A stretch of DNA of 64,000 bases from the NCBI GenBank assembly GCA_002471225.1, contig DKPO01000017.1, forward strand, positions 21,216 to 85,215, given 5' to 3'. Origin of the DNA: Porphyromonadaceae bacterium UBA7332 (lineage in GTDB: Bacteria; Bacteroidota; Bacteroidia; Bacteroidales; UBA7332). The translations under genes and the position numbers were made by a program. Below, piece by piece: positions 1-64,000 of this stretch. Numbering within the stretch: position 1 is the stretch's first letter; every line of letters starts with the position of its first letter. Below the pieces are notes generated by a model. That model did no database searches, had not been told where the DNA came from, and saw only the letters and a list, made by a program, of their open reading frames with translations.

Positions 1-617
1 TGAAGGATAGTCGTTCCTTGTATTCTGCGGTTTGTGGGGTATAATGTCATATATTTATATTTTTGTTTGAGAGAACGAAAGAGGAGAAGGGAAAGTTTAT
101 TCAACTCTTTTGTATTACAATCCAGATATTCCATCGCTTTATCAACATCTATGGGCAGATGTCTGTAATCGCGCATTATTTCAAGGGATTCCTGTATACC
201 GGACTTTGTTCTATATTTTTTTAATCGGTTACTTAGAATAAAATGCCAGACAAATCTTTTGAACCGATCAGGTAAATAACGATAATTTAAAGTTATAACG
301 CAATAAAACCGGATACAAAACCAATTTAAAGATTTTCCGGTGATCGTTCTGAACTGACTGGCAAAAAAGTAATCCATGAAAATATCTAATACAATCGGCG
401 CATATCGGCCAAGAGTTAACCGCATTTTACGAAGTTCTTCTTGTACTTCAGGATGAGTATCTGTCCAATGATCTATTTCGCGATGTCTGCGTATGCCTTT
501 TCGTATATTGGCTGGATAATGCTCAAAAGCTTTTCCTTTTACAGCGTCGGCGAAGAAACCGCCTAACTGCATATGTGACTTAGGGCCTGAAAAATAAATA
601 TGAGCCAGATAATTCAT
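1..617 (-). CDS. acpH: acyl carrier protein phosphodiesterase (AcpH-like), partial; 3' end runs off the window
   Basis: Hand translation of the minus strand from the ATG at 617 gives MNYLAHIYFSGPKSHMQLGGFFADAVKGKAFEHYPANIRKGIRRHREIDHWTDTHPEVQE..., open to position 1. The N-terminal xxLAHhxxS and HRxIDxxTDxxPEV pattern is typical of AcpH. It is absent from the ORF track because there is no stop in the window. Confidence 0.7.
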   Translation of the reverse strand, partial: MNYLAHIYFSGPKSHMQLGGFFADAVKGKAFEHYPANIRKGIRRHREIDHWTDTHPEVQEELRKMRLTLGRYAPIVLDIFMDYFFASQFRTITGKSLNWFCIRFYCVITLNYRYLPDRFKRFVWHFILSNRLKKYRTKSGIQESLEIMRDYRHLPIDVDKAMEYLDCNTKELNKLSLLLFRSLKQKYKYMTLYPTNRRIQGTTIL

Positions 618-777
618 GAATTGTTTCGTATGTTAGAATGCAAAAGTATAAAAAGATTTTTTCAAACAGGGATGAATTATTTCTCTTTTTACTATTCTGA
701 AATACAATATTTTACTGATAAAAGAGTCTTTTATGTAAACTTTAAATGCTTGCTAATCGTTTTGTAGATTCAATATT

Positions 778-2250
778 TTGCCTGTGAAATATTACACATT
801 CATCATATTACTCATTCTTTGTTCAAATTCTGTATGGGGACAAACCGATAGCAGAGATACTGTAAATTGTAATCCTGCTTCGGTTCGTTTTGAAAGACAA
901 GTAAAGCCGAAAGCCGGTTTTGCAGCATTGGAATTAGTAGGGTTAGATGCAATATTTTGGGGTGCTTCAAAATTTGTTGCAGGAAAACCATTTGCTGATA
1001 TAAGTCTTGCTACTATAAAAAAGAATTTGGATACAGGCTTCGTGTGGGATAATGATGAGTTTCCTACCAACCTGGTAGCACATCCTTATCAGGGCGGATT
1101 ATATTTTAGTGCAGGAAGAGCATGGGGCTTAAGTTTTTTACAATCTATTCCTTATGCCTTTACAGGTAGTTTTATATGGGAAATGTTTCTGGAAAATGAA
1201 CCGGCTTCGATCAATGATCTGATCACAACTACGATTGGAGGAATGGCTTACGGAGAGGTTATGCATCGATGTAGTGACCGCTTTGTTTGTTATGATCAAC
1301 GAGGAGTTAAAAGGCTGGGAAAGGAGTTGATTGCAGCGGTTATAGATCCTGCAAAAGCGGTAAAGCGTCTTTCTACAGGAGAGCTTTGGGCATATGATCC
1401 GGGCTATCAGAGAATAAATGTAAAAGAAGAACTCCGTATTCAGGCTGGTGCTCGTTATATTGGAAACCAAAGAGGAACCGGGGAGTGGAATCCGATTATC
1501 AGTTTGAAGTACACATATAACGATCCATTTGATGTAAGCGGACGTATACCTTTTGAGTATTTTGAATTGGATGGAGTGTTTAATATAGGTGATCACCAAC
1601 CTTTATTGGGTGAAATCCGGATTACAGGGCTATTATTTGGTGAAACGATTAAGCCGAATTGGCTTATAGGAGGATTTCAGCAATATAATTACATGAATTC
1701 GGAACGGGTAAGTAATAGTGTTAATAAGCAAGAAATACCCTTTAGAATAGCAGAGACAGCCGCCTTTGGTGTAGGCTCCATCTGGGAAAAAGAGATAGTT
1801 CGAAATGTAAATGTGAGATCAGATTTGTATTTGACCGGAGTTTTATTGGGAAGTTACTATTCTGATTATTATCGCTTCGGAAAACGAGATTATACTTATG
1901 GAAGCGGTTTTAGTTACCGGGCAAATATCAAATTCGACTTATGGACTAACGTATCTCTTTTTGCCCAGACTGAAGGGATTGAATTATTTAATCCGCAATC
2001 CTATCGCTGGAGCGATACAGTAAATAAAAATCAATTGTATCTCAATATACAAGGTGATCGCGGAAGAAGTTATGTGACTAAACAACAAGCAAGTGTGGCT
2101 GTAGATCTTTGGAAAGGTTTGGGACTTTCTCTGATATACAGCCATTATAATCGATTCGTAAAGGAGTTTAATCCTTATAATTCACGAATCATTTCGTATA
2201 ATTTTTCTAATCAGGATATTCGACTGCAACTGAGTTATACGTTTCATTGA
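778..2250 (+). CDS. hypothetical secreted/outer-membrane protein (DUF3943-like by recollection)
   Basis: 490-aa ORF with an N-terminal signal peptide (FIILLILCSNSVWGQ). The C-terminal half is rich in alternating aromatic residues and ends ...LQLSYTFH, which looks like a beta-barrel. A hairpin terminator follows. The start is uncertain: TTG at 778 or GTG at 784. Confidence 0.6.
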   Translation: MPVKYYTFIILLILCSNSVWGQTDSRDTVNCNPASVRFERQVKPKAGFAALELVGLDAIFWGASKFVAGKPFADISLATIKKNLDTGFVWDNDEFPTNLVAHPYQGGLYFSAGRAWGLSFLQSIPYAFTGSFIWEMFLENEPASINDLITTTIGGMAYGEVMHRCSDRFVCYDQRGVKRLGKELIAAVIDPAKAVKRLSTGELWAYDPGYQRINVKEELRIQAGARYIGNQRGTGEWNPIISLKYTYNDPFDVSGRIPFEYFELDGVFNIGDHQPLLGEIRITGLLFGETIKPNWLIGGFQQYNYMNSERVSNSVNKQEIPFRIAETAAFGVGSIWEKEIVRNVNVRSDLYLTGVLLGSYYSDYYRFGKRDYTYGSGFSYRANIKFDLWTNVSLFAQTEGIELFNPQSYRWSDTVNKNQLYLNIQGDRGRSYVTKQQASVAVDLWKGLGLSLIYSHYNRFVKEFNPYNSRIISYNFSNQDIRLQLSYTFH

Positions 2251-2252
2251 AA

Positions 2253-2285
2253 AAGGAGAGACCCGTACGGATCTCTCCTTTTTTG
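2253..2285 (+). terminator. intrinsic terminator
   Basis: GGAGAGA-loop-TCTCTCC hairpin followed by TTTTTT, directly after the stop at 2250. Confidence 0.75.
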
Positions 2286-2477
2286 ATTTTTGAACACAAC
2301 TTGTAAACCAAAACCTAATCAGACTATATTTTCCCTGAATAACTATTTAATTGTCTCTTTATTAGGTAAACGCTTCATAAATGTCAGAACCGACAAAATT
2401 TTTTCATTTTTTTCTTACAAGATTAAAAAACATACGATTTAGTACTTTCGGGCATAGAATATTACCACATTTTCTCT

Positions 2478-2485
2478 TACTTTTG
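2478..2485 (+). promoter_or_regulatory. Bacteroidetes-type -7 promoter box (TAnnTTTG)
   Basis: TACTTTTG lies 46 nt upstream of the ATG at 2531. No clear -33 TTTG was seen. Confidence 0.4.
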
Positions 2486-2530
2486 TCGATAATCAAAACC
2501 AGTCAATAAAACTTTAAACACAATGTTTTT

Positions 2531-3025
2531 ATGAATGATCAGATGAAATCGGAGAAATATAAGTTGTTATTTGTATGTTTAGGAAATATTTGCCGATCTC
2601 CGACTGCTGAAGGTATTATGATTGATCTGGTAAAGAAAGCAGGATTAGAACATCAGATACAGATAGATTCAGCCGGAACTTATGGCGGACATGCAGGTGA
2701 GCTACCTGATTCTCGGATGCGTCAGCATGCGTCGCGCCGTGGTTATAATCTGATAAGCCGGTCAAGACAAGTAAAACCTATGGATTTCGAGGAATTTGAT
2801 CTGATTCTCGCAATGGATGATAAGAATTATCAAAATCTGCGGGATCTGGCACCTGATATTGAATCAATGAATAAAGTGCACAGGATGGTCGAATTTTGTC
2901 AGAATTCGACGTTAGATTATGTACCAGATCCCTATTATGGTGGAGCAGAAGGATTCGAGCTTGTTCTGGATCTGTTGGAAGATGCTTGCGAAGGGTTATT
3001 GAATGATGTAAAACAAAAATTGTAA
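2531..3025 (+). CDS. low-molecular-weight protein-tyrosine phosphatase
   Basis: Has the CX5R(S/T) P-loop LFVCLGNICRSPTAEG and a DPYYG motif near the C-terminus. The 164-aa size fits. Confidence 0.9.
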   Translation: MNDQMKSEKYKLLFVCLGNICRSPTAEGIMIDLVKKAGLEHQIQIDSAGTYGGHAGELPDSRMRQHASRRGYNLISRSRQVKPMDFEEFDLILAMDDKNYQNLRDLAPDIESMNKVHRMVEFCQNSTLDYVPDPYYGGAEGFELVLDLLEDACEGLLNDVKQKL

Positions 3026-3034
3026 TAAAGAGAT

Positions 3035-3469
3035 ATGAAAGTAAGAATAATCAATAAATCGAAACACGAATTACCTCAGTACGCAACAGTTCATGCCGCA
3101 GGAATGGATATCCGTGCGAATTTGAATGAGCCAATCACTTTAGCTCCTTTGCAGAGATGTTTGGTTCCAACAGGTCTTTTTCTTGAAATACCTGTAGGAT
3201 TCGAAGCACAGATACGTCCAAGAAGCGGATTGGCATTGAAAAAAGGAATTACTGTTCTTAACTCACCCGGGACGATTGATGCTGATTATCGTGGAGAAGT
3301 CGGTATTATATTGATTAATCTATCGTCAGAACCTTTTGTTATTGAAGATGGCGAACGTATTTGTCAGATGGTTATAGCTGCTCATGCTCAGGTGCAATGG
3401 GAGCAGGTTGAATCTTTGGATTCGACAGATCGCGGTGAAGGCGGTTTCGGTCACACAGGCAAACAATAA
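3035..3469 (+). CDS. dut: dUTP diphosphatase
   Basis: 144 aa with the dUTPase motifs [27 protein letters not shown] and a C-terminal [10 protein letters not shown]. Confidence 0.95.
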
Positions 3470-3497
3470 TGGATCTACATTCAAACCTTTGAAATCT

Positions 3498-5264
3498 ATG
3501 AAGAAAGTACCTATATATCTGTTACTCGTATCTCTTACGACCGTATTCGGAATCAGTTGTAAATCATCAGGACAATTAGCAGTAAAAGCTCCGGATTCTT
3601 TTGTAAATCCGTTGTCTGATGAGGAAAAACAACGTGCAGATTATTATTTTATGGAAGGCATGCGGTTGAAGGCAATTAATCAGCAGGATGCTGCCTTTGA
3701 TGCTTTTAATCGTGCATTGGCAATTGATACGATGCATACAGCAGCTATGTATTCACTTTCTAATTATTATTTGCGTTTGAGAAATCCGATTAAGGCTTTC
3801 TCTCTTTTGCAAAAGTCTATTCAATACGATCCGGATAACTACTGGTACCTTTATGCTGCAGCCAATCTGGCACAGCAGCTGAATATGAATGAAGAAGCTA
3901 TTGATTACTATAATCAGATCATGGCTAATCATTCAGATAAACCTGAGATTATCTATTCTATTTCTGAGGTTTATGTCCAAATGGGAGAATTGGAGAAAGC
4001 GATTAAAACATTGGATCTTCTGGAAGAAAAGATGGGGCCGATGGAAATGATCTCTTTGCAGAAATCTAAGCTTTATATGACGCTTAAGCAAGAAGCAAAT
4101 GCTAAAGCTGAAATAGATAAACTGATTGCTGCTTATCCGAATGATATTCGTTATACGTTAATGATGGGAGATATTGCTATGGATTCTGATAAACAGGACA
4201 TGGCAATGGAGTATTATAATAAGGCAAAAGCTATTGATCCGAATGACGGACGTTTGCAACTGTCTTTAGCTAATTACTACTTCCGTATCGGAGAACAGGA
4301 TTCTGCCGAAATGCAGATAAAACATGCATTGCACAATAAAGATCTGGAAATTGATGTAAAAATCGATATCCTTAAAGATTATCTGAAAACGCTTTATATG
4401 AAAAAAGAGAATACACAAGAGCGTGATAATCTGTTTGATATTCTCTTTGAATCTTATCCACAGGAAAAGGAGTTGTTTAAACTTCAATCCAGCTATCTGA
4501 TTACAGAAAAAAGATTGAAAGAAGCACAGGATCGCCTGACAATCGCTGTAGGTCTTGATCCGAATGATCGTGAGTTGTGGATGAGCTTGCTGGATGTTTG
4601 TCTCAGACAGCAAGAGTTTAAGGAAGTGATAGAGACTTGCCGCAAGGCTTTAGTCTATTTTCCGAAAGATGGGGAGTTTTATTACTATCAATCGATTGCG
4701 CTGAGTATCGAAGAAAAATATAAAGAGGCGATAGAAGTGCTTGATAAAGGTTTATCCGTAATGGAAAAGAATAATCCGAGATTGATATCGGGCATGTACA
4801 CTCAGATGGGTGATATCTACCATCAGCTGGAAGATCGTAAAAAGTGTTTTGAAGCTTATGATAAAGCTTTGGAGTACTATCCGGATAATGCATCGGTACT
4901 AAATAATTATGCCTATTTCTTATCACTTGATAAGGGCGATTTATCGCGGGCAGAGCAAATGAGTGCTAAAGCAATTAAAATAGAACCGGAAAACAGTACA
5001 TTTCTGGATACGTATGCCTGGATATACTTTCAGATGGAGAACTACTTCTTAGCTAAATTCTATATGGAAAAAGCGATTAGAAACGGAGGAGATGAAAGTG
5101 ATATTCTAATTGATCATTACGGGGATATTCTTTTCAAAAACGGGGATGTGGAAGGCGCTCTTGTTCAGTGGCAAAAAGCTTTGGATATGGGTAATAAGTC
5201 TAAAGTGCTGAAAGAGAAAATAGAAAAGAAAACGTATATTCCGGAACCGGAAGAAAAGAACTAA
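3498..5264 (+). CDS. TPR-repeat lipoprotein
   Basis: The track ORF 3384..5264 overlaps dut. The internal ATG at 3498 gives MKKVPIYLLLVSLTTVFGISC, a lipoprotein signal. The body is repeated TPR-like 34-aa units (A..YY/F..A...P pattern). Confidence 0.8.
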   Translation: MKKVPIYLLLVSLTTVFGISCKSSGQLAVKAPDSFVNPLSDEEKQRADYYFMEGMRLKAINQQDAAFDAFNRALAIDTMHTAAMYSLSNYYLRLRNPIKAFSLLQKSIQYDPDNYWYLYAAANLAQQLNMNEEAIDYYNQIMANHSDKPEIIYSISEVYVQMGELEKAIKTLDLLEEKMGPMEMISLQKSKLYMTLKQEANAKAEIDKLIAAYPNDIRYTLMMGDIAMDSDKQDMAMEYYNKAKAIDPNDGRLQLSLANYYFRIGEQDSAEMQIKHALHNKDLEIDVKIDILKDYLKTLYMKKENTQERDNLFDILFESYPQEKELFKLQSSYLITEKRLKEAQDRLTIAVGLDPNDRELWMSLLDVCLRQQEFKEVIETCRKALVYFPKDGEFYYYQSIALSIEEKYKEAIEVLDKGLSVMEKNNPRLISGMYTQMGDIYHQLEDRKKCFEAYDKALEYYPDNASVLNNYAYFLSLDKGDLSRAEQMSAKAIKIEPENSTFLDTYAWIYFQMENYFLAKFYMEKAIRNGGDESDILIDHYGDILFKNGDVEGALVQWQKALDMGNKSKVLKEKIEKKTYIPEPEEKN

Positions 5265-5278
5265 ACTAAATTGAGTAT

Positions 5279-6094
5279 ATGAAAAGAGGATATCAGAAAC
5301 TATTTATTGTTTTGCTTGCCTTTACAACCATGTTTACGGCTTGTAAAACATCTAAAATTGGAAAACCCCAACACGGGAAAGTAGGAGTAGAGCGTATTAA
5401 TCAGGCAATACAATCTCAATTTCAATATGACTACTTTACTTCAAAAGGAGATGTTGAAATAGAAACAGGAACGAATCGTATTTCATCAAAAAGTGAATTG
5501 CGAATGATCCGGAACGAAGCTATTCAACTGTCTGCTCAACCGATTCTTGGTATTGAGGTTGCCCGTTTAGGCATAACGACCGATACGCTGATTATACTGG
5601 ATCGCATGGGTAAGCAATATGTTGCGGAATCGCTTATTCCGGTTAAAAGTCTGCTTCCGAAAGAATTGAATCTTGAAACATTGCAAGCCTTATTGACGAA
5701 TCAGTTATTTACGGCAAATGATAAAAAGTTGTCGGCTTCAGATTTTACGAGTAAAGAAGACGGCAATAAGTTGCTGCTTGGAACAAAAGGAAAAGTCGTA
5801 AATTTTGAATTTACTTTGAATCCCGAAGCTCGTTTGACAGAGACGAAAGTGTTGAGTAAAAACGGGAATATCATTGCAACGTGTTCATACCACGATTTTA
5901 AAAGAATCGGAGACGGCCAGCTTTTCCCACATCAGGTAAAAGTCTCTTTTGTGTTAAAAGGTAAACCGTGTGTATTGAAATTTCGTTTTGCTAATTTGAA
6001 TATGAGTAAAAAGCCGGAGATTAACTTAAGTGTGCCGGGTAAATATAAACAGCTAAAAGTGGAAGATCTTCTCAAAATGATATTGAAAAATTGA
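5279..6094 (+). CDS. hypothetical lipoprotein (DUF4292/LolB-like by recollection)
   Basis: 271 aa with the lipobox LAFTTMFTAC. The position between the TPR protein and the M23 peptidase matches a conserved Bacteroidales arrangement. Confidence 0.6.
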   Translation: MKRGYQKLFIVLLAFTTMFTACKTSKIGKPQHGKVGVERINQAIQSQFQYDYFTSKGDVEIETGTNRISSKSELRMIRNEAIQLSAQPILGIEVARLGITTDTLIILDRMGKQYVAESLIPVKSLLPKELNLETLQALLTNQLFTANDKKLSASDFTSKEDGNKLLLGTKGKVVNFEFTLNPEARLTETKVLSKNGNIIATCSYHDFKRIGDGQLFPHQVKVSFVLKGKPCVLKFRFANLNMSKKPEINLSVPGKYKQLKVEDLLKMILKN

Positions 6095-6125
6095 TCTGCA
6101 CGAAACTATAAATAAATAAAATCAG

Positions 6126-7454
6126 ATGACTATCAGATTATTTATACTCTCTTTGTTTGCATTCCTCTGTATGCAGGGTTGGGGACAATCTCAAAAGCAG
6201 TTGAAAGAGCTGGAACGTAAAAGAAAAGCAGCTCTGGAGCAGATGGAAATTACGGATAATTTATTGCAGTCGAATAAGAAAGATGCAGCCAGTACGTTGA
6301 ATAAGATCCAGTTATTAGGAAAGCAGATCGAAGTCAGACGTAGCTATATTGATGCATTGAATGGTGAGGTTGATGTACTTGAAAAGCAAATCAGACGTAT
6401 CGACCGAGATGTAAAAGATTTGCAGTTTGAGCTTTCTATGAAGAAGCAAAATTACGCGAAAGCAATGCAAGGAATGAATAAACGAAAGTCATCGTATGAT
6501 AAGCTGATGTTTATTTTCTCTGCGGATAATCTGGCACAGACGTATCGCCGGATTCGTTATTTACGTGAATATTCAGTCTGGAGAAGAATTCAGTCTGAAG
6601 AGATTATGGAAAAAACGAAAACGCTTGAACAGAAACGTTTAGAGCTTCAGAGTAATCGAACAGAAAAAGAAAAACTGTTAGGAGAGCGAGAAGTGGAACG
6701 TAAAAATCTGGAGTCTGAAGAGCAGAAACAGAAAGAGGCTTCGAAAGAGCTGAATAAGCGAAGAAAAGAGTTACAAACTCAGCTTAAAAAGCAAAAGCAA
6801 CAAGCTGAAGCATTAAATAATCGTATTCAGCAGATTATTGAAGAAGAGGCTCGTCGTGCAGCCGAAGAAGCTCGTAAAGCCGCTGAGGCAAAAAGAAAAG
6901 CCGCTGAAGCAGCAAGAAAAAAAGCTGCAGCGGGCGGTAGCACTTCGTCTCCGAAGCCATCAGTTTCCACTTCGCAGGAACGGGTCTCTGAGTCAAAAGG
7001 CGGATATGCCATGACGAAAGAAGAACAACAGTTGTCTTCTAACTTTGGGGCTAACCGGGGGAAACTTCCGATGCCGCTTCGAGGCAGATACGTGATTATA
7101 GGACGTTTCGGCATTCAGCAAAGTAAGGATCATAAATATGTTCAAACTGAAAATAAGGGAATTGACATTCTTACCAATCCGGGAACTGAAGCCAGATCAG
7201 TATTTAATGGAGTTGTTTCCATGGTTTTTGTAGTTCCTGGCTTTAATAATACCGTAATGGTTCGTCATGGTAACTATCTGACTGTATATTCCAATCTGAG
7301 TGCTGTATATGTCAAAAAAGGAGATACGGTTGCACTGGGACAGTCCTTAGGTGAGATTTATTCGGATAAAGACGATAATAATCGTACAGTGCTTCATTTC
7401 CAGTTATGGAAAGAAACAACTAAGTTGAATCCTGAATTATGGTTGAATAAATAA
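6126..7454 (+). CDS. M23 family metallopeptidase with long coiled-coil (EnvC-like murein hydrolase activator)
   Basis: Signal peptide, then about 270 aa of K/E/Q/A-rich heptad-like coiled coil, then a C-terminal LytM/M23 domain (GIDI...GxxVxAVxxGxV...GNYLTVYSNL...LHFQLW). Confidence 0.85.
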   Translation: MTIRLFILSLFAFLCMQGWGQSQKQLKELERKRKAALEQMEITDNLLQSNKKDAASTLNKIQLLGKQIEVRRSYIDALNGEVDVLEKQIRRIDRDVKDLQFELSMKKQNYAKAMQGMNKRKSSYDKLMFIFSADNLAQTYRRIRYLREYSVWRRIQSEEIMEKTKTLEQKRLELQSNRTEKEKLLGEREVERKNLESEEQKQKEASKELNKRRKELQTQLKKQKQQAEALNNRIQQIIEEEARRAAEEARKAAEAKRKAAEAARKKAAAGGSTSSPKPSVSTSQERVSESKGGYAMTKEEQQLSSNFGANRGKLPMPLRGRYVIIGRFGIQQSKDHKYVQTENKGIDILTNPGTEARSVFNGVVSMVFVVPGFNNTVMVRHGNYLTVYSNLSAVYVKKGDTVALGQSLGEIYSDKDDNNRTVLHFQLWKETTKLNPELWLNK

Positions 7455-7466
7455 TAAACAAGCTAT

Positions 7467-8279
7467 ATGATTATTCCAAAATTAAAACATACAGAATCGA
7501 ACAACTTTTTCCTAATGGCAGGTCCTTGTGTCATTGAAGGAGAAGAGATGGCGATGGAAATAGCAGAGAAAGTGGTTGCTATTTCAGACAAATTGCAAAT
7601 CCCGTATATCTTTAAGGGATCCTATCGTAAAGCAAACCGGTCAAGAATCGATTCATTTACAGGTATCGGAGATGAAAAAGCGCTTGAGATTCTTAAGAAA
7701 GTGGGCGAACGATTTGATATTCCTACCGTAACGGATATTCATTCGGCAGAGGAAGCTGCAATGGCTGCTAAATACGTAGATGTACTTCAGATTCCTGCCT
7801 TTTTATGTCGTCAGACAGACCTGTTGATTGCTGCGGCTCAGACAGGAAAAGTTGTGAACATCAAGAAAGGACAGTTCTTATCACCTGAATCGATGCAATT
7901 CGCAGTTCAGAAAATATGGGATTGCGGAAACCCGAATGCAATGATTACGGATAGAGGAACAACATTCGGATATCATGATCTGATTGTAGATTATCGGGGA
8001 ATTCCTCAAATGCAGAAGTTTGATTGTCCGGTTATTCTGGATGTAACACATTCACTTCAGCAACCCAATCAAACTTCAGGCGTGACCGGAGGTCTACCGG
8101 AACTGATAGAAACGATAGCTCGTGCCGGTGTGGTAGTGGGTGTTGATGGTTTGTTTATCGAAACTCATATGGATCCTTCGGTAGCTAAATCGGATGGAGC
8201 GAATATGCTTCGCCTTGATTTACTGGAATCATTGATGGAGAGACTTGTAGCTATTCGTAAAACAATAACTTCGTTTTAA
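7467..8279 (+). CDS. kdsA: 3-deoxy-8-phosphooctulonate synthase
   Basis: 270 aa with KdsA-like blocks: AGPCVIE, KGSYRKANRSRIDSFTG, DIHS...A, LQIPAFLCRQTDL, DVTHSLQ. Confidence 0.9.
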   Translation: MIIPKLKHTESNNFFLMAGPCVIEGEEMAMEIAEKVVAISDKLQIPYIFKGSYRKANRSRIDSFTGIGDEKALEILKKVGERFDIPTVTDIHSAEEAAMAAKYVDVLQIPAFLCRQTDLLIAAAQTGKVVNIKKGQFLSPESMQFAVQKIWDCGNPNAMITDRGTTFGYHDLIVDYRGIPQMQKFDCPVILDVTHSLQQPNQTSGVTGGLPELIETIARAGVVVGVDGLFIETHMDPSVAKSDGANMLRLDLLESLMERLVAIRKTITSF

Positions 8280-8281
8280 TC

Positions 8282-8770
8282 ATGATGCGTATCGGATTAT
8301 TGTCTGATACACACGGATATTGGGATGATCGATATAAGGAATACTTTGCCGAATGTGATGAAATATGGCACGCCGGCGATATAGGTTCAGAAGATCTTAT
8401 AGATAAACTTGAGCAAATTAAACCCGTCCGTGCGGTATATGGAAATATTGACAGCCATGCAACGCGTTTGCGATTTCCTCAGCATCAAAAGTTTACAATG
8501 GAAGGTGTAAAAGTCTGGATGACTCATATAGGAGGTTATCCGGGGAAATATGAACCATCCGTAAGTAAATTGATACATTATAATCCTCCGGGTTTATTTA
8601 TATCAGGGCATTCCCATATATTGAAGGTGATGTCAGATAAGCGTCTCGGTTTATTGCATGTAAACTCCGGTGCAGCAGGTAAATACGGTTTTCATACAAA
8701 GCGGACACTTGTTCGTTTTACATTAGATAACGGACATGTGAAAGATCTCGAAGTTATCGAACTTTCATAA
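8282..8770 (+). CDS. metallophosphoesterase family protein (YfcE/MJ0936-like)
   Basis: Calcineurin-like motifs LSDTHG, HAGDIGS, GNIDS, THIGG and SGHSH in a 162-aa protein. Confidence 0.85.
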   Translation: MMRIGLLSDTHGYWDDRYKEYFAECDEIWHAGDIGSEDLIDKLEQIKPVRAVYGNIDSHATRLRFPQHQKFTMEGVKVWMTHIGGYPGKYEPSVSKLIHYNPPGLFISGHSHILKVMSDKRLGLLHVNSGAAGKYGFHTKRTLVRFTLDNGHVKDLEVIELS

Positions 8771-8785
8771 TTTTATCATAAGATA

Positions 8786-8838
8786 AAAGGCATACAACGA
8801 GAGAAAAAATCTCTTTTTGTATGCCTTTTCTCTTTTAA
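8786..8838 (+). terminator. intrinsic terminator
   Basis: AAGGCATACAA...TTGTATGCCTT hairpin followed by a T-rich tract after the stop at 8770. Confidence 0.7.
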
Positions 8839-8929
8839 CAGTCTGCTTTTTTAATTGTTAATAAATACAATAAGTGTATGACATTAAGTTAGAATCAGTA
8901 ACTTGCTTCGTAAATTCAAAACTTAGCAG

Positions 8930-8937
8930 TAATTTTG
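8930..8937 (+). promoter_or_regulatory. Bacteroidetes-type -7 promoter box for the sulfation operon
   Basis: TAATTTTG lies 32 nt upstream of the cysQ ATG. It follows the terminator at 8786-8838, so a new transcription unit probably begins here. Confidence 0.45.
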
Positions 8938-8968
8938 CTAAATAATAAGCACTTAAATAACAAAACTA

Positions 8969-9769
8969 ATGATTGAGAATCTTTCAATTGCCATAAAAGC
9001 TGCCATAAAAGCAGGAAATGAAATAATGCGGGTTTATAATGATCCGAAATCTGACTTTCAAGTAGAAAAGAAAGCAGATAACTCTCCTCTGACAATTGCT
9101 GATAAAAACGCCAACGAGATCATCACTTCTTTGTTGGATCGTACAATGATTCCTATATTAAGCGAAGAAGGTAAAGAAATTCCGTTTGAAGAACGTGCCA
9201 AATGGCCGGAGCTTTGGATTGTTGATCCATTAGACGGAACGAAAGAATTTATTAAAAAGAATGGCGAATTCACAGTTAACATCGCATTAGTTCGTGCAGG
9301 CGTTCCAGTATTAGGCGTGATTTACCTGCCGGCTAAACAGATCATTTATATGGGCGTTGACGGAGTCGGCGCATTCAAAGCTGAAGTAAAAAATCCTGAA
9401 ACGATTTATATCGTAGACGAGGTTATGGGAGCAGCAATTCGTATACCGCAAGCTCAGGAGCGCGATAATTTAATTGTTGTAGCTTCACGTTCACATTTAA
9501 GTCCTGAAACTGAAACGTATATTGCGAAATTAAAAGAAGAAGGAAAAGAAATTGATATGATTTCGAGCGGAAGCTCTATAAAAATCTGTTTGGTAGCCGA
9601 AGGTGCAGCAGACGTTTATCCACGCTTTGCTCCGACAATGGAATGGGATACGGCTGCGGGGCATGCTATTGCACGTGCGGCGGGAAGAGAAATTTATCAG
9701 GCTGATGAAACTTCTCCTTTGGTTTATAATAAAGAGAATTTATTAAACCCTTGGTTCGTAGTTAAGTAA
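8969..9769 (+). CDS. cysQ: 3'(2'),5'-bisphosphate nucleotidase
   Basis: Inositol-monophosphatase-fold motifs SEEG, WIVDPLDGTKEF and EWDTAAG. It sits at the head of the cysC/D/N cluster. Confidence 0.85.
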   Translation: MIENLSIAIKAAIKAGNEIMRVYNDPKSDFQVEKKADNSPLTIADKNANEIITSLLDRTMIPILSEEGKEIPFEERAKWPELWIVDPLDGTKEFIKKNGEFTVNIALVRAGVPVLGVIYLPAKQIIYMGVDGVGAFKAEVKNPETIYIVDEVMGAAIRIPQAQERDNLIVVASRSHLSPETETYIAKLKEEGKEIDMISSGSSIKICLVAEGAADVYPRFAPTMEWDTAAGHAIARAAGREIYQADETSPLVYNKENLLNPWFVVK

Positions 9770-9803
9770 TAACTATGTACTGCTTAGGATCTGAAATAAT
9801 AAA

Positions 9804-11609
9804 ATGGAATTTGAATCGATAGTAGTTTTAGTTGTCCTCTGCGGTCTGATAATCACTTTGGCTTTAGATAAAATGCGTCCGGGATTATTATTTTTCTCGG
9901 CTGTTATTTTATTGATGTTGACAGGAACGATTTCAGCGCAAGAAGCGTTAGCAGGTTTCAGTAATAAGGGGATGATAACAGTAGCAATCTTGTTTCTGGT
10001 AAGTGAAGGGGTAAGAAGATCCGGAGCTTTGAACAAGATAATACGTATGATTCTTCCTTCAAAGAAAGGGTCTATAGGTGGATCTCTGGCTCAGGTTTTA
10101 CCTCCGATTGCCGGAATCTCGGCTTTTTTGAACAATACGGCGGTAGTCGTTATTTTTGCTCCGATCATTAAGAAATGGTCTGAACATATTAATATGCCGG
10201 CTACCAAATTTCTGATCCCTCTTTCCTATGCAACTATTCTGGGAGGTGTGTGTACGCTGATAGGTACTTCCACAAACCTGGTAGTAAATGGGATGATTGT
10301 CGATCAGGGGTTTAGAAGTCTGGGGTTGTTTGAGCTAGGGAAAGTAGGTTTGCCGATAACTTTTGTAGGGCTGATTTACTTAATTGTTGCTTCTAAATGG
10401 TTACTACCCGGAAAACTCACTTCAGCAGATCAACTGGCAGACCGTAAAGAATATGCCTATAATATGAATGTACTGCCCGGCAGTATGTTTATAGGTCAGA
10501 CGATAGAGAATGGTAAGCTGAGTCTTCTTCAGCAATTTGAAGTTCGCTCTTTGATTCGGGACGGAGAGCATATTCTTCTGGAACAAATGCGCATTGCCAT
10601 CCGGGAGAATGATCAGTTGGTATTGGGGGGAAAACATGGTTCTCTGGCTCAATTGGTAGCTACAGAAGGTATAGAGTTCAATTGTTTGTCTGATCTGGAA
10701 CGCGATTTTGTATCCAAAAAAGCGATAAAACAAGTCGAAGCTGTATTAGGTCCCCGCTTTCCGGGTATCGGAAAAACACTGGGAGAATTTGACTTTTACC
10801 GTCACTATGGGGCAGTAGTTATGTCCGTACATCGTAATGGTGAAATAATCTCGGTAGGGTTAAGTGATCTGGTACTGAAAGAGGGCGATAATCTGGTCGT
10901 TCTTACAGACGGAACCTTCATTCCTACCTGGGGCGACTCTTCCGTATTTCTGTTGTTATCCGATGTTGGCGACTTTTCCATTCCCGGTAATAAAACACAA
11001 CGCTGGATTTCAGTCGGTTTGGTTGTGCTGATGATTATCGGAGCAGCTTTAGGCGAATTTTTACCTAAAATGGACGGTGTCAAATTTGACATGTTCTTTT
11101 TTGCCGCTTTTACGATGGTAATAATGGCCTGGACAAAGATTATTCCGACTCAGAATTATACGAAGTTTATCAATTGGGATATACTAATCACAATTGCCTG
11201 TGCTTTTGGTATAAGTAAGGCGATGATGAATTCGGGAATAGCCGATTCGATTGCACATCAGATTATATCTATAGCTTCAGGTTATGGGCCGTTCGCCATT
11301 CTGGCTGCTGTATATATCATTACCAATATCTTTACAGAAGTCATTACGAACAATGCGGCAGCGGCTTTATGTTTCCCTATATCGCTATCCGTAGCCAATC
11401 AAATGGGAATTGATCCGACTCCGCTTTTTGTGACGATATGTATTGCTGCATCGGCAAGTTTCGCTACACCGATTGGTTATCAAACCAATTTGATTGTACA
11501 AAGTGTCGGAAACTATAAGTTTTCCGATTATCTGAAGATAGGTATTCCTCTGAATATTATTGTATTTATTTTATCTATCATCTTGATTCCGATGATTTGG
11601 GAGTTTTAG
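9804..11609 (+). CDS. SLC13/DASS family anion permease with two central TrkA-C (RCK_C) domains; likely sulfate or other anion transporter
   Basis: 601 aa. Polytopic hydrophobic N- and C-terminal halves flank a soluble region of about 170 aa containing two G.TIxE...L...F.V..I.R-type repeats. It is embedded between cysQ and cysC. Confidence 0.8.
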   Translation: MEFESIVVLVVLCGLIITLALDKMRPGLLFFSAVILLMLTGTISAQEALAGFSNKGMITVAILFLVSEGVRRSGALNKIIRMILPSKKGSIGGSLAQVLPPIAGISAFLNNTAVVVIFAPIIKKWSEHINMPATKFLIPLSYATILGGVCTLIGTSTNLVVNGMIVDQGFRSLGLFELGKVGLPITFVGLIYLIVASKWLLPGKLTSADQLADRKEYAYNMNVLPGSMFIGQTIENGKLSLLQQFEVRSLIRDGEHILLEQMRIAIRENDQLVLGGKHGSLAQLVATEGIEFNCLSDLERDFVSKKAIKQVEAVLGPRFPGIGKTLGEFDFYRHYGAVVMSVHRNGEIISVGLSDLVLKEGDNLVVLTDGTFIPTWGDSSVFLLLSDVGDFSIPGNKTQRWISVGLVVLMIIGAALGEFLPKMDGVKFDMFFFAAFTMVIMAWTKIIPTQNYTKFINWDILITIACAFGISKAMMNSGIADSIAHQIISIASGYGPFAILAAVYIITNIFTEVITNNAAAALCFPISLSVANQMGIDPTPLFVTICIAASASFATPIGYQTNLIVQSVGNYKFSDYLKIGIPLNIIVFILSIILIPMIWEF

Positions 11610-11643
11610 AAACCGAATTTAAAGATTACGAAATAAACAGTTT

Positions 11644-12246
11644 ATGAACGAAAATCATATTTATCCCATCTTTGATCGTATGCTCCAACGTAGCGATCGG
11701 GAAGATTTGCTGAAACAGAAAGGAATGATGATCTGGTTCACAGGTCTTTCAGGATCGGGTAAAAGTACATTAGCTATTGCATTGGAAAGAGAACTTCATC
11801 AGCGCGGTATTCTGTGTCGTATTTTAGATGGCGACAATATCCGTTCGGGTATTAACAATAATCTGGGCTTCTCGAATGAAGACCGTATTGAGAACATCCG
11901 TCGTATAGCTGAAGTTTCGAAGTTATTTGTTGATACCGGAGTAGTAACATTAGCTGCATTTATTAGTCCTACCAATGATATTCGTCAGTTAGCAACCAAT
12001 ATTATCGGACGCGAAGACTTTATAGAAGTATTTGTAGATACTCCTTTGAGTGTTTGTGAAGAACGAGATGTAAAAGGTCTGTATAAAAAGGCGCGTGCGG
12101 GCGAGATCAAGGAATTTACAGGTATCAGCTCTCCATTCGAAGCACCTGAAAATCCTGATTTAAGTATAGATACTTCAGCACAAAGTCTGGAAGAGTCAGT
12201 TAAACAACTGCTAGCCTATATTTTACCCAAATTAAATAGAAACTAA
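11644..12246 (+). CDS. cysC: adenylyl-sulfate kinase
   Basis: P-loop [21 protein letters not shown] and ISP motifs in 200 aa. Confidence 0.95.
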
Positions 12247-12262
12247 TTACACACTTATCATA

Positions 12263-13171
12263 ATGTCTGATTACAATTTAAGCCACTTACGTCAGCTCGA
12301 AGCTGAATCAATTCACATTATTCGTGAGGTGGTAGCGGAATTTGAAAATCCGGTGATGCTTTACTCTATTGGTAAAGACTCTTCGGTAATGGTTCGTCTG
12401 GCAGAGAAAGCATTTGCTCCCGGTAAGGTGCCATTCCCATTGATGCATATCGATTCGAAATGGAAATTCAAAGAAATGATTGAATTTCGTGACCAGTATG
12501 CTAAAGAGCATGGTTGGGACTTGATCGTAGAGCATAACGAGGAAGCTTTCAAAGCAGGTGTAGGACCTTTTACTCACGGAAGTAAGGTTCATACTGACTT
12601 AATGAAAACAAAGGCATTACTTGCAGCTTTGGATAAACATAAGTTTGATGCAGCTTTCGGCGGCGCAAGACGTGATGAAGAGAAATCTCGTGCGAAAGAG
12701 CGTATTTACTCTTTCCGTGATAAATTCCACCAATGGGATCCGAAAAACCAACGTCCAGAGTTATGGGATATTTATAATGCGAAAGTTCATAAAGGTGAAT
12801 CTATTCGTGTTTTCCCGCTTTCAAACTGGACTGAATTAGATATCTGGCAATATATACGTTTAGAGAATATTCCGATCGTTCCTTTGTATTATGCAAAAGA
12901 GCGTCCGGTTGTAAACATGGATGGAAACTTAATCATGGCTGATGATGATCGTATGCCTCAGGAGCTACGTGATAAAGCCGAAATGAAAATGGTACGTTTC
13001 CGTACATTAGGTTGTTATCCGCTTACCGGAGCTATCGAGTCTGAAGCAGATACAATCGAAAGTATTGTTGAAGAGATGATGACGACAACTAAGTCTGAAC
13101 GTACGACTCGTGTGATCGATTTCGATCAGGAAGCGAGTATGGAACAAAAGAAACGTGAAGGTTATTTCTAA
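12263..13171 (+). CDS. cysD: sulfate adenylyltransferase subunit 2
   Basis: PAPS-reductase-fold PP-loop [10 protein letters not shown], plus [16 protein letters not shown] and [11 protein letters not shown]; 302 aa. Confidence 0.95.
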
Positions 13172-13189
13172 GATTCAAAGTCAAAGCAA

Positions 13190-14926
13190 ATGAGTACAAA
13201 ATTAAATATTACTGAGTTTCTTGATCAGGACGAAAAGAAAGACCTTCTTCGTCTGCTTACTGCCGGTTCGGTAGATGATGGTAAATCAACATTGATCGGC
13301 CGTCTGTTATTTGATAGTAAGAAACTTTACGAAGATCAGCTGGATGCACTTGAGCGTGATAGCAAACGTGTAGGAAATGCAGGTGAAAACATTGATTATG
13401 CACTTCTTCTGGATGGCTTGAAAGCCGAAAGAGAGCAAGGGATCACGATTGATGTTGCTTACCGTTATTTCTCTACGAATAAACGTAAGTTTATTATTGC
13501 TGACACTCCGGGTCATGAACAATATACGCGTAATATGATTACCGGAGGTTCGACTGCGAACTTGGCAATCATTCTTGTAGATGCCCGTACAGGGGTTATT
13601 ACGCAAACTCGTCGCCACTCTTTCTTAATTTCTCTGTTAGGAATTAAACACGTAGTTCTGGCGGTTAACAAAATGGATTTAGTAGACTATAATCAGGAGG
13701 TTTTTGATAACATCGTTGCTGATTATCGTAAGTTTGCTGAGCCTCTTGGTATTCCTGATATTCATTGTATTCCATTATCAGCCTTAAACGGAGATAATGT
13801 AGTAGAATTATCAGACAACATGCCTTGGTATAAAGGTACTCCTCTGTTAGAGTATATCGAGACTATCAAGATTGATGCAGACCACAACTTTAAGAACTTC
13901 CGTTATCCGGTACAGTATGTACTTCGTCCGAATCTTGACTTCCGCGGATTTTGTGGAAAAGTAGCTTCGGGTGTTGTGCGTAAAGGTGATGAAGTTATGG
14001 CATTACCTTCAGGGCGGGTATCCCGCGTGAAAGGAATCCATACTTATGAAGGAGAAATTGATTACGCTTTCCCTCCGCAGTCAGTTACGATTACGCTGGA
14101 AGATGAAATTGACGTTTCTCGTGGAGAAATGTTAGTACATCCGAATGATCTGCCTCGTGTAGAGCGCGACTTCGAAGCGATGCTGGTATGGATGGATGAA
14201 AATGCAATGGATCCGAACCAACAGTTCTTTATCAAGCATACAACGAATCTGAGTCGTGTCCGTATTGACAATATCCAGTATAAGGTAGATGTAAATACGA
14301 TGGAACAATCGGCTACAGACCGTTTAAGTCTGAACGAGATTGGTCGTGTAACCTTTACTTCAAACAAGCCTTTATTCTTTGATCCGTACAAAGAGAATAA
14401 GAGCTGTGGCTCATTTATTCTGATTGACCCGATAACGAATAACACATGTGCTGTAGGGATGATTATCGACAAAGTAGATAACTCACGTAAAACAGTACTT
14501 AGCGAAAGCGAAATCGCAGAAATGCGTAAAGGCCTGTCTTCTATTCAGTCGCAAGATCGCGAATCACAGTTGAATCAAAAAGGATGTACTTTCTGGTTCC
14601 ACGGAGCTGATCGTGCTTTAGTGAATGAAGTAGCTTTTACAATGGAAAGAAGATTGTTTGATGCAGGAAAAACTGTTGTAGTCCTACCTTCAGGTCAGAA
14701 TATTATTCAGTCAACCATCTTGTTCAATATATTGAATGAGCAGGGTATTATCGTTATCAGCACTTCAGATGCATTGTCAGAAGAAAACCAAACGATGATT
14801 GATGATATGAGCAATAAAGAACGTATGCATGTATTAACTGTTGATGCATCATTGATCGGAAGCGATTTTGCTGCTTATTTGCAAGAGCTTACCAATGCAG
14901 TAAATGAACTAATCCAAGCTGATTAA
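13190..14926 (+). CDS. cysN: sulfate adenylyltransferase subunit 1 (GTPase) with C-terminal degenerate APS-kinase-like domain
   Basis: GTPase motifs [14 protein letters not shown] and NKMD with an EF-Tu-like domain II/III up to about aa 428. Residues 430-578 align by eye to the window's own CysC, but the P-loop is replaced. Confidence 0.9.
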
Positions 14927-14931
14927 GAAGA

Positions 14932-16044
14932 ATGGGAAAACTAAAATTTCAAGATTTGCCGATAACGCCCCTTGTTGGTGCTCATTGGAGCACGTTCAAC
15001 GAGATTATGAAAAATCGCCAGATCGATAAGAATTATAAGAAGAAATATTATCTGACAAAAGGAATTTGTCGTATTCTTAGCCTGCTTGCTCCGCTTGAAG
15101 AGCGTAAGTATAAGAAACTTCTGGCTGATAAGCCTCTGGAAATGGATCCGGTTTTTATCTTGGGACATTGGCGAAGCGGAACAACTTTTGTTCATAACGT
15201 TTTGTCTTGCGATAAACATTTCGGATACAATACAACTTATCAGACGGTATTTCCTAATCTGGTGCTTTGGGGACAAGGTTTCTTTAAAAAGCAGATGGCT
15301 TGGTTAATGCCAGATAAACGTCCGACGGATAATATGGAGTTAAAGGTGGATTTGCCACAGGAAGAGGAGTTTGCTCTTTCAAATATGATTCCGTATACTT
15401 ACTATAACTTCTGGTTCTTGCCGAAATATACACAAGAATACAGCAAACGGTATTTACTTTTTGAAGATTTGACTCAGGAAGAGAATAAAGTATTTAAGGA
15501 TGCATTTCTGAAACTGATCAAGATATCCTTGTGGAATACAAAAGGGACACAATTCCTTTCTAAAAATCCACCGCACACAGGGCGAATCCCTCAATTGCTG
15601 GAGATGTTCCCGAATGCAAAGTTTATCTATCTGGCTCGTAATCCTTACACGGTGTTTGAATCGACTCGTAGTTTCTTTACGAATACGATTCAGCCATTGA
15701 AACTTCAGGATATATCTGAACAGGAAATTGAAGATAACATCCTAAAAATTTATACGGATCTTTTCAATAAATACGAGAAAGATAAAGAGCTTATTCCGGC
15801 AGGAAATTTGATCGAAGTGAAATTCGAAGATTTCGAAGCAGATGCAATGGGTATGACAGAGAGAATCTATCAGGAGTTGAATATTCCGGGATTAGAGGAA
15901 GCTCGTCCGGCTATTGAAAAGTATTTGTCTAAGAAAAAAGGATACAAAAAGAATCAGTATAAATACGATGATCGCACAGTAGAGTTGGTTAATAAAAACT
16001 GGGCTTTTGCTTTAGATCGTTGGGGATATGACCTGAATAAGTAA
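14932..16044 (+). CDS. PAPS-dependent sulfotransferase family protein (substrate unknown)
   Basis: 5'-phosphosulfate-binding loop GHWRSGTTFVHNVL and a 3'-phosphate-binding-like YLARNPYTVFES. It starts 5 nt after the cysN stop. Confidence 0.8.
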   Translation: MGKLKFQDLPITPLVGAHWSTFNEIMKNRQIDKNYKKKYYLTKGICRILSLLAPLEERKYKKLLADKPLEMDPVFILGHWRSGTTFVHNVLSCDKHFGYNTTYQTVFPNLVLWGQGFFKKQMAWLMPDKRPTDNMELKVDLPQEEEFALSNMIPYTYYNFWFLPKYTQEYSKRYLLFEDLTQEENKVFKDAFLKLIKISLWNTKGTQFLSKNPPHTGRIPQLLEMFPNAKFIYLARNPYTVFESTRSFFTNTIQPLKLQDISEQEIEDNILKIYTDLFNKYEKDKELIPAGNLIEVKFEDFEADAMGMTERIYQELNIPGLEEARPAIEKYLSKKKGYKKNQYKYDDRTVELVNKNWAFALDRWGYDLNK

Positions 16045-16047
16045 TAA

Positions 16048-16090
16048 AAAAGGCACTTGGAATTTACTTCTGAGTGCCTTTTGTTTTTTA
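16048..16090 (+). terminator. intrinsic terminator of the sulfation operon
   Basis: AAGGCACT...AGTGCCTT hairpin followed by TTTGTTTTTT. Confidence 0.75.
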
Positions 16091-16177
16091 TGACTATATG
16101 TAGTTTGTAATTCACTGTACTTTAATATATTAAAGCTGTAAATATTCCGTATATTAAGTGTTAATAATTCTTTTCTG

Positions 16178-16251
16178 TAGGTCGCACTAAATTGCGGTGT
16201 ACATCGCGCAATTGTGCGACCTACTTCGCAATTTAGTGCGACGTACATCGC
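16178..16251. repeat. nested/alternative inverted repeats between two convergent terminators
   Basis: GTAGGTCGCAC (16178-88) pairs with GTGCGACCTAC. GTCGCACTAAATTGCG (16181-96) pairs perfectly with CGCAATTTAGTGCGAC (16226-41). GTACATCGC occurs twice as a direct repeat. Confidence 0.7.
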
Positions 16252-16393
16252 CTTCTTTAATAAGCTGCTTTTAAATATTAATATCACTATACTTTATATT
16301 GTTTCCTCTACTAAGTAAATTAATATTGACTATTCTGTCCGAAAGATATTGAGAAGAAGACTTCCTGATAATCTATCGGTCTCTATATAAACC

Positions 16394-16440
16394 AAACAGC
16401 AGGACTGAATCCTTATAGAGGAAATCAGCCCTGCTGTTTT
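16394..16440 (-). terminator. hairpin terminator downstream of the pseudouridine synthase gene
   Basis: AAACAGCAGGACTGA...TCAGCCCTGCTGTTT hairpin. It is T-rich on both sides and so potentially bidirectional. Confidence 0.65.
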
Positions 16441-16463
16441 ATGGAATTATTCTAATGGTTATA

Positions 16464-17357
16464 TTAAAATAACTGTTTGAATTTTTTAGGAACAGGAGTC
16501 GAGAAATACATTTCTTTGCCTGTTGTAGGATGAATAAACGCAAGTTCACAAGCATGTAACCCCATACGTCTGATCGGATTCATTTTAGAACCGTATTTGT
16601 CGTCACCGACAATTGGATGTCCGATTTCCTGCATATGCACACGGATCTGATTTTTCTTACCTGTGTCAAGCTTAACTTGCAGCATAGAGAAACTATCATT
16701 CCATTTAATTGTACGGAAATGCGTAACAGCTAATTCTCCGTCATCCGGATCTTTGCTTGAGTGCATCTTCATACTTTTCTTATTTTCCCACATGTAAGAA
16801 GAAATCGTATCTTCACGTTTTTCTAAGCTACCTTCAACAACAGCCAGATACGTACGCTCAGTAACCATTTTATCCCAGTTCTTCTGCATTTTTTCCTGTA
16901 CTTGCTGCGATTTAGCAAACATCATCAGACCTGAAGTATCACGATCTAATCTGTGAAGTACGAAAATACGGTTACGGGGATCTTCTGCTTTCACATAGCT
17001 TGAAAGAGTACTGTAGGCAGTAAGTTTCTTTTCTTTATCTGTCGCAATAGATAATACTCCAGCTTCCTTGTCAACAACAATAATGTCGCGATCTTCATAA
17101 ACGATTTGTAACCCTTTTACGATTGGTTTACGATGTGAAGGTTCTCCTACGAATACCCAGTCTCCTACATTTAAAGCAAAGTTAAATTGAGAAACAGTTT
17201 GTTTGTTGACACGGATCTGTTTATGAGACAGAAGTGATTTTACAGAGTTTCGGCTTTTGCCCGGAAACATCTTCATCAGGAAAGACATTAATTCGTCAGC
17301 TTGTCTGACTTCGAAACATAATTCTTTACCCGGATTCTTTTTTTTATTTTTGTTCAT
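16464..17357 (-). CDS. RluA-family pseudouridine synthase with N-terminal S4 domain
   Basis: Catalytic motif HRLDRDTSGLMMFAK, a KNQIRVH motif and an N-terminal S4-like RNA-binding segment; 297 aa. Confidence 0.9.
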   Translation of the reverse strand: MNKNKKKNPGKELCFEVRQADELMSFLMKMFPGKSRNSVKSLLSHKQIRVNKQTVSQFNFALNVGDWVFVGEPSHRKPIVKGLQIVYEDRDIIVVDKEAGVLSIATDKEKKLTAYSTLSSYVKAEDPRNRIFVLHRLDRDTSGLMMFAKSQQVQEKMQKNWDKMVTERTYLAVVEGSLEKREDTISSYMWENKKSMKMHSSKDPDDGELAVTHFRTIKWNDSFSMLQVKLDTGKKNQIRVHMQEIGHPIVGDDKYGSKMNPIRRMGLHACELAFIHPTTGKEMYFSTPVPKKFKQLF

Positions 17358-19203
17358 TGTCTTTGTATATTCTCATTTCGCACTGTTTACAATCAAATTC
17401 AAGTCGTAAACGTGTTGATTTATTTACCAGAAATAACGGCTCTTTAAGCTTCTCTTTATTTCCTTTTATTTTAGAGCAGCATCCTAACGAATAGCGGATG
17501 CAATGTTTCATAAACATAAGAGGTACGTTTTCCTGAGATTCGATCTCAAACGCGGGTTGTATACGCGTAAAACCTCTTTGTTGATAGAATGCTTTCGCAG
17601 CCTGATTTGAAACATTTGCCAGATAGCTTAGTTCTTCCTTTTGAGGGGATGAATCAGCAGCTGTTTTTTTGCGTAGATCTCTTAAGCTCTGCGGATGAGT
17701 AATCCGTCGGGCTTCGATGAGTTTATCTATTAACTGTCTACGCCAATCTGCCAGTTTCGATGCCGGGAAAAAGAATTCCTCCGTAAAGTCAATTTCAACG
17801 GAGTCAGCCGTGAATATCGTCGTTCCTAACTTAGATAACTGATCAGTTATATTTTTGATTTGTGGCTTTTGAGCCGTTTGCTTTTCTTCCTGGATAACAA
17901 GTGTAGCACGAACTCCGTCGCTGTCTGTTGCTTCCAATGTAAATCCGAACGGATTCTCTTTTAAAGAAATGGCTACCGGTATTTTTCGCTCGGCAGACTT
18001 CTTAGCTAATGTTTTTTCAAACTCATGATCATAATTACGATAGAGTCTGGCTCCTTTGGCAAAAGGTATCGCTTTCATATCAGGAGAAAGATAAATACGA
18101 TTTCCTTCAACACGGTTTGCCCGGAATCCAAAGAATTCTTCGCGATCATTGATAAAACAGAATCCATCACCATTGTTAAGGATAGCAGTCCCTGCAACAA
18201 CGATGCTTCCTTTTTCTATAAATTTGATTGTACCGACAGGTTCTCCTAATGATTTCGGTGTCTCAAAGTTATAATGTGGTGTTTTACCATTTATATCAAA
18301 ATAGTCGGTGAAACCTCGACTAAAACTTTTATGTGGGTTTGGTGTAAAATCAAATACAGATTTTCCGGATGAGGCTGCTGTGAATTCATCAGGACGTCTG
18401 GTGAAAATCTCGTCCAGCTTTTTTCGGTAAAAAGCGACGATATTTTTTACATAGGACATGTCTTTCAGTCTGCCTTCGATCTTTAAAGATGTCACGCCCG
18501 CATCGAGCATTTCTTCGAGCTTATCTGAGCGATTCATATCTTTCATAGAAAGTAAATGCTTATTTCTCAGAATTGCTTTACCATCAGCATCTACTAAGTC
18601 AAAAGGCAACCTGCATATTTGTGCACAGGCTCCTCTGTTGGCACTTCTGTTATGTAATGCCTGACTAACGAAACACTGACCGCTGTAACTTACACATAAG
18701 GCTCCGTGTATAAATACCTCAATGGGCGTTTTGACCTCACTGCAGATATGTGCAATCTCAGAAAGAGGAAGCTCTCTGGCGAGCACAATTTGTGAGAATC
18801 CGGCATTCTCTAATTCTTTGACTTTATCTAAAGTCCGGTTATCTGTTTGTGTACTTGCATGTAGTTCGATAGGAGGGAGGTCTAGAGATAGTATACCCAT
18901 ATCCTGGATAATGACAGCATCAACTCCTGCTTTATATAAATCCCGGATCATAGCCTCAGCTTCTTTCAGATCTTTGTCTTCAAGGATCGTATTGAGTGCC
19001 ACAAACACACGAGCTCTGTATTGTTTGGCGAATTGGGCTAATTTGGTGATTTCTTCTAATGAATTTCCTGCTGCAGCTCTGGCTCCGAATTTAGGAGCTC
19101 CGATATATACGGCATCAGCTCCGTGAATAATCGCTTCCATACCTATTTCGGCGTTCTTTGCCGGGGCAAGAAGCTCTATCTTACGAATCTTTTTCTTACT
19201 CAT
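17344..19203 (-). CDS. peptidase U32 family protein (long form)
   Basis: 619 aa with an N-terminal U32 core (ELLAPAKN...GADAVYIG...E.F.HGALC.SYSG.C) and a C-terminal extension. Overlaps the downstream gene by 14 nt. Confidence 0.85.
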   Translation of the reverse strand: MSKKKIRKIELLAPAKNAEIGMEAIIHGADAVYIGAPKFGARAAAGNSLEEITKLAQFAKQYRARVFVALNTILEDKDLKEAEAMIRDLYKAGVDAVIIQDMGILSLDLPPIELHASTQTDNRTLDKVKELENAGFSQIVLARELPLSEIAHICSEVKTPIEVFIHGALCVSYSGQCFVSQALHNRSANRGACAQICRLPFDLVDADGKAILRNKHLLSMKDMNRSDKLEEMLDAGVTSLKIEGRLKDMSYVKNIVAFYRKKLDEIFTRRPDEFTAASSGKSVFDFTPNPHKSFSRGFTDYFDINGKTPHYNFETPKSLGEPVGTIKFIEKGSIVVAGTAILNNGDGFCFINDREEFFGFRANRVEGNRIYLSPDMKAIPFAKGARLYRNYDHEFEKTLAKKSAERKIPVAISLKENPFGFTLEATDSDGVRATLVIQEEKQTAQKPQIKNITDQLSKLGTTIFTADSVEIDFTEEFFFPASKLADWRRQLIDKLIEARRITHPQSLRDLRKKTAADSSPQKEELSYLANVSNQAAKAFYQQRGFTRIQPAFEIESQENVPLMFMKHCIRYSLGCCSKIKGNKEKLKEPLFLVNKSTRLRLEFDCKQCEMRIYKDNEQK

Positions 19204-19359
19204 TTATTAGGCTTTAAATTTGTCTCTCCGACAAATCTTTTATTTAGTTGCAAAGATAATGTATTTGAACGATATGCTAATCAGAGAGAATATCAGTTTG
19301 CTGGCTTTAAACATAGTTTAAGTCTTTGATAATAGGGGAGATGCGCATTTTTGATAAAT

Positions 19360-19419
19360 AAAAAGAGTTTTCAACAATTAGTTTATAAGGATAAGTTATT
19401 AACAAATTGTTGAAAACTC
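19360..19419 (-). terminator. intrinsic terminator of the Lrp/AsnC gene
   Basis: Perfect 15-bp inverted repeat, GAGTTTTCAACAATT (19365-79) with AATTGTTGAAAACTC (19405-19), followed on the minus strand by TTTTTATTT. Confidence 0.65.
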
Positions 19420-19446
19420 GGCTATTTCAGGCTGTATTTAAACAGT

Positions 19447-19923
19447 TTAATCTTCGTTTGGAGCGTCCGGAATTGGTAATTGTCTTTTGAATGCTTCTTT
19501 GAAAGAGATTAAAGACTCAGTACCGGATAGACCGAGAGGCTGAAGTTTTGTATGAATGATTTCAAGCAAATGTTGATTGTTGCGTGCATATATTTTTATG
19601 AAAAGGTCATACTTACCTGTTGTGTAATGGCATTCCAAAACTTCAGGTATTTGAAAGAGTGCATCTACTACTTCAGAGAATCTGCTTGGATCTTTCAGGT
19701 ATAAACCCATAAAAGTACAGGTTTCATACCCTACCTTTGATGGTTCGATGGTAAACTCAGAGCCTGTAATGACTCCCATATTAATCAACTTTTGTACACG
19801 TTGATGTATGGCTGCACCGGAAACTCCGCATTCACGAGCTACTTCCAGAAATGGAACACGAGCGTTGCCAATAATGATTCGAAGGATTTTAACATCCAAA
19901 TTGTCTAATTGAAAAGAAGCCAT
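19447..19923 (-). CDS. Lrp/AsnC family transcriptional regulator
   Basis: MASFQLDNLDVKILRII...VPFLEVARECGVSGAAIHQRVQKL is an HTH_AsnC domain, followed by a C-terminal RAM/AsnC_trans_reg domain. The start was moved to the ATG at 19923. Confidence 0.9.
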   Translation of the reverse strand: MASFQLDNLDVKILRIIIGNARVPFLEVARECGVSGAAIHQRVQKLINMGVITGSEFTIEPSKVGYETCTFMGLYLKDPSRFSEVVDALFQIPEVLECHYTTGKYDLFIKIYARNNQHLLEIIHTKLQPLGLSGTESLISFKEAFKRQLPIPDAPNED

Positions 19924-20029
19924 AGGTTTTTTCGTTATAGTTATATACAAATATAGTAAAGAAAAGATGAATCTGTAAGAAATAAGGTTATAGTTTTTCG
20001 AGTATTATAATAAATATACGATCGGATAT

Positions 20030-20060
20030 AAAAAAAGCTGTTCCGAAGAACAGCTTTTTC
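20030..20060 (-). terminator. hairpin terminator after exbD
   Basis: AAAAAGCTGTTC-cgaa-GAACAGCTTTTT; symmetric A/T runs make it bidirectional. Confidence 0.7.
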
Positions 20061-20076
20061 ATATGTGAAATTGCGA

Positions 20077-20541
20077 TTAGTTTTTGCTAATAGCCGAGTA
20101 GTTGATTTTAAGTGCTTGTGCTTCACGCAATGCTTGCTTAATATCAACGATCACACCCATTTTAGTTTCAGCATCTACTTTCATAGATACAGTCATCAAT
20201 GGTTGATCTTCTTCTTTCATACTTTGACGCTCTTGTGCAATGTAATCTTGAATTTCGCTCACTTCAGCGAATTTATCGTTCAACTGAATACGAGTTTCAC
20301 TACCCATTTTTTTACGGAACTCTGCCGTTGGTTTCCCAGCGTAAATGAAGGTAACCAATGATTTTTTCTCCAACTTCTGAAGTTCTGTAGCGTGCGGAAG
20401 TTTAAATTGAACTTTCAATGTAACCTCACGCATTGTTGTTACGATCATAAAGAAGAAAAGAAGCGTAAAAATCAAATCGGGTAATGAAGAAGTATTCAAA
20501 GCTGGCATCTCGCGACCGCCTGATTTAGTGAATTTTCCCAT
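20077..20541 (-). CDS. exbD: biopolymer transporter ExbD/TolR family
   Basis: 154 aa. N-terminal LNTSSLPDLIFTLLFFFMIV is the typical ExbD TM segment, followed by a periplasmic domain. Confidence 0.85.
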   Translation of the reverse strand: MGKFTKSGGREMPALNTSSLPDLIFTLLFFFMIVTTMREVTLKVQFKLPHATELQKLEKKSLVTFIYAGKPTAEFRKKMGSETRIQLNDKFAEVSEIQDYIAQERQSMKEEDQPLMTVSMKVDAETKMGVIVDIKQALREAQALKINYSAISKN

Positions 20542-21131
20542 TATTTTTTCCCTCCATAGTTTTTAGGTTCCGCTTCAGAAATCATCTGAGGATAGATAGT
20601 AGCAACTGCTTTACGCTGAGCTTCATCTAACTCGTCAAATGTTTTACCGAATTTTCTTTTTGAAATTTCATTACGAATTTCGTTATATGCTGCAACAAGT
20701 TCATTTTGAACTTCGATGTATGCCTGGTATTCTGTACCGCGGTCATTTTGTAGAGAGATAACGTGTTTTTTGCTCACTTTCATAGGACCAAAGAACTCTA
20801 CATCTACAACTTCACGTTCCGGTAAGTTCGGATCATCGTTTTCATTTTTGATGAACTCAATTGCCTTTTTACGCAATTCGCCCAACTGCATCGGAGCACC
20901 ATTAACCATTAACTGATTGTTAGAGTTAATAAGAACTACCAAGATGTTACGTTCGTTCATTTCAACATCCTTTTTCTCTTGATCTTTTGGTACAGGAGGA
21001 GGTAGACGACGAGCCAAACCTTTATCTGTATCCATAGATGTTGTAATCAAGAAAAAGATAAGTAGCAAGAACGCGATATCGGCAGTTGAACTGGCGTTAA
21101 TTTCAGGTACTTTTTTCTTTTTTCTTGCCAT
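20541..21131 (-). CDS. exbD: biopolymer transporter ExbD/TolR family (second copy)
   Basis: 196 aa. [25 protein letters not shown] segment; overlaps the downstream exbD by 1 nt. Confidence 0.85.
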
Positions 21132-21175
21132 GTTGTTTTTTATTTATCAATTCGGGAGACATGCTCCCGAATTAT

Positions 21176-21637
21176 TTATTTTTTAATCAACTTAGATACG
21201 TTTGAGAAAAGAACAAGAATGATAGCAACTCCGATCATAAAGTATGTAGAGTAAAGCATCATATCTGCAATTTTCAATGTTCCCGGAACATTATCTAATC
21301 CATCGTATCCTGGCAAGTGAAGCGGAGTTCCGTCACCAATAGCATAAGCGCCACCAAGCACGGCAGCAAACAGAGCAATATTGATAACTGTACTCATTGC
21401 TTTTTTAGGAGTCTCTTTAACTGACATTCCAAACTGGAAGATTGCAAAACCAAAAGTTGCAACGATACCTACACCGATAAGGATATAGCCCCAGTTCAAT
21501 AATAATTCTGTATTCTTTGGTTCCAGAACTTCTGCGTTCGGATCAACATACCCGCCACCATAGTACAATCCTAAGACAACTACAGTAACTGCAAGCATTC
21601 CATAAAGAATCCAGTGTGCAATTTTACTGATTGACAT
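21176..21637 (-). CDS. hypothetical 4-TM membrane protein inside the exbB-exbD operon
   Basis: 153 aa with four hydrophobic segments and no recognisable motif. Spacing to exbB upstream is tight (8 nt). Confidence 0.6.
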   Translation of the reverse strand: MSISKIAHWILYGMLAVTVVVLGLYYGGGYVDPNAEVLEPKNTELLLNWGYILIGVGIVATFGFAIFQFGMSVKETPKKAMSTVINIALFAAVLGGAYAIGDGTPLHLPGYDGLDNVPGTLKIADMMLYSTYFMIGVAIILVLFSNVSKLIKK

Positions 21638-21645
21638 AGTCTAGA

Positions 21646-22446
21646 TTATTTTTTGTATTTAAGATTGTATTTGATAACAAGGTCAAGAAGAGAGATAGAA
21701 GAATCTTCCATATCGTTCAAGATGCTCTCAACTTTAGCAAGGATGTAGTTGTAGAATAATTGAAGAATCAAAGCTACGATCAAACCACCGATTGTTGTAA
21801 TCAAGGCTACTTTCATACCACCTGCAACAACTGTTGGAGAGATATCACCTACTTGTTGGATTTTGTCAAACGCTTCAACCATACCGATTACTGTACCCAA
21901 GAAACCTAGAGATGGAGCCATCGCGATGAATAGAGTGATCCAAGAAAGACCTTTTTCCAAAAGACCAGCTTGAACACCACCATAAGAGATAACTGATTTC
22001 TCAACTACGTCGATACCGTAATCCATTCTCATCAAACCTTGGTAGAAGATAGATGCAACTGGACCTCTAGTGTTACGACAAACAGTTTTAGCAGCTTCAA
22101 CATCTCCTTTTTCAAGAGCAGATTCAACGCCAGCTAAAAGTTTTTTAGTGTTAACCTCAGCAAGGTTCAAATAAATAATTCTTTCAATGATGAAAGCCAT
22201 ACCAAAGATAAGAGCGATCATTACGATAGACATAAAGAATGCGTTACCTTCGATAAATTTAGTTTTTAATGCTTTGTGAAGACCTCCTTCAACATCAACT
22301 GGAATCTCAGCTGCTTCTTCTACAGCTGCAGTTTGTTGAGCTACTTGTTCAGTTTGAGCAGGAGCTGCTTCTTGAGCGACAACGAATTGAGTTGTTCCCA
22401 TCATAAGGAAACCAGACATTGCTAGAATTGCAAATAACTTTTTCAT
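21646..22446 (-). CDS. exbB: MotA/TolQ/ExbB proton-channel family protein
   Basis: Signal peptide plus an A/Q/E-rich linker, then an ExbB core with LGFLGTVIGMVEAF and GGMKVALITTIGGLIVA. Confidence 0.9.
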   Translation of the reverse strand: MKKLFAILAMSGFLMMGTTQFVVAQEAAPAQTEQVAQQTAAVEEAAEIPVDVEGGLHKALKTKFIEGNAFFMSIVMIALIFGMAFIIERIIYLNLAEVNTKKLLAGVESALEKGDVEAAKTVCRNTRGPVASIFYQGLMRMDYGIDVVEKSVISYGGVQAGLLEKGLSWITLFIAMAPSLGFLGTVIGMVEAFDKIQQVGDISPTVVAGGMKVALITTIGGLIVALILQLFYNYILAKVESILNDMEDSSISLLDLVIKYNLKYKK

Positions 22447-22533
22447 CGTTCTTTAATTTTAGGTTTGTTTTATTGGTTTGTTACTATTTTAATTAATTTC
22501 TGCTTTATATCTGTCTTAAAATAACAGATTTGC

Positions 22534-22621
22534 GGAGTGAGGGGGATTCGAACCCCCGAAACGCTTTTGGCGTTTACACGCTTTCCAGGCGTGCCTCTTC
22601 AACCACTCGAGCACCACTCCC
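22534..22621 (-). tRNA. tRNA-Ser (anticodon GGA)
   Basis: Minus-strand sequence GGAGTGGTGCTCGAGTGGTTGAAGAGGCACGCCTGGAAAGCGTGTAAACGCCAAAAGCGTTTCGGGGGTTCGAATCCCCCTCACTCCG. It has a 7-bp acceptor stem, anticodon stem CACGC/GCGTG with loop CTGGAAA, a long variable arm AACGC/GCGTT and T-arm GGGGG-TTCGAAT-CCCCC. CCA is not encoded. Confidence 0.92.
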
Positions 22622-22787
22622 TTTAAATTTGAGCGGAAAAGTATAAATTTTATTTTATAAATCGCATACGATTCCGCCACAAATGTAAATAAATTTCTTT
22701 CTAATCTTACTTTCGATGTAAATCTTTTATTCCCGAAAATGAAAAAAACTGAACTTTTTTTACTGTCAAGTATGCTTTTTTGTTAGT

Positions 22788-23570
22788 TTATTTACATTTT
22801 CGAAATGCATTGCTTGCATTTTGAGTTGTTATCGCTCCGATTTCGTCAATTTCTGTATTATATACTTCTGCTAACTGTTTAGCGATTATCGGTATATATG
22901 AAGGATGATTTCTTTTTCCGCGATAGGGAACAGGGGTAAGATAAGGTGCGTCTGTTTCAAGTACAATCCTTTCTAATGGTACACTTTTAAGTGTCTCACG
23001 TAAGGTCGTATTTTTGAATGTGACTACTCCGTTTATCCCCAGGTAAAAATCGCCTGCTTCAAGAATTCGCTTTGCGTCATCTGAGTTGCCTCCGAAACTG
23101 TGAAAAATACCACGTAAACCGTTGAATTTAGTCACGATTTCCAGGGTCTCATCCAGAGAATCCCGAGTGTGTATAACAACCGGCTTGTCAGACTCTATGG
23201 CCCATTGGAGCTGAATTTTGAAAGCTTTTTGTTGCTCTGCTATCAGTTCTTTACTCCAATAAAGGTCAATTCCAATCTCACCTATTGCGCAATAATCGTA
23301 TTGATGCAGATGTGTGTGGATGATATCTAACTGTTTTTGATAGTCTTTTTCAACACTTGTCGGATGTAAGCCCATCATAATTTCGAAATAATCCGGATAT
23401 TTACTTTGGAGTTGATGCATAGGTTCTATGCTTTCCAAATCTACATTCGGTAGATAAATCTTATCAATTCCGGCATTTTTAGCATCGCGAATTACATCAT
23501 CAATATCTTCGATATAATCGTTCTGATATATATGTGAATGTGTATCAACAAATTTAATCATTTTGTTCAA
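22788..23570 (-). CDS. TatD family hydrolase
   Basis: FVDTHSHIY, GEIGIDLYW, VVIHTRD, GIFHSF and LETDAPYL motifs; 260 aa. Confidence 0.9.
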   Translation of the reverse strand: MNKMIKFVDTHSHIYQNDYIEDIDDVIRDAKNAGIDKIYLPNVDLESIEPMHQLQSKYPDYFEIMMGLHPTSVEKDYQKQLDIIHTHLHQYDYCAIGEIGIDLYWSKELIAEQQKAFKIQLQWAIESDKPVVIHTRDSLDETLEIVTKFNGLRGIFHSFGGNSDDAKRILEAGDFYLGINGVVTFKNTTLRETLKSVPLERIVLETDAPYLTPVPYRGKRNHPSYIPIIAKQLAEVYNTEIDEIGAITTQNASNAFRKCK

Positions 23571-23571
23571 T

Positions 23572-24549
23572 TTAGAACTCTCTGTACATTAATTTTTCTG
23601 CTAAATTCAATAACGGAGCTGTTTTTTCTGTTTCAAGACCTAATTTCTTAAGATAATTCAGGGCTTCGTTATAATATTCTGTCATTAAAGTTTCTGCAAT
23701 TTGCTTAACTCCAATCTGGTTGTATATCTCCGTAACAGCTTTAATTTTGACATCACGATCAAAATCAACGGATTTAATCCATGTGTTCAGAGCTTCTTTT
23801 TGATGAGCATTTGCATGGTGCAGAGCTTGTATCAGGAGATATGTTTTTTTGTTGCTGACAATATCACCACCGATATTTTTCCCAAATTTTGATACATCTC
23901 CATAAACATCAAGTAAATCATCTTTTAGTTGGAATGCCAGTCCGATCAGTTCTCCAAACTTGTATATGGCTTCTTGTTGATTTTCATCTGCACCGCCAAT
24001 AATAGCCCCTGTTTTTAAGGCACAACCTAATAATACGGCTGTTTTCAGACGGATCATTTCAAGATATTCAGAAGCAGTAACATCTGATCTGGTCTCGAAC
24101 TCCATATCGAATTGTTGCCCTTCGCATACTTCTAAAGCCGTTTGTGAGAATACCTGAAGAACAAGAGGTAGTTTGTCCGGGTTTGTTTTTGACAGATGTT
24201 GATATGCAACAATGAGCATGGCATCACCTGAAAGAATAGCTGAATTTTCGTTCCATTTTTTATGGACAGTTGGTTTTCCTCTACGTATTTCGGCGTGGTC
24301 CATAACATCGTCATGTAAAAGTGTGAAGTTATGGAATATTTCGATTGCGAGTGCGGCTGAAATAGCTTGTTCGTTTGTCCCGCCGAACATTAAATTTGAC
24401 ATTAAAGTTAATACGGGTCTGATTCTTTTTCCGCCTAAATCCAGAGTATAGCTGATTGGATCATAAAGATTCTTTGCAGATGATTCAAATTCTAAGTCCG
24501 ATATTTTTCTATTAACTTCTGAAAGAAGTGTTTCAAATTGCGTATTCAT
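23572..24549 (-). CDS. polyprenyl diphosphate synthase family protein
   Basis: First and second aspartate-rich motifs LLHDDVMD and QLKDDLLD, plus GKRIRP. The start was moved to the ATG at 24549 (MNTQFETLL) because the track start is a TTG inside the upstream terminator region. Confidence 0.9.
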   Translation of the reverse strand: MNTQFETLLSEVNRKISDLEFESSAKNLYDPISYTLDLGGKRIRPVLTLMSNLMFGGTNEQAISAALAIEIFHNFTLLHDDVMDHAEIRRGKPTVHKKWNENSAILSGDAMLIVAYQHLSKTNPDKLPLVLQVFSQTALEVCEGQQFDMEFETRSDVTASEYLEMIRLKTAVLLGCALKTGAIIGGADENQQEAIYKFGELIGLAFQLKDDLLDVYGDVSKFGKNIGGDIVSNKKTYLLIQALHHANAHQKEALNTWIKSVDFDRDVKIKAVTEIYNQIGVKQIAETLMTEYYNEALNYLKKLGLETEKTAPLLNLAEKLMYREF

Positions 24550-24573
24550 ATTTCTTGGGGTTGGGTACAAATA

Positions 24574-24605
24574 AAAAGAGGCTACACAAATGGTAGCCTC
24601 TTTTT
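24574..24605 (-). terminator. intrinsic terminator after tonB
   Basis: AAAAAGAGGCTAC...GTAGCCTCTTTTT hairpin. Confidence 0.75.
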
Positions 24606-24617
24606 ATAATAAATTTT

Positions 24618-25307
24618 TTATTGTAGTCTGAAGTTAATCGGAAGTGTGTATTTAACACGTACCGCTTTACCGCGTTGCATTCCGGGTGTCCATGCAGGCA
24701 TGGTGTTAATAACTCGGATAGCCTCTTTATCTAGAGACGGGTCAACTCCTCTTACTACTACAGGGTCTACTACTTTACCGTCCTTGTTTACAGTGAACGA
24801 GCAGATAACACGACCTTGAATACCGTTTTCTTGTGCAATTACCGGATATTTTACTGCTTTAGCAATAAATTTAAGAAGTTCACTTTCTCCACCCGGGAAT
24901 TGAGGCATTTTTTCAACAACTGTAAAGATTTGGTGTTCTGTCGGGTCTTCTTCCTCAACAACAGGAGGAGCAAACACGATTTCTACCTTTTTGTCTTTAT
25001 CATCCTCAGTTGATTGAATTTCAACATTCTCAACTTTAGTGTCGTTGTCAACGATTGTGATCTCTTCAACAACTACTTCCTGTACCGGAGGTGGGGGAGG
25101 AGGAGGAGTTTCTAATTGCTCGGTAATCGGAATTAACTCTTCTTCAACAAAAATATCAGAAACGCCGTCCATGCTGGCTTTCTTCACATCTTTGTTTGTC
25201 CATTCAAATCCTACGAAAATAACCGCAAGAATGAATACATAACCTAAAAGAACAAATATCAATTTTTTGCTCTCCAGATCAGCTTTGGGTGATTTTTTTA
25301 TTTCCAT
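24618..25307 (-). CDS. tonB: energy transducer TonB
   Basis: N-terminal TM anchor, a proline tract TPPPPPPPVQE, an acidic linker and a C-terminal TonB domain (MPQFPGG...YP..A...GIQGRV...F.V..DG.V). The ATG at 25307 (MEIKKSPK) is preferred. Confidence 0.85.
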   Translation of the reverse strand: MEIKKSPKADLESKKLIFVLLGYVFILAVIFVGFEWTNKDVKKASMDGVSDIFVEEELIPITEQLETPPPPPPPVQEVVVEEITIVDNDTKVENVEIQSTEDDKDKKVEIVFAPPVVEEEDPTEHQIFTVVEKMPQFPGGESELLKFIAKAVKYPVIAQENGIQGRVICSFTVNKDGKVVDPVVVRGVDPSLDKEAIRVINTMPAWTPGMQRGKAVRVKYTLPINFRLQ

Positions 25308-25522
25308 ATTGTTTAGTATTATATTTCTCGGTTCGAATTTGTCGTAAATAACCAATGACTTGGTGCAAATGTAATATTTTTTTTATTGTGCCAATTTCTA
25401 ATCGATTATTTTTTTGGACTTAAGGCGTAAAAAATGGACACGAAAGCTATTTTCTACTTGTATAACAAAGTAAACAGGCTAAAAGGTTCTTACCTGAAAG
25501 CCTATTTAAATTATTAAAACAT

Positions 25523-27616
25523 TTATTCTTTAGAGAAATTATTTAGACCTTCATTTAAAAATTCCAGGAACTTATTTGCATTTGGATCAAATGCGAAATT
25601 TTCATTTGTAAGTACTGTTCCGTCAGGATTCAGGATTACGTAATATGGCTGAGCGTTAGCCTTGAATTTTGTGATTTGAAGTTCCGCATTTTTCTGACTT
25701 AATAACTTTGCTTCACGGCCATTACGGTCTGTAAACCATTCGTCCTTAGGTAACTCAATAGTTCTCTCATCAACATATAATGCAGCAATGATAAAATCAT
25801 CACGAAGCGTTTTAAGAACTTGCGGATCAGACCAAACTTGTTGTTCCATTTTGCGACAGTTCACACAAGCTTTACCTGTGAAATCTAAAAATACCGGTTT
25901 GTTTAGCTTTTTAGCACATGCCAATGCCTGATCATAATCAAAATATCCTTTTAATCCGTGAGGCAACGATAATTTTTCCGCATATTTTGGTTTCTCGCAC
26001 AATTCAAAAGCTGAAGTATTGGTTGATGAAGGAGCTGATACAGATACCTCACGAATAGATTTTTCGATATTGAAATCCTGATTCTTAATACTTGGCATCC
26101 AACCGGAAAGAGCATTAAGCGGAGCACCCCACATCCCAGGGATCATATAGACTACAAAAGTAAATGTTACGATTGATAATAATAATCGGAACCAGCTTTT
26201 AACTACAGGAGAATCGCTGTCGTGAGGGAATCTGATTTTTCCTAATAAATAGAATCCAAGCATCGTGAAAATTACGATCCACGCAGCTAAATAGATTTCA
26301 CGATCTAAAAGTCTCCATCCGTATACTTCATCCGGAGTGTTGATAAACTTAAGCGCAAATGCTAACTCAACAAATGCCAGACATACTTTTACTGAGTTTA
26401 ACCATCCTCCTGATTTAGGTAGCTTATTCATTAGCTTAGGGAAGAATGCAAAGAAAGTAAAAGGAATAGCAAATGCCAGAGAGAATCCGACCATACCAAC
26501 GATAGGACGAATCACTTCTCCTCCTACAGCACTAATTGCTACAGTTCCGGCAATCGGGAGAGTACATGAAAATGAAACTAACACAAGAGTCAGAGCCATA
26601 AAAATAGGACCGATAAAATCGCCTTTATCTTCGTTAGCAACACTTTTATTTACAAGGAATGAAGGTGCCTGAATTTCGAAATAACCAAAAAGTGAAATAG
26701 CAAACACAACGAAGATTCCAGCAAATAAGAAGTTTGGTAACCAATGTGTACTCATTAGATTAGCAAAATTCTCGCCGAAAACCATTGCTAACACAGTTCC
26801 GAATATAGTATAGATTAAAACGATTGAGACACCATAGATTATAGCTTGTAATTTTCCTTTGGATCCACTTTTGATAAAGAACGATACAGTCATTGGAATC
26901 ATTGGGAATACACAAGGCGTTAAAAGACCAACGAAACCTCCTGCAAAAGCAATCCAGAAGAATTTCCATAACGAATCTTCTTTTTCCTGAGTTGGAGCCG
27001 ACGCGTTTGAGTCAGGAGTAACAGTCTCTGTAGTTGTTTCAGTAACTGTTGTCGTATCTACGCCGTCTGTCACAGTGACAGTTTCTGTTTTCACAATTTT
27101 TTCAACAGGAGCTATTGGTTCAACAGGTGCAACAGCCTCTGCTTTCGGAGCTTTATATCCTTTGATTTTTACCGAAATCGGGTTGTCGAAAAAAGGTACA
27201 CAGCTGCCGTCGTTACATACCATATAGGTAAATGATCCGCCAATAGTAAAATCTTTATCTGAAAGAACTTTTATTTTTTGCACGAACACAGCTTTAGTAT
27301 CGAAGTAGGTTACTTCAGCTCCAAATTCCTCCTGGAACTTGGTAATTCCTTTAGGTTCGCCAGGCTTTCCTACTAATTCGAAGTCTTTACTTTTCTCAAA
27401 ACTGAACTCTGTAGGTATAGGTCCATTTTCGACTGCCTTTTGCGAATATAAATGATACCCGGGATCAATAGTTGCTGTAATAGTAATCTCTGCCATATCA
27501 GTATCCCCGATTTGCTTCGATGAAAATGACCATTTTACGGGGTCACTTAGTTGAGCAAACACCATCGTAGAGAACACAAATAATGATAAGAGAGTAGCAA
27601 AAATTTTTCTTTTCAT
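25523..27616 (-). CDS. dsbD: thiol:disulfide interchange protein DsbD family (N-terminal DsbD-alpha-like domain, CcdA-type membrane core, C-terminal thioredoxin fold)
   Basis: 697 aa. Signal peptide, then CNDGSC in the N-domain, a polytopic core with LTPCVFPMIP and FSCTLP motifs, and a C-terminal GKACVNCRKME thioredoxin-like CxxC. Confidence 0.85.
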   Translation of the reverse strand: MKRKIFATLLSLFVFSTMVFAQLSDPVKWSFSSKQIGDTDMAEITITATIDPGYHLYSQKAVENGPIPTEFSFEKSKDFELVGKPGEPKGITKFQEEFGAEVTYFDTKAVFVQKIKVLSDKDFTIGGSFTYMVCNDGSCVPFFDNPISVKIKGYKAPKAEAVAPVEPIAPVEKIVKTETVTVTDGVDTTTVTETTTETVTPDSNASAPTQEKEDSLWKFFWIAFAGGFVGLLTPCVFPMIPMTVSFFIKSGSKGKLQAIIYGVSIVLIYTIFGTVLAMVFGENFANLMSTHWLPNFLFAGIFVVFAISLFGYFEIQAPSFLVNKSVANEDKGDFIGPIFMALTLVLVSFSCTLPIAGTVAISAVGGEVIRPIVGMVGFSLAFAIPFTFFAFFPKLMNKLPKSGGWLNSVKVCLAFVELAFALKFINTPDEVYGWRLLDREIYLAAWIVIFTMLGFYLLGKIRFPHDSDSPVVKSWFRLLLSIVTFTFVVYMIPGMWGAPLNALSGWMPSIKNQDFNIEKSIREVSVSAPSSTNTSAFELCEKPKYAEKLSLPHGLKGYFDYDQALACAKKLNKPVFLDFTGKACVNCRKMEQQVWSDPQVLKTLRDDFIIAALYVDERTIELPKDEWFTDRNGREAKLLSQKNAELQITKFKANAQPYYVILNPDGTVLTNENFAFDPNANKFLEFLNEGLNNFSKE

Positions 27617-28181
27617 TGAACTGTGTATTAAAATTGTGATTTTGTTTATTAATTAGAATGCGAATCTAAGAAAAATAATTCTTAAAATCTTCGTGCATAC
27701 ATCAGTAACCACTATTTTTTATTATTTTAAATTCTATAATCTTTGTTTTTTACTTTTCTCAATCCATTTTGTGTGCGATTGTAAGCTATTTATGTTGATT
27801 CATATAAGTAATATGCCTTTTGAATAATAGATTTAATCTTATTGCTCGTTTGTACTAATAAATAGATGTTTTTCTGCTGAGTTTAGAGTTACGTTATGCA
27901 TGTTTTTGTATTAAGTATTTTTTATCTATAAACAGGGCTTTTAATAGGTGTCGGGATTATATTTTATCATGATTAAGTCTAGATTCCGTCTGTCTTAATA
28001 ATGAAAAGGGACGATAATATTTAATTTTGCATTTTGATAAAATGTATAAATAAAATGTTTCGAATATTTTATTATCACAAAAAACAGTTTAATTTTGGGG
28101 CCGAAGAATCTTTTGATGAAAACAAAACAATAACAGTTTAACTGTATAAGTGAAGATTTTTTATTGTCTTCGATCTTTTCA

Positions 28182-28189
28182 TACATTTG
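28182..28189 (+). promoter_or_regulatory. Bacteroidetes-type -7 promoter box
   Basis: TACATTTG lies 50 nt upstream of the ATG at 28239. Confidence 0.4.
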
Positions 28190-28238
28190 AATTTAATAAA
28201 TAAATCAGTATATCTAAAACACTTTAAAAAAACCAGTC

Positions 28239-29324
28239 ATGAATCCATTATTAGAAATAGCTTTAAAATTTAATATTGAGGGGAATATAGAATCGATTAA
28301 TCCTCTTGGAAGTGGTCTTATCAATGATACTTATTTAGTTAAGACAGAGTCAGAAGAAACACCTGACTATGTTCTTCAACGTGTTAATCATGCTATATTT
28401 AAAGATGTAGAGCTATTACAGAATAATATAAAAGTAGTTACAGAGCAAATTACTCGTAAGTTAACAGAGGCAGGAGAAACAGATATCGAAAGAAAATCTT
28501 TGCAAATTGTTCCTGCTAAAGATGGTAAACTATATTATTATGATGGTGCAAATTACTGGAGAGTAACTGTGATGATTCCTCGTTCACGTACTTTGGAAAC
28601 TATTAATCCGGAATCTTCTTATTTAACAGGTAAGGCTTTTGGTAAATTTCAATCAATGCTTGTTGACATTCCTCAGGGAGCTTTGGGAGAAACTATTCCA
28701 AACTTCCATAACATGGAATCTCGTTTAAAGGATTTCCGTATTGCAGTAAAAGAAAATAAAGCGGAGCGTCTTGATTCTGTACAATGGTTGGTTGATGAAA
28801 TCGAAAAGCGTGCAGATGAAATGTGTAAAGCTGAATCTCTTTATCGTGAAGGTAAGCTGCCTAAACGTATCACGCATTGCGATACAAAAGTAAACAATAT
28901 GCTATTTGATGAGAATGGTGATGTACTTTGTGTTATTGATTTGGATACGGTTATGCCAGGCTTTGTGACTTCAGATTTTGGAGACTTTATTCGTACAGCT
29001 GGTAATACCGGTGCTGAAGATGATCAGAATTTAGAAAATGTAAGTGTAGATATGGATATTTTCCGTTCATTTGCAAAAGGTTATATTGAAGGAGCTCGTT
29101 CTTTCTTGTTACCGATTGAGATCGAAATGTTACCATATGGAGCTAAATTACTTACTTATATGCAAACGGTACGTTTCCTTACAGATTATTTGAATGGAGA
29201 TACCTATTATAAAATTAAATATCCTGAGCATAATCACGTAAGAACAGTTGCTCAGTTTAAATTGCTGAATTCAATTGAAGAGAATGAAGCCGAAATGATT
29301 AAATTCATTAAAGAACAATTGTAA
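28239..29324 (+). CDS. nahK: N-acetylhexosamine 1-kinase-like phosphotransferase (APH/NahK family)
   Basis: 361 aa. The Brenner motif HCDTKVNNMLFD, IDLDTVMPG, and the N-terminal G.GLINDTYLV and C-terminal YLNGDTYYKIKYPEHNHVRTVAQFKL blocks closely resemble my recollection of Bifidobacterium longum NahK ([26 protein letters not shown]). Confidence 0.75.
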   Translation: MNPLLEIALKFNIEGNIESINPLGSGLINDTYLVKTESEETPDYVLQRVNHAIFKDVELLQNNIKVVTEQITRKLTEAGETDIERKSLQIVPAKDGKLYYYDGANYWRVTVMIPRSRTLETINPESSYLTGKAFGKFQSMLVDIPQGALGETIPNFHNMESRLKDFRIAVKENKAERLDSVQWLVDEIEKRADEMCKAESLYREGKLPKRITHCDTKVNNMLFDENGDVLCVIDLDTVMPGFVTSDFGDFIRTAGNTGAEDDQNLENVSVDMDIFRSFAKGYIEGARSFLLPIEIEMLPYGAKLLTYMQTVRFLTDYLNGDTYYKIKYPEHNHVRTVAQFKLLNSIEENEAEMIKFIKEQL

Positions 29325-29345
29325 TTTCTCATTTGTCATAAAAAT

Positions 29346-29390
29346 AAAAGAGCTTGTTTCTGAAATGCAGAAACAAGCTCTTTTATTTTT
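29346..29390. terminator. bidirectional hairpin terminator shared by the convergent nahK-like and gldH-like genes
   Basis: AGAGCTTGTTTCTG-aaatg-CAGAAACAAGCTCT flanked by A and T runs. Confidence 0.75.
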
Positions 29391-29892
29391 GATCCATATC
29401 GACATGGAGTCCGATATCTGAAATGCCATAAAGATATTCATCTGACATTAAATGTCTGATTTTGAATGTTTTCTCAGAGCTGTTTAGCGCTCTGAAATTT
29501 GGGTCAATCGTATCAGTTTGTTGATACAACGTTCCGAATCCCGTACCTATAGGTTTTCCATTTAAGTCATTCAAATGAAGATGAATTGTATCCGTACTTA
29601 TACAAACCGAATCGTTTTCAATTATCTGGAATTCAATCCACAAATCCTGATAGGGATATTTTACATCTTTACGTGTTTCAAGTATGATTGGATATCTTTT
29701 CAGAGAATCTTCGAATTGCCTTTTGAAACAAACCGTATCTTTTCTTCCCCATTGCATTTTATTAAATGTGTGATAATCGAAAAAAATATCTTTGGGTTGG
29801 CAAGCATAGACAAAGCAAATAAAGAGGATGCAAAGCATCCCCTTTATTGAATATAATAGAATATTATTTCTTCTCTCTGTTTTTGTTTTCAT
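29383..29892 (-). CDS. gldH: GldH-like lipoprotein
   Basis: The track ORF 29383..30045 overlaps the PSP1 gene. The internal ATG at 29892 (or 29841) gives ...MLCILFICFVYAC, a lipobox. The body (YHTFNKMQWGRKDTV.F...YPYQDLWIEF...DTIHLHLNDLNGKPIGTGFGTLYQ) matches the GldH pattern, and the position downstream of PSP1 and holB is the conserved Bacteroidetes arrangement. Confidence 0.65.
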   Translation of the reverse strand: MKTKTERRNNILLYSIKGMLCILFICFVYACQPKDIFFDYHTFNKMQWGRKDTVCFKRQFEDSLKRYPIILETRKDVKYPYQDLWIEFQIIENDSVCISTDTIHLHLNDLNGKPIGTGFGTLYQQTDTIDPNFRALNSSEKTFKIRHLMSDEYLYGISDIGLHVDMDQK

Positions 29893-31339
29893 TTGTTCCC
29901 TGACCATTCGAATGATTCTTTGGTTTCGGTTGTGTAGCATTCGTATTTTCTTTACCCTCTTTCGGTTGATGAGGTTTGTGATGCTTACGACGGTGGTTGT
30001 TATGCGGATTATTTTTACTTGTTTTGCCCGCAGCGTTAGCGTCATCCGACTTAGCTTTAGGTGCTTCAGCTTTCATATCCGAATCATTTTTTACAACATC
30101 TTTGTCCTTCCCGCTTTTTGGCGGATTTGGTTTGTTGTTCGGATTTGGTCTAAGCTTAGGTTTTGCTGCTGTTTGATTAGCAGGTTCTCCTTGTGCAATA
30201 ACAGGTTTTCCGTTAGGAGAATCAGCCTGAACAGGTTTATTGTTTTTATTTCTGTTCTTATTTCGATTCTTTTTACTTTTATCAAAACGCGTTAAGCTTT
30301 CATCTCCCACACCATCCTGGAATTCTTTTTGCGGTTCATCTATCTTCTCTCCTTCAGCAATTTGATCGACACGAATTCCTCTTTTATTTAAAGCGATGAT
30401 TTCAAAAGCTCTTTTAGCCGGAATTGATACAAGATTAGCCGGGTAAACAGGGTCACTGGAGTAAGTGATTTCACGTTTCAGAATATCTGTTTTGAAGTGG
30501 TAGAATATACCGTCTTTAGTTTCAAGAGCAACTTCGCGTGAAGGTAATTGTTTTTGTGCTTCAACGTAAATATCCACCTCGTAGTTGATACAACACTTTA
30601 GTTTTGCACATTGACCTGCAAGTTTTTGCGGATTTAGTGATATATCCTGATGTCTGGCAGCACCCGTTGCGACTGAGGCAAAACTTGTCATCCAGCTTGC
30701 ACAACAAAGTTCTCTGCCACATGGTCCAATTCCACCAATCCGGCCAGCTTCTTGTCTGGCTCCGATTTGTTTCATTTCAATGCGTACACGGAAAGCTTCA
30801 GCCAGAACTTTGATTAACTGACGGAAATCTACACGTCCTTCTGCGATGTAATAGAAAATTGCTTTTCCGCAATCTCCCTGGTATTCCACATCTCCGATTT
30901 TCATGTCTAGTCCCAAATCCTCAGCTATTCGTCTGGCGCGTAACATCGTTTCATGTTCACGTGATTTGGCCTCTTCGTATTTTTCGATATCAACAGGTCG
31001 TACTTTACGATATAGTCGCTTGAGTTCTGAATCACGATTCATACCAAGCTTCTTCATTTGTAAAACAACTAACGGACCTGTTAAAGATACAGTACCAACA
31101 TCATGTCCCGGTGTTGCTTCAACGGCAACTAAGTCACCTTTTTCGACAGTGATATTATTTGTATTTCTGAAATATCCCTTTCGTGTATTTTTGAATTGAA
31201 CCTCTACGAATTCGTTATCGCGGACACTATCCGGTAGGTCGCAAAGCCAATCGTAGGTATTCAATTTATTATCTTGTTTACAGGTGCATCCGCCTTTTTT
31301 CATGCAGCATCCACCCTTCTTTATATATTTAAAGCTCAT
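29864..31339 (-). CDS. PSP1 domain protein (YaaT/RicT-like) with long basic low-complexity C-terminal tail
   Basis: Cys-rich N-terminus, a PSP1 core (YFRN...GD.V.VE...G.DVG.V...R...EDL.LDMKI.DVEYQ.D..K..FYY.AE.RVDFR.L.K.LA..F..RIEM.QIG.R) and CCxxW/KLKCC motifs. The last 140 aa or so are K/N/P/H-rich. Confidence 0.85.
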   Translation of the reverse strand: MSFKYIKKGGCCMKKGGCTCKQDNKLNTYDWLCDLPDSVRDNEFVEVQFKNTRKGYFRNTNNITVEKGDLVAVEATPGHDVGTVSLTGPLVVLQMKKLGMNRDSELKRLYRKVRPVDIEKYEEAKSREHETMLRARRIAEDLGLDMKIGDVEYQGDCGKAIFYYIAEGRVDFRQLIKVLAEAFRVRIEMKQIGARQEAGRIGGIGPCGRELCCASWMTSFASVATGAARHQDISLNPQKLAGQCAKLKCCINYEVDIYVEAQKQLPSREVALETKDGIFYHFKTDILKREITYSSDPVYPANLVSIPAKRAFEIIALNKRGIRVDQIAEGEKIDEPQKEFQDGVGDESLTRFDKSKKNRNKNRNKNNKPVQADSPNGKPVIAQGEPANQTAAKPKLRPNPNNKPNPPKSGKDKDVVKNDSDMKAEAPKAKSDDANAAGKTSKNNPHNNHRRKHHKPHQPKEGKENTNATQPKPKNHSNGQGTNENKNREKK

Positions 31340-31378
31340 TCGTTAATAGAGTTAGATATTAGAATAAACACAAAGGTA

Positions 31379-32545
31379 TCATTTTTTTAATAATACAATT
31401 GTTTTGAGAGCTAAATCAAAGAAAACCATCTTAGCGTTAACATTCTGCTCAATATGAGTTTCTGCTAAAGCAAATTCTTCATAGAAAGACAGTATGTTGC
31501 GTTCATTTAAATAGGGAGCAAAGCGAGATGCAAACTGCGCTTCATCGGATGTCATATAATTAAGTTCGGGAGCTTGAATATTGGCTATATAATTCTCCCG
31601 GATAATATGTTGACAGTAGTTGAGAAATTGCTTTTGTTTCTCCCGGCCTAATGAAGCTATTTCTTCAGAAATATTCTTTAGCGTATTTAATGCATCAAAT
31701 TTTTGTGCCGGATTATCCCTGGATGATAAATTAGCAACCGTATATGCCTGACGCATATAATTGACAAAATAATGATGAAAGCGTTTTTTATCTTCATTGA
31801 TGCTTATGCATTCTAATGCTCTCAGATAGTTTCCATTAGCGTAATGCGCAATGTTTTTAGCATCAGGTATATCCAATAAAAAACGTTCGCGTAAAGCTGA
31901 AGACAGAGTCTCTTCTTCTATATTACGCAAATGAATTCGTTGAGTTCGCGATTGAATGGTTAATAAGACGTGATCAGCAGATTCTGAAATAAGAAGAAAC
32001 AGAGTTTTAGCCGGAGGCTCTTCTAATAACTTCAAAATTTTATTACTGCATGTTTCGTGCATCTTTTCGGGAAGCCATATGATCATAATTTTATACTCAG
32101 CTTCAAAAGCTTTGAGGTTGAGTTTTTTCATTATTTCGATAGCTTCATTCGTATAAATCTGGCCTTGAGAATTATCACAATCAATATAAGCCATCCACTG
32201 GCTATAATTGAAGTATCCGTTCTTTAGAACAAAAGATCGGAACCCAGGCAGATAGTCATCACAAATCTCCTTTTTTTGTGCAACGCTTTTATAAATAGGA
32301 AAAACAAAATGTAAGTCGGGATGAACCAGCTGGTCGTATTTCTTACATGAAGGGCAAACGCCGCAGGCATCTTTTTCTGTACGATTTGTACAATGGATAA
32401 ATCGGGCAAACGCAAGAGCCATAGGAAACTTACCTACACCTTCATTTCCTGAAAACAGGAGTGCGTGAGGTATCTGGTTGTGTTCAACCATATGGCATAA
32501 TTTATTTTTTGTCTCGTCTTGTCCTATGATCTGCTTAAAGAACAT
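31379..32545 (-). CDS. holB: DNA polymerase III subunit delta'
   Basis: IPHALLFSGNEGVGKF P-loop-like segment, zinc module CGVCPSCKK, KLLEEPP and the SRTQ sensor motif; 388 aa. Confidence 0.85.
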   Translation of the reverse strand: MFFKQIIGQDETKNKLCHMVEHNQIPHALLFSGNEGVGKFPMALAFARFIHCTNRTEKDACGVCPSCKKYDQLVHPDLHFVFPIYKSVAQKKEICDDYLPGFRSFVLKNGYFNYSQWMAYIDCDNSQGQIYTNEAIEIMKKLNLKAFEAEYKIMIIWLPEKMHETCSNKILKLLEEPPAKTLFLLISESADHVLLTIQSRTQRIHLRNIEEETLSSALRERFLLDIPDAKNIAHYANGNYLRALECISINEDKKRFHHYFVNYMRQAYTVANLSSRDNPAQKFDALNTLKNISEEIASLGREKQKQFLNYCQHIIRENYIANIQAPELNYMTSDEAQFASRFAPYLNERNILSFYEEFALAETHIEQNVNAKMVFFDLALKTIVLLKK

Positions 32546-32572
32546 ATATTCATCCTTCCTCTTTTATTTTGT

Positions 32573-33529
32573 TTAATAGACTTGTTTTGCAATATCCCGA
32601 ACGCTGGGAGTTGCATTTAGTGTGTAAAAATGTATGCTGGGTACGTTATTGGCAATAAGTTCCTTTGCTTGATGTATACCCCATTCTACTCCAATTTGTT
32701 TTGCAGCTTCTGCCGTTTTGCAGTTGCGCAATTCACATGCCAATTCTTCCGGAATATCCACATGAAATATTTTAGGGAGAATAGCTAATTGGCTAATATT
32801 TGTAATAGGCTTTATTCCTGGAATAATTGGGACATTAATTCCTACTTCGCGACAACGTTTTACAAAATCGAAAAACTTATTATTGTCGAAAAACATCTGT
32901 GTCACGATATACTCTGCACCCGCATCAACTTTAGCTTTAAGGAAGCTCATATCTGATTTGAGATTTGGTGCTTCCTCATGTTTCTCCGGATATCCTGCTA
33001 CACCATACGAAAAACGTCTTCCATTCCGGTCTATAGTAGAACCATCCAGGAAATGGCCCTGATTATACAAATTTACTTGCTCTTGTAAGTCGATAGCGTA
33101 ATGATGTCCGTCAGATATACTTGAAAAAACGGATTCATTCTTTGATTTATCTCCACGTAAGAGTAAAAGATCATAAATACCCAAAAAGTCAAGATCTATC
33201 AGCATATATTCGATTTCACTTTTCGTAAAACCGCTACAAATAACATGAGGGACAGCCGGAATATTATATGTGTTTTTAATAGCAGCTGCAACAGCCACAG
33301 TTCCGGGACGTTTTCTTTCGACAACCTGTCTGAATAGTCCGTTATCTGTTGTTTTATACGCAATATCACTGCGATGTGTAGTAATATTGATATATTTAGG
33401 ATCGAATTCTTTTAAAGTGTCTATGGTATGAAAAATCTTCTCTAATCCGTTCCCTTTCAAGGGAGGAAGTACTTCAAAAGAGAATGCTGTTTTCTTGTTT
33501 GAGTTTATTAGGTCTATTACTCTCATCAA
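32573..33529 (-). CDS. metF: methylenetetrahydrofolate reductase
   Basis: FSFEVLPP, ITTHRS, LLLRGD, GYPEKH and VTQMFFD blocks typical of MetF; 318 aa. Confidence 0.9.
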   Translation of the reverse strand: MMRVIDLINSNKKTAFSFEVLPPLKGNGLEKIFHTIDTLKEFDPKYINITTHRSDIAYKTTDNGLFRQVVERKRPGTVAVAAAIKNTYNIPAVPHVICSGFTKSEIEYMLIDLDFLGIYDLLLLRGDKSKNESVFSSISDGHHYAIDLQEQVNLYNQGHFLDGSTIDRNGRRFSYGVAGYPEKHEEAPNLKSDMSFLKAKVDAGAEYIVTQMFFDNNKFFDFVKRCREVGINVPIIPGIKPITNISQLAILPKIFHVDIPEELACELRNCKTAEAAKQIGVEWGIHQAKELIANNVPSIHFYTLNATPSVRDIAKQVY

Positions 33530-33705
33530 TGTAATATATTAGATACGCTTACTTTTATTTACGCAAAGATAAGATATTGATGGAAAGAATAATGCATTCA
33601 ACCTAAAAGATTAACAGAAAGAAAGTTTTTAGCCACATAATTCATCTTTTTTGAAACTAAGTATCTTTCTTCCTTGTTAGAATATAAAGGATTCTTACTT
33701 AAATA

Positions 33706-34692
33706 ATGATAGATATGAAACATGTGATTTGGATTTTATTGCTGCTGATCTCATGTCAGTCAAATAGTCAGAATGTTGAGCAAAAAAATAAAAAAAGCGA
33801 TAGCACTATGGAATATAATAAATTGTCAGAACAGGAGAAAAGGGTTATTGTTAATAAAGGAACAGAAAGACCTTTTACCGGCGAATATGTAAGCAACAAA
33901 GCCTCAGGTACGTATATATGTAAACAGTGTAATGCTCCATTGTATTTATCAAAAGATAAATTTGATTCTCATTGCGGATGGCCAAGCTTTGATGATGAAA
34001 TTAAAGGAGCAGTTTTACGAATTCCCGACCCGGATGGGATGAGGACTGAAATTATTTGTACAAATTGTGGGGCTCATTTGGGGCATGTATTCATGAATGA
34101 AGGTTTTACAGATAAGAATGTAAGACATTGTGTAAATTCTATATCTTTGGTTTTTGTACCGCAAGGAGAACCCATTAAAAACACAATTAAGAAGAATATG
34201 GAACAACAAACAAAGACAGCTTATTTCGCGTCGGGATGTTTCTGGGGAACAGAATACTATTTCCGAAAATTGAAAGGTTTAAAATCAACAGCAGTTGGAT
34301 TTATGGGTGGGCATATCGATAATCCATCTTATAAGGATGTGTGTACTAAAACAACGGGACATGTCGAAACCCTTGCTGTGGATTATGATCCGGCAAAGAT
34401 TTCATATGAAGATTTGGTTAAGTATTTTTTTGAAACACACGATTTTACGCAAATAGACGGACAAGGACCTGATATAGGACCTCAATATCTTTCGGTGATA
34501 TTCTATAATACAGCTGAAGAAAAGGCTATTGCGGAGAAATATATTAAAATTTTAGAGGGAAAAGGTTATAAAGTTGCAACACAGTTGAGACCGGCATCTG
34601 CTTTTTGGAAAGCCGAAGATTATCATCAGCAATATTATGAGCATAAAGGTACAACACCTTATTGCCATATTTATACGAAGATATTTGATTAA
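33706..34692 (+). CDS. msrAB: bifunctional peptide-methionine sulfoxide reductase MsrB-MsrA, exported
   Basis: N-terminal signal/lipobox (ILLLLISC). MsrB half: CKQCNAPLY, CGWPSF and RTEIICTNCGAHLGHVF. MsrA half: AYFASGCFWGTEYYF and DYHQQYY. Confidence 0.93.
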   Translation: MIDMKHVIWILLLLISCQSNSQNVEQKNKKSDSTMEYNKLSEQEKRVIVNKGTERPFTGEYVSNKASGTYICKQCNAPLYLSKDKFDSHCGWPSFDDEIKGAVLRIPDPDGMRTEIICTNCGAHLGHVFMNEGFTDKNVRHCVNSISLVFVPQGEPIKNTIKKNMEQQTKTAYFASGCFWGTEYYFRKLKGLKSTAVGFMGGHIDNPSYKDVCTKTTGHVETLAVDYDPAKISYEDLVKYFFETHDFTQIDGQGPDIGPQYLSVIFYNTAEEKAIAEKYIKILEGKGYKVATQLRPASAFWKAEDYHQQYYEHKGTTPYCHIYTKIFD

Positions 34693-34703
34693 CTCTAAAT
34701 GAT

Positions 34704-34740
34704 AAGGACTTCCTTACTCACGTAAGAAAGTCCCCTTTAC
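34704..34740 (+). terminator. intrinsic terminator after msrAB
   Basis: AGGACTTCCTTAC-tcac-GTAAGAAAGTCC hairpin followed by CCTTT. Confidence 0.6.
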
Positions 34741-34940
34741 TGACTAAATCATTTACTAAAATGAGTTCAATAATCTATATTCTGTAACAATAACGGGATA
34801 ATTATATAAATTGTTTAGTCTCGAATTGTTAAAAATAACAAATTCGCGATAGGTGCGATATCTTATTTTGTTTTAATTTGTTTGTTTACTGTTGTTTAGC
34901 TTGTTTTAGCTGGAATGATTTTATTACATATATATGTTAT

Positions 34941-34991
34941 TATACGACAAAAGCGGCGCTTTTCTTTTGGAAGCGCCGCTTTTGTCGTATA
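34941..34991. terminator. long perfect hairpin downstream of parC
   Basis: 21-bp perfect inverted repeat: TATACGACAAAAGCGGCGCTT (34941-61) with AAGCGCCGCTTTTGTCGTATA (34971-91). Confidence 0.7.
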
Positions 34992-35011
34992 AAGATGTTT
35001 AAATAATAATT

Positions 35012-37708
35012 TTAGAACAGGCGATGTTGTCCGATAATATCATCTATTAGTTGGTTTTTATCAACTTGGTCATCTTCATCATTATTATCTGTGTTATTTA
35101 TTTCATCTTCGGAATCATCATCTATATCTTTTTCCTCTTCTGGAAATTTAAGAGGATCCAGTTCTTGTATATCCTCGATATCCAGCCCGGTTAAGCGTTT
35201 TCCCTTTGCTTTGACAGATCGAGTTGGAGTTGCTTCTTCTACATCAAAAATAACAGAACTTACTTCACCGGTCTTTGGGTCGGTAATTGTAAGCTCAAAA
35301 CGAGCATAATATTCCTGAGATATAATCTTTATTTCAGATTTAGGATTTTCACCTATAAGACTCTGTTTTTTAGTTGACGGTTCGAAATTAAATCGCTTCA
35401 AATAAAAAGAATCCTGATCTGCGTCCCAGTATATCATTGACCAAACCTTATTTTCATCAAATTTTTCAATATAAAGGATATTGGTTTCGAAATGATTACT
35501 GGAGTCAAAGGTTGTAGTATAATATTCGCCGTTGTTTAAAATAACCAGAACGAGGTCTTCACCACCGAACTCTCCTAAATACTCTCCTCTGTTGTCATAG
35601 TTTAGGCGAAAAACATCGCGATCAAACCAGACTTCCCGTCCTCCTAAAGTGGATACACCTTTGCTTTTCAGAGATATTCGATGAACCTCATTACGTGTCA
35701 GTATGACACCCATTGAACTTCGCCCTTTTATTGTGACTCGCGAAAAATCTTCTTCAAACTGGATTTTGCGAATCTTAGGATTCGGTTTAAGTGTAATGCG
35801 AATCACTTCGGCTTCTCCATTCGGATTTGCTGAGAACCAGGCTATTCGCGAATGAGGAGTGCCTTTCGTTAAATCATATTCGCGATCACGGGTAATACCG
35901 GTAACTGCAAAGCGTTTAATATAATGAGTCCCATTCATGCCATCGCGGTAAACAACATTATAAATGGTGCGTTTGTCATTCTTCTTGAAGACATTTGCAT
36001 ATATGGCATTTTTTCCAATAAATAACTTATCAGAAACCCGGACGATCTTATATTTTCCATCACGATAGAAAATGATAATATCATCAATGTCAGAGCAATT
36101 ACAAACAAATTCGTCTTTTTTCAAAGAAGTGCCAATAAAGCCTTCTTCTCTGTTGATGTATAATTTCTCATTGGCCTCAACGACTTTAGATGCCTCGATC
36201 GTGTCAAAGCCTCTTATTTCCGTTTTACGAGTAAAGTTTTTGCCATATTTTTCTTTCAACTTTTTGAACCAGTCAATAGTGTAAGAAATTATATGTTCGA
36301 GGTTATAATCAATTAATTTTACTTTCTCTTTAATTGCTTCTATGGATTCGTCTGCTTTATCTGAATTGAACTTTAAGATTCTACCCATCTTTATTTCCAT
36401 CAGACGAAGAATATCTTCTTTTGTAATATCCCTTAGGAAAAGGTCTTTATATTTAGTTAAGCGTGAATCAATATGTAAAACTGCCTCATCCATATTTTTA
36501 CTTTGCTCAAACCCCTTGTCTTTGTATATCCTTTCTTCGATGAATATTTTTTCCAGCGAAGCAAAATGTAATTGTTCCAGCAATTCAGCTTTCTCGATTT
36601 CAAGTTCGCGGCGGAGCAAGTAAAGGCTTTGGTCTGCATTATGTTTTAACACATTTGTCACTGTAAGAAAATGCGGCTTATTATCCGCAATGATACAACA
36701 GTTCGGTGATATGCTTATTTCACAATCCGTAAATGCGTATAAAGCATCTATTGCTTTGTCCGAAGAAACACCAGCTTGAAGATGAATTAAGATTTCTACA
36801 TCTCTGGCTGTATTATCATCGACTTTACGAATCTTGATTTTACCCTTATCATTGGCTCTTAATATGGATTCGATCAGCGATGAAGTGGTTTTTCCGTAAG
36901 GAACTTCGGTAATAGCCAACGTTCGGTTGTCTCTTTTCTCAATTTTGGCACGTACTTTCACATTTCCTCCACGTTCACCTTCGTTGTATCTGCTTATGTC
37001 GATAAGTCCTCCTGTCTGGAAATCAGGATAAATCTGAAACTCTTCACCTTTTAGATAAGCGATACATGCATCAAGAAGCTCATTAAAGTTGTGAGGGAGT
37101 ATTTTAGACGAAAGTCCGACAGCGATTCCCTCAACTCCCTGGGCCAGCAACAACGGAAATTTTACAGGTAATGTTAAAGGTTCCTTGTTTCTTCCGTCGT
37201 AAGAAGGTTTCCACTCTGTTGTTTTAGGATTAAACAAAATATCTAATGCAAATTTAGATAAACGAGCTTCTATGTAACGGGGGGCTGCAGCTCCGTCTCC
37301 GGTCAGTATATTACCCCAGTTTCCCTGACAATCTATTAAAAGATCTTTTTGTCCTAGCTGAACAAGAGCATCTCCGATCGATGCATCTCCATGAGGGTGG
37401 AACTGCATAGTGTGTCCAATAACGTTCGCTACTTTATTATAGCGTCCGTCATCCAGTCTTTTCATCGAATGGAGTATTCGACGTTGTACGGGTTTAAGTC
37501 CGTCATTGATATGGGGAACTGCACGCTCTAAAATAACATAAGAAGCATAATCCAGAAACCAGCTTTGATACATGCCGGTAAGATGGATTTTTAGATCCTG
37601 ATCGTTTTGCGGGATCTTATAGCCTGAATGTGCTTCAATGTCGGCTGCATTCTCCTTTGTGTCAAAATCTTCAGAATTTGTATCTATTGAATCGTTATTG
37701 TTATTCAT
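35012..37708 (-). CDS. parC: DNA topoisomerase IV subunit A
   Basis: GyrA/ParC N-terminal blocks (ERAVPHINDGLKPVQRRIL, HPHGDASI, GNWG, AAPRYIEARL with the catalytic Y). The C-terminal domain lacks a GyrA box, and the C-terminal tail is acidic D/E/N-rich. The ATG at 37708 is preferred over the TTG at 37735. Confidence 0.88.
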   Translation of the reverse strand: MNNNNDSIDTNSEDFDTKENAADIEAHSGYKIPQNDQDLKIHLTGMYQSWFLDYASYVILERAVPHINDGLKPVQRRILHSMKRLDDGRYNKVANVIGHTMQFHPHGDASIGDALVQLGQKDLLIDCQGNWGNILTGDGAAAPRYIEARLSKFALDILFNPKTTEWKPSYDGRNKEPLTLPVKFPLLLAQGVEGIAVGLSSKILPHNFNELLDACIAYLKGEEFQIYPDFQTGGLIDISRYNEGERGGNVKVRAKIEKRDNRTLAITEVPYGKTTSSLIESILRANDKGKIKIRKVDDNTARDVEILIHLQAGVSSDKAIDALYAFTDCEISISPNCCIIADNKPHFLTVTNVLKHNADQSLYLLRRELEIEKAELLEQLHFASLEKIFIEERIYKDKGFEQSKNMDEAVLHIDSRLTKYKDLFLRDITKEDILRLMEIKMGRILKFNSDKADESIEAIKEKVKLIDYNLEHIISYTIDWFKKLKEKYGKNFTRKTEIRGFDTIEASKVVEANEKLYINREEGFIGTSLKKDEFVCNCSDIDDIIIFYRDGKYKIVRVSDKLFIGKNAIYANVFKKNDKRTIYNVVYRDGMNGTHYIKRFAVTGITRDREYDLTKGTPHSRIAWFSANPNGEAEVIRITLKPNPKIRKIQFEEDFSRVTIKGRSSMGVILTRNEVHRISLKSKGVSTLGGREVWFDRDVFRLNYDNRGEYLGEFGGEDLVLVILNNGEYYTTTFDSSNHFETNILYIEKFDENKVWSMIYWDADQDSFYLKRFNFEPSTKKQSLIGENPKSEIKIISQEYYARFELTITDPKTGEVSSVIFDVEEATPTRSVKAKGKRLTGLDIEDIQELDPLKFPEEEKDIDDDSEDEINNTDNNDEDDQVDKNQLIDDIIGQHRLF

Positions 37709-38100
37709 GTGATGTCTTAAATATGTTTCTTGCAAAAATAATAACTATTCTTTGAATTTATGCAGATGCTTGATATGCAATTAGGATAAAAGGGTATTTC
37801 CTTTTAGGGTTATTGCTTTCGTAAGAAGTGTGATTGTAAATCTATTTATTCTGGTGTTAATTAAAGTTATTTAAATTTGTATGTTTACTCGTTTGGGTTG
37901 AAATATAATACAATGGCCTGCTTCGCTTCGAACTTATATTATTAGTGAGATTTATTATAGCACCTGAATCAATAGCAATAGAGTTTTTTTAATTGTTGAA
38001 TAAGTGTTGTATATATATGTATTTTGTATGTTAATACATATAGTTTGTATTTGCTTCTGAATCTTCTTATCTTTTAATTAATGGGCTTTTATGATTATTT

Positions 38101-39531
38101 TTGTGGCTTTGGCTGAATGTGATAAGATTAATAAAAGATAAAAATACAATTATTTATAAGGGTATATTAACTGCTTTGTCACCTGTTTACGGGAATGAGT
38201 ATAAGCAGAATTTAAAGTTGGCCTTTCCTATATTAATGGCGCAAGCAGGGCAGGTCGTTGTGCAATATGCAGATACTATAATGGTAGGTCAATTAGGTGT
38301 TGATGCATTAGCCGCGGCATCTTTTGGCGGATCGATTGCTATGCTTTGTATTTTGATTTGTATGGGAGTTGCTATGGGGCTCACACCTATTGCCGGTTCT
38401 TTTTTTGTAAAAAAACAATACAGGGAAATGTCTGCTTATTTTAAGCATTCCATTATTTTGAATCTTTTATTGTCAATTTTACTGGGTATTATATTTTATG
38501 TTTTTGGTTTTATGTTTCCCTATCTTGGGCAGACGGATGAAGTTGTACGGCTTTCCTTACCTTATTACTTAAGTTTGATTGTCAGTATTATTCCTTTTAT
38601 GCTTTTTCTGTCCTTTAAGCAATTTACTGAAGGTGTCGGTAATACGCGTATAGCAATGCAAATAACTATTATAGCTAATATAGTAAATATTGGTTTTAAC
38701 TATTTATTGATATATGGTAATTGGGGCTTTCCTGCTTTAGGTGTTACGGGAGCGGGAATAGCAACATTAATATCCCGATTAATTATGCCTGTTCTGTTTT
38801 TGGGGTATTATCTGAAGTCCGATTCATATAAACGATTTTTAGTGTTCTTTTCAACGACACCGATCCAAAAGAATATTATGCAACATTTGTCTAAAATGGG
38901 ATTTCCGATAGGATTGCAGTTTATGATGGAGCATTCGGCTTTTATGTTTAATATGATAATGATGGGGTGGTTTGGAGCAGTAGCATTGGCCGCACATCAG
39001 ATTACATTGCAAACGACTATGTTTGGATTTATGATAGCGACAGGAATAGCCAATGCCACAATGATTCGGGTAAGTCACAAGGTAGGCTGCCAGGATTATG
39101 CAGGGGCTAAACGTGCAGCGTCAGCATCGTTTCATATAATCTCACTCTTTATGTTCGGGTTAGCGCTGGTTTATTATTTTACGAGAGGGTATATAGCTCA
39201 AATCTTTACAGCAGATCAGGAAGTAATAGCAATGGCATCTAAGTTGTTGATTATAGGAGCTGTGTATCAAATTTCAGATGGATTACAGTTAGTTTCGGTC
39301 GGGGCTTTGCGTGGTATAGGAGATGTGAAAGTACCCATGTATTATTCTTTTATTTGCTACATGATAGCAAGTCTGGCAACAGCTTATGTATTAGGTTTTG
39401 AGTTTGGTTTAAAAGAGGAAGGTTTATGGTTTGGTTTTGTTGCAGGTCTGACTTTGGCTTCTGTTCTCTATTTAAGTAGGTGGGAACGCTTAATCCGTAG
39501 TAAAATCAGAGTAAGGTTGGCTTATTGTTAA
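38101..39531 (+). CDS. MATE family efflux transporter
   Basis: 12-TM profile. NLKLAFPILMAQAGQVVVQYADTIMVGQLG is a typical MATE N-terminus, with an internal duplication (HLSKMGFPIGLQFMME). The start is uncertain: TTG at 38101 or GTG at 38119. Confidence 0.85.
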   Translation: MWLWLNVIRLIKDKNTIIYKGILTALSPVYGNEYKQNLKLAFPILMAQAGQVVVQYADTIMVGQLGVDALAAASFGGSIAMLCILICMGVAMGLTPIAGSFFVKKQYREMSAYFKHSIILNLLLSILLGIIFYVFGFMFPYLGQTDEVVRLSLPYYLSLIVSIIPFMLFLSFKQFTEGVGNTRIAMQITIIANIVNIGFNYLLIYGNWGFPALGVTGAGIATLISRLIMPVLFLGYYLKSDSYKRFLVFFSTTPIQKNIMQHLSKMGFPIGLQFMMEHSAFMFNMIMMGWFGAVALAAHQITLQTTMFGFMIATGIANATMIRVSHKVGCQDYAGAKRAASASFHIISLFMFGLALVYYFTRGYIAQIFTADQEVIAMASKLLIIGAVYQISDGLQLVSVGALRGIGDVKVPMYYSFICYMIASLATAYVLGFEFGLKEEGLWFGFVAGLTLASVLYLSRWERLIRSKIRVRLAYC

Positions 39532-39622
39532 ATAAGTTGATTTGTAAGAAAAACTATTGTTCTGTAAATTTAACAATAAGAAAATGGTCATAGATATTGA
39601 TTATTAATATCTTTGCAGAGAA

Positions 39623-39668
39623 AAGGCTCATCTGCTTCTTGAGAAAGAAGGCAGAGGGCTTTTTTTTA
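39623..39668 (+). terminator. imperfect hairpin plus T8
   Basis: GGCTCATCTGCTTCTT-gaga-AAGAAGGCAGAGGGCT followed by TTTTTTTT. Confidence 0.55.
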
Positions 39669-39817
39669 TGAATACAACTTCTGAGACTGTTTGGTCTTGT
39701 TATCTGAAAATGATATTTGATCACTTAATGAATGAGTTAAAACAGCTCTTAAGCTTTTTATTAATCTTTCGGTGACGAGATGTCTGTTATCGATTTTATT
39801 ATTTTATTTTCTGCAAG

Positions 39818-41290
39818 ATGTTGATAACCTTTATTGTTCTTTACTTAGTAATTACAGTGGGGATAGGCGTTTATGCTTCGAAAAAAATTCGAACCGGCGA
39901 CGACTATGTGAATGCGGGACGTAATCTTCCCTTTTTCTTTAATTCATTTGCGCTGTTTGCCATGTGGTACGGAGCCGAAACTATTTTTGGTGCTGCCGGC
40001 AGGTTTATGGAGTCTGGTTTGATCGGAGTTATCGAAGAGCCCCTTGGAGCAGCTTTGTGTCTGGTCCTTTTTGGTGCTTTTCTGGCAAAGCCTTTGTATA
40101 AAAGGAATATATTGACGATAGCCGATTTGTTTAAAGAGGCTTATGGAGATAAAATTGAGTTTATATCTTCTTGCTTTATGCTTATTACATACATTGGCTA
40201 TATAGCAGCTCAAATGGTGGCTTTAGGTATATTGCTTAAATTAATTATCGGGCTTGAATTATCTACAGGTATTTTAATTTCGTCAGCTGTGGTGACAGCC
40301 TATACTTTTGCAGGAGGGATGTGGGCAGTTTCCATTACCGATTTCTTTCAGTCAATTATGATTGTTCTAGGTCTCTGTGTCTTATGTTTTACGCTGGTTA
40401 CACAAATCGGAGGCTTAGATATCGTATTGGATAGTGCTCCGAAAGGCTTTTTTAATATCCTGCCTGAAAAGAATGCAGAGTCTATCAATGAATGGGTAAC
40501 TGCCTGGATGGTGATAGGATTAGGATCTCTTGCATCTCAGGATATATTTCAACGAGTGAACTCTGCGAAAAATGTAAAGATAGCAGTAAGGTCAACTTAT
40601 TTTGGAGCGGGAATGTATTTGTTTTTCTCTATTATACCTATGCTGATTGCTTTATGTGTCAGGATTATGGATCCTGCACGTGTACAGGCAGGTACAAGCG
40701 TCGATTTTCAGGAAATAATTCCTCAGATAGCAGTAAGTAGTGGAAATCCATTTGTTCAGATATTATTTTTGGGCGCCTTAGTTTCAGCGATTTTATCTAC
40801 TTGTTCAGGAGCCTTACTGGCCCCTTCGGCAATTCTTGCTGAGAATATAATGAAACCTTTGATGGAACGTAGAACAAAAAAGAAACTGGATGTCTGGATG
40901 GTGCGATTGAGTGTCGTTATTATGTCTGTTGTTTCTACTGTCCTGGCTATGAGTGAGAACGATATTTATGCGATGGTTGGAGATTCAGGAGTTTTGGCAT
41001 TAACATCAATATTGGTTCCTACGTTTTATGCAATATATAGTAAGAAACCATCCAAAGGCGGAGCTATGGGTGCGATGTTTATCGGGGCGATTGCCTGGGC
41101 ATCGAAAGAGTATGCTTCTTATTACTGGCAGGCTTATGAAGCTTTGCCCGTTTCGGCATGGATAATCGGTGGAGTCTTTTCTCTGATTGGTTACTGGTTT
41201 GGCCAATTGGTAGAACAGGTTCAATCTGAAAACTCAACATCTCTGCTAAAACCGGCATTAGTATGGATTCGCAGACATAATAAAAAATAG
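39818..41290 (+). CDS. sodium:solute symporter (SSF) family transporter
   Basis: 490 aa and polytopic. N-terminal Y.NAGR..P........A.WYGAETIFG is typical of SSF. Confidence 0.8.
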   Translation: MLITFIVLYLVITVGIGVYASKKIRTGDDYVNAGRNLPFFFNSFALFAMWYGAETIFGAAGRFMESGLIGVIEEPLGAALCLVLFGAFLAKPLYKRNILTIADLFKEAYGDKIEFISSCFMLITYIGYIAAQMVALGILLKLIIGLELSTGILISSAVVTAYTFAGGMWAVSITDFFQSIMIVLGLCVLCFTLVTQIGGLDIVLDSAPKGFFNILPEKNAESINEWVTAWMVIGLGSLASQDIFQRVNSAKNVKIAVRSTYFGAGMYLFFSIIPMLIALCVRIMDPARVQAGTSVDFQEIIPQIAVSSGNPFVQILFLGALVSAILSTCSGALLAPSAILAENIMKPLMERRTKKKLDVWMVRLSVVIMSVVSTVLAMSENDIYAMVGDSGVLALTSILVPTFYAIYSKKPSKGGAMGAMFIGAIAWASKEYASYYWQAYEALPVSAWIIGGVFSLIGYWFGQLVEQVQSENSTSLLKPALVWIRRHNKK

Positions 41291-41343
41291 ATCAATAGGA
41301 AAACGAAGTAATTTGGAGAGTAAAACAAAGGTATTTTCTCCAT

Positions 41344-41384
41344 AAAACGAAGGCATTTGGTATTTACCAAATGCCTTCGTTTTA
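41344..41384 (+). terminator. intrinsic terminator
   Basis: Perfect hairpin AAAACGAAGGCATTTGG-tatttа-CCAAATGCCTTCGTTTT. Confidence 0.8.
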
Positions 41385-41419
41385 TAATTGAAAGTACAAC
41401 GTTGTTAAAAGTGAATTTT

Positions 41420-41503
41420 ATCCTTCACATCCTTCACGGCAGGTTTAATACCCTGATTTTTAATTAGTAAAGTGTGTAGGATGGTGTAAGATGGGTGTAG
41501 GAT
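41420..41503. repeat. '2+3' short-repeat cassette, word ATCCTTCAC / GTGTAGGAT
   Basis: ATCCTTCAC occurs twice in tandem (41420-41437). A 36-bp spacer follows, then GTGTAGGATG, GTGTAAGATG and (G)GTGTAGGAT at 10-11-bp phasing (41474-41503). The latter are the imperfect reverse complement of the former. Confidence 0.8.
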
Positions 41504-41600
41504 ATAGAAAGCTGATTAATGTATTATATATCTGATTTTATGCCTCTTATGATCGGGGTGTCGGATAAAATCGTAAAATATTTCTTTAGTGAGGAATTTT

Positions 41601-41682
41601 GGTACGTATGAAAAATGTTTTACATAGGTATCTAAAGTTTTTTAGATACGTAGCAAAAATAATTTACATACGTATGTAAATC
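41601..41682. repeat. 82-bp AT-rich module with TACGTA-type and GTATCTAAA/TTTAGATAC inverted repeats (copy 1)
   Basis: GTATCTAAA (41628-36) pairs with TTTAGATAC (41641-49). By my ungapped count, 61 of 82 positions are identical to 63076-63157. Confidence 0.8.
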
Positions 41683-41713
41683 TGATTAGATAAGGCAAAA
41701 TTGGAAAAAAGCT

Positions 41714-41818
41714 CGTAACGATACAGTGTTTCTCTGAAAAGATACGGTATATCTTCGCAACGATACGGTATATCTTTTAAAAGAAACGGCGTATCTTTTC
41801 AGAGATACACCGTGTAAT
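41714..41818. repeat. five iteron-like units at exact 21-bp spacing
   Basis: GATAC lies at 41720, 41741, 41762 and 41804, with GAAAC at 41783. GATACGGTATATCTT occurs twice (41741-55 and 41762-76). The array is enclosed by a perfect 16-bp inverted repeat: TCTCTGAAAAGATACG (41731-46) with CGTATCTTTTCAGAGA (41790-805). Confidence 0.85.
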
Positions 41819-41822
41819 TTTG
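41815..41822 (+). promoter_or_regulatory. candidate -7 promoter box upstream of the 9-mer cassette
   Basis: TAATTTTG matches TAnnTTTG. No convincing -33 element was seen. Confidence 0.3.
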
Positions 41823-41875
41823 ACAATATCCGGATTTTTTTTAACTCTTACTACTAAAGCTTTTTTTTGCGTTTT

Positions 41876-42030
41876 ATCTGCAACATCTGCAACATCATCC
41901 GAAAACCCTTTGTGAATCGGGGTTTGATGCTGTTGCAGATGGTTGCAGATGGTTGCAGATGAAATTTCATCTGCAACGCGTAATTGTTTGTATTATACGT
42001 TTTTATATGTGTGTTGCAGATGTTGCAGAT
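41876..42030. repeat. 155-bp cassette with eight copies of the 9-mer GTTGCAGAT (both orientations)
   Basis: ATCTGCAAC x2 (41876-93); a 38-bp spacer containing CCTTTGTGAAT (41907-17); GTTGCAGATG x3 at exact 10-bp phasing (41932-61); inverted ATCTGCAAC (41969-77); GTTGCAGAT x2 (42013-30). Confidence 0.9.
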
Positions 42031-42073
42031 AGAACTTCAAATTTTGTTAGTGGTCAAACTAAGGTGATAAAAA

Positions 42074-42110
42074 AAGAGAGTGCTCAATATTGAACACTCT
42101 CTTTTTTTTT
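42074..42110 (+). terminator. strong hairpin plus T9 immediately after the repeat cassette
   Basis: GAGAGTGCTCAA-ta-TTGAACACTCTC followed by TTTTTTTTT, with an A-run upstream, so it could work in both directions. Confidence 0.7.
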
Positions 42111-42771
42111 ATTTTCCACAAAACAAAACTGAAATTCTATATAGTATGGAATGTCAAAGTTTATGCTTTGAGCGACTTCCAGGATAGACAATTATCCTTT
42201 GCTAATATTATAAGTTATACTGATTTTTGTGATTTTAAAGGTCGTAAGAGTTAGGTTTTTGAGTTTTTTTCATCTTAAAATGTATCGGGTTTTCTCAAGT
42301 TCATGTATAACTCTTGCTAAATCAGTTGCTGTGATTTTTAAATATAAGCAAAACTAAGGAAAATATTTTAATTATTAAAGAGAAATCGCGGGAATTTTCA
42401 AACACTCAGGATTTAGTCTATAAAATAATGCCGATCATGGAGGTTTTAAATGGCTGTTTTTTCTTTTGCTATTCGAATATTAGATTTGTATTTAATTACT
42501 CTTACCGTATAATACGCAATTGTAAGTGTGATTATTATTTGCTTGCAGGAGATCTTGATCAGGATCAAAAATAGGTTGTATCCCAAATCATAGATGTTGT
42601 AAAACAATTATTTAAATAATAGCAAGTTGAATGTGAATTTAATTATATTTTCGTATAATTGCGGAAGTGATTTTCAGCTGATCTATGCTGGAAGTATTGA
42701 CAGGTAATCGGGAATCGCCATGAAAATGTAGCTAATTTGACTTTAAATATATTACCTAATAATGTAAAACG

Positions 42772-44019
42772 ATGAATTTTAGACGATCTGACTTCCTGCT
42801 ATTAATGTTCCTGCTAATTCTTCTCAGCTCGTGTGTAAATCCAAACAAAAGGCTGGCACAAGAAGCATTGGAGACCCTATTCATTCAACCGATAAAAGTC
42901 GGAGAGCTTAGAGATAATATTAAATCCATAAAATATATTCAGTTAGAAACCTTAGAAGAATGTATGATTGGTGAGGTTTCTGAAGTGAAAGTTCAGGATG
43001 ATTATCTTATTATACTTGATGTTTTGAAAAAAGTATATTTATTTGAGAAATCTACAGGGCGCTTTATCAGACAAATAGGGTCTATCGGTCAAGGTGCAGG
43101 CGAATATGTGTCTGTAAATACAATTTCTTTATCGCCGGATAAAGATGGTATTTATATTTTTGATAATGCACGTGGTTATTTGTGTTTCTATAGTTGGAGC
43201 GGGGAGTGCATTTCTCAAAAGAATCTATCTAATTCTCTTTTGTATCAAGAGGTAGGCAGGCTTACCGTTTTGCCTGAACAAAACATAGTAGTAAATACGG
43301 TTATGATGCCTGTCAGGATGTCGGGTAATAGTGTATTAGAAGATTATAATCAGTTTCATATAGATTTGGATGTGGATTCTATTGTAAAAATGGATATTCC
43401 TATTTCTGTATATCGTGATGAGAAATACTTTTCTTCCTACATGGTTAATCCCAACAGTTTGTATGAAGATCAGCTTTCTGTTCTTAAGCTGGCTTGTGAT
43501 ACCATTTTTATTTATGATTATACTGAGTCGAAGCAGATTGTTCCGCGTTACAAAATTCAACTTCCTGATTCTTATAAATATCCGACCCCCGACCTGCTGA
43601 TAGGTAAAGAGCAGCTGCCGGAATCTACTCTTATTTTATTAAATGGATCCGGATACTTCAGTACTTTTACGCATATGTACGAGAATGCGAATATGATTTA
43701 TTTTCGTTGTGCAAATCTAATGGAAGGTCATGCGTTGGTTAACAAAAATACGGGGCAGGGGGTGCTTATTCCTAGAACATGGAATGGGGATATATCTATT
43801 AACGCAAGTTGCGAAAGAGTACTTCGGGGTGAAGGAATATTTGAAATAAAAGGAGCTTATGGAGCTGAATTTATTTCTGTTTTGGATACGGACTATATGT
43901 CTTGCATCCAATCGGCTTGCAAAGAAAAGAGGGATATTGAATTACCTTCTGACTTGAAAATGGTTTTGGAAAATTCTACAGAAGAGTCGAATCCTTGTAT
44001 CGTGATCTATGAGGTCTGA
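42772..44019 (+). CDS. hypothetical lipoprotein, 6-bladed beta-propeller-type family (paralog 1)
   Basis: 415 aa with lipobox LILLSSC. N-terminal block IKSIKYIQLET...YLFEKSTGRFIRQIGSIGQGAGEY; the C-terminus is ...STEESNPCIVIYEV. The family call rests on my recollection of Bacteroides DUF5128-type lipoproteins. Confidence 0.6.
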   Translation: MNFRRSDFLLLMFLLILLSSCVNPNKRLAQEALETLFIQPIKVGELRDNIKSIKYIQLETLEECMIGEVSEVKVQDDYLIILDVLKKVYLFEKSTGRFIRQIGSIGQGAGEYVSVNTISLSPDKDGIYIFDNARGYLCFYSWSGECISQKNLSNSLLYQEVGRLTVLPEQNIVVNTVMMPVRMSGNSVLEDYNQFHIDLDVDSIVKMDIPISVYRDEKYFSSYMVNPNSLYEDQLSVLKLACDTIFIYDYTESKQIVPRYKIQLPDSYKYPTPDLLIGKEQLPESTLILLNGSGYFSTFTHMYENANMIYFRCANLMEGHALVNKNTGQGVLIPRTWNGDISINASCERVLRGEGIFEIKGAYGAEFISVLDTDYMSCIQSACKEKRDIELPSDLKMVLENSTEESNPCIVIYEV

Positions 44020-44114
44020 TTGTCAGGATCAGAATAGTGATACCCTTTGATATTACTGTTGAGGAATTGTGTGAAATGTATTGGATTGAAAATCTATTAT
44101 CTAAATAATATTTT

Positions 44115-45347
44115 ATGAAAAACGTATTGAAGATATCTCTTGCTGCTTTTGTTTTTATAGCTCTCAGCTCGTGTGCAAATCCGGATAAAAAACGGGCAAA
44201 AGGAGAGTTGGAAGTTATATCTGTTCAACCTATAGGGGATGGTGATCTCAGAGATGATATTAAATCTATTAAATATGTACAACTCGAAACAACAGATGAA
44301 AGTGTTTTTGGGGAAATAACGCATATGCTGGTTCATGAGGATAAGATTATTATAAAAGATAACTTATCAAAGATCTATCTGTTTGATAAGCAGACCGGTC
44401 GGTTTATCCATTTAATAGGTAGTATGGGTGGAGGAGCGGAAGAATATGCGAATGCGGGGAGTATAGCTTTGAATCCTTCCAAAAACGGGATTACATTATG
44501 GGACAGGAAATTGGGGAAGCTTATTTCTTATGATTGGGATAATAATCTGCTTTTTAGTATGAACCTGGAAGTGCTTAATGAGGCTTGTCCTGAAGATGTT
44601 TATCTGCTGGATGAGAATACTGCAATTTTTAGCACGAGTATTGCAGGAAAAGGAGCATACAGCGATCCGTTATATGATCCGTATATTTATCTGGTTGTAG
44701 ATATTAAGAATGATAGAGTTCTGGATACATTTTTATCTAGAAAGCCTTTTACAGGGATGAAAAGTACCTTTACGCCTTATTTGAAAAAACCGGGAAATAT
44801 TAATGGCAATCAGTTTATGACAATAAAAGTCGCAAATGATACTTTGTTTAACTGGACACAAGAGGATGGATTTAAGCCTTCATGTAAAATAGGTCTTCCG
44901 GACTCTTATAGGTTTGCTTCGTTAGATCTGATCAACGAACAATCCGGTTTCCCTGAATTAGGATCTATATTAGTTAGAGAGTCAGGGTATTTTAGTGGGT
45001 TTAATACGCATTTTCAGACTGATAATTATATCTATCTTTCTTGTTGTGCTTTTAAGGATGGTGCAGTTCTGTTGAATAAAAATAATCTGACAGGAAAGAT
45101 ACTTCCCTGGGGATGGGGTAATGATGAGTCCGTAGATGCGAATTGTGAACGGATTTTTCGGGGAAAAGGAATGTTTAAGATTTATGCGGCTTCTGATAAT
45201 GAGTTTATAGGAGTTTTTAATGACTATTCAGCGACTGAAACTATGATTAAAGATAAAAAGGATATTCAGATACCTGAGGAGTTAAAAGAGATTTTAGAAA
45301 AATCTACAGAAGATTCCAATCCTTGTATTGTGATCTATGAAGTCTGA
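44115..45347 (+). CDS. hypothetical lipoprotein, 6-bladed beta-propeller-type family (paralog 2)
   Basis: 410 aa with lipobox FIALSSC. Collinear with the upstream gene (IKSIKYVQLET...YLFDKQTGRFIHLIGSMGGGAEEY; C-terminus ...STEDSNPCIVIYEV). Confidence 0.6.
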   Translation: MKNVLKISLAAFVFIALSSCANPDKKRAKGELEVISVQPIGDGDLRDDIKSIKYVQLETTDESVFGEITHMLVHEDKIIIKDNLSKIYLFDKQTGRFIHLIGSMGGGAEEYANAGSIALNPSKNGITLWDRKLGKLISYDWDNNLLFSMNLEVLNEACPEDVYLLDENTAIFSTSIAGKGAYSDPLYDPYIYLVVDIKNDRVLDTFLSRKPFTGMKSTFTPYLKKPGNINGNQFMTIKVANDTLFNWTQEDGFKPSCKIGLPDSYRFASLDLINEQSGFPELGSILVRESGYFSGFNTHFQTDNYIYLSCCAFKDGAVLLNKNNLTGKILPWGWGNDESVDANCERIFRGKGMFKIYAASDNEFIGVFNDYSATETMIKDKKDIQIPEELKEILEKSTEDSNPCIVIYEV

Positions 45348-45520
45348 TAAATTCAGGTAATAATGAGTCCGTTTACGAATACTTTTTGATATATGGAGAC
45401 TTAGTTATGATTAATACTAGTGTTAATTAATATTAAACACTTGCGTATTTGTGTAATTTTTCATTTAATTTGTAACTTATTGATATATGAACACATAAAC
45501 TATTAAAGGCGAACTAAATT

Positions 45521-46900
45521 ATGAGAAAACTAAAAAATTCTTTGATGCTACTGCTTATGTTGCTGATCATCACTCCGGCAGCTTCAGCAAAAGTAATTAA
45601 AACCCCCACACCAAAACGTCCAAAAGGACAAACAGACGTAGTAGGCTTACGTTGCGATCCAATCCCAACTGTTCGTGTAGCGGTTATCGGTTTAGGAATG
45701 CGTGGACCGGGTGCGGTTCATCGTTTAACACAAATTGATGGTGTGGAAGTGGTTGCACTTTGTGACGTAGTTGAAGAGAATGTAAAACGAGTTAATGAGA
45801 GACTAGAAAAAGCGGGTCTCCCAAAAGCCAAAGAATTTTACGGAAATACAGAAGTTTGGAAAGAAGTAACTAAACTTCCGAATGTAGATTTAGTATATGT
45901 TGCAACAGACTGGAAAAGTCATGCAAAAATTGGTGTTCAGGCTATGAAAGATGGTAAGCACGTTGCTATCGAAGTGCCTGCAGCAATGACGATGCCAGAA
46001 ATCTGGGATCTTATCAATACATCAGAAAAAACACGTAAACACTGTATGCAGTTGGAAAACTGTGTATATGACTTCTTCGAATTAACTTCTTTGAATATGG
46101 CTCAACAAGGCTTGTTCGGTGAGTTGATTCATGCAGAGGGTGCGTATATTCACGGATTGCAACCATTCTGGGGTGCATACTGGAATAACTGGCGTATGGA
46201 TTATAATCAAAACCACCGTGGTGACGTTTATGCTACACACGGAATGGGTCCAGCTTGTCAGGCTTTGAATATTCACCGTGGAGATAAAATGAATTTCCTT
46301 GTATCTATGGATACTAAACCATTACAAAATCCTGCTTATATTAAGGAGAAAACAGGTGTTGAACCTAAAAACTTCCGTAATGGTGACCATACGATGACTA
46401 TGATTCGTACAGAAAACGGTAAAACAATTCATATTCAACATGACGTAACATCTCCAAGACCATATAACCGTATGTATCAATTAAGCGGAACGAAAGGTTT
46501 TGCTAATAAATATCCTACAGAAGGTTATGCTTTGGATTCAAAAGAAATTGGTTCAGATGTAGCTGCAAATCACGAAGACTTGAATGCGCATAGCTTTGTA
46601 CCAGCGGATGTAAAAAAAGCATTGATGGAAAAATACAAACACCCTATCGTAAAAGATATTGAAGAAAAAGCGAAACGAGTAGGTGGTCACGGAGGTATGG
46701 ATTTCATTATGGATTATCGTTTGATTTACTGTTTACAGAATGGTCTTCCTTTGGATATGGATGTTTATGACTTAGCTGAATGGTGTTGTTTAGCTCCACT
46801 TACAGAGATTTCATTGGATAACAATTCTGCTCCGGTTGAGATTCCTGATTTTACACGTGGTGCATGGAATAAACTTCAGAAGTTAGAATTCCACCAATAA
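45521..46900 (+). CDS. GH109-like NAD-dependent glycosidase (alpha-N-acetylgalactosaminidase family; Gfo/Idh/MocA fold)
   Basis: Signal peptide, Rossmann motif VAVIGLGMRG, and blocks LENCVY, GELIHAEGAYIH, YATHGMGP, GGHGGMD and DVYDLAEW..L...S. These match my recollection of the Elizabethkingia GH109 enzyme (ALENVCY, GELVHGTGGY, YPTHGVGP, GAGHGGMD, DVYDLATW). Confidence 0.8.
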   Translation: MRKLKNSLMLLLMLLIITPAASAKVIKTPTPKRPKGQTDVVGLRCDPIPTVRVAVIGLGMRGPGAVHRLTQIDGVEVVALCDVVEENVKRVNERLEKAGLPKAKEFYGNTEVWKEVTKLPNVDLVYVATDWKSHAKIGVQAMKDGKHVAIEVPAAMTMPEIWDLINTSEKTRKHCMQLENCVYDFFELTSLNMAQQGLFGELIHAEGAYIHGLQPFWGAYWNNWRMDYNQNHRGDVYATHGMGPACQALNIHRGDKMNFLVSMDTKPLQNPAYIKEKTGVEPKNFRNGDHTMTMIRTENGKTIHIQHDVTSPRPYNRMYQLSGTKGFANKYPTEGYALDSKEIGSDVAANHEDLNAHSFVPADVKKALMEKYKHPIVKDIEEKAKRVGGHGGMDFIMDYRLIYCLQNGLPLDMDVYDLAEWCCLAPLTEISLDNNSAPVEIPDFTRGAWNKLQKLEFHQ

Positions 46901-46919
46901 TATAAAAATATTACAGAAG

Positions 46920-46962
46920 GGGCTGTTCCTGCGTTATAAAACGCTGAACAGTCTCTTTTTTG
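46920..46962 (+). terminator. hairpin plus T-run after the GH109-like gene
   Basis: CTGTTC..GCGTT-ataaa-AACGC..GAACAG followed by TCTCTTTTTT. Confidence 0.55.
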
Positions 46963-46989
46963 TTTCTTAAAATCTATACAGTCTGTTTA

Positions 46990-48837
46990 ATGAGAATAAC
47001 TATTTTAGCATCTGCAATGCTATGTGCGTCAATTGTTTCTGCGAAGACGCATAAATTTGAAATGATAGATTTTGGTATAAAACCAAATACATCAGAAAAT
47101 ATATCTCCTCTAATGGTTAAAGCTTTAAATCAAATTAAAGCTCAAGTGAAAAAAGGGGATAAGATTGAAATCTATTTCGAAAAAGGAGCTTATAATTTCC
47201 ATCCTGAAGGCTCCTCTCAAAAAGAGTATTATATATCTAATCATGATCAGGATAATCCGAAATCTGTAGGTATTGCTGTAGAGCAATTGAATAATTTTAC
47301 GATAGACGGAAATGGATCAGATTTCCTGTTTCATGGTCGTATGCTGCCTGTCTCTCTGGTTGGAGATACATCCGTTGTCTTGAAGAATTTTAATGTTGAC
47401 TTTCCGAATCCGCACATTGCACAAGTTCAGATTCTTTCAAATAATCCTGAGACCGGAGAAGTTGTTTATGAGATTGCGCCTTGGGTGAATTATCGGATTG
47501 TTGGTAACAATCTTGAAGTTTATGGAGATGGTTGGAGTCATATTCCATCCTGGGGTATTGCTTTTGAGGAAAAGACAAAGCACTTGGTTTATAATACAAG
47601 TGATATAGGCTTGGGTACAAAAAATGTAGAAGAGATAGCACCTCGTAAAATTCGCTCTAAGAGCTGGAAGAACGAGAAGCTGATTCCGGGTACTGTTATC
47701 GCGATGCGTGGATATGGGAGACCAACTCCCGGTGTATTCATAACGCATTCCAAAGATGTCAAACTGGAGAATATAAATATGCACTATGCGGAAGGTATGG
47801 GGCTTTTGGCTCAGATGTCTGAAAATCTTACTTTGGATAAGTTTAATGTATGTTTACGAGGTGATTCTGATCCAAGATACTTTACGACTCAGGCTGATGC
47901 AACACATTTTTCAGCATGTAAGGGTTATATTAAAAGTGTGAATGGGCTTTATGAAGGAATGATGGATGATGCGATTAATGTCCATGGAACCTATTTAAAT
48001 ATAAAAGATCAGATAAACGCTACGACTGTTGAGGCTGTCTATATGCATCCGCAGGCATGGGGATTCGAATGGGGACGACCAAACGATAAAGTTCAATTTG
48101 TCTCATCTAAAACAATGGAGTTGTTTGATGGTGTTAATCAGGTTAAGTCTATCGTTCCGGTAGATAAACCAACCACCCATGGCGCCAAAGTTTTTCGTAT
48201 AGAGTTTGAAAATCCATTAAGCTTTAAATTCACAAAAGATCAACCTGTAGGAATCGAAAATCTGACATGGACGCCGGAGGTGTATTTTGCAGATAACGTA
48301 ATTCGTAACAACCGTGCGAGAGGAACCTTATTCAGTACACCTAAAAAGACCGTTGTTGAACGAAATTATTTTGATCATACTTCCGGAACGGCTATTCTTC
48401 TTTGTGGCGATTGTAATGGTTGGTATGAGACAGGTGCTTGTAAAGAGGTTATAATTAGAGATAACTATTTTAAGAATGCTCTAACGAATATGTTTCAGTT
48501 TACCAATGCAGTTATCTCTATATATCCGGAAATACCTAATCTGAAAGATCAGAAGAAATATTTTCATGGAGGTTCTAAAACGGGTATTGTGATAGAGAAT
48601 AATGTTTTTGATACGTTTGATTCCCCTCTTCTGTATGCCAAATCAATTGATGGTTTGGTTTTTAGGAAAAATAAAATTGTTCACAACAATGACTATTCAG
48701 CTTTCCACTGGAATAAAAAACCTTTTATGCTGGAAAGAGCTATTAATGTAAAGATCGAAAAGAATTCAGAGAAATATTCTTTGAAAGATGATGTAAAATT
48801 GAATGACTCAGATGTTAATTTGATTATTGTAAAATAA
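46990..48837 (+). CDS. GH110-like alpha-1,3-galactosidase (right-handed beta-helix)
   Basis: The ATG at 46990 gives the signal peptide MRITILASAMLCASIVSA. Blocks YYISNHDQDNPK, HYAEGMGLLAQ, FTTQADATHFS, MMDDAINVHGTY, RNNRARGTLFSTPKKTVVE and GTAILLCGDCNGW fit my recollection of Bacteroides blood-group-B-cleaving GH110 enzymes. Confidence 0.75.
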   Translation: MRITILASAMLCASIVSAKTHKFEMIDFGIKPNTSENISPLMVKALNQIKAQVKKGDKIEIYFEKGAYNFHPEGSSQKEYYISNHDQDNPKSVGIAVEQLNNFTIDGNGSDFLFHGRMLPVSLVGDTSVVLKNFNVDFPNPHIAQVQILSNNPETGEVVYEIAPWVNYRIVGNNLEVYGDGWSHIPSWGIAFEEKTKHLVYNTSDIGLGTKNVEEIAPRKIRSKSWKNEKLIPGTVIAMRGYGRPTPGVFITHSKDVKLENINMHYAEGMGLLAQMSENLTLDKFNVCLRGDSDPRYFTTQADATHFSACKGYIKSVNGLYEGMMDDAINVHGTYLNIKDQINATTVEAVYMHPQAWGFEWGRPNDKVQFVSSKTMELFDGVNQVKSIVPVDKPTTHGAKVFRIEFENPLSFKFTKDQPVGIENLTWTPEVYFADNVIRNNRARGTLFSTPKKTVVERNYFDHTSGTAILLCGDCNGWYETGACKEVIIRDNYFKNALTNMFQFTNAVISIYPEIPNLKDQKKYFHGGSKTGIVIENNVFDTFDSPLLYAKSIDGLVFRKNKIVHNNDYSAFHWNKKPFMLERAINVKIEKNSEKYSLKDDVKLNDSDVNLIIVK

Positions 48838-48905
48838 TTTCAATTGTCATTAATTGCTTGTTTTAAATATAATAAGGAGTATATATTAGTAGTAACTCCT
48901 ATTGA

Positions 48906-48939
48906 AGTGTCAGACTTTTGGGTCTGGCACTTTCTTTTT
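48906..48939 (+). terminator. intrinsic terminator after the GH110-like gene
   Basis: AGTGTCAGAC-ttttg-GGTCTGGCACT (10 bp including one G-U) followed by TTCTTTTT. Confidence 0.65.
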
Positions 48940-49187
48940 AATAATGATTTTGTGTTTTATAAAAAATATAAATTTTTCAGGCTTATTTCTTCTCGGCGTT
49001 TTTATTGTTTGCGTGTTAAAATTAACTGTGCTATTGATTGCTTTATTCGTTTTGTAGTTGTGCGTTTTTGGCATTAGTTTTATTTAAAGTGAAAATCATC
49101 TTAAAAGTATCTCTCAAATAGGGCTTATTTATATGTTAAATGTGAAAAAATAAATACGATATAAGTTTGAATATTAATTTAAGTTTA

Positions 49188-49195
49188 TATATTTG
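49188..49195 (+). promoter_or_regulatory. candidate promoter (-7 TATATTTG with -33 TTTG at 49166-69)
   Basis: It has the same TATATTTGC box and the same 18-nt spacing to an upstream TTTG as the box at 50048. Confidence 0.45.
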
Positions 49196-49404
49196 CCGCC
49201 GTGATATTCTGAATAACTCAGATGTATTATGATGAATGATTGCTTTGGAAAAATCAAATTGGTAACTTATTTGAATAAATAATAACTCAAATGTGTGAAT
49301 AAATATATATATGTTGACATCATAAATTATTCTTATTAATCTGAAGATATATAATAAATATTCTTATTAATCTAATTATTTCATAAACTAAACTCTAATC
49401 ATGC

Positions 49405-49518
49405 ATGAAAAAAGAATCTAGAAACATGCTCTTACTTCTCTCCGGAGTGCTAAGTGCATATCCTGGTCATTCATATAATATAAGTATGATACTATCTAAC
49501 AAGTTAAGATCAAGTTAG
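49405..49518 (+). other. 37-codon ORF resembling only the signal peptide of a SusC-type protein; possible 5' relic or leader
   Basis: Encodes MKKESRNMLLLLSGVLSAYPGHSYNISMILSNKLRSS*. It is preceded by a 21-bp exact copy of the sequence upstream of the SusC start (CTAATTATTTCATAAACTAAA) and the same ATGCATGAAAA start context. A hairpin terminator follows. Confidence 0.35.
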
Positions 49519-49554
49519 TCGAAGTTACAGTTTATAACTACAAAAAAATAAGTT

Positions 49555-49597
49555 CCCATTTTGACCTATATTTGCCGGTCTGAAATGGGGCTTTTTT
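49555..49597 (+). terminator. hairpin plus T-run after the mini-ORF
   Basis: CCCATTTTGACC...GGTCTGAAATGGG (one bulge) followed by GCTTTTTT. Confidence 0.5.
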
Positions 49598-50047
49598 AGA
49601 AATACTTTCTGCGCTTGATTTTTAAACGTATGGTTGAATCCTGATACTGTGTCTCGTGAGTCATAACGAGATTCAACTGTGGCTCACTATTGAATGGAAA
49701 TCGAATTTAATGAACGAAATCAGTGCGTTATCAGATTTTATAGGTTGTGTAATTAATTGGCTATTTGATGGTTTCGAAACACGGATGGGCATAAATCCCA
49801 TCCCTACGGCGATTAATATGAAGCATTGAAAAATATTTTACGCTGTCGTAAAGCTTTGAAACTGTATATAACGCTATCGCTTACAGATTATAAGTCCATA
49901 TTGTAACCTATAAACTTGTTTACAGTCTCTTTTTTTTATTTTGATTGTAATTTACTGAAAAATATTCAGTTAATATAGTTTATTTTTATATGTAATAATA
50001 TTATTGATAAAATTAAGATATTTTCTTTGTGATGATAAATATTGTTC

Positions 50048-50055
50048 TATATTTG
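50048..50055 (+). promoter_or_regulatory. candidate PUL promoter (-7 TATATTTG with -33 TTTG at 50026-29)
   Basis: Matches TAnnTTTG with TTTG 18 nt upstream. It lies 192 nt upstream of the SusC ATG. Confidence 0.5.
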
Positions 50056-50246
50056 CAGCGTATTACAATTGAATTAAAAAATAACGATTAATCAGAAAGC
50101 GGTATTCATTTACAGCTAATTAAAATCTAATACTCTATTTAAAGATTGAAGAATTGATTGGGAGAGAGATGAGTTTTTTGAATAGAGAACTGAATAAAAA
50201 TAAATGTTTTTACTAATTATTTCATAAACTAAAACCATTTTAATGC

Positions 50247-53200
50247 ATGAAAACTTTTTATTTGGATAAGCGGAGGTGGCGTTTAGGCTCTTTGGTAAGC
50301 TGTCTTTTGCTTAGTTCTCCATTTGTTTATGCAAATGACAAATCAAAGGTGTCAGATGAATCAGTCTTTTCGACTAAGGAGTACAATTACTCCATTCAGC
50401 AGAACAAGAAAAAAGCGACAAGGATCGTTAAAGGGACAGTTATTTCCGGAGAGGATAATTTGCCGATTATCGGGGCAAATGTCTGGGTGAAAAATGGAAC
50501 AGAAGGTGCTATTACCGATATCGATGGTAATTATTCTATCAAAGTCGAGGGGGTAGCTCCGGTATTAACTTTTTCTTATGTCGGAATGAAGTCTCAGGAT
50601 GTGGCTGTCGGAGATAAGCAAGTAATTAATGTTACTTTATCTCCTGATTCAGAACAATTGGATGAGGTGGTTATTGTAGGTTATGGTAGTCAAAAGAAAG
50701 AAAGTGTAGTCGGCGCTATTTCTACAGTTGACGTAACAAATTTGAAAATACCATCAGCTTCAGTTTCAAATGCTTTGGCAGGTCAGTTAGCCGGTGTTGT
50801 GGCGATGACCCGTTCCGGAGAACCAGGTAAAGGCAGTAGCTCTGAGTTTTATATTCGTGGGGTTTCGTCTTTTAAAGGAACATCCAAACCATTGGTATTG
50901 GTAGATGGTATTGAACGTGAACTCGATTTGGTCGATACAGATGATATCGCATCATTCTCTATTCTTAAAGATGCTTCTGCTTCAGCTGTTTACGGTGTAC
51001 GCGGAGCCAATGGGGTAATTCTGATTACTACGAGAAAAGGATCTGAAGGTAAACCTAAGATTTCAGTAAGGGCTGAGGCTGGTATCACGCAGCCAACAAA
51101 AATGCCTAAAATGGTAAATTCAATGCAGTGGGCTGAATTGTATAATGAAGCTTTGGGCAGAGAATATTACACACCTGAAGAAATCCAGAAATATGCTACG
51201 AATGCAGATTCTGATTTATATCCGAATGTAAACTGGATTGATGAGCTTTACAGAGATCATGCATTTAATCAACGTGTGAATTTAAATATTACCGGGGGTG
51301 GTAGTATTGCTAAATATTTTATTTCCGGAGCCTTCTATAATGAGGGATCAATCTTTAAAAATGCCGGAGACAGATACGATTATAACTCATCGATAAATTA
51401 TAATAAATTCAATTTCCGCGCGAATATTGATTTGTCACTTACGAAATCAACAACCGTAAATGTCAATCTCGCTAATATTTATGAGAAATCATTCAGACCG
51501 GGAGCTTCAAATGGTGATATTTGGGGATATACATTTAATACTTCTCCAAATGCCTTTCCGGTAGAGTACTCAGATGGAACTATTTCTGCGCCGGCATCGG
51601 CTTCAGGTTTTAACCCATGGAACTTATTGGTTCACTCAGGATATAGTGAACAATTCTGGAACTCTTCACAATCTTTGATCGGTATTAATCAGGATTTCAG
51701 TGAAATTATTACTCCGGGCTTAACTGCTCAGATTAAATTCTCATGGGATGCTTTCAATACCTCTACACAATTAAGAAAGAAAGAGCCACGGCAGTACCAC
51801 GCAACAGGTCGTGATCCTGAAACAGGTGCTTTGATTTATGATCAGATATATGCTGGTAGTGAGGAATTAGCATACTCCAGAAGCACAGATGGAACAATGA
51901 CCACTTATTTGGAGGGATCAATCAACTATACGCGTTTGTTTGCTGAAAAGCATCGTGTAGGAGGTCTATTTCTATATAATCATAAAATCCACGTAAGAAC
52001 TCAGGAGGGTGATAAGTTCAGATCATTACCATATAAAAATCAGGGTATTGCAGCACGTGCAACTTATGCATTTGATGAAAGATACTTTGCAGAGTTTAAT
52101 ATGGGTTATAATGGTTCTGAGAACTTTGCCCGCGGACATCGTTTTGGTTTCTTCCCTGCAGGTGCTATCGGATGGATGATGTCAAATGAAAAATGGTGGG
52201 AGCCAATCAGTAAATCAGTAGATATGTTAAAGCTGAAGGCTTCTTACGGTAAAGTAGGTAATGATGCCATCGGCGGCGGAAGAAGATGGATGTATGAGCC
52301 GACAATTGTTGGCGGTGGCTCCTGGTACTACGGAGAAACCGGTGGTGAAGGTGGCGGTGGTATCCGTATCGGAGATGTGGAAAACTTGAACGTAAGTTGG
52401 GAAGAAGCATTGAAGTTTAATGCCGGAATTGAGTTTTCATTATTTGAGAAGTTAAAAATTCAGGCAGATTACTTTAAAGAACATCGTACAGGTATTTTCC
52501 TTCAGCGTGCAGGGCTTCCTGCGATCGTAGGTATTACAAATATACCTTATACAAATATCGGGGAAACCAGTAATCAAGGTTTTGACGGAACATTAGAATA
52601 TAATCAAAAGGTAGGTGAGGTGTATCTGACAGCACGAGGTAACTTTACATATAACCGTAATAAGTTATTAAATAATGATGAACCGGATTGGCAGTACAAA
52701 TATCAGAATGCAATAGGTAAACCATTTGGAGCCGGAGGAGCTTATCAGCCATTCGGATTAGTGGCTATCGGGTATTTCGAATCGCAAGAAGATATAGATA
52801 ACAGCCCTCGCCAGACATATGGTGAATATCGTGTAGGTGATATCAAATATCAGGATATCAATGGTGATGGTAAAATCGATACTTATGACCGTGTTGCGAT
52901 AGGTTATACAAATATGCCTGAAATCGTTTATGGATTTGGTATGACAGCAAATTGGAAAAATTTCGATGTAAATGTATTCTTCCAAGGGGTTAGCCATGTA
53001 TCATTCTTTACCGGAGGAACATCAATGGAACCGTTTACAAGTGGAAATATGGGACGTGCAGCCATTAATGCAGACCTGTATGATCATGCATGGAAAACGA
53101 CTAATACACCGGAGCAGAACGCAAATGCTTTATATCCCCGACTAAGTATAGGGGGAGCAGCAGGTAGCTCTAATAATTATCGCGCATCAACAGCTACGTT

Positions 53201-53426
53201 AAGAGATGGTAGCTTCTTACGTTTGAAAAATGTAGAAATAGGGTATTCAATACCTAAATCAGTATTGAGATCTACATTCATCAGTAATTTCCGTGTCTAT
53301 ATGGCAGGAAATAATTTAGCAACTTTCAGCAAATTCAAATTATGGGATCCTGAAAGAGGAAATGGTGACGGATCAGGATATCCACCATCAAGAATTGTTT
53401 CTTTAGGTATTACAGCAAACTTCTAA
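50247..53426 (+). CDS. SusC/RagA family TonB-dependent outer-membrane transporter
   Basis: 1059 aa. Carboxypeptidase-regulatory-like domain (KGTVISGEDNLPIIGANVWVK), TonB box/plug (DEVVIVGYGSQKK, ILKDASA.AVYG.RGANGVILITT), and a C-terminal barrel ending ...LGITANF. No STN domain. Confidence 0.95.
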   Translation: MKTFYLDKRRWRLGSLVSCLLLSSPFVYANDKSKVSDESVFSTKEYNYSIQQNKKKATRIVKGTVISGEDNLPIIGANVWVKNGTEGAITDIDGNYSIKVEGVAPVLTFSYVGMKSQDVAVGDKQVINVTLSPDSEQLDEVVIVGYGSQKKESVVGAISTVDVTNLKIPSASVSNALAGQLAGVVAMTRSGEPGKGSSSEFYIRGVSSFKGTSKPLVLVDGIERELDLVDTDDIASFSILKDASASAVYGVRGANGVILITTRKGSEGKPKISVRAEAGITQPTKMPKMVNSMQWAELYNEALGREYYTPEEIQKYATNADSDLYPNVNWIDELYRDHAFNQRVNLNITGGGSIAKYFISGAFYNEGSIFKNAGDRYDYNSSINYNKFNFRANIDLSLTKSTTVNVNLANIYEKSFRPGASNGDIWGYTFNTSPNAFPVEYSDGTISAPASASGFNPWNLLVHSGYSEQFWNSSQSLIGINQDFSEIITPGLTAQIKFSWDAFNTSTQLRKKEPRQYHATGRDPETGALIYDQIYAGSEELAYSRSTDGTMTTYLEGSINYTRLFAEKHRVGGLFLYNHKIHVRTQEGDKFRSLPYKNQGIAARATYAFDERYFAEFNMGYNGSENFARGHRFGFFPAGAIGWMMSNEKWWEPISKSVDMLKLKASYGKVGNDAIGGGRRWMYEPTIVGGGSWYYGETGGEGGGGIRIGDVENLNVSWEEALKFNAGIEFSLFEKLKIQADYFKEHRTGIFLQRAGLPAIVGITNIPYTNIGETSNQGFDGTLEYNQKVGEVYLTARGNFTYNRNKLLNNDEPDWQYKYQNAIGKPFGAGGAYQPFGLVAIGYFESQEDIDNSPRQTYGEYRVGDIKYQDINGDGKIDTYDRVAIGYTNMPEIVYGFGMTANWKNFDVNVFFQGVSHVSFFTGGTSMEPFTSGNMGRAAINADLYDHAWKTTNTPEQNANALYPRLSIGGAAGSSNNYRASTATLRDGSFLRLKNVEIGYSIPKSVLRSTFISNFRVYMAGNNLATFSKFKLWDPERGNGDGSGYPPSRIVSLGITANF

Positions 53427-53429
53427 AAA

Positions 53430-55310
53430 ATGAACACAATGAATTTCAATAGATTAGTATATAAAGGGATGATTGCTTTATCTATACTATGTACAGCAGG
53501 TGTAAGTACATCTTGTGATAGTTTTCTGGATAAGCAGGAAGATGAGGCATTAACATTTGACAAAATATGGACTCAGCGTAGTACAACTCGTCAATATTGG
53601 CTACATACAATGAGTTTTTTGCCGAATGATGCAGACGATTTTAACTATTCTCCATGGCAGGGAGCTTCAGATGAGGGTTCCGTGACTTATAATAGAGATA
53701 CAAGATGGATAAACTTCGGTTCATGGAATCCATCGAATGTTCCTTATTATAAAATGCAGGCTTATTATCAAGGTATCCGCGAGTGTAATATATTTTTACA
53801 AAATGCAGATAGATGTAACGACCCGTTATTAACAGCAGGTGAATTAGGTGAATGGAAAGTTCAAACCCGTTTTGCACGAGCATATTATTATTTTCTAATG
53901 CTCCGTATCTACGGACCGGTATTTTTGGTAGGTGATGAGTTGTTGGATTTTACAGCATCAACGGAAGCTTTAGAAAGACCTCGTAATACGTGGGATGAGT
54001 GTGTACAATATGTAGTTGATGAAATGACTGCCTGTGCTAACGATCCGAATATGAAAGACGGATGGGGTACAGCCCGTGAAAAAGGCTTAGCGACGAAAGG
54101 AGCCTGTCAGGCAGTTGTAGCTCGCTTGAAACTTTATTCTGCTCGTGATTTATTTAATGGTAATAAATTATACGCCGGACTTATTAATCCTGATGGACGA
54201 AATCTGTTTCCTCAAACGTATGATGCCAATAAATGGTTAGAAGCAGCAAATGCAGCAAAGGTTTTGATCGATAATCCGTTATATGAGCTTTACCGTAAAG
54301 GAGATGGTTCTAATCCATATGAAAACTGGTTAGGTATTACGCAAGCAGACTGGAATTCAGAATTGATATGGACAACTGGCCGTAAAGGACGTTATACGGT
54401 GAGTGTGCATACTGTTCCGACCGGGGTAGCCGGAACGGCTTATGGGGGAGTCGGTCCGACACAACAACAAGTGGATGCTTTCGCCATGAAAAACGGAAAA
54501 TATCCTATTACAGGATATAAATCAAATGGAGATCCTATTATTGATGAAACATCAGGTTACTCTGAAGAAGGTAAAAGTTCCTGGACTTACCCTGCATGGG
54601 GTGGAGTACAGTCATTTACTAAGAATATGCCTAATATGTATAAGAATCGTGAGCCACGTTTCTATATCTCAGTATTCTTTGGTGATACCGAGTGGTTCCA
54701 TGGAGATAAAAAAACATTGATTTCTTTTGCTAAGAATGGGAACGGGAATAAATCCCATGACTATCCTAAGTCAGGTTATGTAATCAATCGTTTTTATGAT
54801 CATACTCAGAACTCTTCAGCAGGACAATGGGGTAATATCGTATTCCCTACATTCAGACTGGGAGAGATGTATCTTAACTTTATTGAAGCTGTTCTTGAAT
54901 GTAAAAAGAGAGGTGTTGCTCTTCCGGGTGGATATGAGTCTTTAGCTATGGAATTATGGGATGATCTAAGAGATCGTGCGGGAGTACCTCCGATAATGGA
55001 AGTATACCCGGGTTCATCAACTGATCGTTTAATAGAATTAGTACGTGCAGAAAGACGCGTGGAATTGGTTTATGAAAATCATAGATACTTTGATACACGA
55101 ACATGGATGATTGCTGAAAAAACAGATGGCGGTCCAATGTATGGTATGGATACAACCGTTCCTGCTAAAAATGCAACAGACACACCTGATGCATTCTGGA
55201 GCAGAACTGTGTTTGAAACACGTGTATTTAAGCCAAACCATTATTTGTATCCATTCTCACAAAGAGAATTAGATAGAAATAAAAAATTAGTTCAAAACTA
55301 TGGTTGGTAA
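53430..55310 (+). CDS. SusD/RagB family nutrient-binding outer-membrane lipoprotein
   Basis: Lipobox GVSTSC followed by DSFLDKQ. RA.YYF.L...YG, E..L...E and ERR.EL..E..R.FD..RW blocks. It starts 3 nt after the SusC stop. Confidence 0.9.
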   Translation: MNTMNFNRLVYKGMIALSILCTAGVSTSCDSFLDKQEDEALTFDKIWTQRSTTRQYWLHTMSFLPNDADDFNYSPWQGASDEGSVTYNRDTRWINFGSWNPSNVPYYKMQAYYQGIRECNIFLQNADRCNDPLLTAGELGEWKVQTRFARAYYYFLMLRIYGPVFLVGDELLDFTASTEALERPRNTWDECVQYVVDEMTACANDPNMKDGWGTAREKGLATKGACQAVVARLKLYSARDLFNGNKLYAGLINPDGRNLFPQTYDANKWLEAANAAKVLIDNPLYELYRKGDGSNPYENWLGITQADWNSELIWTTGRKGRYTVSVHTVPTGVAGTAYGGVGPTQQQVDAFAMKNGKYPITGYKSNGDPIIDETSGYSEEGKSSWTYPAWGGVQSFTKNMPNMYKNREPRFYISVFFGDTEWFHGDKKTLISFAKNGNGNKSHDYPKSGYVINRFYDHTQNSSAGQWGNIVFPTFRLGEMYLNFIEAVLECKKRGVALPGGYESLAMELWDDLRDRAGVPPIMEVYPGSSTDRLIELVRAERRVELVYENHRYFDTRTWMIAEKTDGGPMYGMDTTVPAKNATDTPDAFWSRTVFETRVFKPNHYLYPFSQRELDRNKKLVQNYGW

Positions 55311-55350
55311 TTCTTATCAAATAGAAATATCAGAATAGAGAATTATTAAA

Positions 55351-56709
55351 ATGAAAAATTTCGAAACAATGAAACATAAATTAGGATTAGTCGCAATGAC
55401 TCTTCTGGCTGCATCGTCTTTGTTTATCGGATGTAATGATAATAAGGAGCAGTATTTAGAAGATTATTCTACCATCCTTTATTATAAGAATGCAGGAGAT
55501 ATTCCTTTGACATTATATAAAACAGGAGAGAATGCAAACTATAATGTGGTTGTAAATAAAGGAGGTTATAACTTAAAAGCTACTGCGAAAGTGACTTCTC
55601 AATTAATGTCTGACGCGGCATTAAATATTTATAATGAAATGCATGAAACCAATTACGTAGCTTTACCGGCATCATGCTATAGTATGGATCCTACTCAGGT
55701 CTTATCATTTTCATCAAGTGAAGATATAAAACTGATAAATGTTGAATTTTTTACCGATAAGATCTATGATCTGGATAAGGATGTAAACTATGTTCTACCT
55801 TTAGAGCTAGTAGATTCAAAAGATTCAATTAACTCTAAGCTGAATAAAATGTTTGTTTCGCCAGATGTTATCATTCCGACAATATATCTGAAAGAAGCGG
55901 GGGAACAAGATATTCTGCTTGATGCAAATTCACCTGAAACATCAACTTTTACCCTTTCTACAGAAATGCCATTTGCTAATCTATGGGATTTTGATTGTAC
56001 ATTAGAGATAGATCAGGCATTATTGGATGAATTTAATGCATCAAGTGAGGTTAAATATGCTCTTTTACCGAAAGAAGCATATGAGTTTAATCCAACTGTG
56101 AAATTTACGTCCGGAAACAGTATGTCTGAAAACATAATCACAATTAATAAGTCAAAAATTATTCCTGGTGATTATATGCTTCCTTTGAGATTAACTGATT
56201 GTACAAAAGAGACATTTGAAATTGAAAAAGGGAAAGATGTATGTCTTTTAAAAGTTTCTTATGCGCCACAATCTATTGCCTTGACAGCAGATATGTTGAG
56301 TACAAATGCTCAGGAACCTTCAGAGGGTGCTATTGCCGGATTAATTGATGGTAATCTGGAAACTTATTTCCACTCAGCATGGAGTGTTTCGGTTGCAAAT
56401 CCACCGCATTATTTTGAAGTTACACTGAATGAGCCAATTTCGGTAGTTAAGTTTCAATATTACACTCGCCATAATAGTGGAAATCAGGCGCCTCAGAAAA
56501 TTGTGGTAAAAGGTAGTAATAATGGTACAGACTATGTGACAATTCAAACATTTGACAGTGGCTTACCAAAAACAGCAAAAACAGCATTTACTACACCTAT
56601 TTTCATATCTGAAACAGCTTATAAACACTTACGATTTGAAGTTCCGATAAGCACAGCAGGTGAAAATAAATATTTCTCAATGGGTGAATTTAAATTATGG
56701 GGTGAATAA
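55351..56709 (+). CDS. surface lipoprotein with DUF1735-like N-terminal domains and C-terminal F5/8 type C (discoidin/CBM32-like) domain
   Basis: Lipobox LFIGC. The C-terminal segment LIDGNLETYFHSAWS...PHYFEVTL...VKFQYYTR...YFSMGEFKLWG is discoidin-like. The position after SusD is typical of an SGBP. Confidence 0.7.
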   Translation: MKNFETMKHKLGLVAMTLLAASSLFIGCNDNKEQYLEDYSTILYYKNAGDIPLTLYKTGENANYNVVVNKGGYNLKATAKVTSQLMSDAALNIYNEMHETNYVALPASCYSMDPTQVLSFSSSEDIKLINVEFFTDKIYDLDKDVNYVLPLELVDSKDSINSKLNKMFVSPDVIIPTIYLKEAGEQDILLDANSPETSTFTLSTEMPFANLWDFDCTLEIDQALLDEFNASSEVKYALLPKEAYEFNPTVKFTSGNSMSENIITINKSKIIPGDYMLPLRLTDCTKETFEIEKGKDVCLLKVSYAPQSIALTADMLSTNAQEPSEGAIAGLIDGNLETYFHSAWSVSVANPPHYFEVTLNEPISVVKFQYYTRHNSGNQAPQKIVVKGSNNGTDYVTIQTFDSGLPKTAKTAFTTPIFISETAYKHLRFEVPISTAGENKYFSMGEFKLWGE

Positions 56710-56792
56710 GTATAGTTAAATAATTAAATAATAAGATTATGAGGGGAGATGAGGTTTACTTAAACTTTATTTCCCCTTTTATTTAAAAAAGA

Positions 56793-59591
56793 ATGCTTAT
56801 GAAAAACGTTATTCAATTTTTAGGGTTATCCATTTGTATGCTTCTGTTTTCTTGTCAGACAGAAGAAGTGAAAGAGTCTTCAAAGTTTGTAATTAATGAA
56901 CAGTATCATTCGTTTGATTTTACGAAAGATAAATCAAACAGTATTATTAAAATCGAAACAAATATTGAGTCATCCGAATGGAATGTGCAGTCGGATAAAG
57001 AATGGTGTCTGGTGTCGAAATCAGGAAGTAATCAAATACAACTGCTTGTATTGGAAAATCAGGAACGAGATGTCAGAGAAGCTGTTGTGTCAGTCAAATC
57101 ATCAGTAGAGAATTATGACATTAAAGTAAAACAGTTAGGTTATGGACCGGCTATTTTATTAAGTAAATCAGAATTTAGTTTGCCGAACAATGAGCAGGAA
57201 ATAACGATAACGGTTACGTCTAATATCGAATATGAAATAAAGATTAATGAATCAAATCAATGGATTTCTCCTATTATTGCTTCAACAAAGGCTTTAGTTG
57301 ATAGAGATTATCAGTTTGCAATAAGCGCAAATGATAAATACATAGATCGCAAGGATTCGATTATCGTTTATGAGAAAGGAAATCCTGATATTAAGGCCGT
57401 TTGTCTGGTTTCTCAGAAATCAAAAGACGGAGATATGGATGATATTATTCTGGAAGGAGATATCAGTATTGTCCCGACCGGAGGAAAAGCAAGTGAAAAT
57501 CAACCAGGACAAGGTATAGAGAAATGTTATGATGGGATAATGGGACAGAATAATGGGTTCTATCATTCTGTATGGAGTCAGTCTGCTAAATTCCCTGTCG
57601 TGTTAGAGTTTGATTTTGAAGGTAAGGAATCCATCGACTATCTGGTATATCATACAAGGTCAGGAAACGGAAATTTCGGAGGAGTTAAAATTTATACTCA
57701 GACAGCAGCTAATCCTGAATATTCATTGCAAGGCGAGTATAATTTCAGAATGCAAAATGCAGCAAGCCGGGTAGATTTCGCAGAGCCTGTTCAGGCGACA
57801 AAAATTAAATTTGAAGTTCTTAGCGGAGCCGGAAACTTTGTTAGTTGTGATGAAATGCAATTCTTTAAGAAAAATACAGACAAAAGTCTGGATGCAATTC
57901 TTTTGACTGTATTTACAGATTTATCTTGTAGTGAATTGAAAACAGGGGTGACAGATGAACAGATTCATCAGTTACCAAGTTATTTCGCAAGCGTAGCATC
58001 ACGTATAAAACAAAATGTCTATGATCGGGAGTTTAGGATAACAGATTATAAACCCTATAGTAATAATGAAATATGGGCTGAAAATTTAATGACTAAGCGT
58101 TACACATCATTAGATAATCCTACAGGTATTACAGCAAAGGCCGGAGACTCTCTCTTCGTATTAGTCGGGGAAACTCATGGTAACAGACTAACTCTTCAAT
58201 GTGTTCCTGGTGTTGATGCAAGTGGAGACTCATACTTTCTGGAAGAAGGTGTGAATAAAATTGGTATTCGTCGCGAGGGTATGTTGTTTTTAATTTATCA
58301 AACTGATCTGAAATCAGCGAATGCAAAACCAATACGTGTTCATATTCCTGAAGGAAGCGGTAATGTCGATGGATATTTTGATTTAGAGACTCACCAAACG
58401 AATGAAAAGTACTCTGATATCTTAAAGAAATCGACTTATAAGTATTTCTGTGTTAAAGGAGAACGTATTATGTTCTATTTCCATCGTACAAAAATGCTGG
58501 AAATCGTACCTAATGAAATATTGCCATCGATAAACCTTTGGGATAATCTGATAAGATGGCAACAGGATCTTATGGGGATTGAAGATATCCGGCCTTCTCA
58601 GGTTAATAACCATATTATGGCAATTTCTCCTGAAGATGGATATATGTGGGCTTCAGATTACAGAATTGGATTTGTGTACACATATCTTCATAATATTCTG
58701 GTTCCGGATAATGTAATGGCTGCAAAAGATAATGTTTGGGGACCGGCACATGAAATCGGACATATTCACCAAAAAGCAATAAATTGGCCGGGTTCAACCG
58801 AGTCCAGTAATAATTTATTTTCAAATTATTCTCTGTATAAACTCGGGAAATATTGTTCGAGAGGAAGTGAATTGTCAGAATTGGCAATGGTAAGTTGTGT
58901 ACATAAAAAACCATGGTATGATTTTGGAGATGGTCATCAGGGAGAAAATACAGAGTTGCATATGAGAATGAACTGGCAGTTATGGAACTACTATCATCGA
59001 TGTGGTTTCAAACCGGACTTCTGGCCTACATTATTTAAACTTTTACGGGAAGATCGGATTAATGAAAGTGATCCGGGTGATGGTCAATTGAAGTTTGCAA
59101 GACTTGCTTCTCAGGCTGCAAATGCAGATTTAACAGAGTTTTTCGATATGTGGGGATTCTTTAGGCCGGTTGATACAACGATTGATCAGTATGGTAGTTT
59201 TAAATATACCGTAACGACAAGTATGATTAACGCTACGAAATCTTTTATGGCTCGTTTCCCAAAACCAAAACATGCATTCTATTATTTAGAAGATAGAAAG
59301 AATGGAGATGTAGGTATAGACGGATACAGAGTAGGTGACACAGGTTATTATACCTTGTTTAAAGAGGATAAGAAAATCACAAAAGAGATCACTTATACCC
59401 AATCCGGAAGAAATATATCGATACGTAATGGAGAGGAAGCTGTGGCTTTTGAAGTTAAGAGAGGCTCATCACTGGCATTCTTTTCAAATTTCTTTAGTTT
59501 TGAAGTTCCTGAAGGAATTGATATGAATGTTGTAAGTCTTTATGCTGTACAAGCAGATGGAACTAGGATTCTTATGAAAAAAGGCAATTGA
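56793..59591 (+). CDS. M60-like (enhancin-type) zinc metallopeptidase lipoprotein with BACON-like and F5/8 type C domains
   Basis: Lipobox LLFSC. Two BACON-like repeats (W.V.SD.EWC.V...), then a discoidin domain (CYDGI...FYHSVWS...LEFDF), then a catalytic region with HEXXH (GPAHEIGHIHQ) and a downstream TESSNN glutamate. Confidence 0.82.
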   Translation: MLMKNVIQFLGLSICMLLFSCQTEEVKESSKFVINEQYHSFDFTKDKSNSIIKIETNIESSEWNVQSDKEWCLVSKSGSNQIQLLVLENQERDVREAVVSVKSSVENYDIKVKQLGYGPAILLSKSEFSLPNNEQEITITVTSNIEYEIKINESNQWISPIIASTKALVDRDYQFAISANDKYIDRKDSIIVYEKGNPDIKAVCLVSQKSKDGDMDDIILEGDISIVPTGGKASENQPGQGIEKCYDGIMGQNNGFYHSVWSQSAKFPVVLEFDFEGKESIDYLVYHTRSGNGNFGGVKIYTQTAANPEYSLQGEYNFRMQNAASRVDFAEPVQATKIKFEVLSGAGNFVSCDEMQFFKKNTDKSLDAILLTVFTDLSCSELKTGVTDEQIHQLPSYFASVASRIKQNVYDREFRITDYKPYSNNEIWAENLMTKRYTSLDNPTGITAKAGDSLFVLVGETHGNRLTLQCVPGVDASGDSYFLEEGVNKIGIRREGMLFLIYQTDLKSANAKPIRVHIPEGSGNVDGYFDLETHQTNEKYSDILKKSTYKYFCVKGERIMFYFHRTKMLEIVPNEILPSINLWDNLIRWQQDLMGIEDIRPSQVNNHIMAISPEDGYMWASDYRIGFVYTYLHNILVPDNVMAAKDNVWGPAHEIGHIHQKAINWPGSTESSNNLFSNYSLYKLGKYCSRGSELSELAMVSCVHKKPWYDFGDGHQGENTELHMRMNWQLWNYYHRCGFKPDFWPTLFKLLREDRINESDPGDGQLKFARLASQAANADLTEFFDMWGFFRPVDTTIDQYGSFKYTVTTSMINATKSFMARFPKPKHAFYYLEDRKNGDVGIDGYRVGDTGYYTLFKEDKKITKEITYTQSGRNISIRNGEEAVAFEVKRGSSLAFFSNFFSFEVPEGIDMNVVSLYAVQADGTRILMKKGN

Positions 59592-59602
59592 TAATAAAAA
59601 AA

Positions 59603-59640
59603 GAAATGGTCAGGATTTAGTCCTGACCATTCTTATTTTA
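59603..59640. terminator. bidirectional hairpin between the convergent M60-like and VIT1 genes
   Basis: AATGGTCAGGA-tttag-TCCTGACCATT flanked by A and T runs. Confidence 0.75.
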
Positions 59641-59643
59641 TAG

Positions 59644-60333
59644 TTAGCTGATGTGATTACCAAAAATAAATCCTACAAGCGCTGTAATAATCATTGCAAC
59701 CGTCCCCCAAAAGCATATCCGGAATATAGCTTTTTGCACGGATGATCCACCCATATGTGCTGCTGTCGCTCCGGACATAGCTAAGAAAATAATTGCAAAG
59801 ATATATTGAAAAGTAAGCATTGAATTGAGCGGTGCAAATATGGCAACCAATAGAGGCAGTAGTGCACCACTTATAAAAGAAGCTGCCGATGCAATAGCTG
59901 CTTGCATAGGTTTAGGCTTGGTCATCATATTAATGCCCAACTCCTCTCTGGCATGTGCTTCTAATGCATCTCTTCGTGTCATCTCAATAGCCACCTTTTT
60001 TGCAAGCACAGGATCAAGCCCCTGATTTATATATATGCTTGTCAATTCAATTAATTCACCATCGGGATTATCAATTAATTCACCTTTTTCGCGTACCAGA
60101 TCGGCTTTTTCCACGTCACTTTGTGAACTAACCGAAACAAATTCTCCGGCTGCCATAGAACAAGCACCGGAAACTAATCCGGCGAGTGCAGCTAATACTA
60201 TAGCACTGCGCTCGGTATTTGCAGCAGCAACACCGATAACGAGGCTTGTCGTTGAAAGTATACCGTCATTTGCTCCTAAAACGGCAGCACGAAGCCAGTT
60301 TGCCCGATTGACATAATGTTTAACCATATTCAA
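59644..60333 (-). CDS. VIT1/CCC1 family iron/manganese transporter
   Basis: WLRAAVLGANDGILSTTSLVIGVAAA and AMAAGEFVSVSSQ motifs, a central soluble helix bundle and a C-terminal TM cluster; 229 aa. Confidence 0.85.
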   Translation of the reverse strand: MNMVKHYVNRANWLRAAVLGANDGILSTTSLVIGVAAANTERSAIVLAALAGLVSGACSMAAGEFVSVSSQSDVEKADLVREKGELIDNPDGELIELTSIYINQGLDPVLAKKVAIEMTRRDALEAHAREELGINMMTKPKPMQAAIASAASFISGALLPLLVAIFAPLNSMLTFQYIFAIIFLAMSGATAAHMGGSSVQKAIFRICFWGTVAMIITALVGFIFGNHIS

Positions 60334-60403
60334 ATAAACTCAGATCAGATATAACCTTAACAAATAAATTGAAATTAGGTTCTTCTGATACCGAACCGAT
60401 CGT

Positions 60404-60907
60404 TTATTTGGTTATAGGCTTTAAAATGCGTGTCATCATAAATGATTGTTTATGGAATATCAATACAGGGGATGAAACACCTACTACTAAGGCTATTAAT
60501 ATAAAAATAGCAGTCAAACCATTTTTGAAAGCATCTACCACTAACGAGACATAAAGATCCGGATCGTCACAGCGTATAAATTTAGCAAATGAAAGGAACA
60601 TTTTATACGCATACATTCCCGGAATCATAGGTAAAAGTGATGGAAAAGTAAATACTTCATTCGGACAATGGATAAGTTTTGCAAAAACAAAGCTTAAAAT
60701 GCCGATCAGCATTGCGGAGAAAAATGTAGCTGTAGCAATGTCAAGATCCGTAGCATGTAATAAATAATAGCGAAAGCCATGACCGATTGCTGCTAATACC
60801 CCGGATGCTATAATTGCTTTCTTTGGCGGATTTGATATTACAGCAAATCCGATTGCGGCAATAGCGGCAAAAAAACCGTCGATAAATATATTGATTAAAA
60901 ATTCCAT
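60404..60907 (-). CDS. threonine/serine exporter family protein, small subunit (ThrE_2-type)
   Basis: 167 aa and all-hydrophobic (5 TM). It starts 4 nt after the larger ThrE-type gene, the usual split arrangement. Confidence 0.75.
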   Translation of the reverse strand: MEFLINIFIDGFFAAIAAIGFAVISNPPKKAIIASGVLAAIGHGFRYYLLHATDLDIATATFFSAMLIGILSFVFAKLIHCPNEVFTFPSLLPMIPGMYAYKMFLSFAKFIRCDDPDLYVSLVVDAFKNGLTAIFILIALVVGVSSPVLIFHKQSFMMTRILKPITK

Positions 60908-60911
60908 TGTT

Positions 60912-61685
60912 CTATAATTTATTTATTCCTAAAATAGACATAGTGAAGAATAATCCGATTGAAATGCATATAATAAGTATAGTTGCATTGATCAAACGAG
61001 ACATCCCGGCAAGGACGAAACCTTCAAGAATATCCATGATTGAATTAATCAAAGGTACACCGGGAATAAGAAATAATACACTTGTAGCTAAAGCAATCTG
61101 AGGAGTATCACCTAAACTCCAGATAACTCCGGCTGCAGTGATAATAGATGAAATAAAAGCAGCAGAAATAAACACAATGAAATGATTGAAGTGATATTTC
61201 ATCATTTCCTGACGAGCAAAAAATGCAACAAGCGTTCCTATGAATACTAACAACATGGCTATCCAATCACCTCCGAATAACTTACAGAAAGAGGCGTTAG
61301 CACAAGCAACCAAAAATAAAACGACCCATCGGGATAATCGTGGAATAGACATTATTTCGTCGTATTTACTCCTAATAACACTTAGGGAGATAGGTTGATC
61401 ATAAGCTTCCCAGCTTAGTGCACTTAATTCGGAAATAATGTTGAAATTCAGAGCCATAGGTTTGATGCGTCTGATTCCGGTGAGTGTCTCTCCGGTAGAT
61501 TTCTCTTTAATCATCATTGAGATGTTTTTCTGAAAGATTGTTAGATGGGCTTCGTATCCCCCAGCCTCAGCTATTCGAACAACATTTCGTACAATACGTG
61601 CCGTGTGTGAACCGGCCCCCATTAGACTAATTGCATAATCCAATAAAAAATCGGACATTTCATGAATACTTTCTTTTCTTTCCAT
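60912..61685 (-). CDS. threonine/serine exporter family protein, large subunit (ThrE/DUF1212-type)
   Basis: The ATG at 61685 is preferred (MERKESIHEMSDFLLDYA..LM.AG..T.R). Soluble N-terminal half plus a 5-TM C-terminal half. Confidence 0.78.
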   Translation of the reverse strand: MERKESIHEMSDFLLDYAISLMGAGSHTARIVRNVVRIAEAGGYEAHLTIFQKNISMMIKEKSTGETLTGIRRIKPMALNFNIISELSALSWEAYDQPISLSVIRSKYDEIMSIPRLSRWVVLFLVACANASFCKLFGGDWIAMLLVFIGTLVAFFARQEMMKYHFNHFIVFISAAFISSIITAAGVIWSLGDTPQIALATSVLFLIPGVPLINSIMDILEGFVLAGMSRLINATILIICISIGLFFTMSILGINKL

Positions 61686-62036
61686 ATTGATGGACTCTAT
61701 TGTTTTTTGAGGGTGCAAATTTAGTTTTAAATTGAATTAATTGAGTTAAGGATCGATTTTTAGTTGTGCTTAAAATATCAGTAAAGTATTAATAATATTA
61801 AATACATGGACACCTAATGATATCTCGTTTTACATTTTTGATATTTTACAAAGGTCTTGTTGATTTGCATTCAGAGTGTTAGGTTATAAACTTGTTACCT
61901 GGAAGCTATTTTAGATCATACTCATCTTTTTTTCTATATTTTGTAATTAAATACAAGAAAATTATATTGCTTTTATATATTTATTTTATCTTTAGGGCTT
62001 TACGTGTTTTTATTAATAATTAATACTTTATCTAGT

Positions 62037-62972
62037 ATGGAAGAATTGAAAGAATATGATTTTAAAGGCGTTGTCCTTTCTGGTTTTCTAATGCTTTTCG
62101 TGTGTTTAGCCCTTTTGGCATTTGCGGTCTTTGCCTTTTTTCAAATAGATAGTTGGGGAGGATTTGCTCCGATTATTGGAGGGCTTAGCGTAATTCTATT
62201 CTTTATATTACTTATTGGATTTACGATGATAGAACCAAATGATCTTCGGGTCATGGTCTTTTTCGGTAAATATAGAGGGACATTGAAGAGTAATGGGTAT
62301 TTTTGGGTGAATCCGTTTTATACGAAAACCAAACTAACCTTTCGTGCACGCAATCTGGATATTCAGCCTATTAAAGTAAATGATAAAAATGGTAATCCAA
62401 TTATGATTGGATCTGTATTGGTTTGGCGTATTAAGGATTCATATAAGTGTATGTTTGATATTGATAGCTCTTCAATGACAACGAGTGTGCAAGGGCAACA
62501 ACAAACCAATCGGATGAAAGCGTATGAAGAGTTTGTTGCCATTCAATGTGATGCAGCGTTGCGTAGTCTTGCCGGACATTATCCGTATGATTTGCTTGAC
62601 AATCAAAAGCATGAGATCACTTTGCGGGATGGTGGAGAAGAGGTGAATGAAGAATTAGAAAGAGCGATCAATGAGCGTTTGGCTTTAGCCGGAATTGAAG
62701 TGGTTGAAGCCCGGATTAATTATCTGGCTTATGCTCCTGAAATTGCGGCTGTCATGTTACGTCGTCAACAAGCAGAGGCTATCATTGCAGCCCGTGAGAA
62801 AATTGTAGAAGGAGCTGTTTCTATGGTCGATATGGCTTTACATCAACTAAAAGAAAAGCAGGTTGTGGAATTGACTAACGAGCAAAAGGCTGCAATGGCA
62901 AGTAACCTTATGGTTGTTTTATGTTCAGATGAACCGGTTGCACCTATGGTCAATACAACAAGTGAAAAGTAG
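62037..62972 (+). CDS. SPFH/band-7 domain membrane protein
   Basis: ATG at 62037 (the track start at 62004 is GTG). Two N-terminal TM segments, then an SPFH core (V.P.....V..FG.Y.G.....G..W.NP) and a C-terminal A/E-rich coiled region (AAVMLRRQQAEAIIAAREKIVEGAV). Confidence 0.8.
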   Translation: MEELKEYDFKGVVLSGFLMLFVCLALLAFAVFAFFQIDSWGGFAPIIGGLSVILFFILLIGFTMIEPNDLRVMVFFGKYRGTLKSNGYFWVNPFYTKTKLTFRARNLDIQPIKVNDKNGNPIMIGSVLVWRIKDSYKCMFDIDSSSMTTSVQGQQQTNRMKAYEEFVAIQCDAALRSLAGHYPYDLLDNQKHEITLRDGGEEVNEELERAINERLALAGIEVVEARINYLAYAPEIAAVMLRRQQAEAIIAAREKIVEGAVSMVDMALHQLKEKQVVELTNEQKAAMASNLMVVLCSDEPVAPMVNTTSEK

Positions 62973-63075
62973 TTTTGTATTGATTGAGCATTGAAACGAA
63001 TTGAATGACAGTAAGGTATTAAATCTGTCAACCAATACCAGTATAAGTCAATTTATTTAGCTGTATTTTTAATTT

Positions 63076-63157
63076 GATACGTATTAAAATATTTTTTCAT
63101 AGGTAGTAAAATATATTTAGATACGTATTAAAAAATATTTTCGAAGGTATCTAAATC
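63076..63157. repeat. 82-bp AT-rich module (copy 2), homologous to 41601-41682
   Basis: Same length, with 61 of 82 positions identical in ungapped alignment. It contains TTTAGATAC (63117-25) pairing with GTATCTAAA (63147-55). Confidence 0.8.
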
Positions 63158-63324
63158 CCGGGAGATAAGACAGATTTTCATCGGAAGGCATTTCTTTAGC
63201 AGAACATAGGTTTGTTTTGCTATAGGAGTGCCTTTTATGGCTGCTAAACGCTCCAACCGTCAGACTGAATCTATCCAAAGATATACGGCATCTTTTGTAC
63301 ACAAAGAATATATTTGCGGGTTTT

Positions 63325-63479
63325 ATTTGCAACATTTGCAACAAATCTTCAGATGCCTTTGTGGATGCGCTTTTAGGAGTGTTGCAAATGGTTGCAAATG
63401 GTTGCAAATGAAATTATTTGCAATGTTGTATCTTGTTGATTAACAGTGATCTGTTCCTTGTGTTGCAAATGTTGCAAAT
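63325..63479. repeat. 155-bp cassette with eight copies of the 9-mer GTTGCAAAT; same geometry as 41876-42030
   Basis: ATTTGCAAC x2 (63325-42); a 38-bp spacer containing CCTTTGTGGAT (63356-66); GTTGCAAATG x3 (63381-410); inverted ATTTGCAAt (63416-24); GTTGCAAAT x2 (63462-79). Offsets of 0, 31, 56 and 137 match the first cassette. Confidence 0.9.
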
Positions 63480-63609
63480 AAAATGACTTTTTTATCTTGT
63501 GAAGCATATATTAGCGAATTCAGTTTTTGCCAACTAAGAGTTTAGATGTATAACCCGGAATTTGTCGAACTATATTATCTTTGCCTATCTAAAAGGAGAA
63601 AGTTTAACT

Positions 63610-64000
63610 ATGGGGAAAGCGCTAAAATATTACCTGGAGGATGATGAGTTTGGAAAGATTGTTCTAACTGTTAATTCACGAGCGAAGCGATTCATTTTTA
63701 AAATGAAAGAAGGTCAGCTGCATATGACTATTCCGGTGGGAGTATCTGAATCCGAAATCAAAAAAAGTATCAATAATACCCGTTTGGAATTAAGACCGTT
63801 CTTTGAGAGAGGCTCGATACAGAAGGAGAAACAATATCTTCATCCGGAAAGAAAGCTGAGAACCCGATCAACTGAAATACTTATCATAGAAGAGGTGCGC
63901 AAAGATTTTCTTTCTACCTATAAAGCTCCATATTACAAGATATGCTGTCCTGCAAACACAGATTTTAAATCAGAATCAGTTCAGCGGTTATTAAAAGATT
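63610..64000 (+). CDS. DUF45/YgjP-like (M48-related) metal-dependent hydrolase, partial; 3' end runs off the window
   Basis: Hand translation from the ATG at 63610 gives MGKALKYYLEDDEFGKIVLTVNSRAKRFIFKMKEGQLHMTIPVGVSESEIKKSI..., open to 64000. The V..S.RAKR......G.....P.......I pattern is typical of DUF45 N-termini. The catalytic HExxH would lie beyond the window. Confidence 0.55.
   Translation, partial: MGKALKYYLEDDEFGKIVLTVNSRAKRFIFKMKEGQLHMTIPVGVSESEIKKSINNTRLELRPFFERGSIQKEKQYLHPERKLRTRSTEILIIEEVRKDFLSTYKAPYYKICCPANTDFKSESVQRLLKD

Follow-up and report, generated by a model that had tools for sequence, protein, structure and literature searches.

What does a gap filled with phased short repeats do among the housekeeping genes of a Bacteroidales chromosome? 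The gap at 41291-42771 of the window, a 64-kb stretch of Porphyromonadaceae bacterium UBA7332 that was analysed as a whole, had been described in an earlier note as resembling a replication origin, a partition site, a recombinase arm-site array or a highly structured RNA. On balance we favour an origin of a particular kind: the part at 41386-42110 is probably a gene-less cluster of replication-origin-type DNA-binding modules, which would act through an initiator in trans in the manner of phage-type origins. The origin option held up in kind, on account of the 2 + 3 arrangement of inverted 9-mers, the geometry and GTTGCA core shared with phage LunBun, the counterparts in five viral contigs and the plan of the SaPI origins, and it failed for a chromosomal oriC.

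Anatomy of the repeat-dense gap

The gap is flanked by a Na+/solute symporter gene on the left and by the first DUF5128 gene on the right. Its longest ORF on either strand encodes 54 aa, in line with the previous observation that none reaches 60 codons, and Pfam at E ≤ 1 matched none of eight small ORFs (40-54 aa; seven in the gap, the rest at its left edge). For the window, Pfam was run on the ORFs of at least 100 aa that are not nested in a longer ORF of the opposite strand and on a 130-aa gene that is cut off by the end of the window. Only housekeeping functions were found among the non-nested ORFs, and genes for rep, par, integrase and transposase were absent from this set not only next to the gap, as had been noticed before, but also elsewhere in the 64-kb window. 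Furthermore, tblastn with seven primase or helicase proteins revealed no primase or helicase remnants or pseudogene fragments in the window, and within this range no initiator gene lies beside the cassettes for at least 20 kb. Because the window encodes housekeeping genes only, the cassettes described below are regarded as orphan origin-type cassettes. The partition-site option fell with the lack of par genes in the window, and the recombinase option with the lack of an integrase. A partition centromere of the parS/parC/sopC type was rejected, since parA/parB, parM/parR and tubZ/tubR are missing from the window, and an attachment site with arm-type sites was rejected since Pfam detected no tyrosine or serine recombinase domain in any window ORF analysed. 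The element matches neither a plasmid nor an IS, and a blastn comparison of the complete gap with the PLSDB plasmids and with the INPHARED phages gave no match at E ≤ 1e-5.

All four repeat modules described earlier (A to D) and the hairpin with its T9 run were confirmed in place and are far beyond chance. The repeat-dense part (41386-42110, 725 bp) contains two iteron cassettes (A and D) and two phased arrays (B and C), bounded by two predicted bidirectional terminators. On the left, a hairpin at 41342-41385 has perfect 21-bp arms (100% complementary) with 2 nt between them and A and T runs on either side, and is probably a bidirectional terminator after the symporter gene. On the right, a hairpin at 42069-42108 has 20-bp arms that are 95% complementary (42069-42088 and 42089-42108) and is preceded by A7 and followed by T9, which gives it the shape of a bidirectional terminator, its likely role at this border. 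The rest of the gap (42109-42771) is AT-rich, without phased repeats, and lies outside the repeat element, upstream of the first DUF5128 gene.

Cassettes A and D, whose iterons are given here on the plus strand, follow a common plan of two copies, a spacer of 36-38 nt, three inverted copies and then more copies, with GTGWAGGAT as the iteron word in A and GTTGCAGAT in D. Cassette A begins with two contiguous ATCCTTCAC iterons at 9-bp spacing (41420-41437), followed by a 36-nt spacer (41438-41473) and by the three inverted iterons GTGTAGGATG, GTGTAAGATG and GTGTAGGAT (41474-41503). A distal degenerate iteron, GTGTCGGAT at 41558-41566, was missing from the first list of repeats; it raises the count to 2 + 3 (+1), and through this extra copy cassette A shares the plan of cassette D. 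Exact matches to ATCCTWCAC numbered four against 0.77 expected, a count reached in 0 of 100 shuffles. In cassette D, two contiguous ATCTGCAAC iterons (41876-41893) are separated from three GTTGCAGATG iterons at 10-bp spacing (41932-41961) by a first spacer of 38 nt (41894-41931), which has its own inverted repeat (GAAAACCC...GGGGTTTG). A single ATCTGCAAC iteron at 41969-41977 forms a palindrome with 13-bp arms with the preceding copy, and an AT-rich second spacer of 35 nt (41978-42012), a candidate unwinding region, leads to two GTTGCAGAT iterons at 9-bp spacing (42013-42030). The resulting 2 + 3 + 1 + 2 iterons are exactly the eight copies of GTTGCAGAT at 41876-42030; there are 0 elsewhere in the 64 kb (0.62 expected, reached in 0/100 shuffles). 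GC content is 31% in the 36-nt spacer of A and 30% in its other spacer, 45% in the first D spacer and 26% in the second, the window mean being 37%. Module B (41597-41684, 25% GC) consists of four 18-bp palindromes with TACGTA at the centre (TTTACATACGTATGTAAA type), spaced by 22 bp and with alternating purine-pyrimidine cores; one of them, at 41663-41680, is perfect. Module C (41713-41818) comprises five AGATAcggtaTATCT-type dyads at 21-bp spacing, where the tandem period of 21 bp covers 4.0 copies (41713-41797) and the inverted fifth unit extends to 41818.

A second copy in the window

The earlier note had given 27617-28238 and 48838-50246 as the only other gaps above 600 bp. A fourth long gap, at 62973-63609, had escaped notice, as the gene that follows extends past the window end; in it lies a second copy of the element, at 63020-63500 and 21 kb from the first. 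Module B' (63070-63160) has TACGTA-type units at 22-bp spacing, and cassette D' (63325-63480, plus strand) has eight iterons at offsets 0, 9, 57, 67, 77, 91, 138 and 147, which are those of D except for the sixth (93 in D). Seven of the eight D' words read GTTGCAAAT or ATTTGCAAC, the exception being ATTTGCAAT, and all eight iterons differ between D and D' by one and the same G>A change; homogeneity is thus 8/8 in D and 7/8 in D'. Spacer lengths were kept (38/38, 8/6 and 35/37 nt in D/D') at only ~60% identity, and overall the two copies are 73% identical. The shared offsets, the uniform G>A change and the diverged spacers, together with the same plan built on another word in cassette A, suggest that the geometry is conserved while the sequence is free. 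A MITE or IS end was rejected, given the 73% identity of the two window copies and the lack of terminal inverted repeats at the borders, where no target duplications were seen either. A stand-alone array of three 22-bp palindromes was also found at 16178-16250, between apparent convergent terminators and two convergent gene ends.

The AT-rich DNA and opposing 9-mer arrays superficially resemble DnaA-box arrays, as would be expected of the chromosomal replication origin oriC. This explanation is nevertheless extremely improbable and already contradicted, since the element occurs twice, at a distance of 21 kb, the cassettes do not share one word, and the gap has no cluster of DnaA boxes (TTATCCACA-like) but a single match with one mismatch at 42112-42120. 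In addition, cumulative GC skew climbs steadily across 38-59 kb with no switch, and Pfam found no copy of dnaA or dnaN near the gap among the window ORFs.

Variation among strains and relatives

The suspicion that the repeats are slippage junk unique to one strain does not agree with their distribution, as every strain sampled has the element, a paralogue lies in the window and relatives of it are found in other Bacteroidales. Among the strains, copy number varies by whole units: the inverted iterons of cassette A number four or five in other strains, the distal iteron at 41558 is present there in two copies, and strain L064 lacks one copy from each of two iteron sets without compensation.

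The uncompensated loss in L064 argues against one or more structured non-coding RNAs with stems formed from the inverted words, a reading that we consider very unlikely. The region 41865-42112 does have a folding energy of -101.8 kcal/mol (z = -10.7, and z = -5.9 for copy 2), cassette D is followed by the predicted terminator, and a weak GibS-like match lies on the minus strand at 42067-42220. However, five forward and three reverse copies in D' have changed together though at most three pairs can form, a fixed T-T mismatch occurs in every stem that cassette A would form, the spacer hairpin of D is missing from D', and no consistent promoter precedes the cassettes. The structured-RNA option also found no Rfam family in the gap at gathering score, and at E ≤ 10 only chance-level hairpin matches were obtained there (miRNA models, GibS); the sole Rfam 15 match above gathering score in the window was a tRNA (22533-22620). 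An FopS/GibS sRNA for the hairpin and T9 is unsupported, with GibS scoring 28.6 bits against a threshold of 115.

Related arrangements were found on two other Bacteroidales contigs. One of them (L002) carries four 18-bp palindromes at 22 bp and two arrays at 21-22 bp, and among its cassettes one is made of GGTTGCAAT and another is built on AATCAGCAC. In the second (L055), GTTGCAGAT cassettes come after a 22-bp array; both there and for D' in copy 2, a gene promoter follows 70-100 nt downstream of the cassette. The full plan is kept at a third locus, in a species with an 89% identical symporter (amino acids). A metagenome scan for three tandem GTTGCNNATG units returned 45 loci, nearly all of them one-directional microsatellites, and among these only L055 was related. 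In relatives with 71-89% identical proteins, the element was absent from the symporter and Band_7 neighbourhoods, that is, from the same junction, and the elements are located at synteny breakpoints with respect to related genomes.

The position upstream of promoters in L055 and copy 2 could be taken to indicate operator arrays, bound by a transcription factor that regulates the downstream DUF5128/glycan-utilisation genes or a small RNA, and phasing of dyads at 21-22 bp is typical of dimeric regulators. Just after module C, at 41814-41821, lies TAATTTTG, which from the promoter consensus we take to be Bacteroidetes -7-like. Yet the modules of copy 1 are split from the next gene by a strong putative bidirectional terminator and 660 bp, the downstream gene differs from case to case (DUF5128, YgjP-like, SusC), and the stand-alone array is flanked by the ends of two convergent genes. 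For a regulator, eight sites arranged in opposing sets are moreover unusual, and they fit origin plans, so that we hold operators to be decidedly improbable.

Could the element be an origin region in decay, left by a phage or integrative element that has lost its genes, and have no present function? The lack of replication and mobility genes in the whole window, the location at synteny breakpoints and the copy-number variation from strain to strain would all be explained in this way. Decay would be expected to erode the words first, however, whereas the iterons are homogeneous in both cassettes and exactly spaced despite the divergence of the spacers, the full plan is found at two loci of the window and at the third locus in the species with the similar symporter, and the tblastn searches showed that no pseudogene fragments are left. 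We therefore regard such a relic as unlikely.

Spread or expansion by slippage and recombination as a selfish or structural repeat (a MITE, a REP/BIME-like element or a minisatellite) with no dedicated binding protein appears distinctly unlikely. It would account for copy-number polymorphism in whole units and for the stand-alone palindrome array, and in more than 15 samples short-read contigs end within the elements, which thereby account for assembly breaks at these two places in the species. There is also a precedent for a repeat-built MITE in Porphyromonas: BrickBuilt of P. gingivalis is described as a MITE that contains a minisatellite (PMC4596501). Like the window elements, it is an intergenic Bacteroidales element organised around short tandem repeats (PMC4596501). 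In contrast to this minisatellite within a MITE, the window elements have no terminal inverted repeats that we could find, their two copies are only 73% alike and their repeats are opposing sets of 9-mers. Slippage, in addition, leaves unexplained why one word occurs in inverted and direct copies and why the layout matches that of gaps next to VapE genes.

Counterparts in phages and satellites and a possible mode of action

The layout closest to that of the window was found in Paenibacillus phage LunBun, where the VapE primase-helicase gene is followed directly on its 3' side by a 285-bp gap; the GTTGCA cores of this gap have the offsets <0 <9 >52 >64 <86, compared with <0 <9 >53 >63 >73 <93 in cassette D. 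The core is shared, and so are the succession and the positions of the first five iterons; the leader (TTTAyCTGCAACATCTGCAACA) and the spacer hairpin (GAAmCCC...GGGTTTGA) are similar as well. The two differ in that the phage cassette adjoins the helicase gene while the window cassettes are orphan, and in that the phage gap has no arrays of the B/C type. Identity is only ~75% over 76 nt; a search of the whole phage collection gave E = 7, and one of a small local database gave 3e-4. By BLAST statistics the likeness is weak and not significant alone, and the case for it rests on layout. The gap 3' of VapE in the Paenibacillus larvae phages of the LunBun group is presumably the origin. A known annotated element was matched only loosely, the phage counterpart being an unannotated gap.

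Sets of inverted 9-mers (GTGAAGGAT or GTTGCAGAT) were identified in five metagenomic viral contigs (L206, L209, L169, L217 and L222), directly 3' of or between genes for D5_N/DUF5906, Toprim-D5_N, VapE and Prim-Pol, or PHROG primases. The VapE relatives of L169 belong to Chloroflexota, so the shared words are not host-specific and do not tie that phage to Bacteroidales. In Staphylococcus aureus phage 2638A and Clostridium phage phiCT453A, clusters of inverted iterons in the gaps 3' of VapE homologues surround AT-rich DNA of the ACATACGTAT type, which resembles module B, and Bacteroides phage BT50 has opposing sets of GGATAGATA iterons around ~100 nt of AT-rich DNA. Phage records with VapE homologues numbered 105 for Bacteroides and 24 for Phocaeicola. 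The Bacteroides/Parabacteroides phages BT50, BO668P2 and PM21P2 showed no clear 9-mer cassette immediately 3' of their helicase genes. Among the pattern scans of viral sequences, two copies of GTTGCANATG gave two matches, both irrelevant, AAATCTGTCAACCAAT gave 22 chance-level matches without extended similarity, and TGCAAC-N30-60-GTTGCARAT x2 gave mostly chance matches in coding regions, in addition to L127.

Inverted repeat clusters were also detected beside terminase genes, and architecture alone is therefore no proof of an origin. In viral contig L137, GTTGCAGAT sets lie between a late-activator-like gene and the small terminase gene, and an unbiased scan revealed a cluster in L228 between the genes for the terminase subunits. 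Both cases would suit a packaging-signal mimic, i.e. pac/cos-like arrays bound by phage small terminase that promote packaging of the adjacent chromosome. The word in L228 is, however, a low-complexity palindrome, and both LunBun and the five viral contigs place their sets next to primase-helicase rather than terminase genes, hence we give packaging a very low probability.

Returning to the origin-type reading, in lambda-type and iteron-plasmid origins an AT-rich region adjoins helically phased sites of ~19-22 bp, four or five in number. Modules B and C resemble these, with four dyad-symmetric units spaced by 22 bp in the one and five spaced by 21 bp in the other, all within AT-rich DNA, but no O-type or Rep-type initiator gene lies around or over the window arrays and DnaA boxes are lacking. 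In SaPI/PICI satellites, the origin is served by a self-loading Rep helicase that has a winged-helix origin-binding domain. These origins are non-coding and consist of short identical iterons whose word differs from element to element; in SaPIs, 6-12 iterons directly downstream of rep surround an AT-rich centre, with at least two per side in opposite directions (PMC9371898). The window cassettes likewise have 6-8 iterons in opposing sets and a word that differs between cassettes, and A and D both show at least two identical short iterons on each side of a spacer, the arrangement used to recognise such origins (PMC9371898). Unlike primase-helicase origins, which adjoin their initiator gene, usually right on its 3' side, they are flanked by symporter and DUF5128 genes, with no rep within at least 20 kb, whereas the SaPI origin is immediately 3' of rep. 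The iterons, moreover, have 9-10 nt here and 5-6 nt in SaPIs, and the first D spacer is not AT-rich (45% GC), so that only the second (26% GC) suits melting.

How might such modules work? In phages and satellites, they are placed beside genes for self-loading primase-helicases (VapE, D5, P4-alpha and SaPI-Rep types). In cassettes A and D, identical 9-mers face each other in opposite directions across spacers of 35-38 bp, a geometry that would allow an initiator with a winged-helix origin-binding domain to assemble to the left and right of DNA that can be melted. The helically phased dyad-symmetric sites of modules B and C, in AT-rich DNA of alternating purines and pyrimidines, may be auxiliary binding or unwinding regions, and the putative terminators on both sides would insulate the unit from transcription. 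As there is no initiator gene in cis, the cassettes can only act via a protein in trans, from a resident or infecting mobile element, and their most probable role is to bind an initiator delivered in this way. Upon binding, either local replication would fire or the initiator would be soaked up, and the cassettes may be a decoy, a hitchhiker or a relic. What the sequences show directly is the repeats with their conserved geometry, the paralogue, the polymorphism among strains, the phage counterparts next to primase-helicase genes and the lack of such genes in the window, whereas binding of a protein, which protein this would be and any effect on replication or defence are inferred.

Soaking up of the initiator would be the natural counterpart of phage-encoded resistance (PER), in which cloned origins of Lactococcus phage phi50 and Streptococcus thermophilus phage Sfi21 block the cognate phage; for Sfi21, a 302-bp non-coding origin blocks phage DNA accumulation in a copy-number-dependent manner (PMC6356513). 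PER and the proposed decoy share a host-borne short non-coding origin that lacks an initiator gene and acts in trans on phage replication. PER, whose effect depends on copy number, was shown for origins on multicopy plasmids or in prophages, though, while the window elements are single-copy loci of the core chromosome. A single chromosomal copy would be a weak titrator. More speculatively, insulated arrays of phage-type origin cassettes without genes could form a functioning system in Bacteroidales chromosomes, one that captures the primase-helicase initiators of infecting phages or resident islands, which we think rather unlikely. In such a system, the invader's own origin would be starved or the neighbouring glycan-utilisation genes would be locally over-replicated, and the rapid switching of words (GTTGCAGAT, GTTGCAAAT, GGTTGCAAT, GTGWAGGAT) and the changes in copy number would reflect an arms race with initiator specificity.

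Full-text literature searches, on the iteron words as well as on decoy or orphan origins, returned no account of such chromosomal elements. To our knowledge, opposing-iteron origins are known only in phages, satellites and plasmids, beside the gene for their reader protein. Here the design occurs in the core chromosome without a reader gene, at two loci within 22 kb, with intact words, exact spacing, strain-level change in copy number and predicted terminators on either side. If a protein in trans does read the cassettes, they would amount either to a defence made of DNA alone, with no protein of its own, through titration of initiators from phages or islands, or to hitchhikers that act in cis and are amplified upon replication of a helper; neither is an established feature of gut Bacteroidales. 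The elements also mark synteny breakpoints and provide concrete bait sequences for binding proteins.

Repeat modules between two terminator hairpins

The gap at 41291-42771 contains each of the repeat modules described in the earlier note and is free of longer ORFs, as that note had claimed: the longest on either strand encodes 54 aa, and none of eight small ORFs tested, seven of them internal to the gap and one bordering it on the left, matched Pfam. Module A combines paired iterons at 41420-41437 (two copies of ATCCTTCAC) with an inverted triplet of GTGTAGGATG-type copies at 41474-41503. Module B (41597-41684) consists of four TACGTA-centred 18-bp palindromes at 22-bp spacing, module C (41713-41818) is a 21-bp array with the fifth unit inverted, and module D (41876-42030) holds exactly eight copies of GTTGCAGAT. 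The right hairpin (42069-42108, arms of 20 bp) is preceded by A7 and followed by T9. A perfect hairpin with 21-bp arms (41342-41385) closes the left side, thus the repeat-dense 725 bp lie between two bidirectional terminators. Both words occur much more often than expected by chance, with 8 copies of GTTGCAGAT against 0.62 expected and 4 of ATCCTWCAC against 0.77, both reached in 0 of 100 shuffles. With one more, degenerate copy at 41558, module A follows the plan of D: two copies, ~37 nt, three inverted copies, ~35-50 nt and one or two more. Of the D spacers, only the second is AT-rich.

The window is an ordinary Bacteroidales chromosome and its closest genomes are Bacteroidales MAGs. A Na+/solute symporter gene borders the gap on one side; on the other lie two DUF5128 propeller genes, a GH109-like gene, a GLAA-B gene and a SusC/SusD pair, and the remaining non-nested ORFs (100 aa or longer) are all housekeeping. 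No such ORF anywhere in the window encodes a primase, helicase-initiator, Rep, Par, integrase or transposase, which extends the earlier remark that rep, par, integrase and transposase genes are missing next to the gap. Furthermore, tblastn with seven phage primase/helicase proteins found no remnants in the window, and blastn (E<=1e-5) no plasmid or phage match to the gap. The element is not oriC, as DnaA boxes do not cluster in the gap and the cumulative GC skew keeps rising across the region with no turning point. The two propeller genes (DUF5128/DUF4934, six-bladed; 42772-45347) are tandem paralogues with ~100 nt of their 3' ends 80% identical. Another gap of 1.4 kb (48838-50246; 28-34% GC), upstream of a SusC-like gene, has neither phased repeats nor a cassette and presumably serves the polysaccharide-utilisation locus as an extended regulatory or leader region.

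Conservation of the plan with turnover of the words

Through the tail of a strain-variant contig, a second element was found at 63020-63500, flanked by genes for a Band_7 and a YgjP-like protein. It occupies a 638-bp gap (62973-63609) that the earlier list of long gaps had missed, the next gene running off the window. The element comprises a TACGTA-type array at 22-bp spacing (63070-63160), an imperfect long hairpin with T's after it (about 63185-63245) and a D-type cassette, D' (63325-63480). The eight D' iterons start at 0, 9, 57, 67, 77, 91, 138 and 147, those of D at 0, 9, 57, 67, 77, 93, 138 and 147. All eight D' words (GTTGCAAAT) carry the same G>A change relative to D, and spacer length is retained in all three spacers despite an identity of only ~60%. 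Two more Bacteroidales contigs have related elements. In the MAG contig L002, from a species with 89% symporter identity to the window, four 18-bp palindromes of TCCGATGCGCATCGGA type at 22-bp spacing lie ~2.6 kb beyond the symporter gene, together with two more arrays at 21-22 bp, a GGTTGCAAT cassette and the beginning of a AATCAGCAC / GTGCTGATT cassette, where the contig ends. In the Prevotella-like contig L055, a 22-bp array precedes GTTGCAGAT cassettes located just upstream of susC. The plan is thus conserved, and words may vary provided all copies within one cassette change together; every cassette word fits GT-N4/5-GAT. Between the two GTTGCAGAT sub-cassettes of L055 (277-369) are two tandem 43-bp units, REP-like in appearance, each with a GGGGACGCCyCGTCCCC hairpin.

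These comparisons bear on two alternatives. The cassettes fold strongly, as would any inverted repeat, but a structured RNA built from the inverted words is very unlikely: five forward copies changed together with three reverse ones where only three pairs are possible, natural variants drop copies without compensation, cassette A would carry a fixed T-T mismatch and the spacer hairpin of D is missing from D'. The Rfam check proposed in the earlier note gave no family at gathering scores in the gap and only chance-level hairpins at relaxed thresholds, which rejects a known RNA family. On the minus strand at 42067-42220, sub-threshold and non-significant matches to GibS (28.6 vs 115 bits) and antisense_SR1 (29.1 vs 45 bits) suggest that the hairpin with its A/T runs could also end a short minus-strand transcript. 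Operator arrays are likewise improbable, given that a terminator and 660 bp separate the modules from the next gene, that the downstream genes are unrelated across three loci and that a solitary 22-bp palindrome array sits between convergent gene ends. This array (16178-16250; three 22-bp units, each a TCGCACAATTGTGCGA-like palindrome), between the terminators of convergent sulfotransferase and pseudouridine synthase genes, may be a solitary B-type module. For B-type arrays, MITE or REP-like spread is possible.

Phage counterparts beside initiator genes

When viral contigs were scanned for two doubled words, matches were mostly chance or coding, but ~10 contigs have the word in non-coding DNA as opposing sets separated by 55-100 nt. 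In L169, probably a Chloroflexota phage contig, a GTTGCAGAT and a GTTCCAGAT cassette separate a VapE-like helicase gene from a Prim-Pol primase gene; in L206 and L209 a D5_N/DUF5906 primase-helicase gene (800-900 aa) has the cassette directly on its 3' side, as do primase genes (PHROG annotation) in L217 and L222. Words common to the cassettes and viral contigs are not host-specific. The two L169 cassettes are adjacent (4436-4700) and differ at one word position; hence multi-word origin regions occur in phages too. Similar clusters beside terminase genes in contigs L137 and L228 would suit a packaging-site mimic, a reading we consider hardly probable.

Among isolated phages, relaxed blastn with cassette D matched 23 Paenibacillus larvae phages. 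The LunBun match lies in a 285-bp gap directly 3' of a 'virulence-associated protein E' gene, with GTTGCA cores at <0 <9 >52 >64 <86 compared with <0 <9 >53 >63 >73 <93 in D, and leader and spacer hairpin are also alike; by BLAST alone the similarity is not significant (E=7 in the full phage collection). LunBun VapE has homologues in S. aureus phage 2638A and Clostridium phage phiCT453A, and the gaps after these also contain opposing iteron clusters, here around AT-rich, module B-like DNA of ACATACGTAT type. Members of this VapE family occur in phage records of Bacteroides (105) and Phocaeicola (24); one of these Bacteroides phages, BT50, has opposing GGATAGATA iterons around ~100 nt of AT-rich DNA, in a different gap. 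After these presumed origin iterons and just before the early genes, BT50 (20958-21165) carries two ~97-nt direct repeats, 92% identical and 111 nt apart, with GC-rich hairpins in each.

Phased arrays comparable to B and C occur in lambda and plasmid iteron origins. The best reading of cassettes A and D is as origin-type iteron arrays for primase-helicase initiators, and of B and C as putative phased auxiliary arrays of the iteron-origin kind. The arrangement beside phage initiator genes is that of SaPI origins, in which 6-12 iterons, at least two per side in opposite directions, surround an AT-rich centre immediately downstream of rep and are read by the winged-helix domain of a self-loading helicase (PMC9371898). 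The replication origin considered earlier is therefore supported in kind, as orphan phage-type cassettes, and not as a working replicon.

The architecture, its conservation under word turnover, the phage counterparts next to initiator genes and the lack of such genes in the window are observed; binding by a protein, the nature of that protein and the effects of binding are inferred. The initiator must act in trans, which leaves three readings. As a decoy, a non-coding origin in the host would block the phage, and a non-coding phage origin does so experimentally (PER; PMC6356513). As a hitchhiker, the element would be amplified on each replication of a helper element. Simple decay of a relic is argued against by perfect word homogeneity, by spacing kept exact although spacers diverged, and by two insulated copies with a third in another species; this evidence does not separate decoy from hitchhiker. 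The function of the cassettes is testable and potentially important.

Strain variation and rearrangement

All ten contigs with an identical symporter, from different samples, end 34-494 nt past its stop codon, most within modules A-C, and both DUF5128-gene contigs start at 41950, inside the GTTGCAGATG triplet; likewise most short-read contigs with Band_7 end within the second element. Strains that can be compared differ by whole units: A has 3, 4 or 5 copies of GTGTAGGATG, and the D' of strain contig L064 has 2 copies instead of 3 and 1 instead of 2 (two iterons lost). Strain L007, with flanking genes 98.6% identical, diverges completely after module B. At 7880-7967 (~41690 in the window) it carries, inverted, TAAATCTGTCAACCAATwCCAGTATAAGTCA, the motif preceding the B-type array of the second element at 63033-63063, which points to modular rearrangement between elements. 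In relatives, other genes occupy the symporter and Band_7 junctions, thus the elements lie at synteny breakpoints. Relatives L074-L076 have ExbB-ExbD-ExbD-AsnC-Band_7 and then convergent ThrE genes, whereas in the window (19200-22450, 60400-62972) some 42 kb separate the AsnC/Exb block from Band_7, and the ThrE genes are on the opposite flank of Band_7; this is a rearrangement with breakpoints close to the repeat elements.
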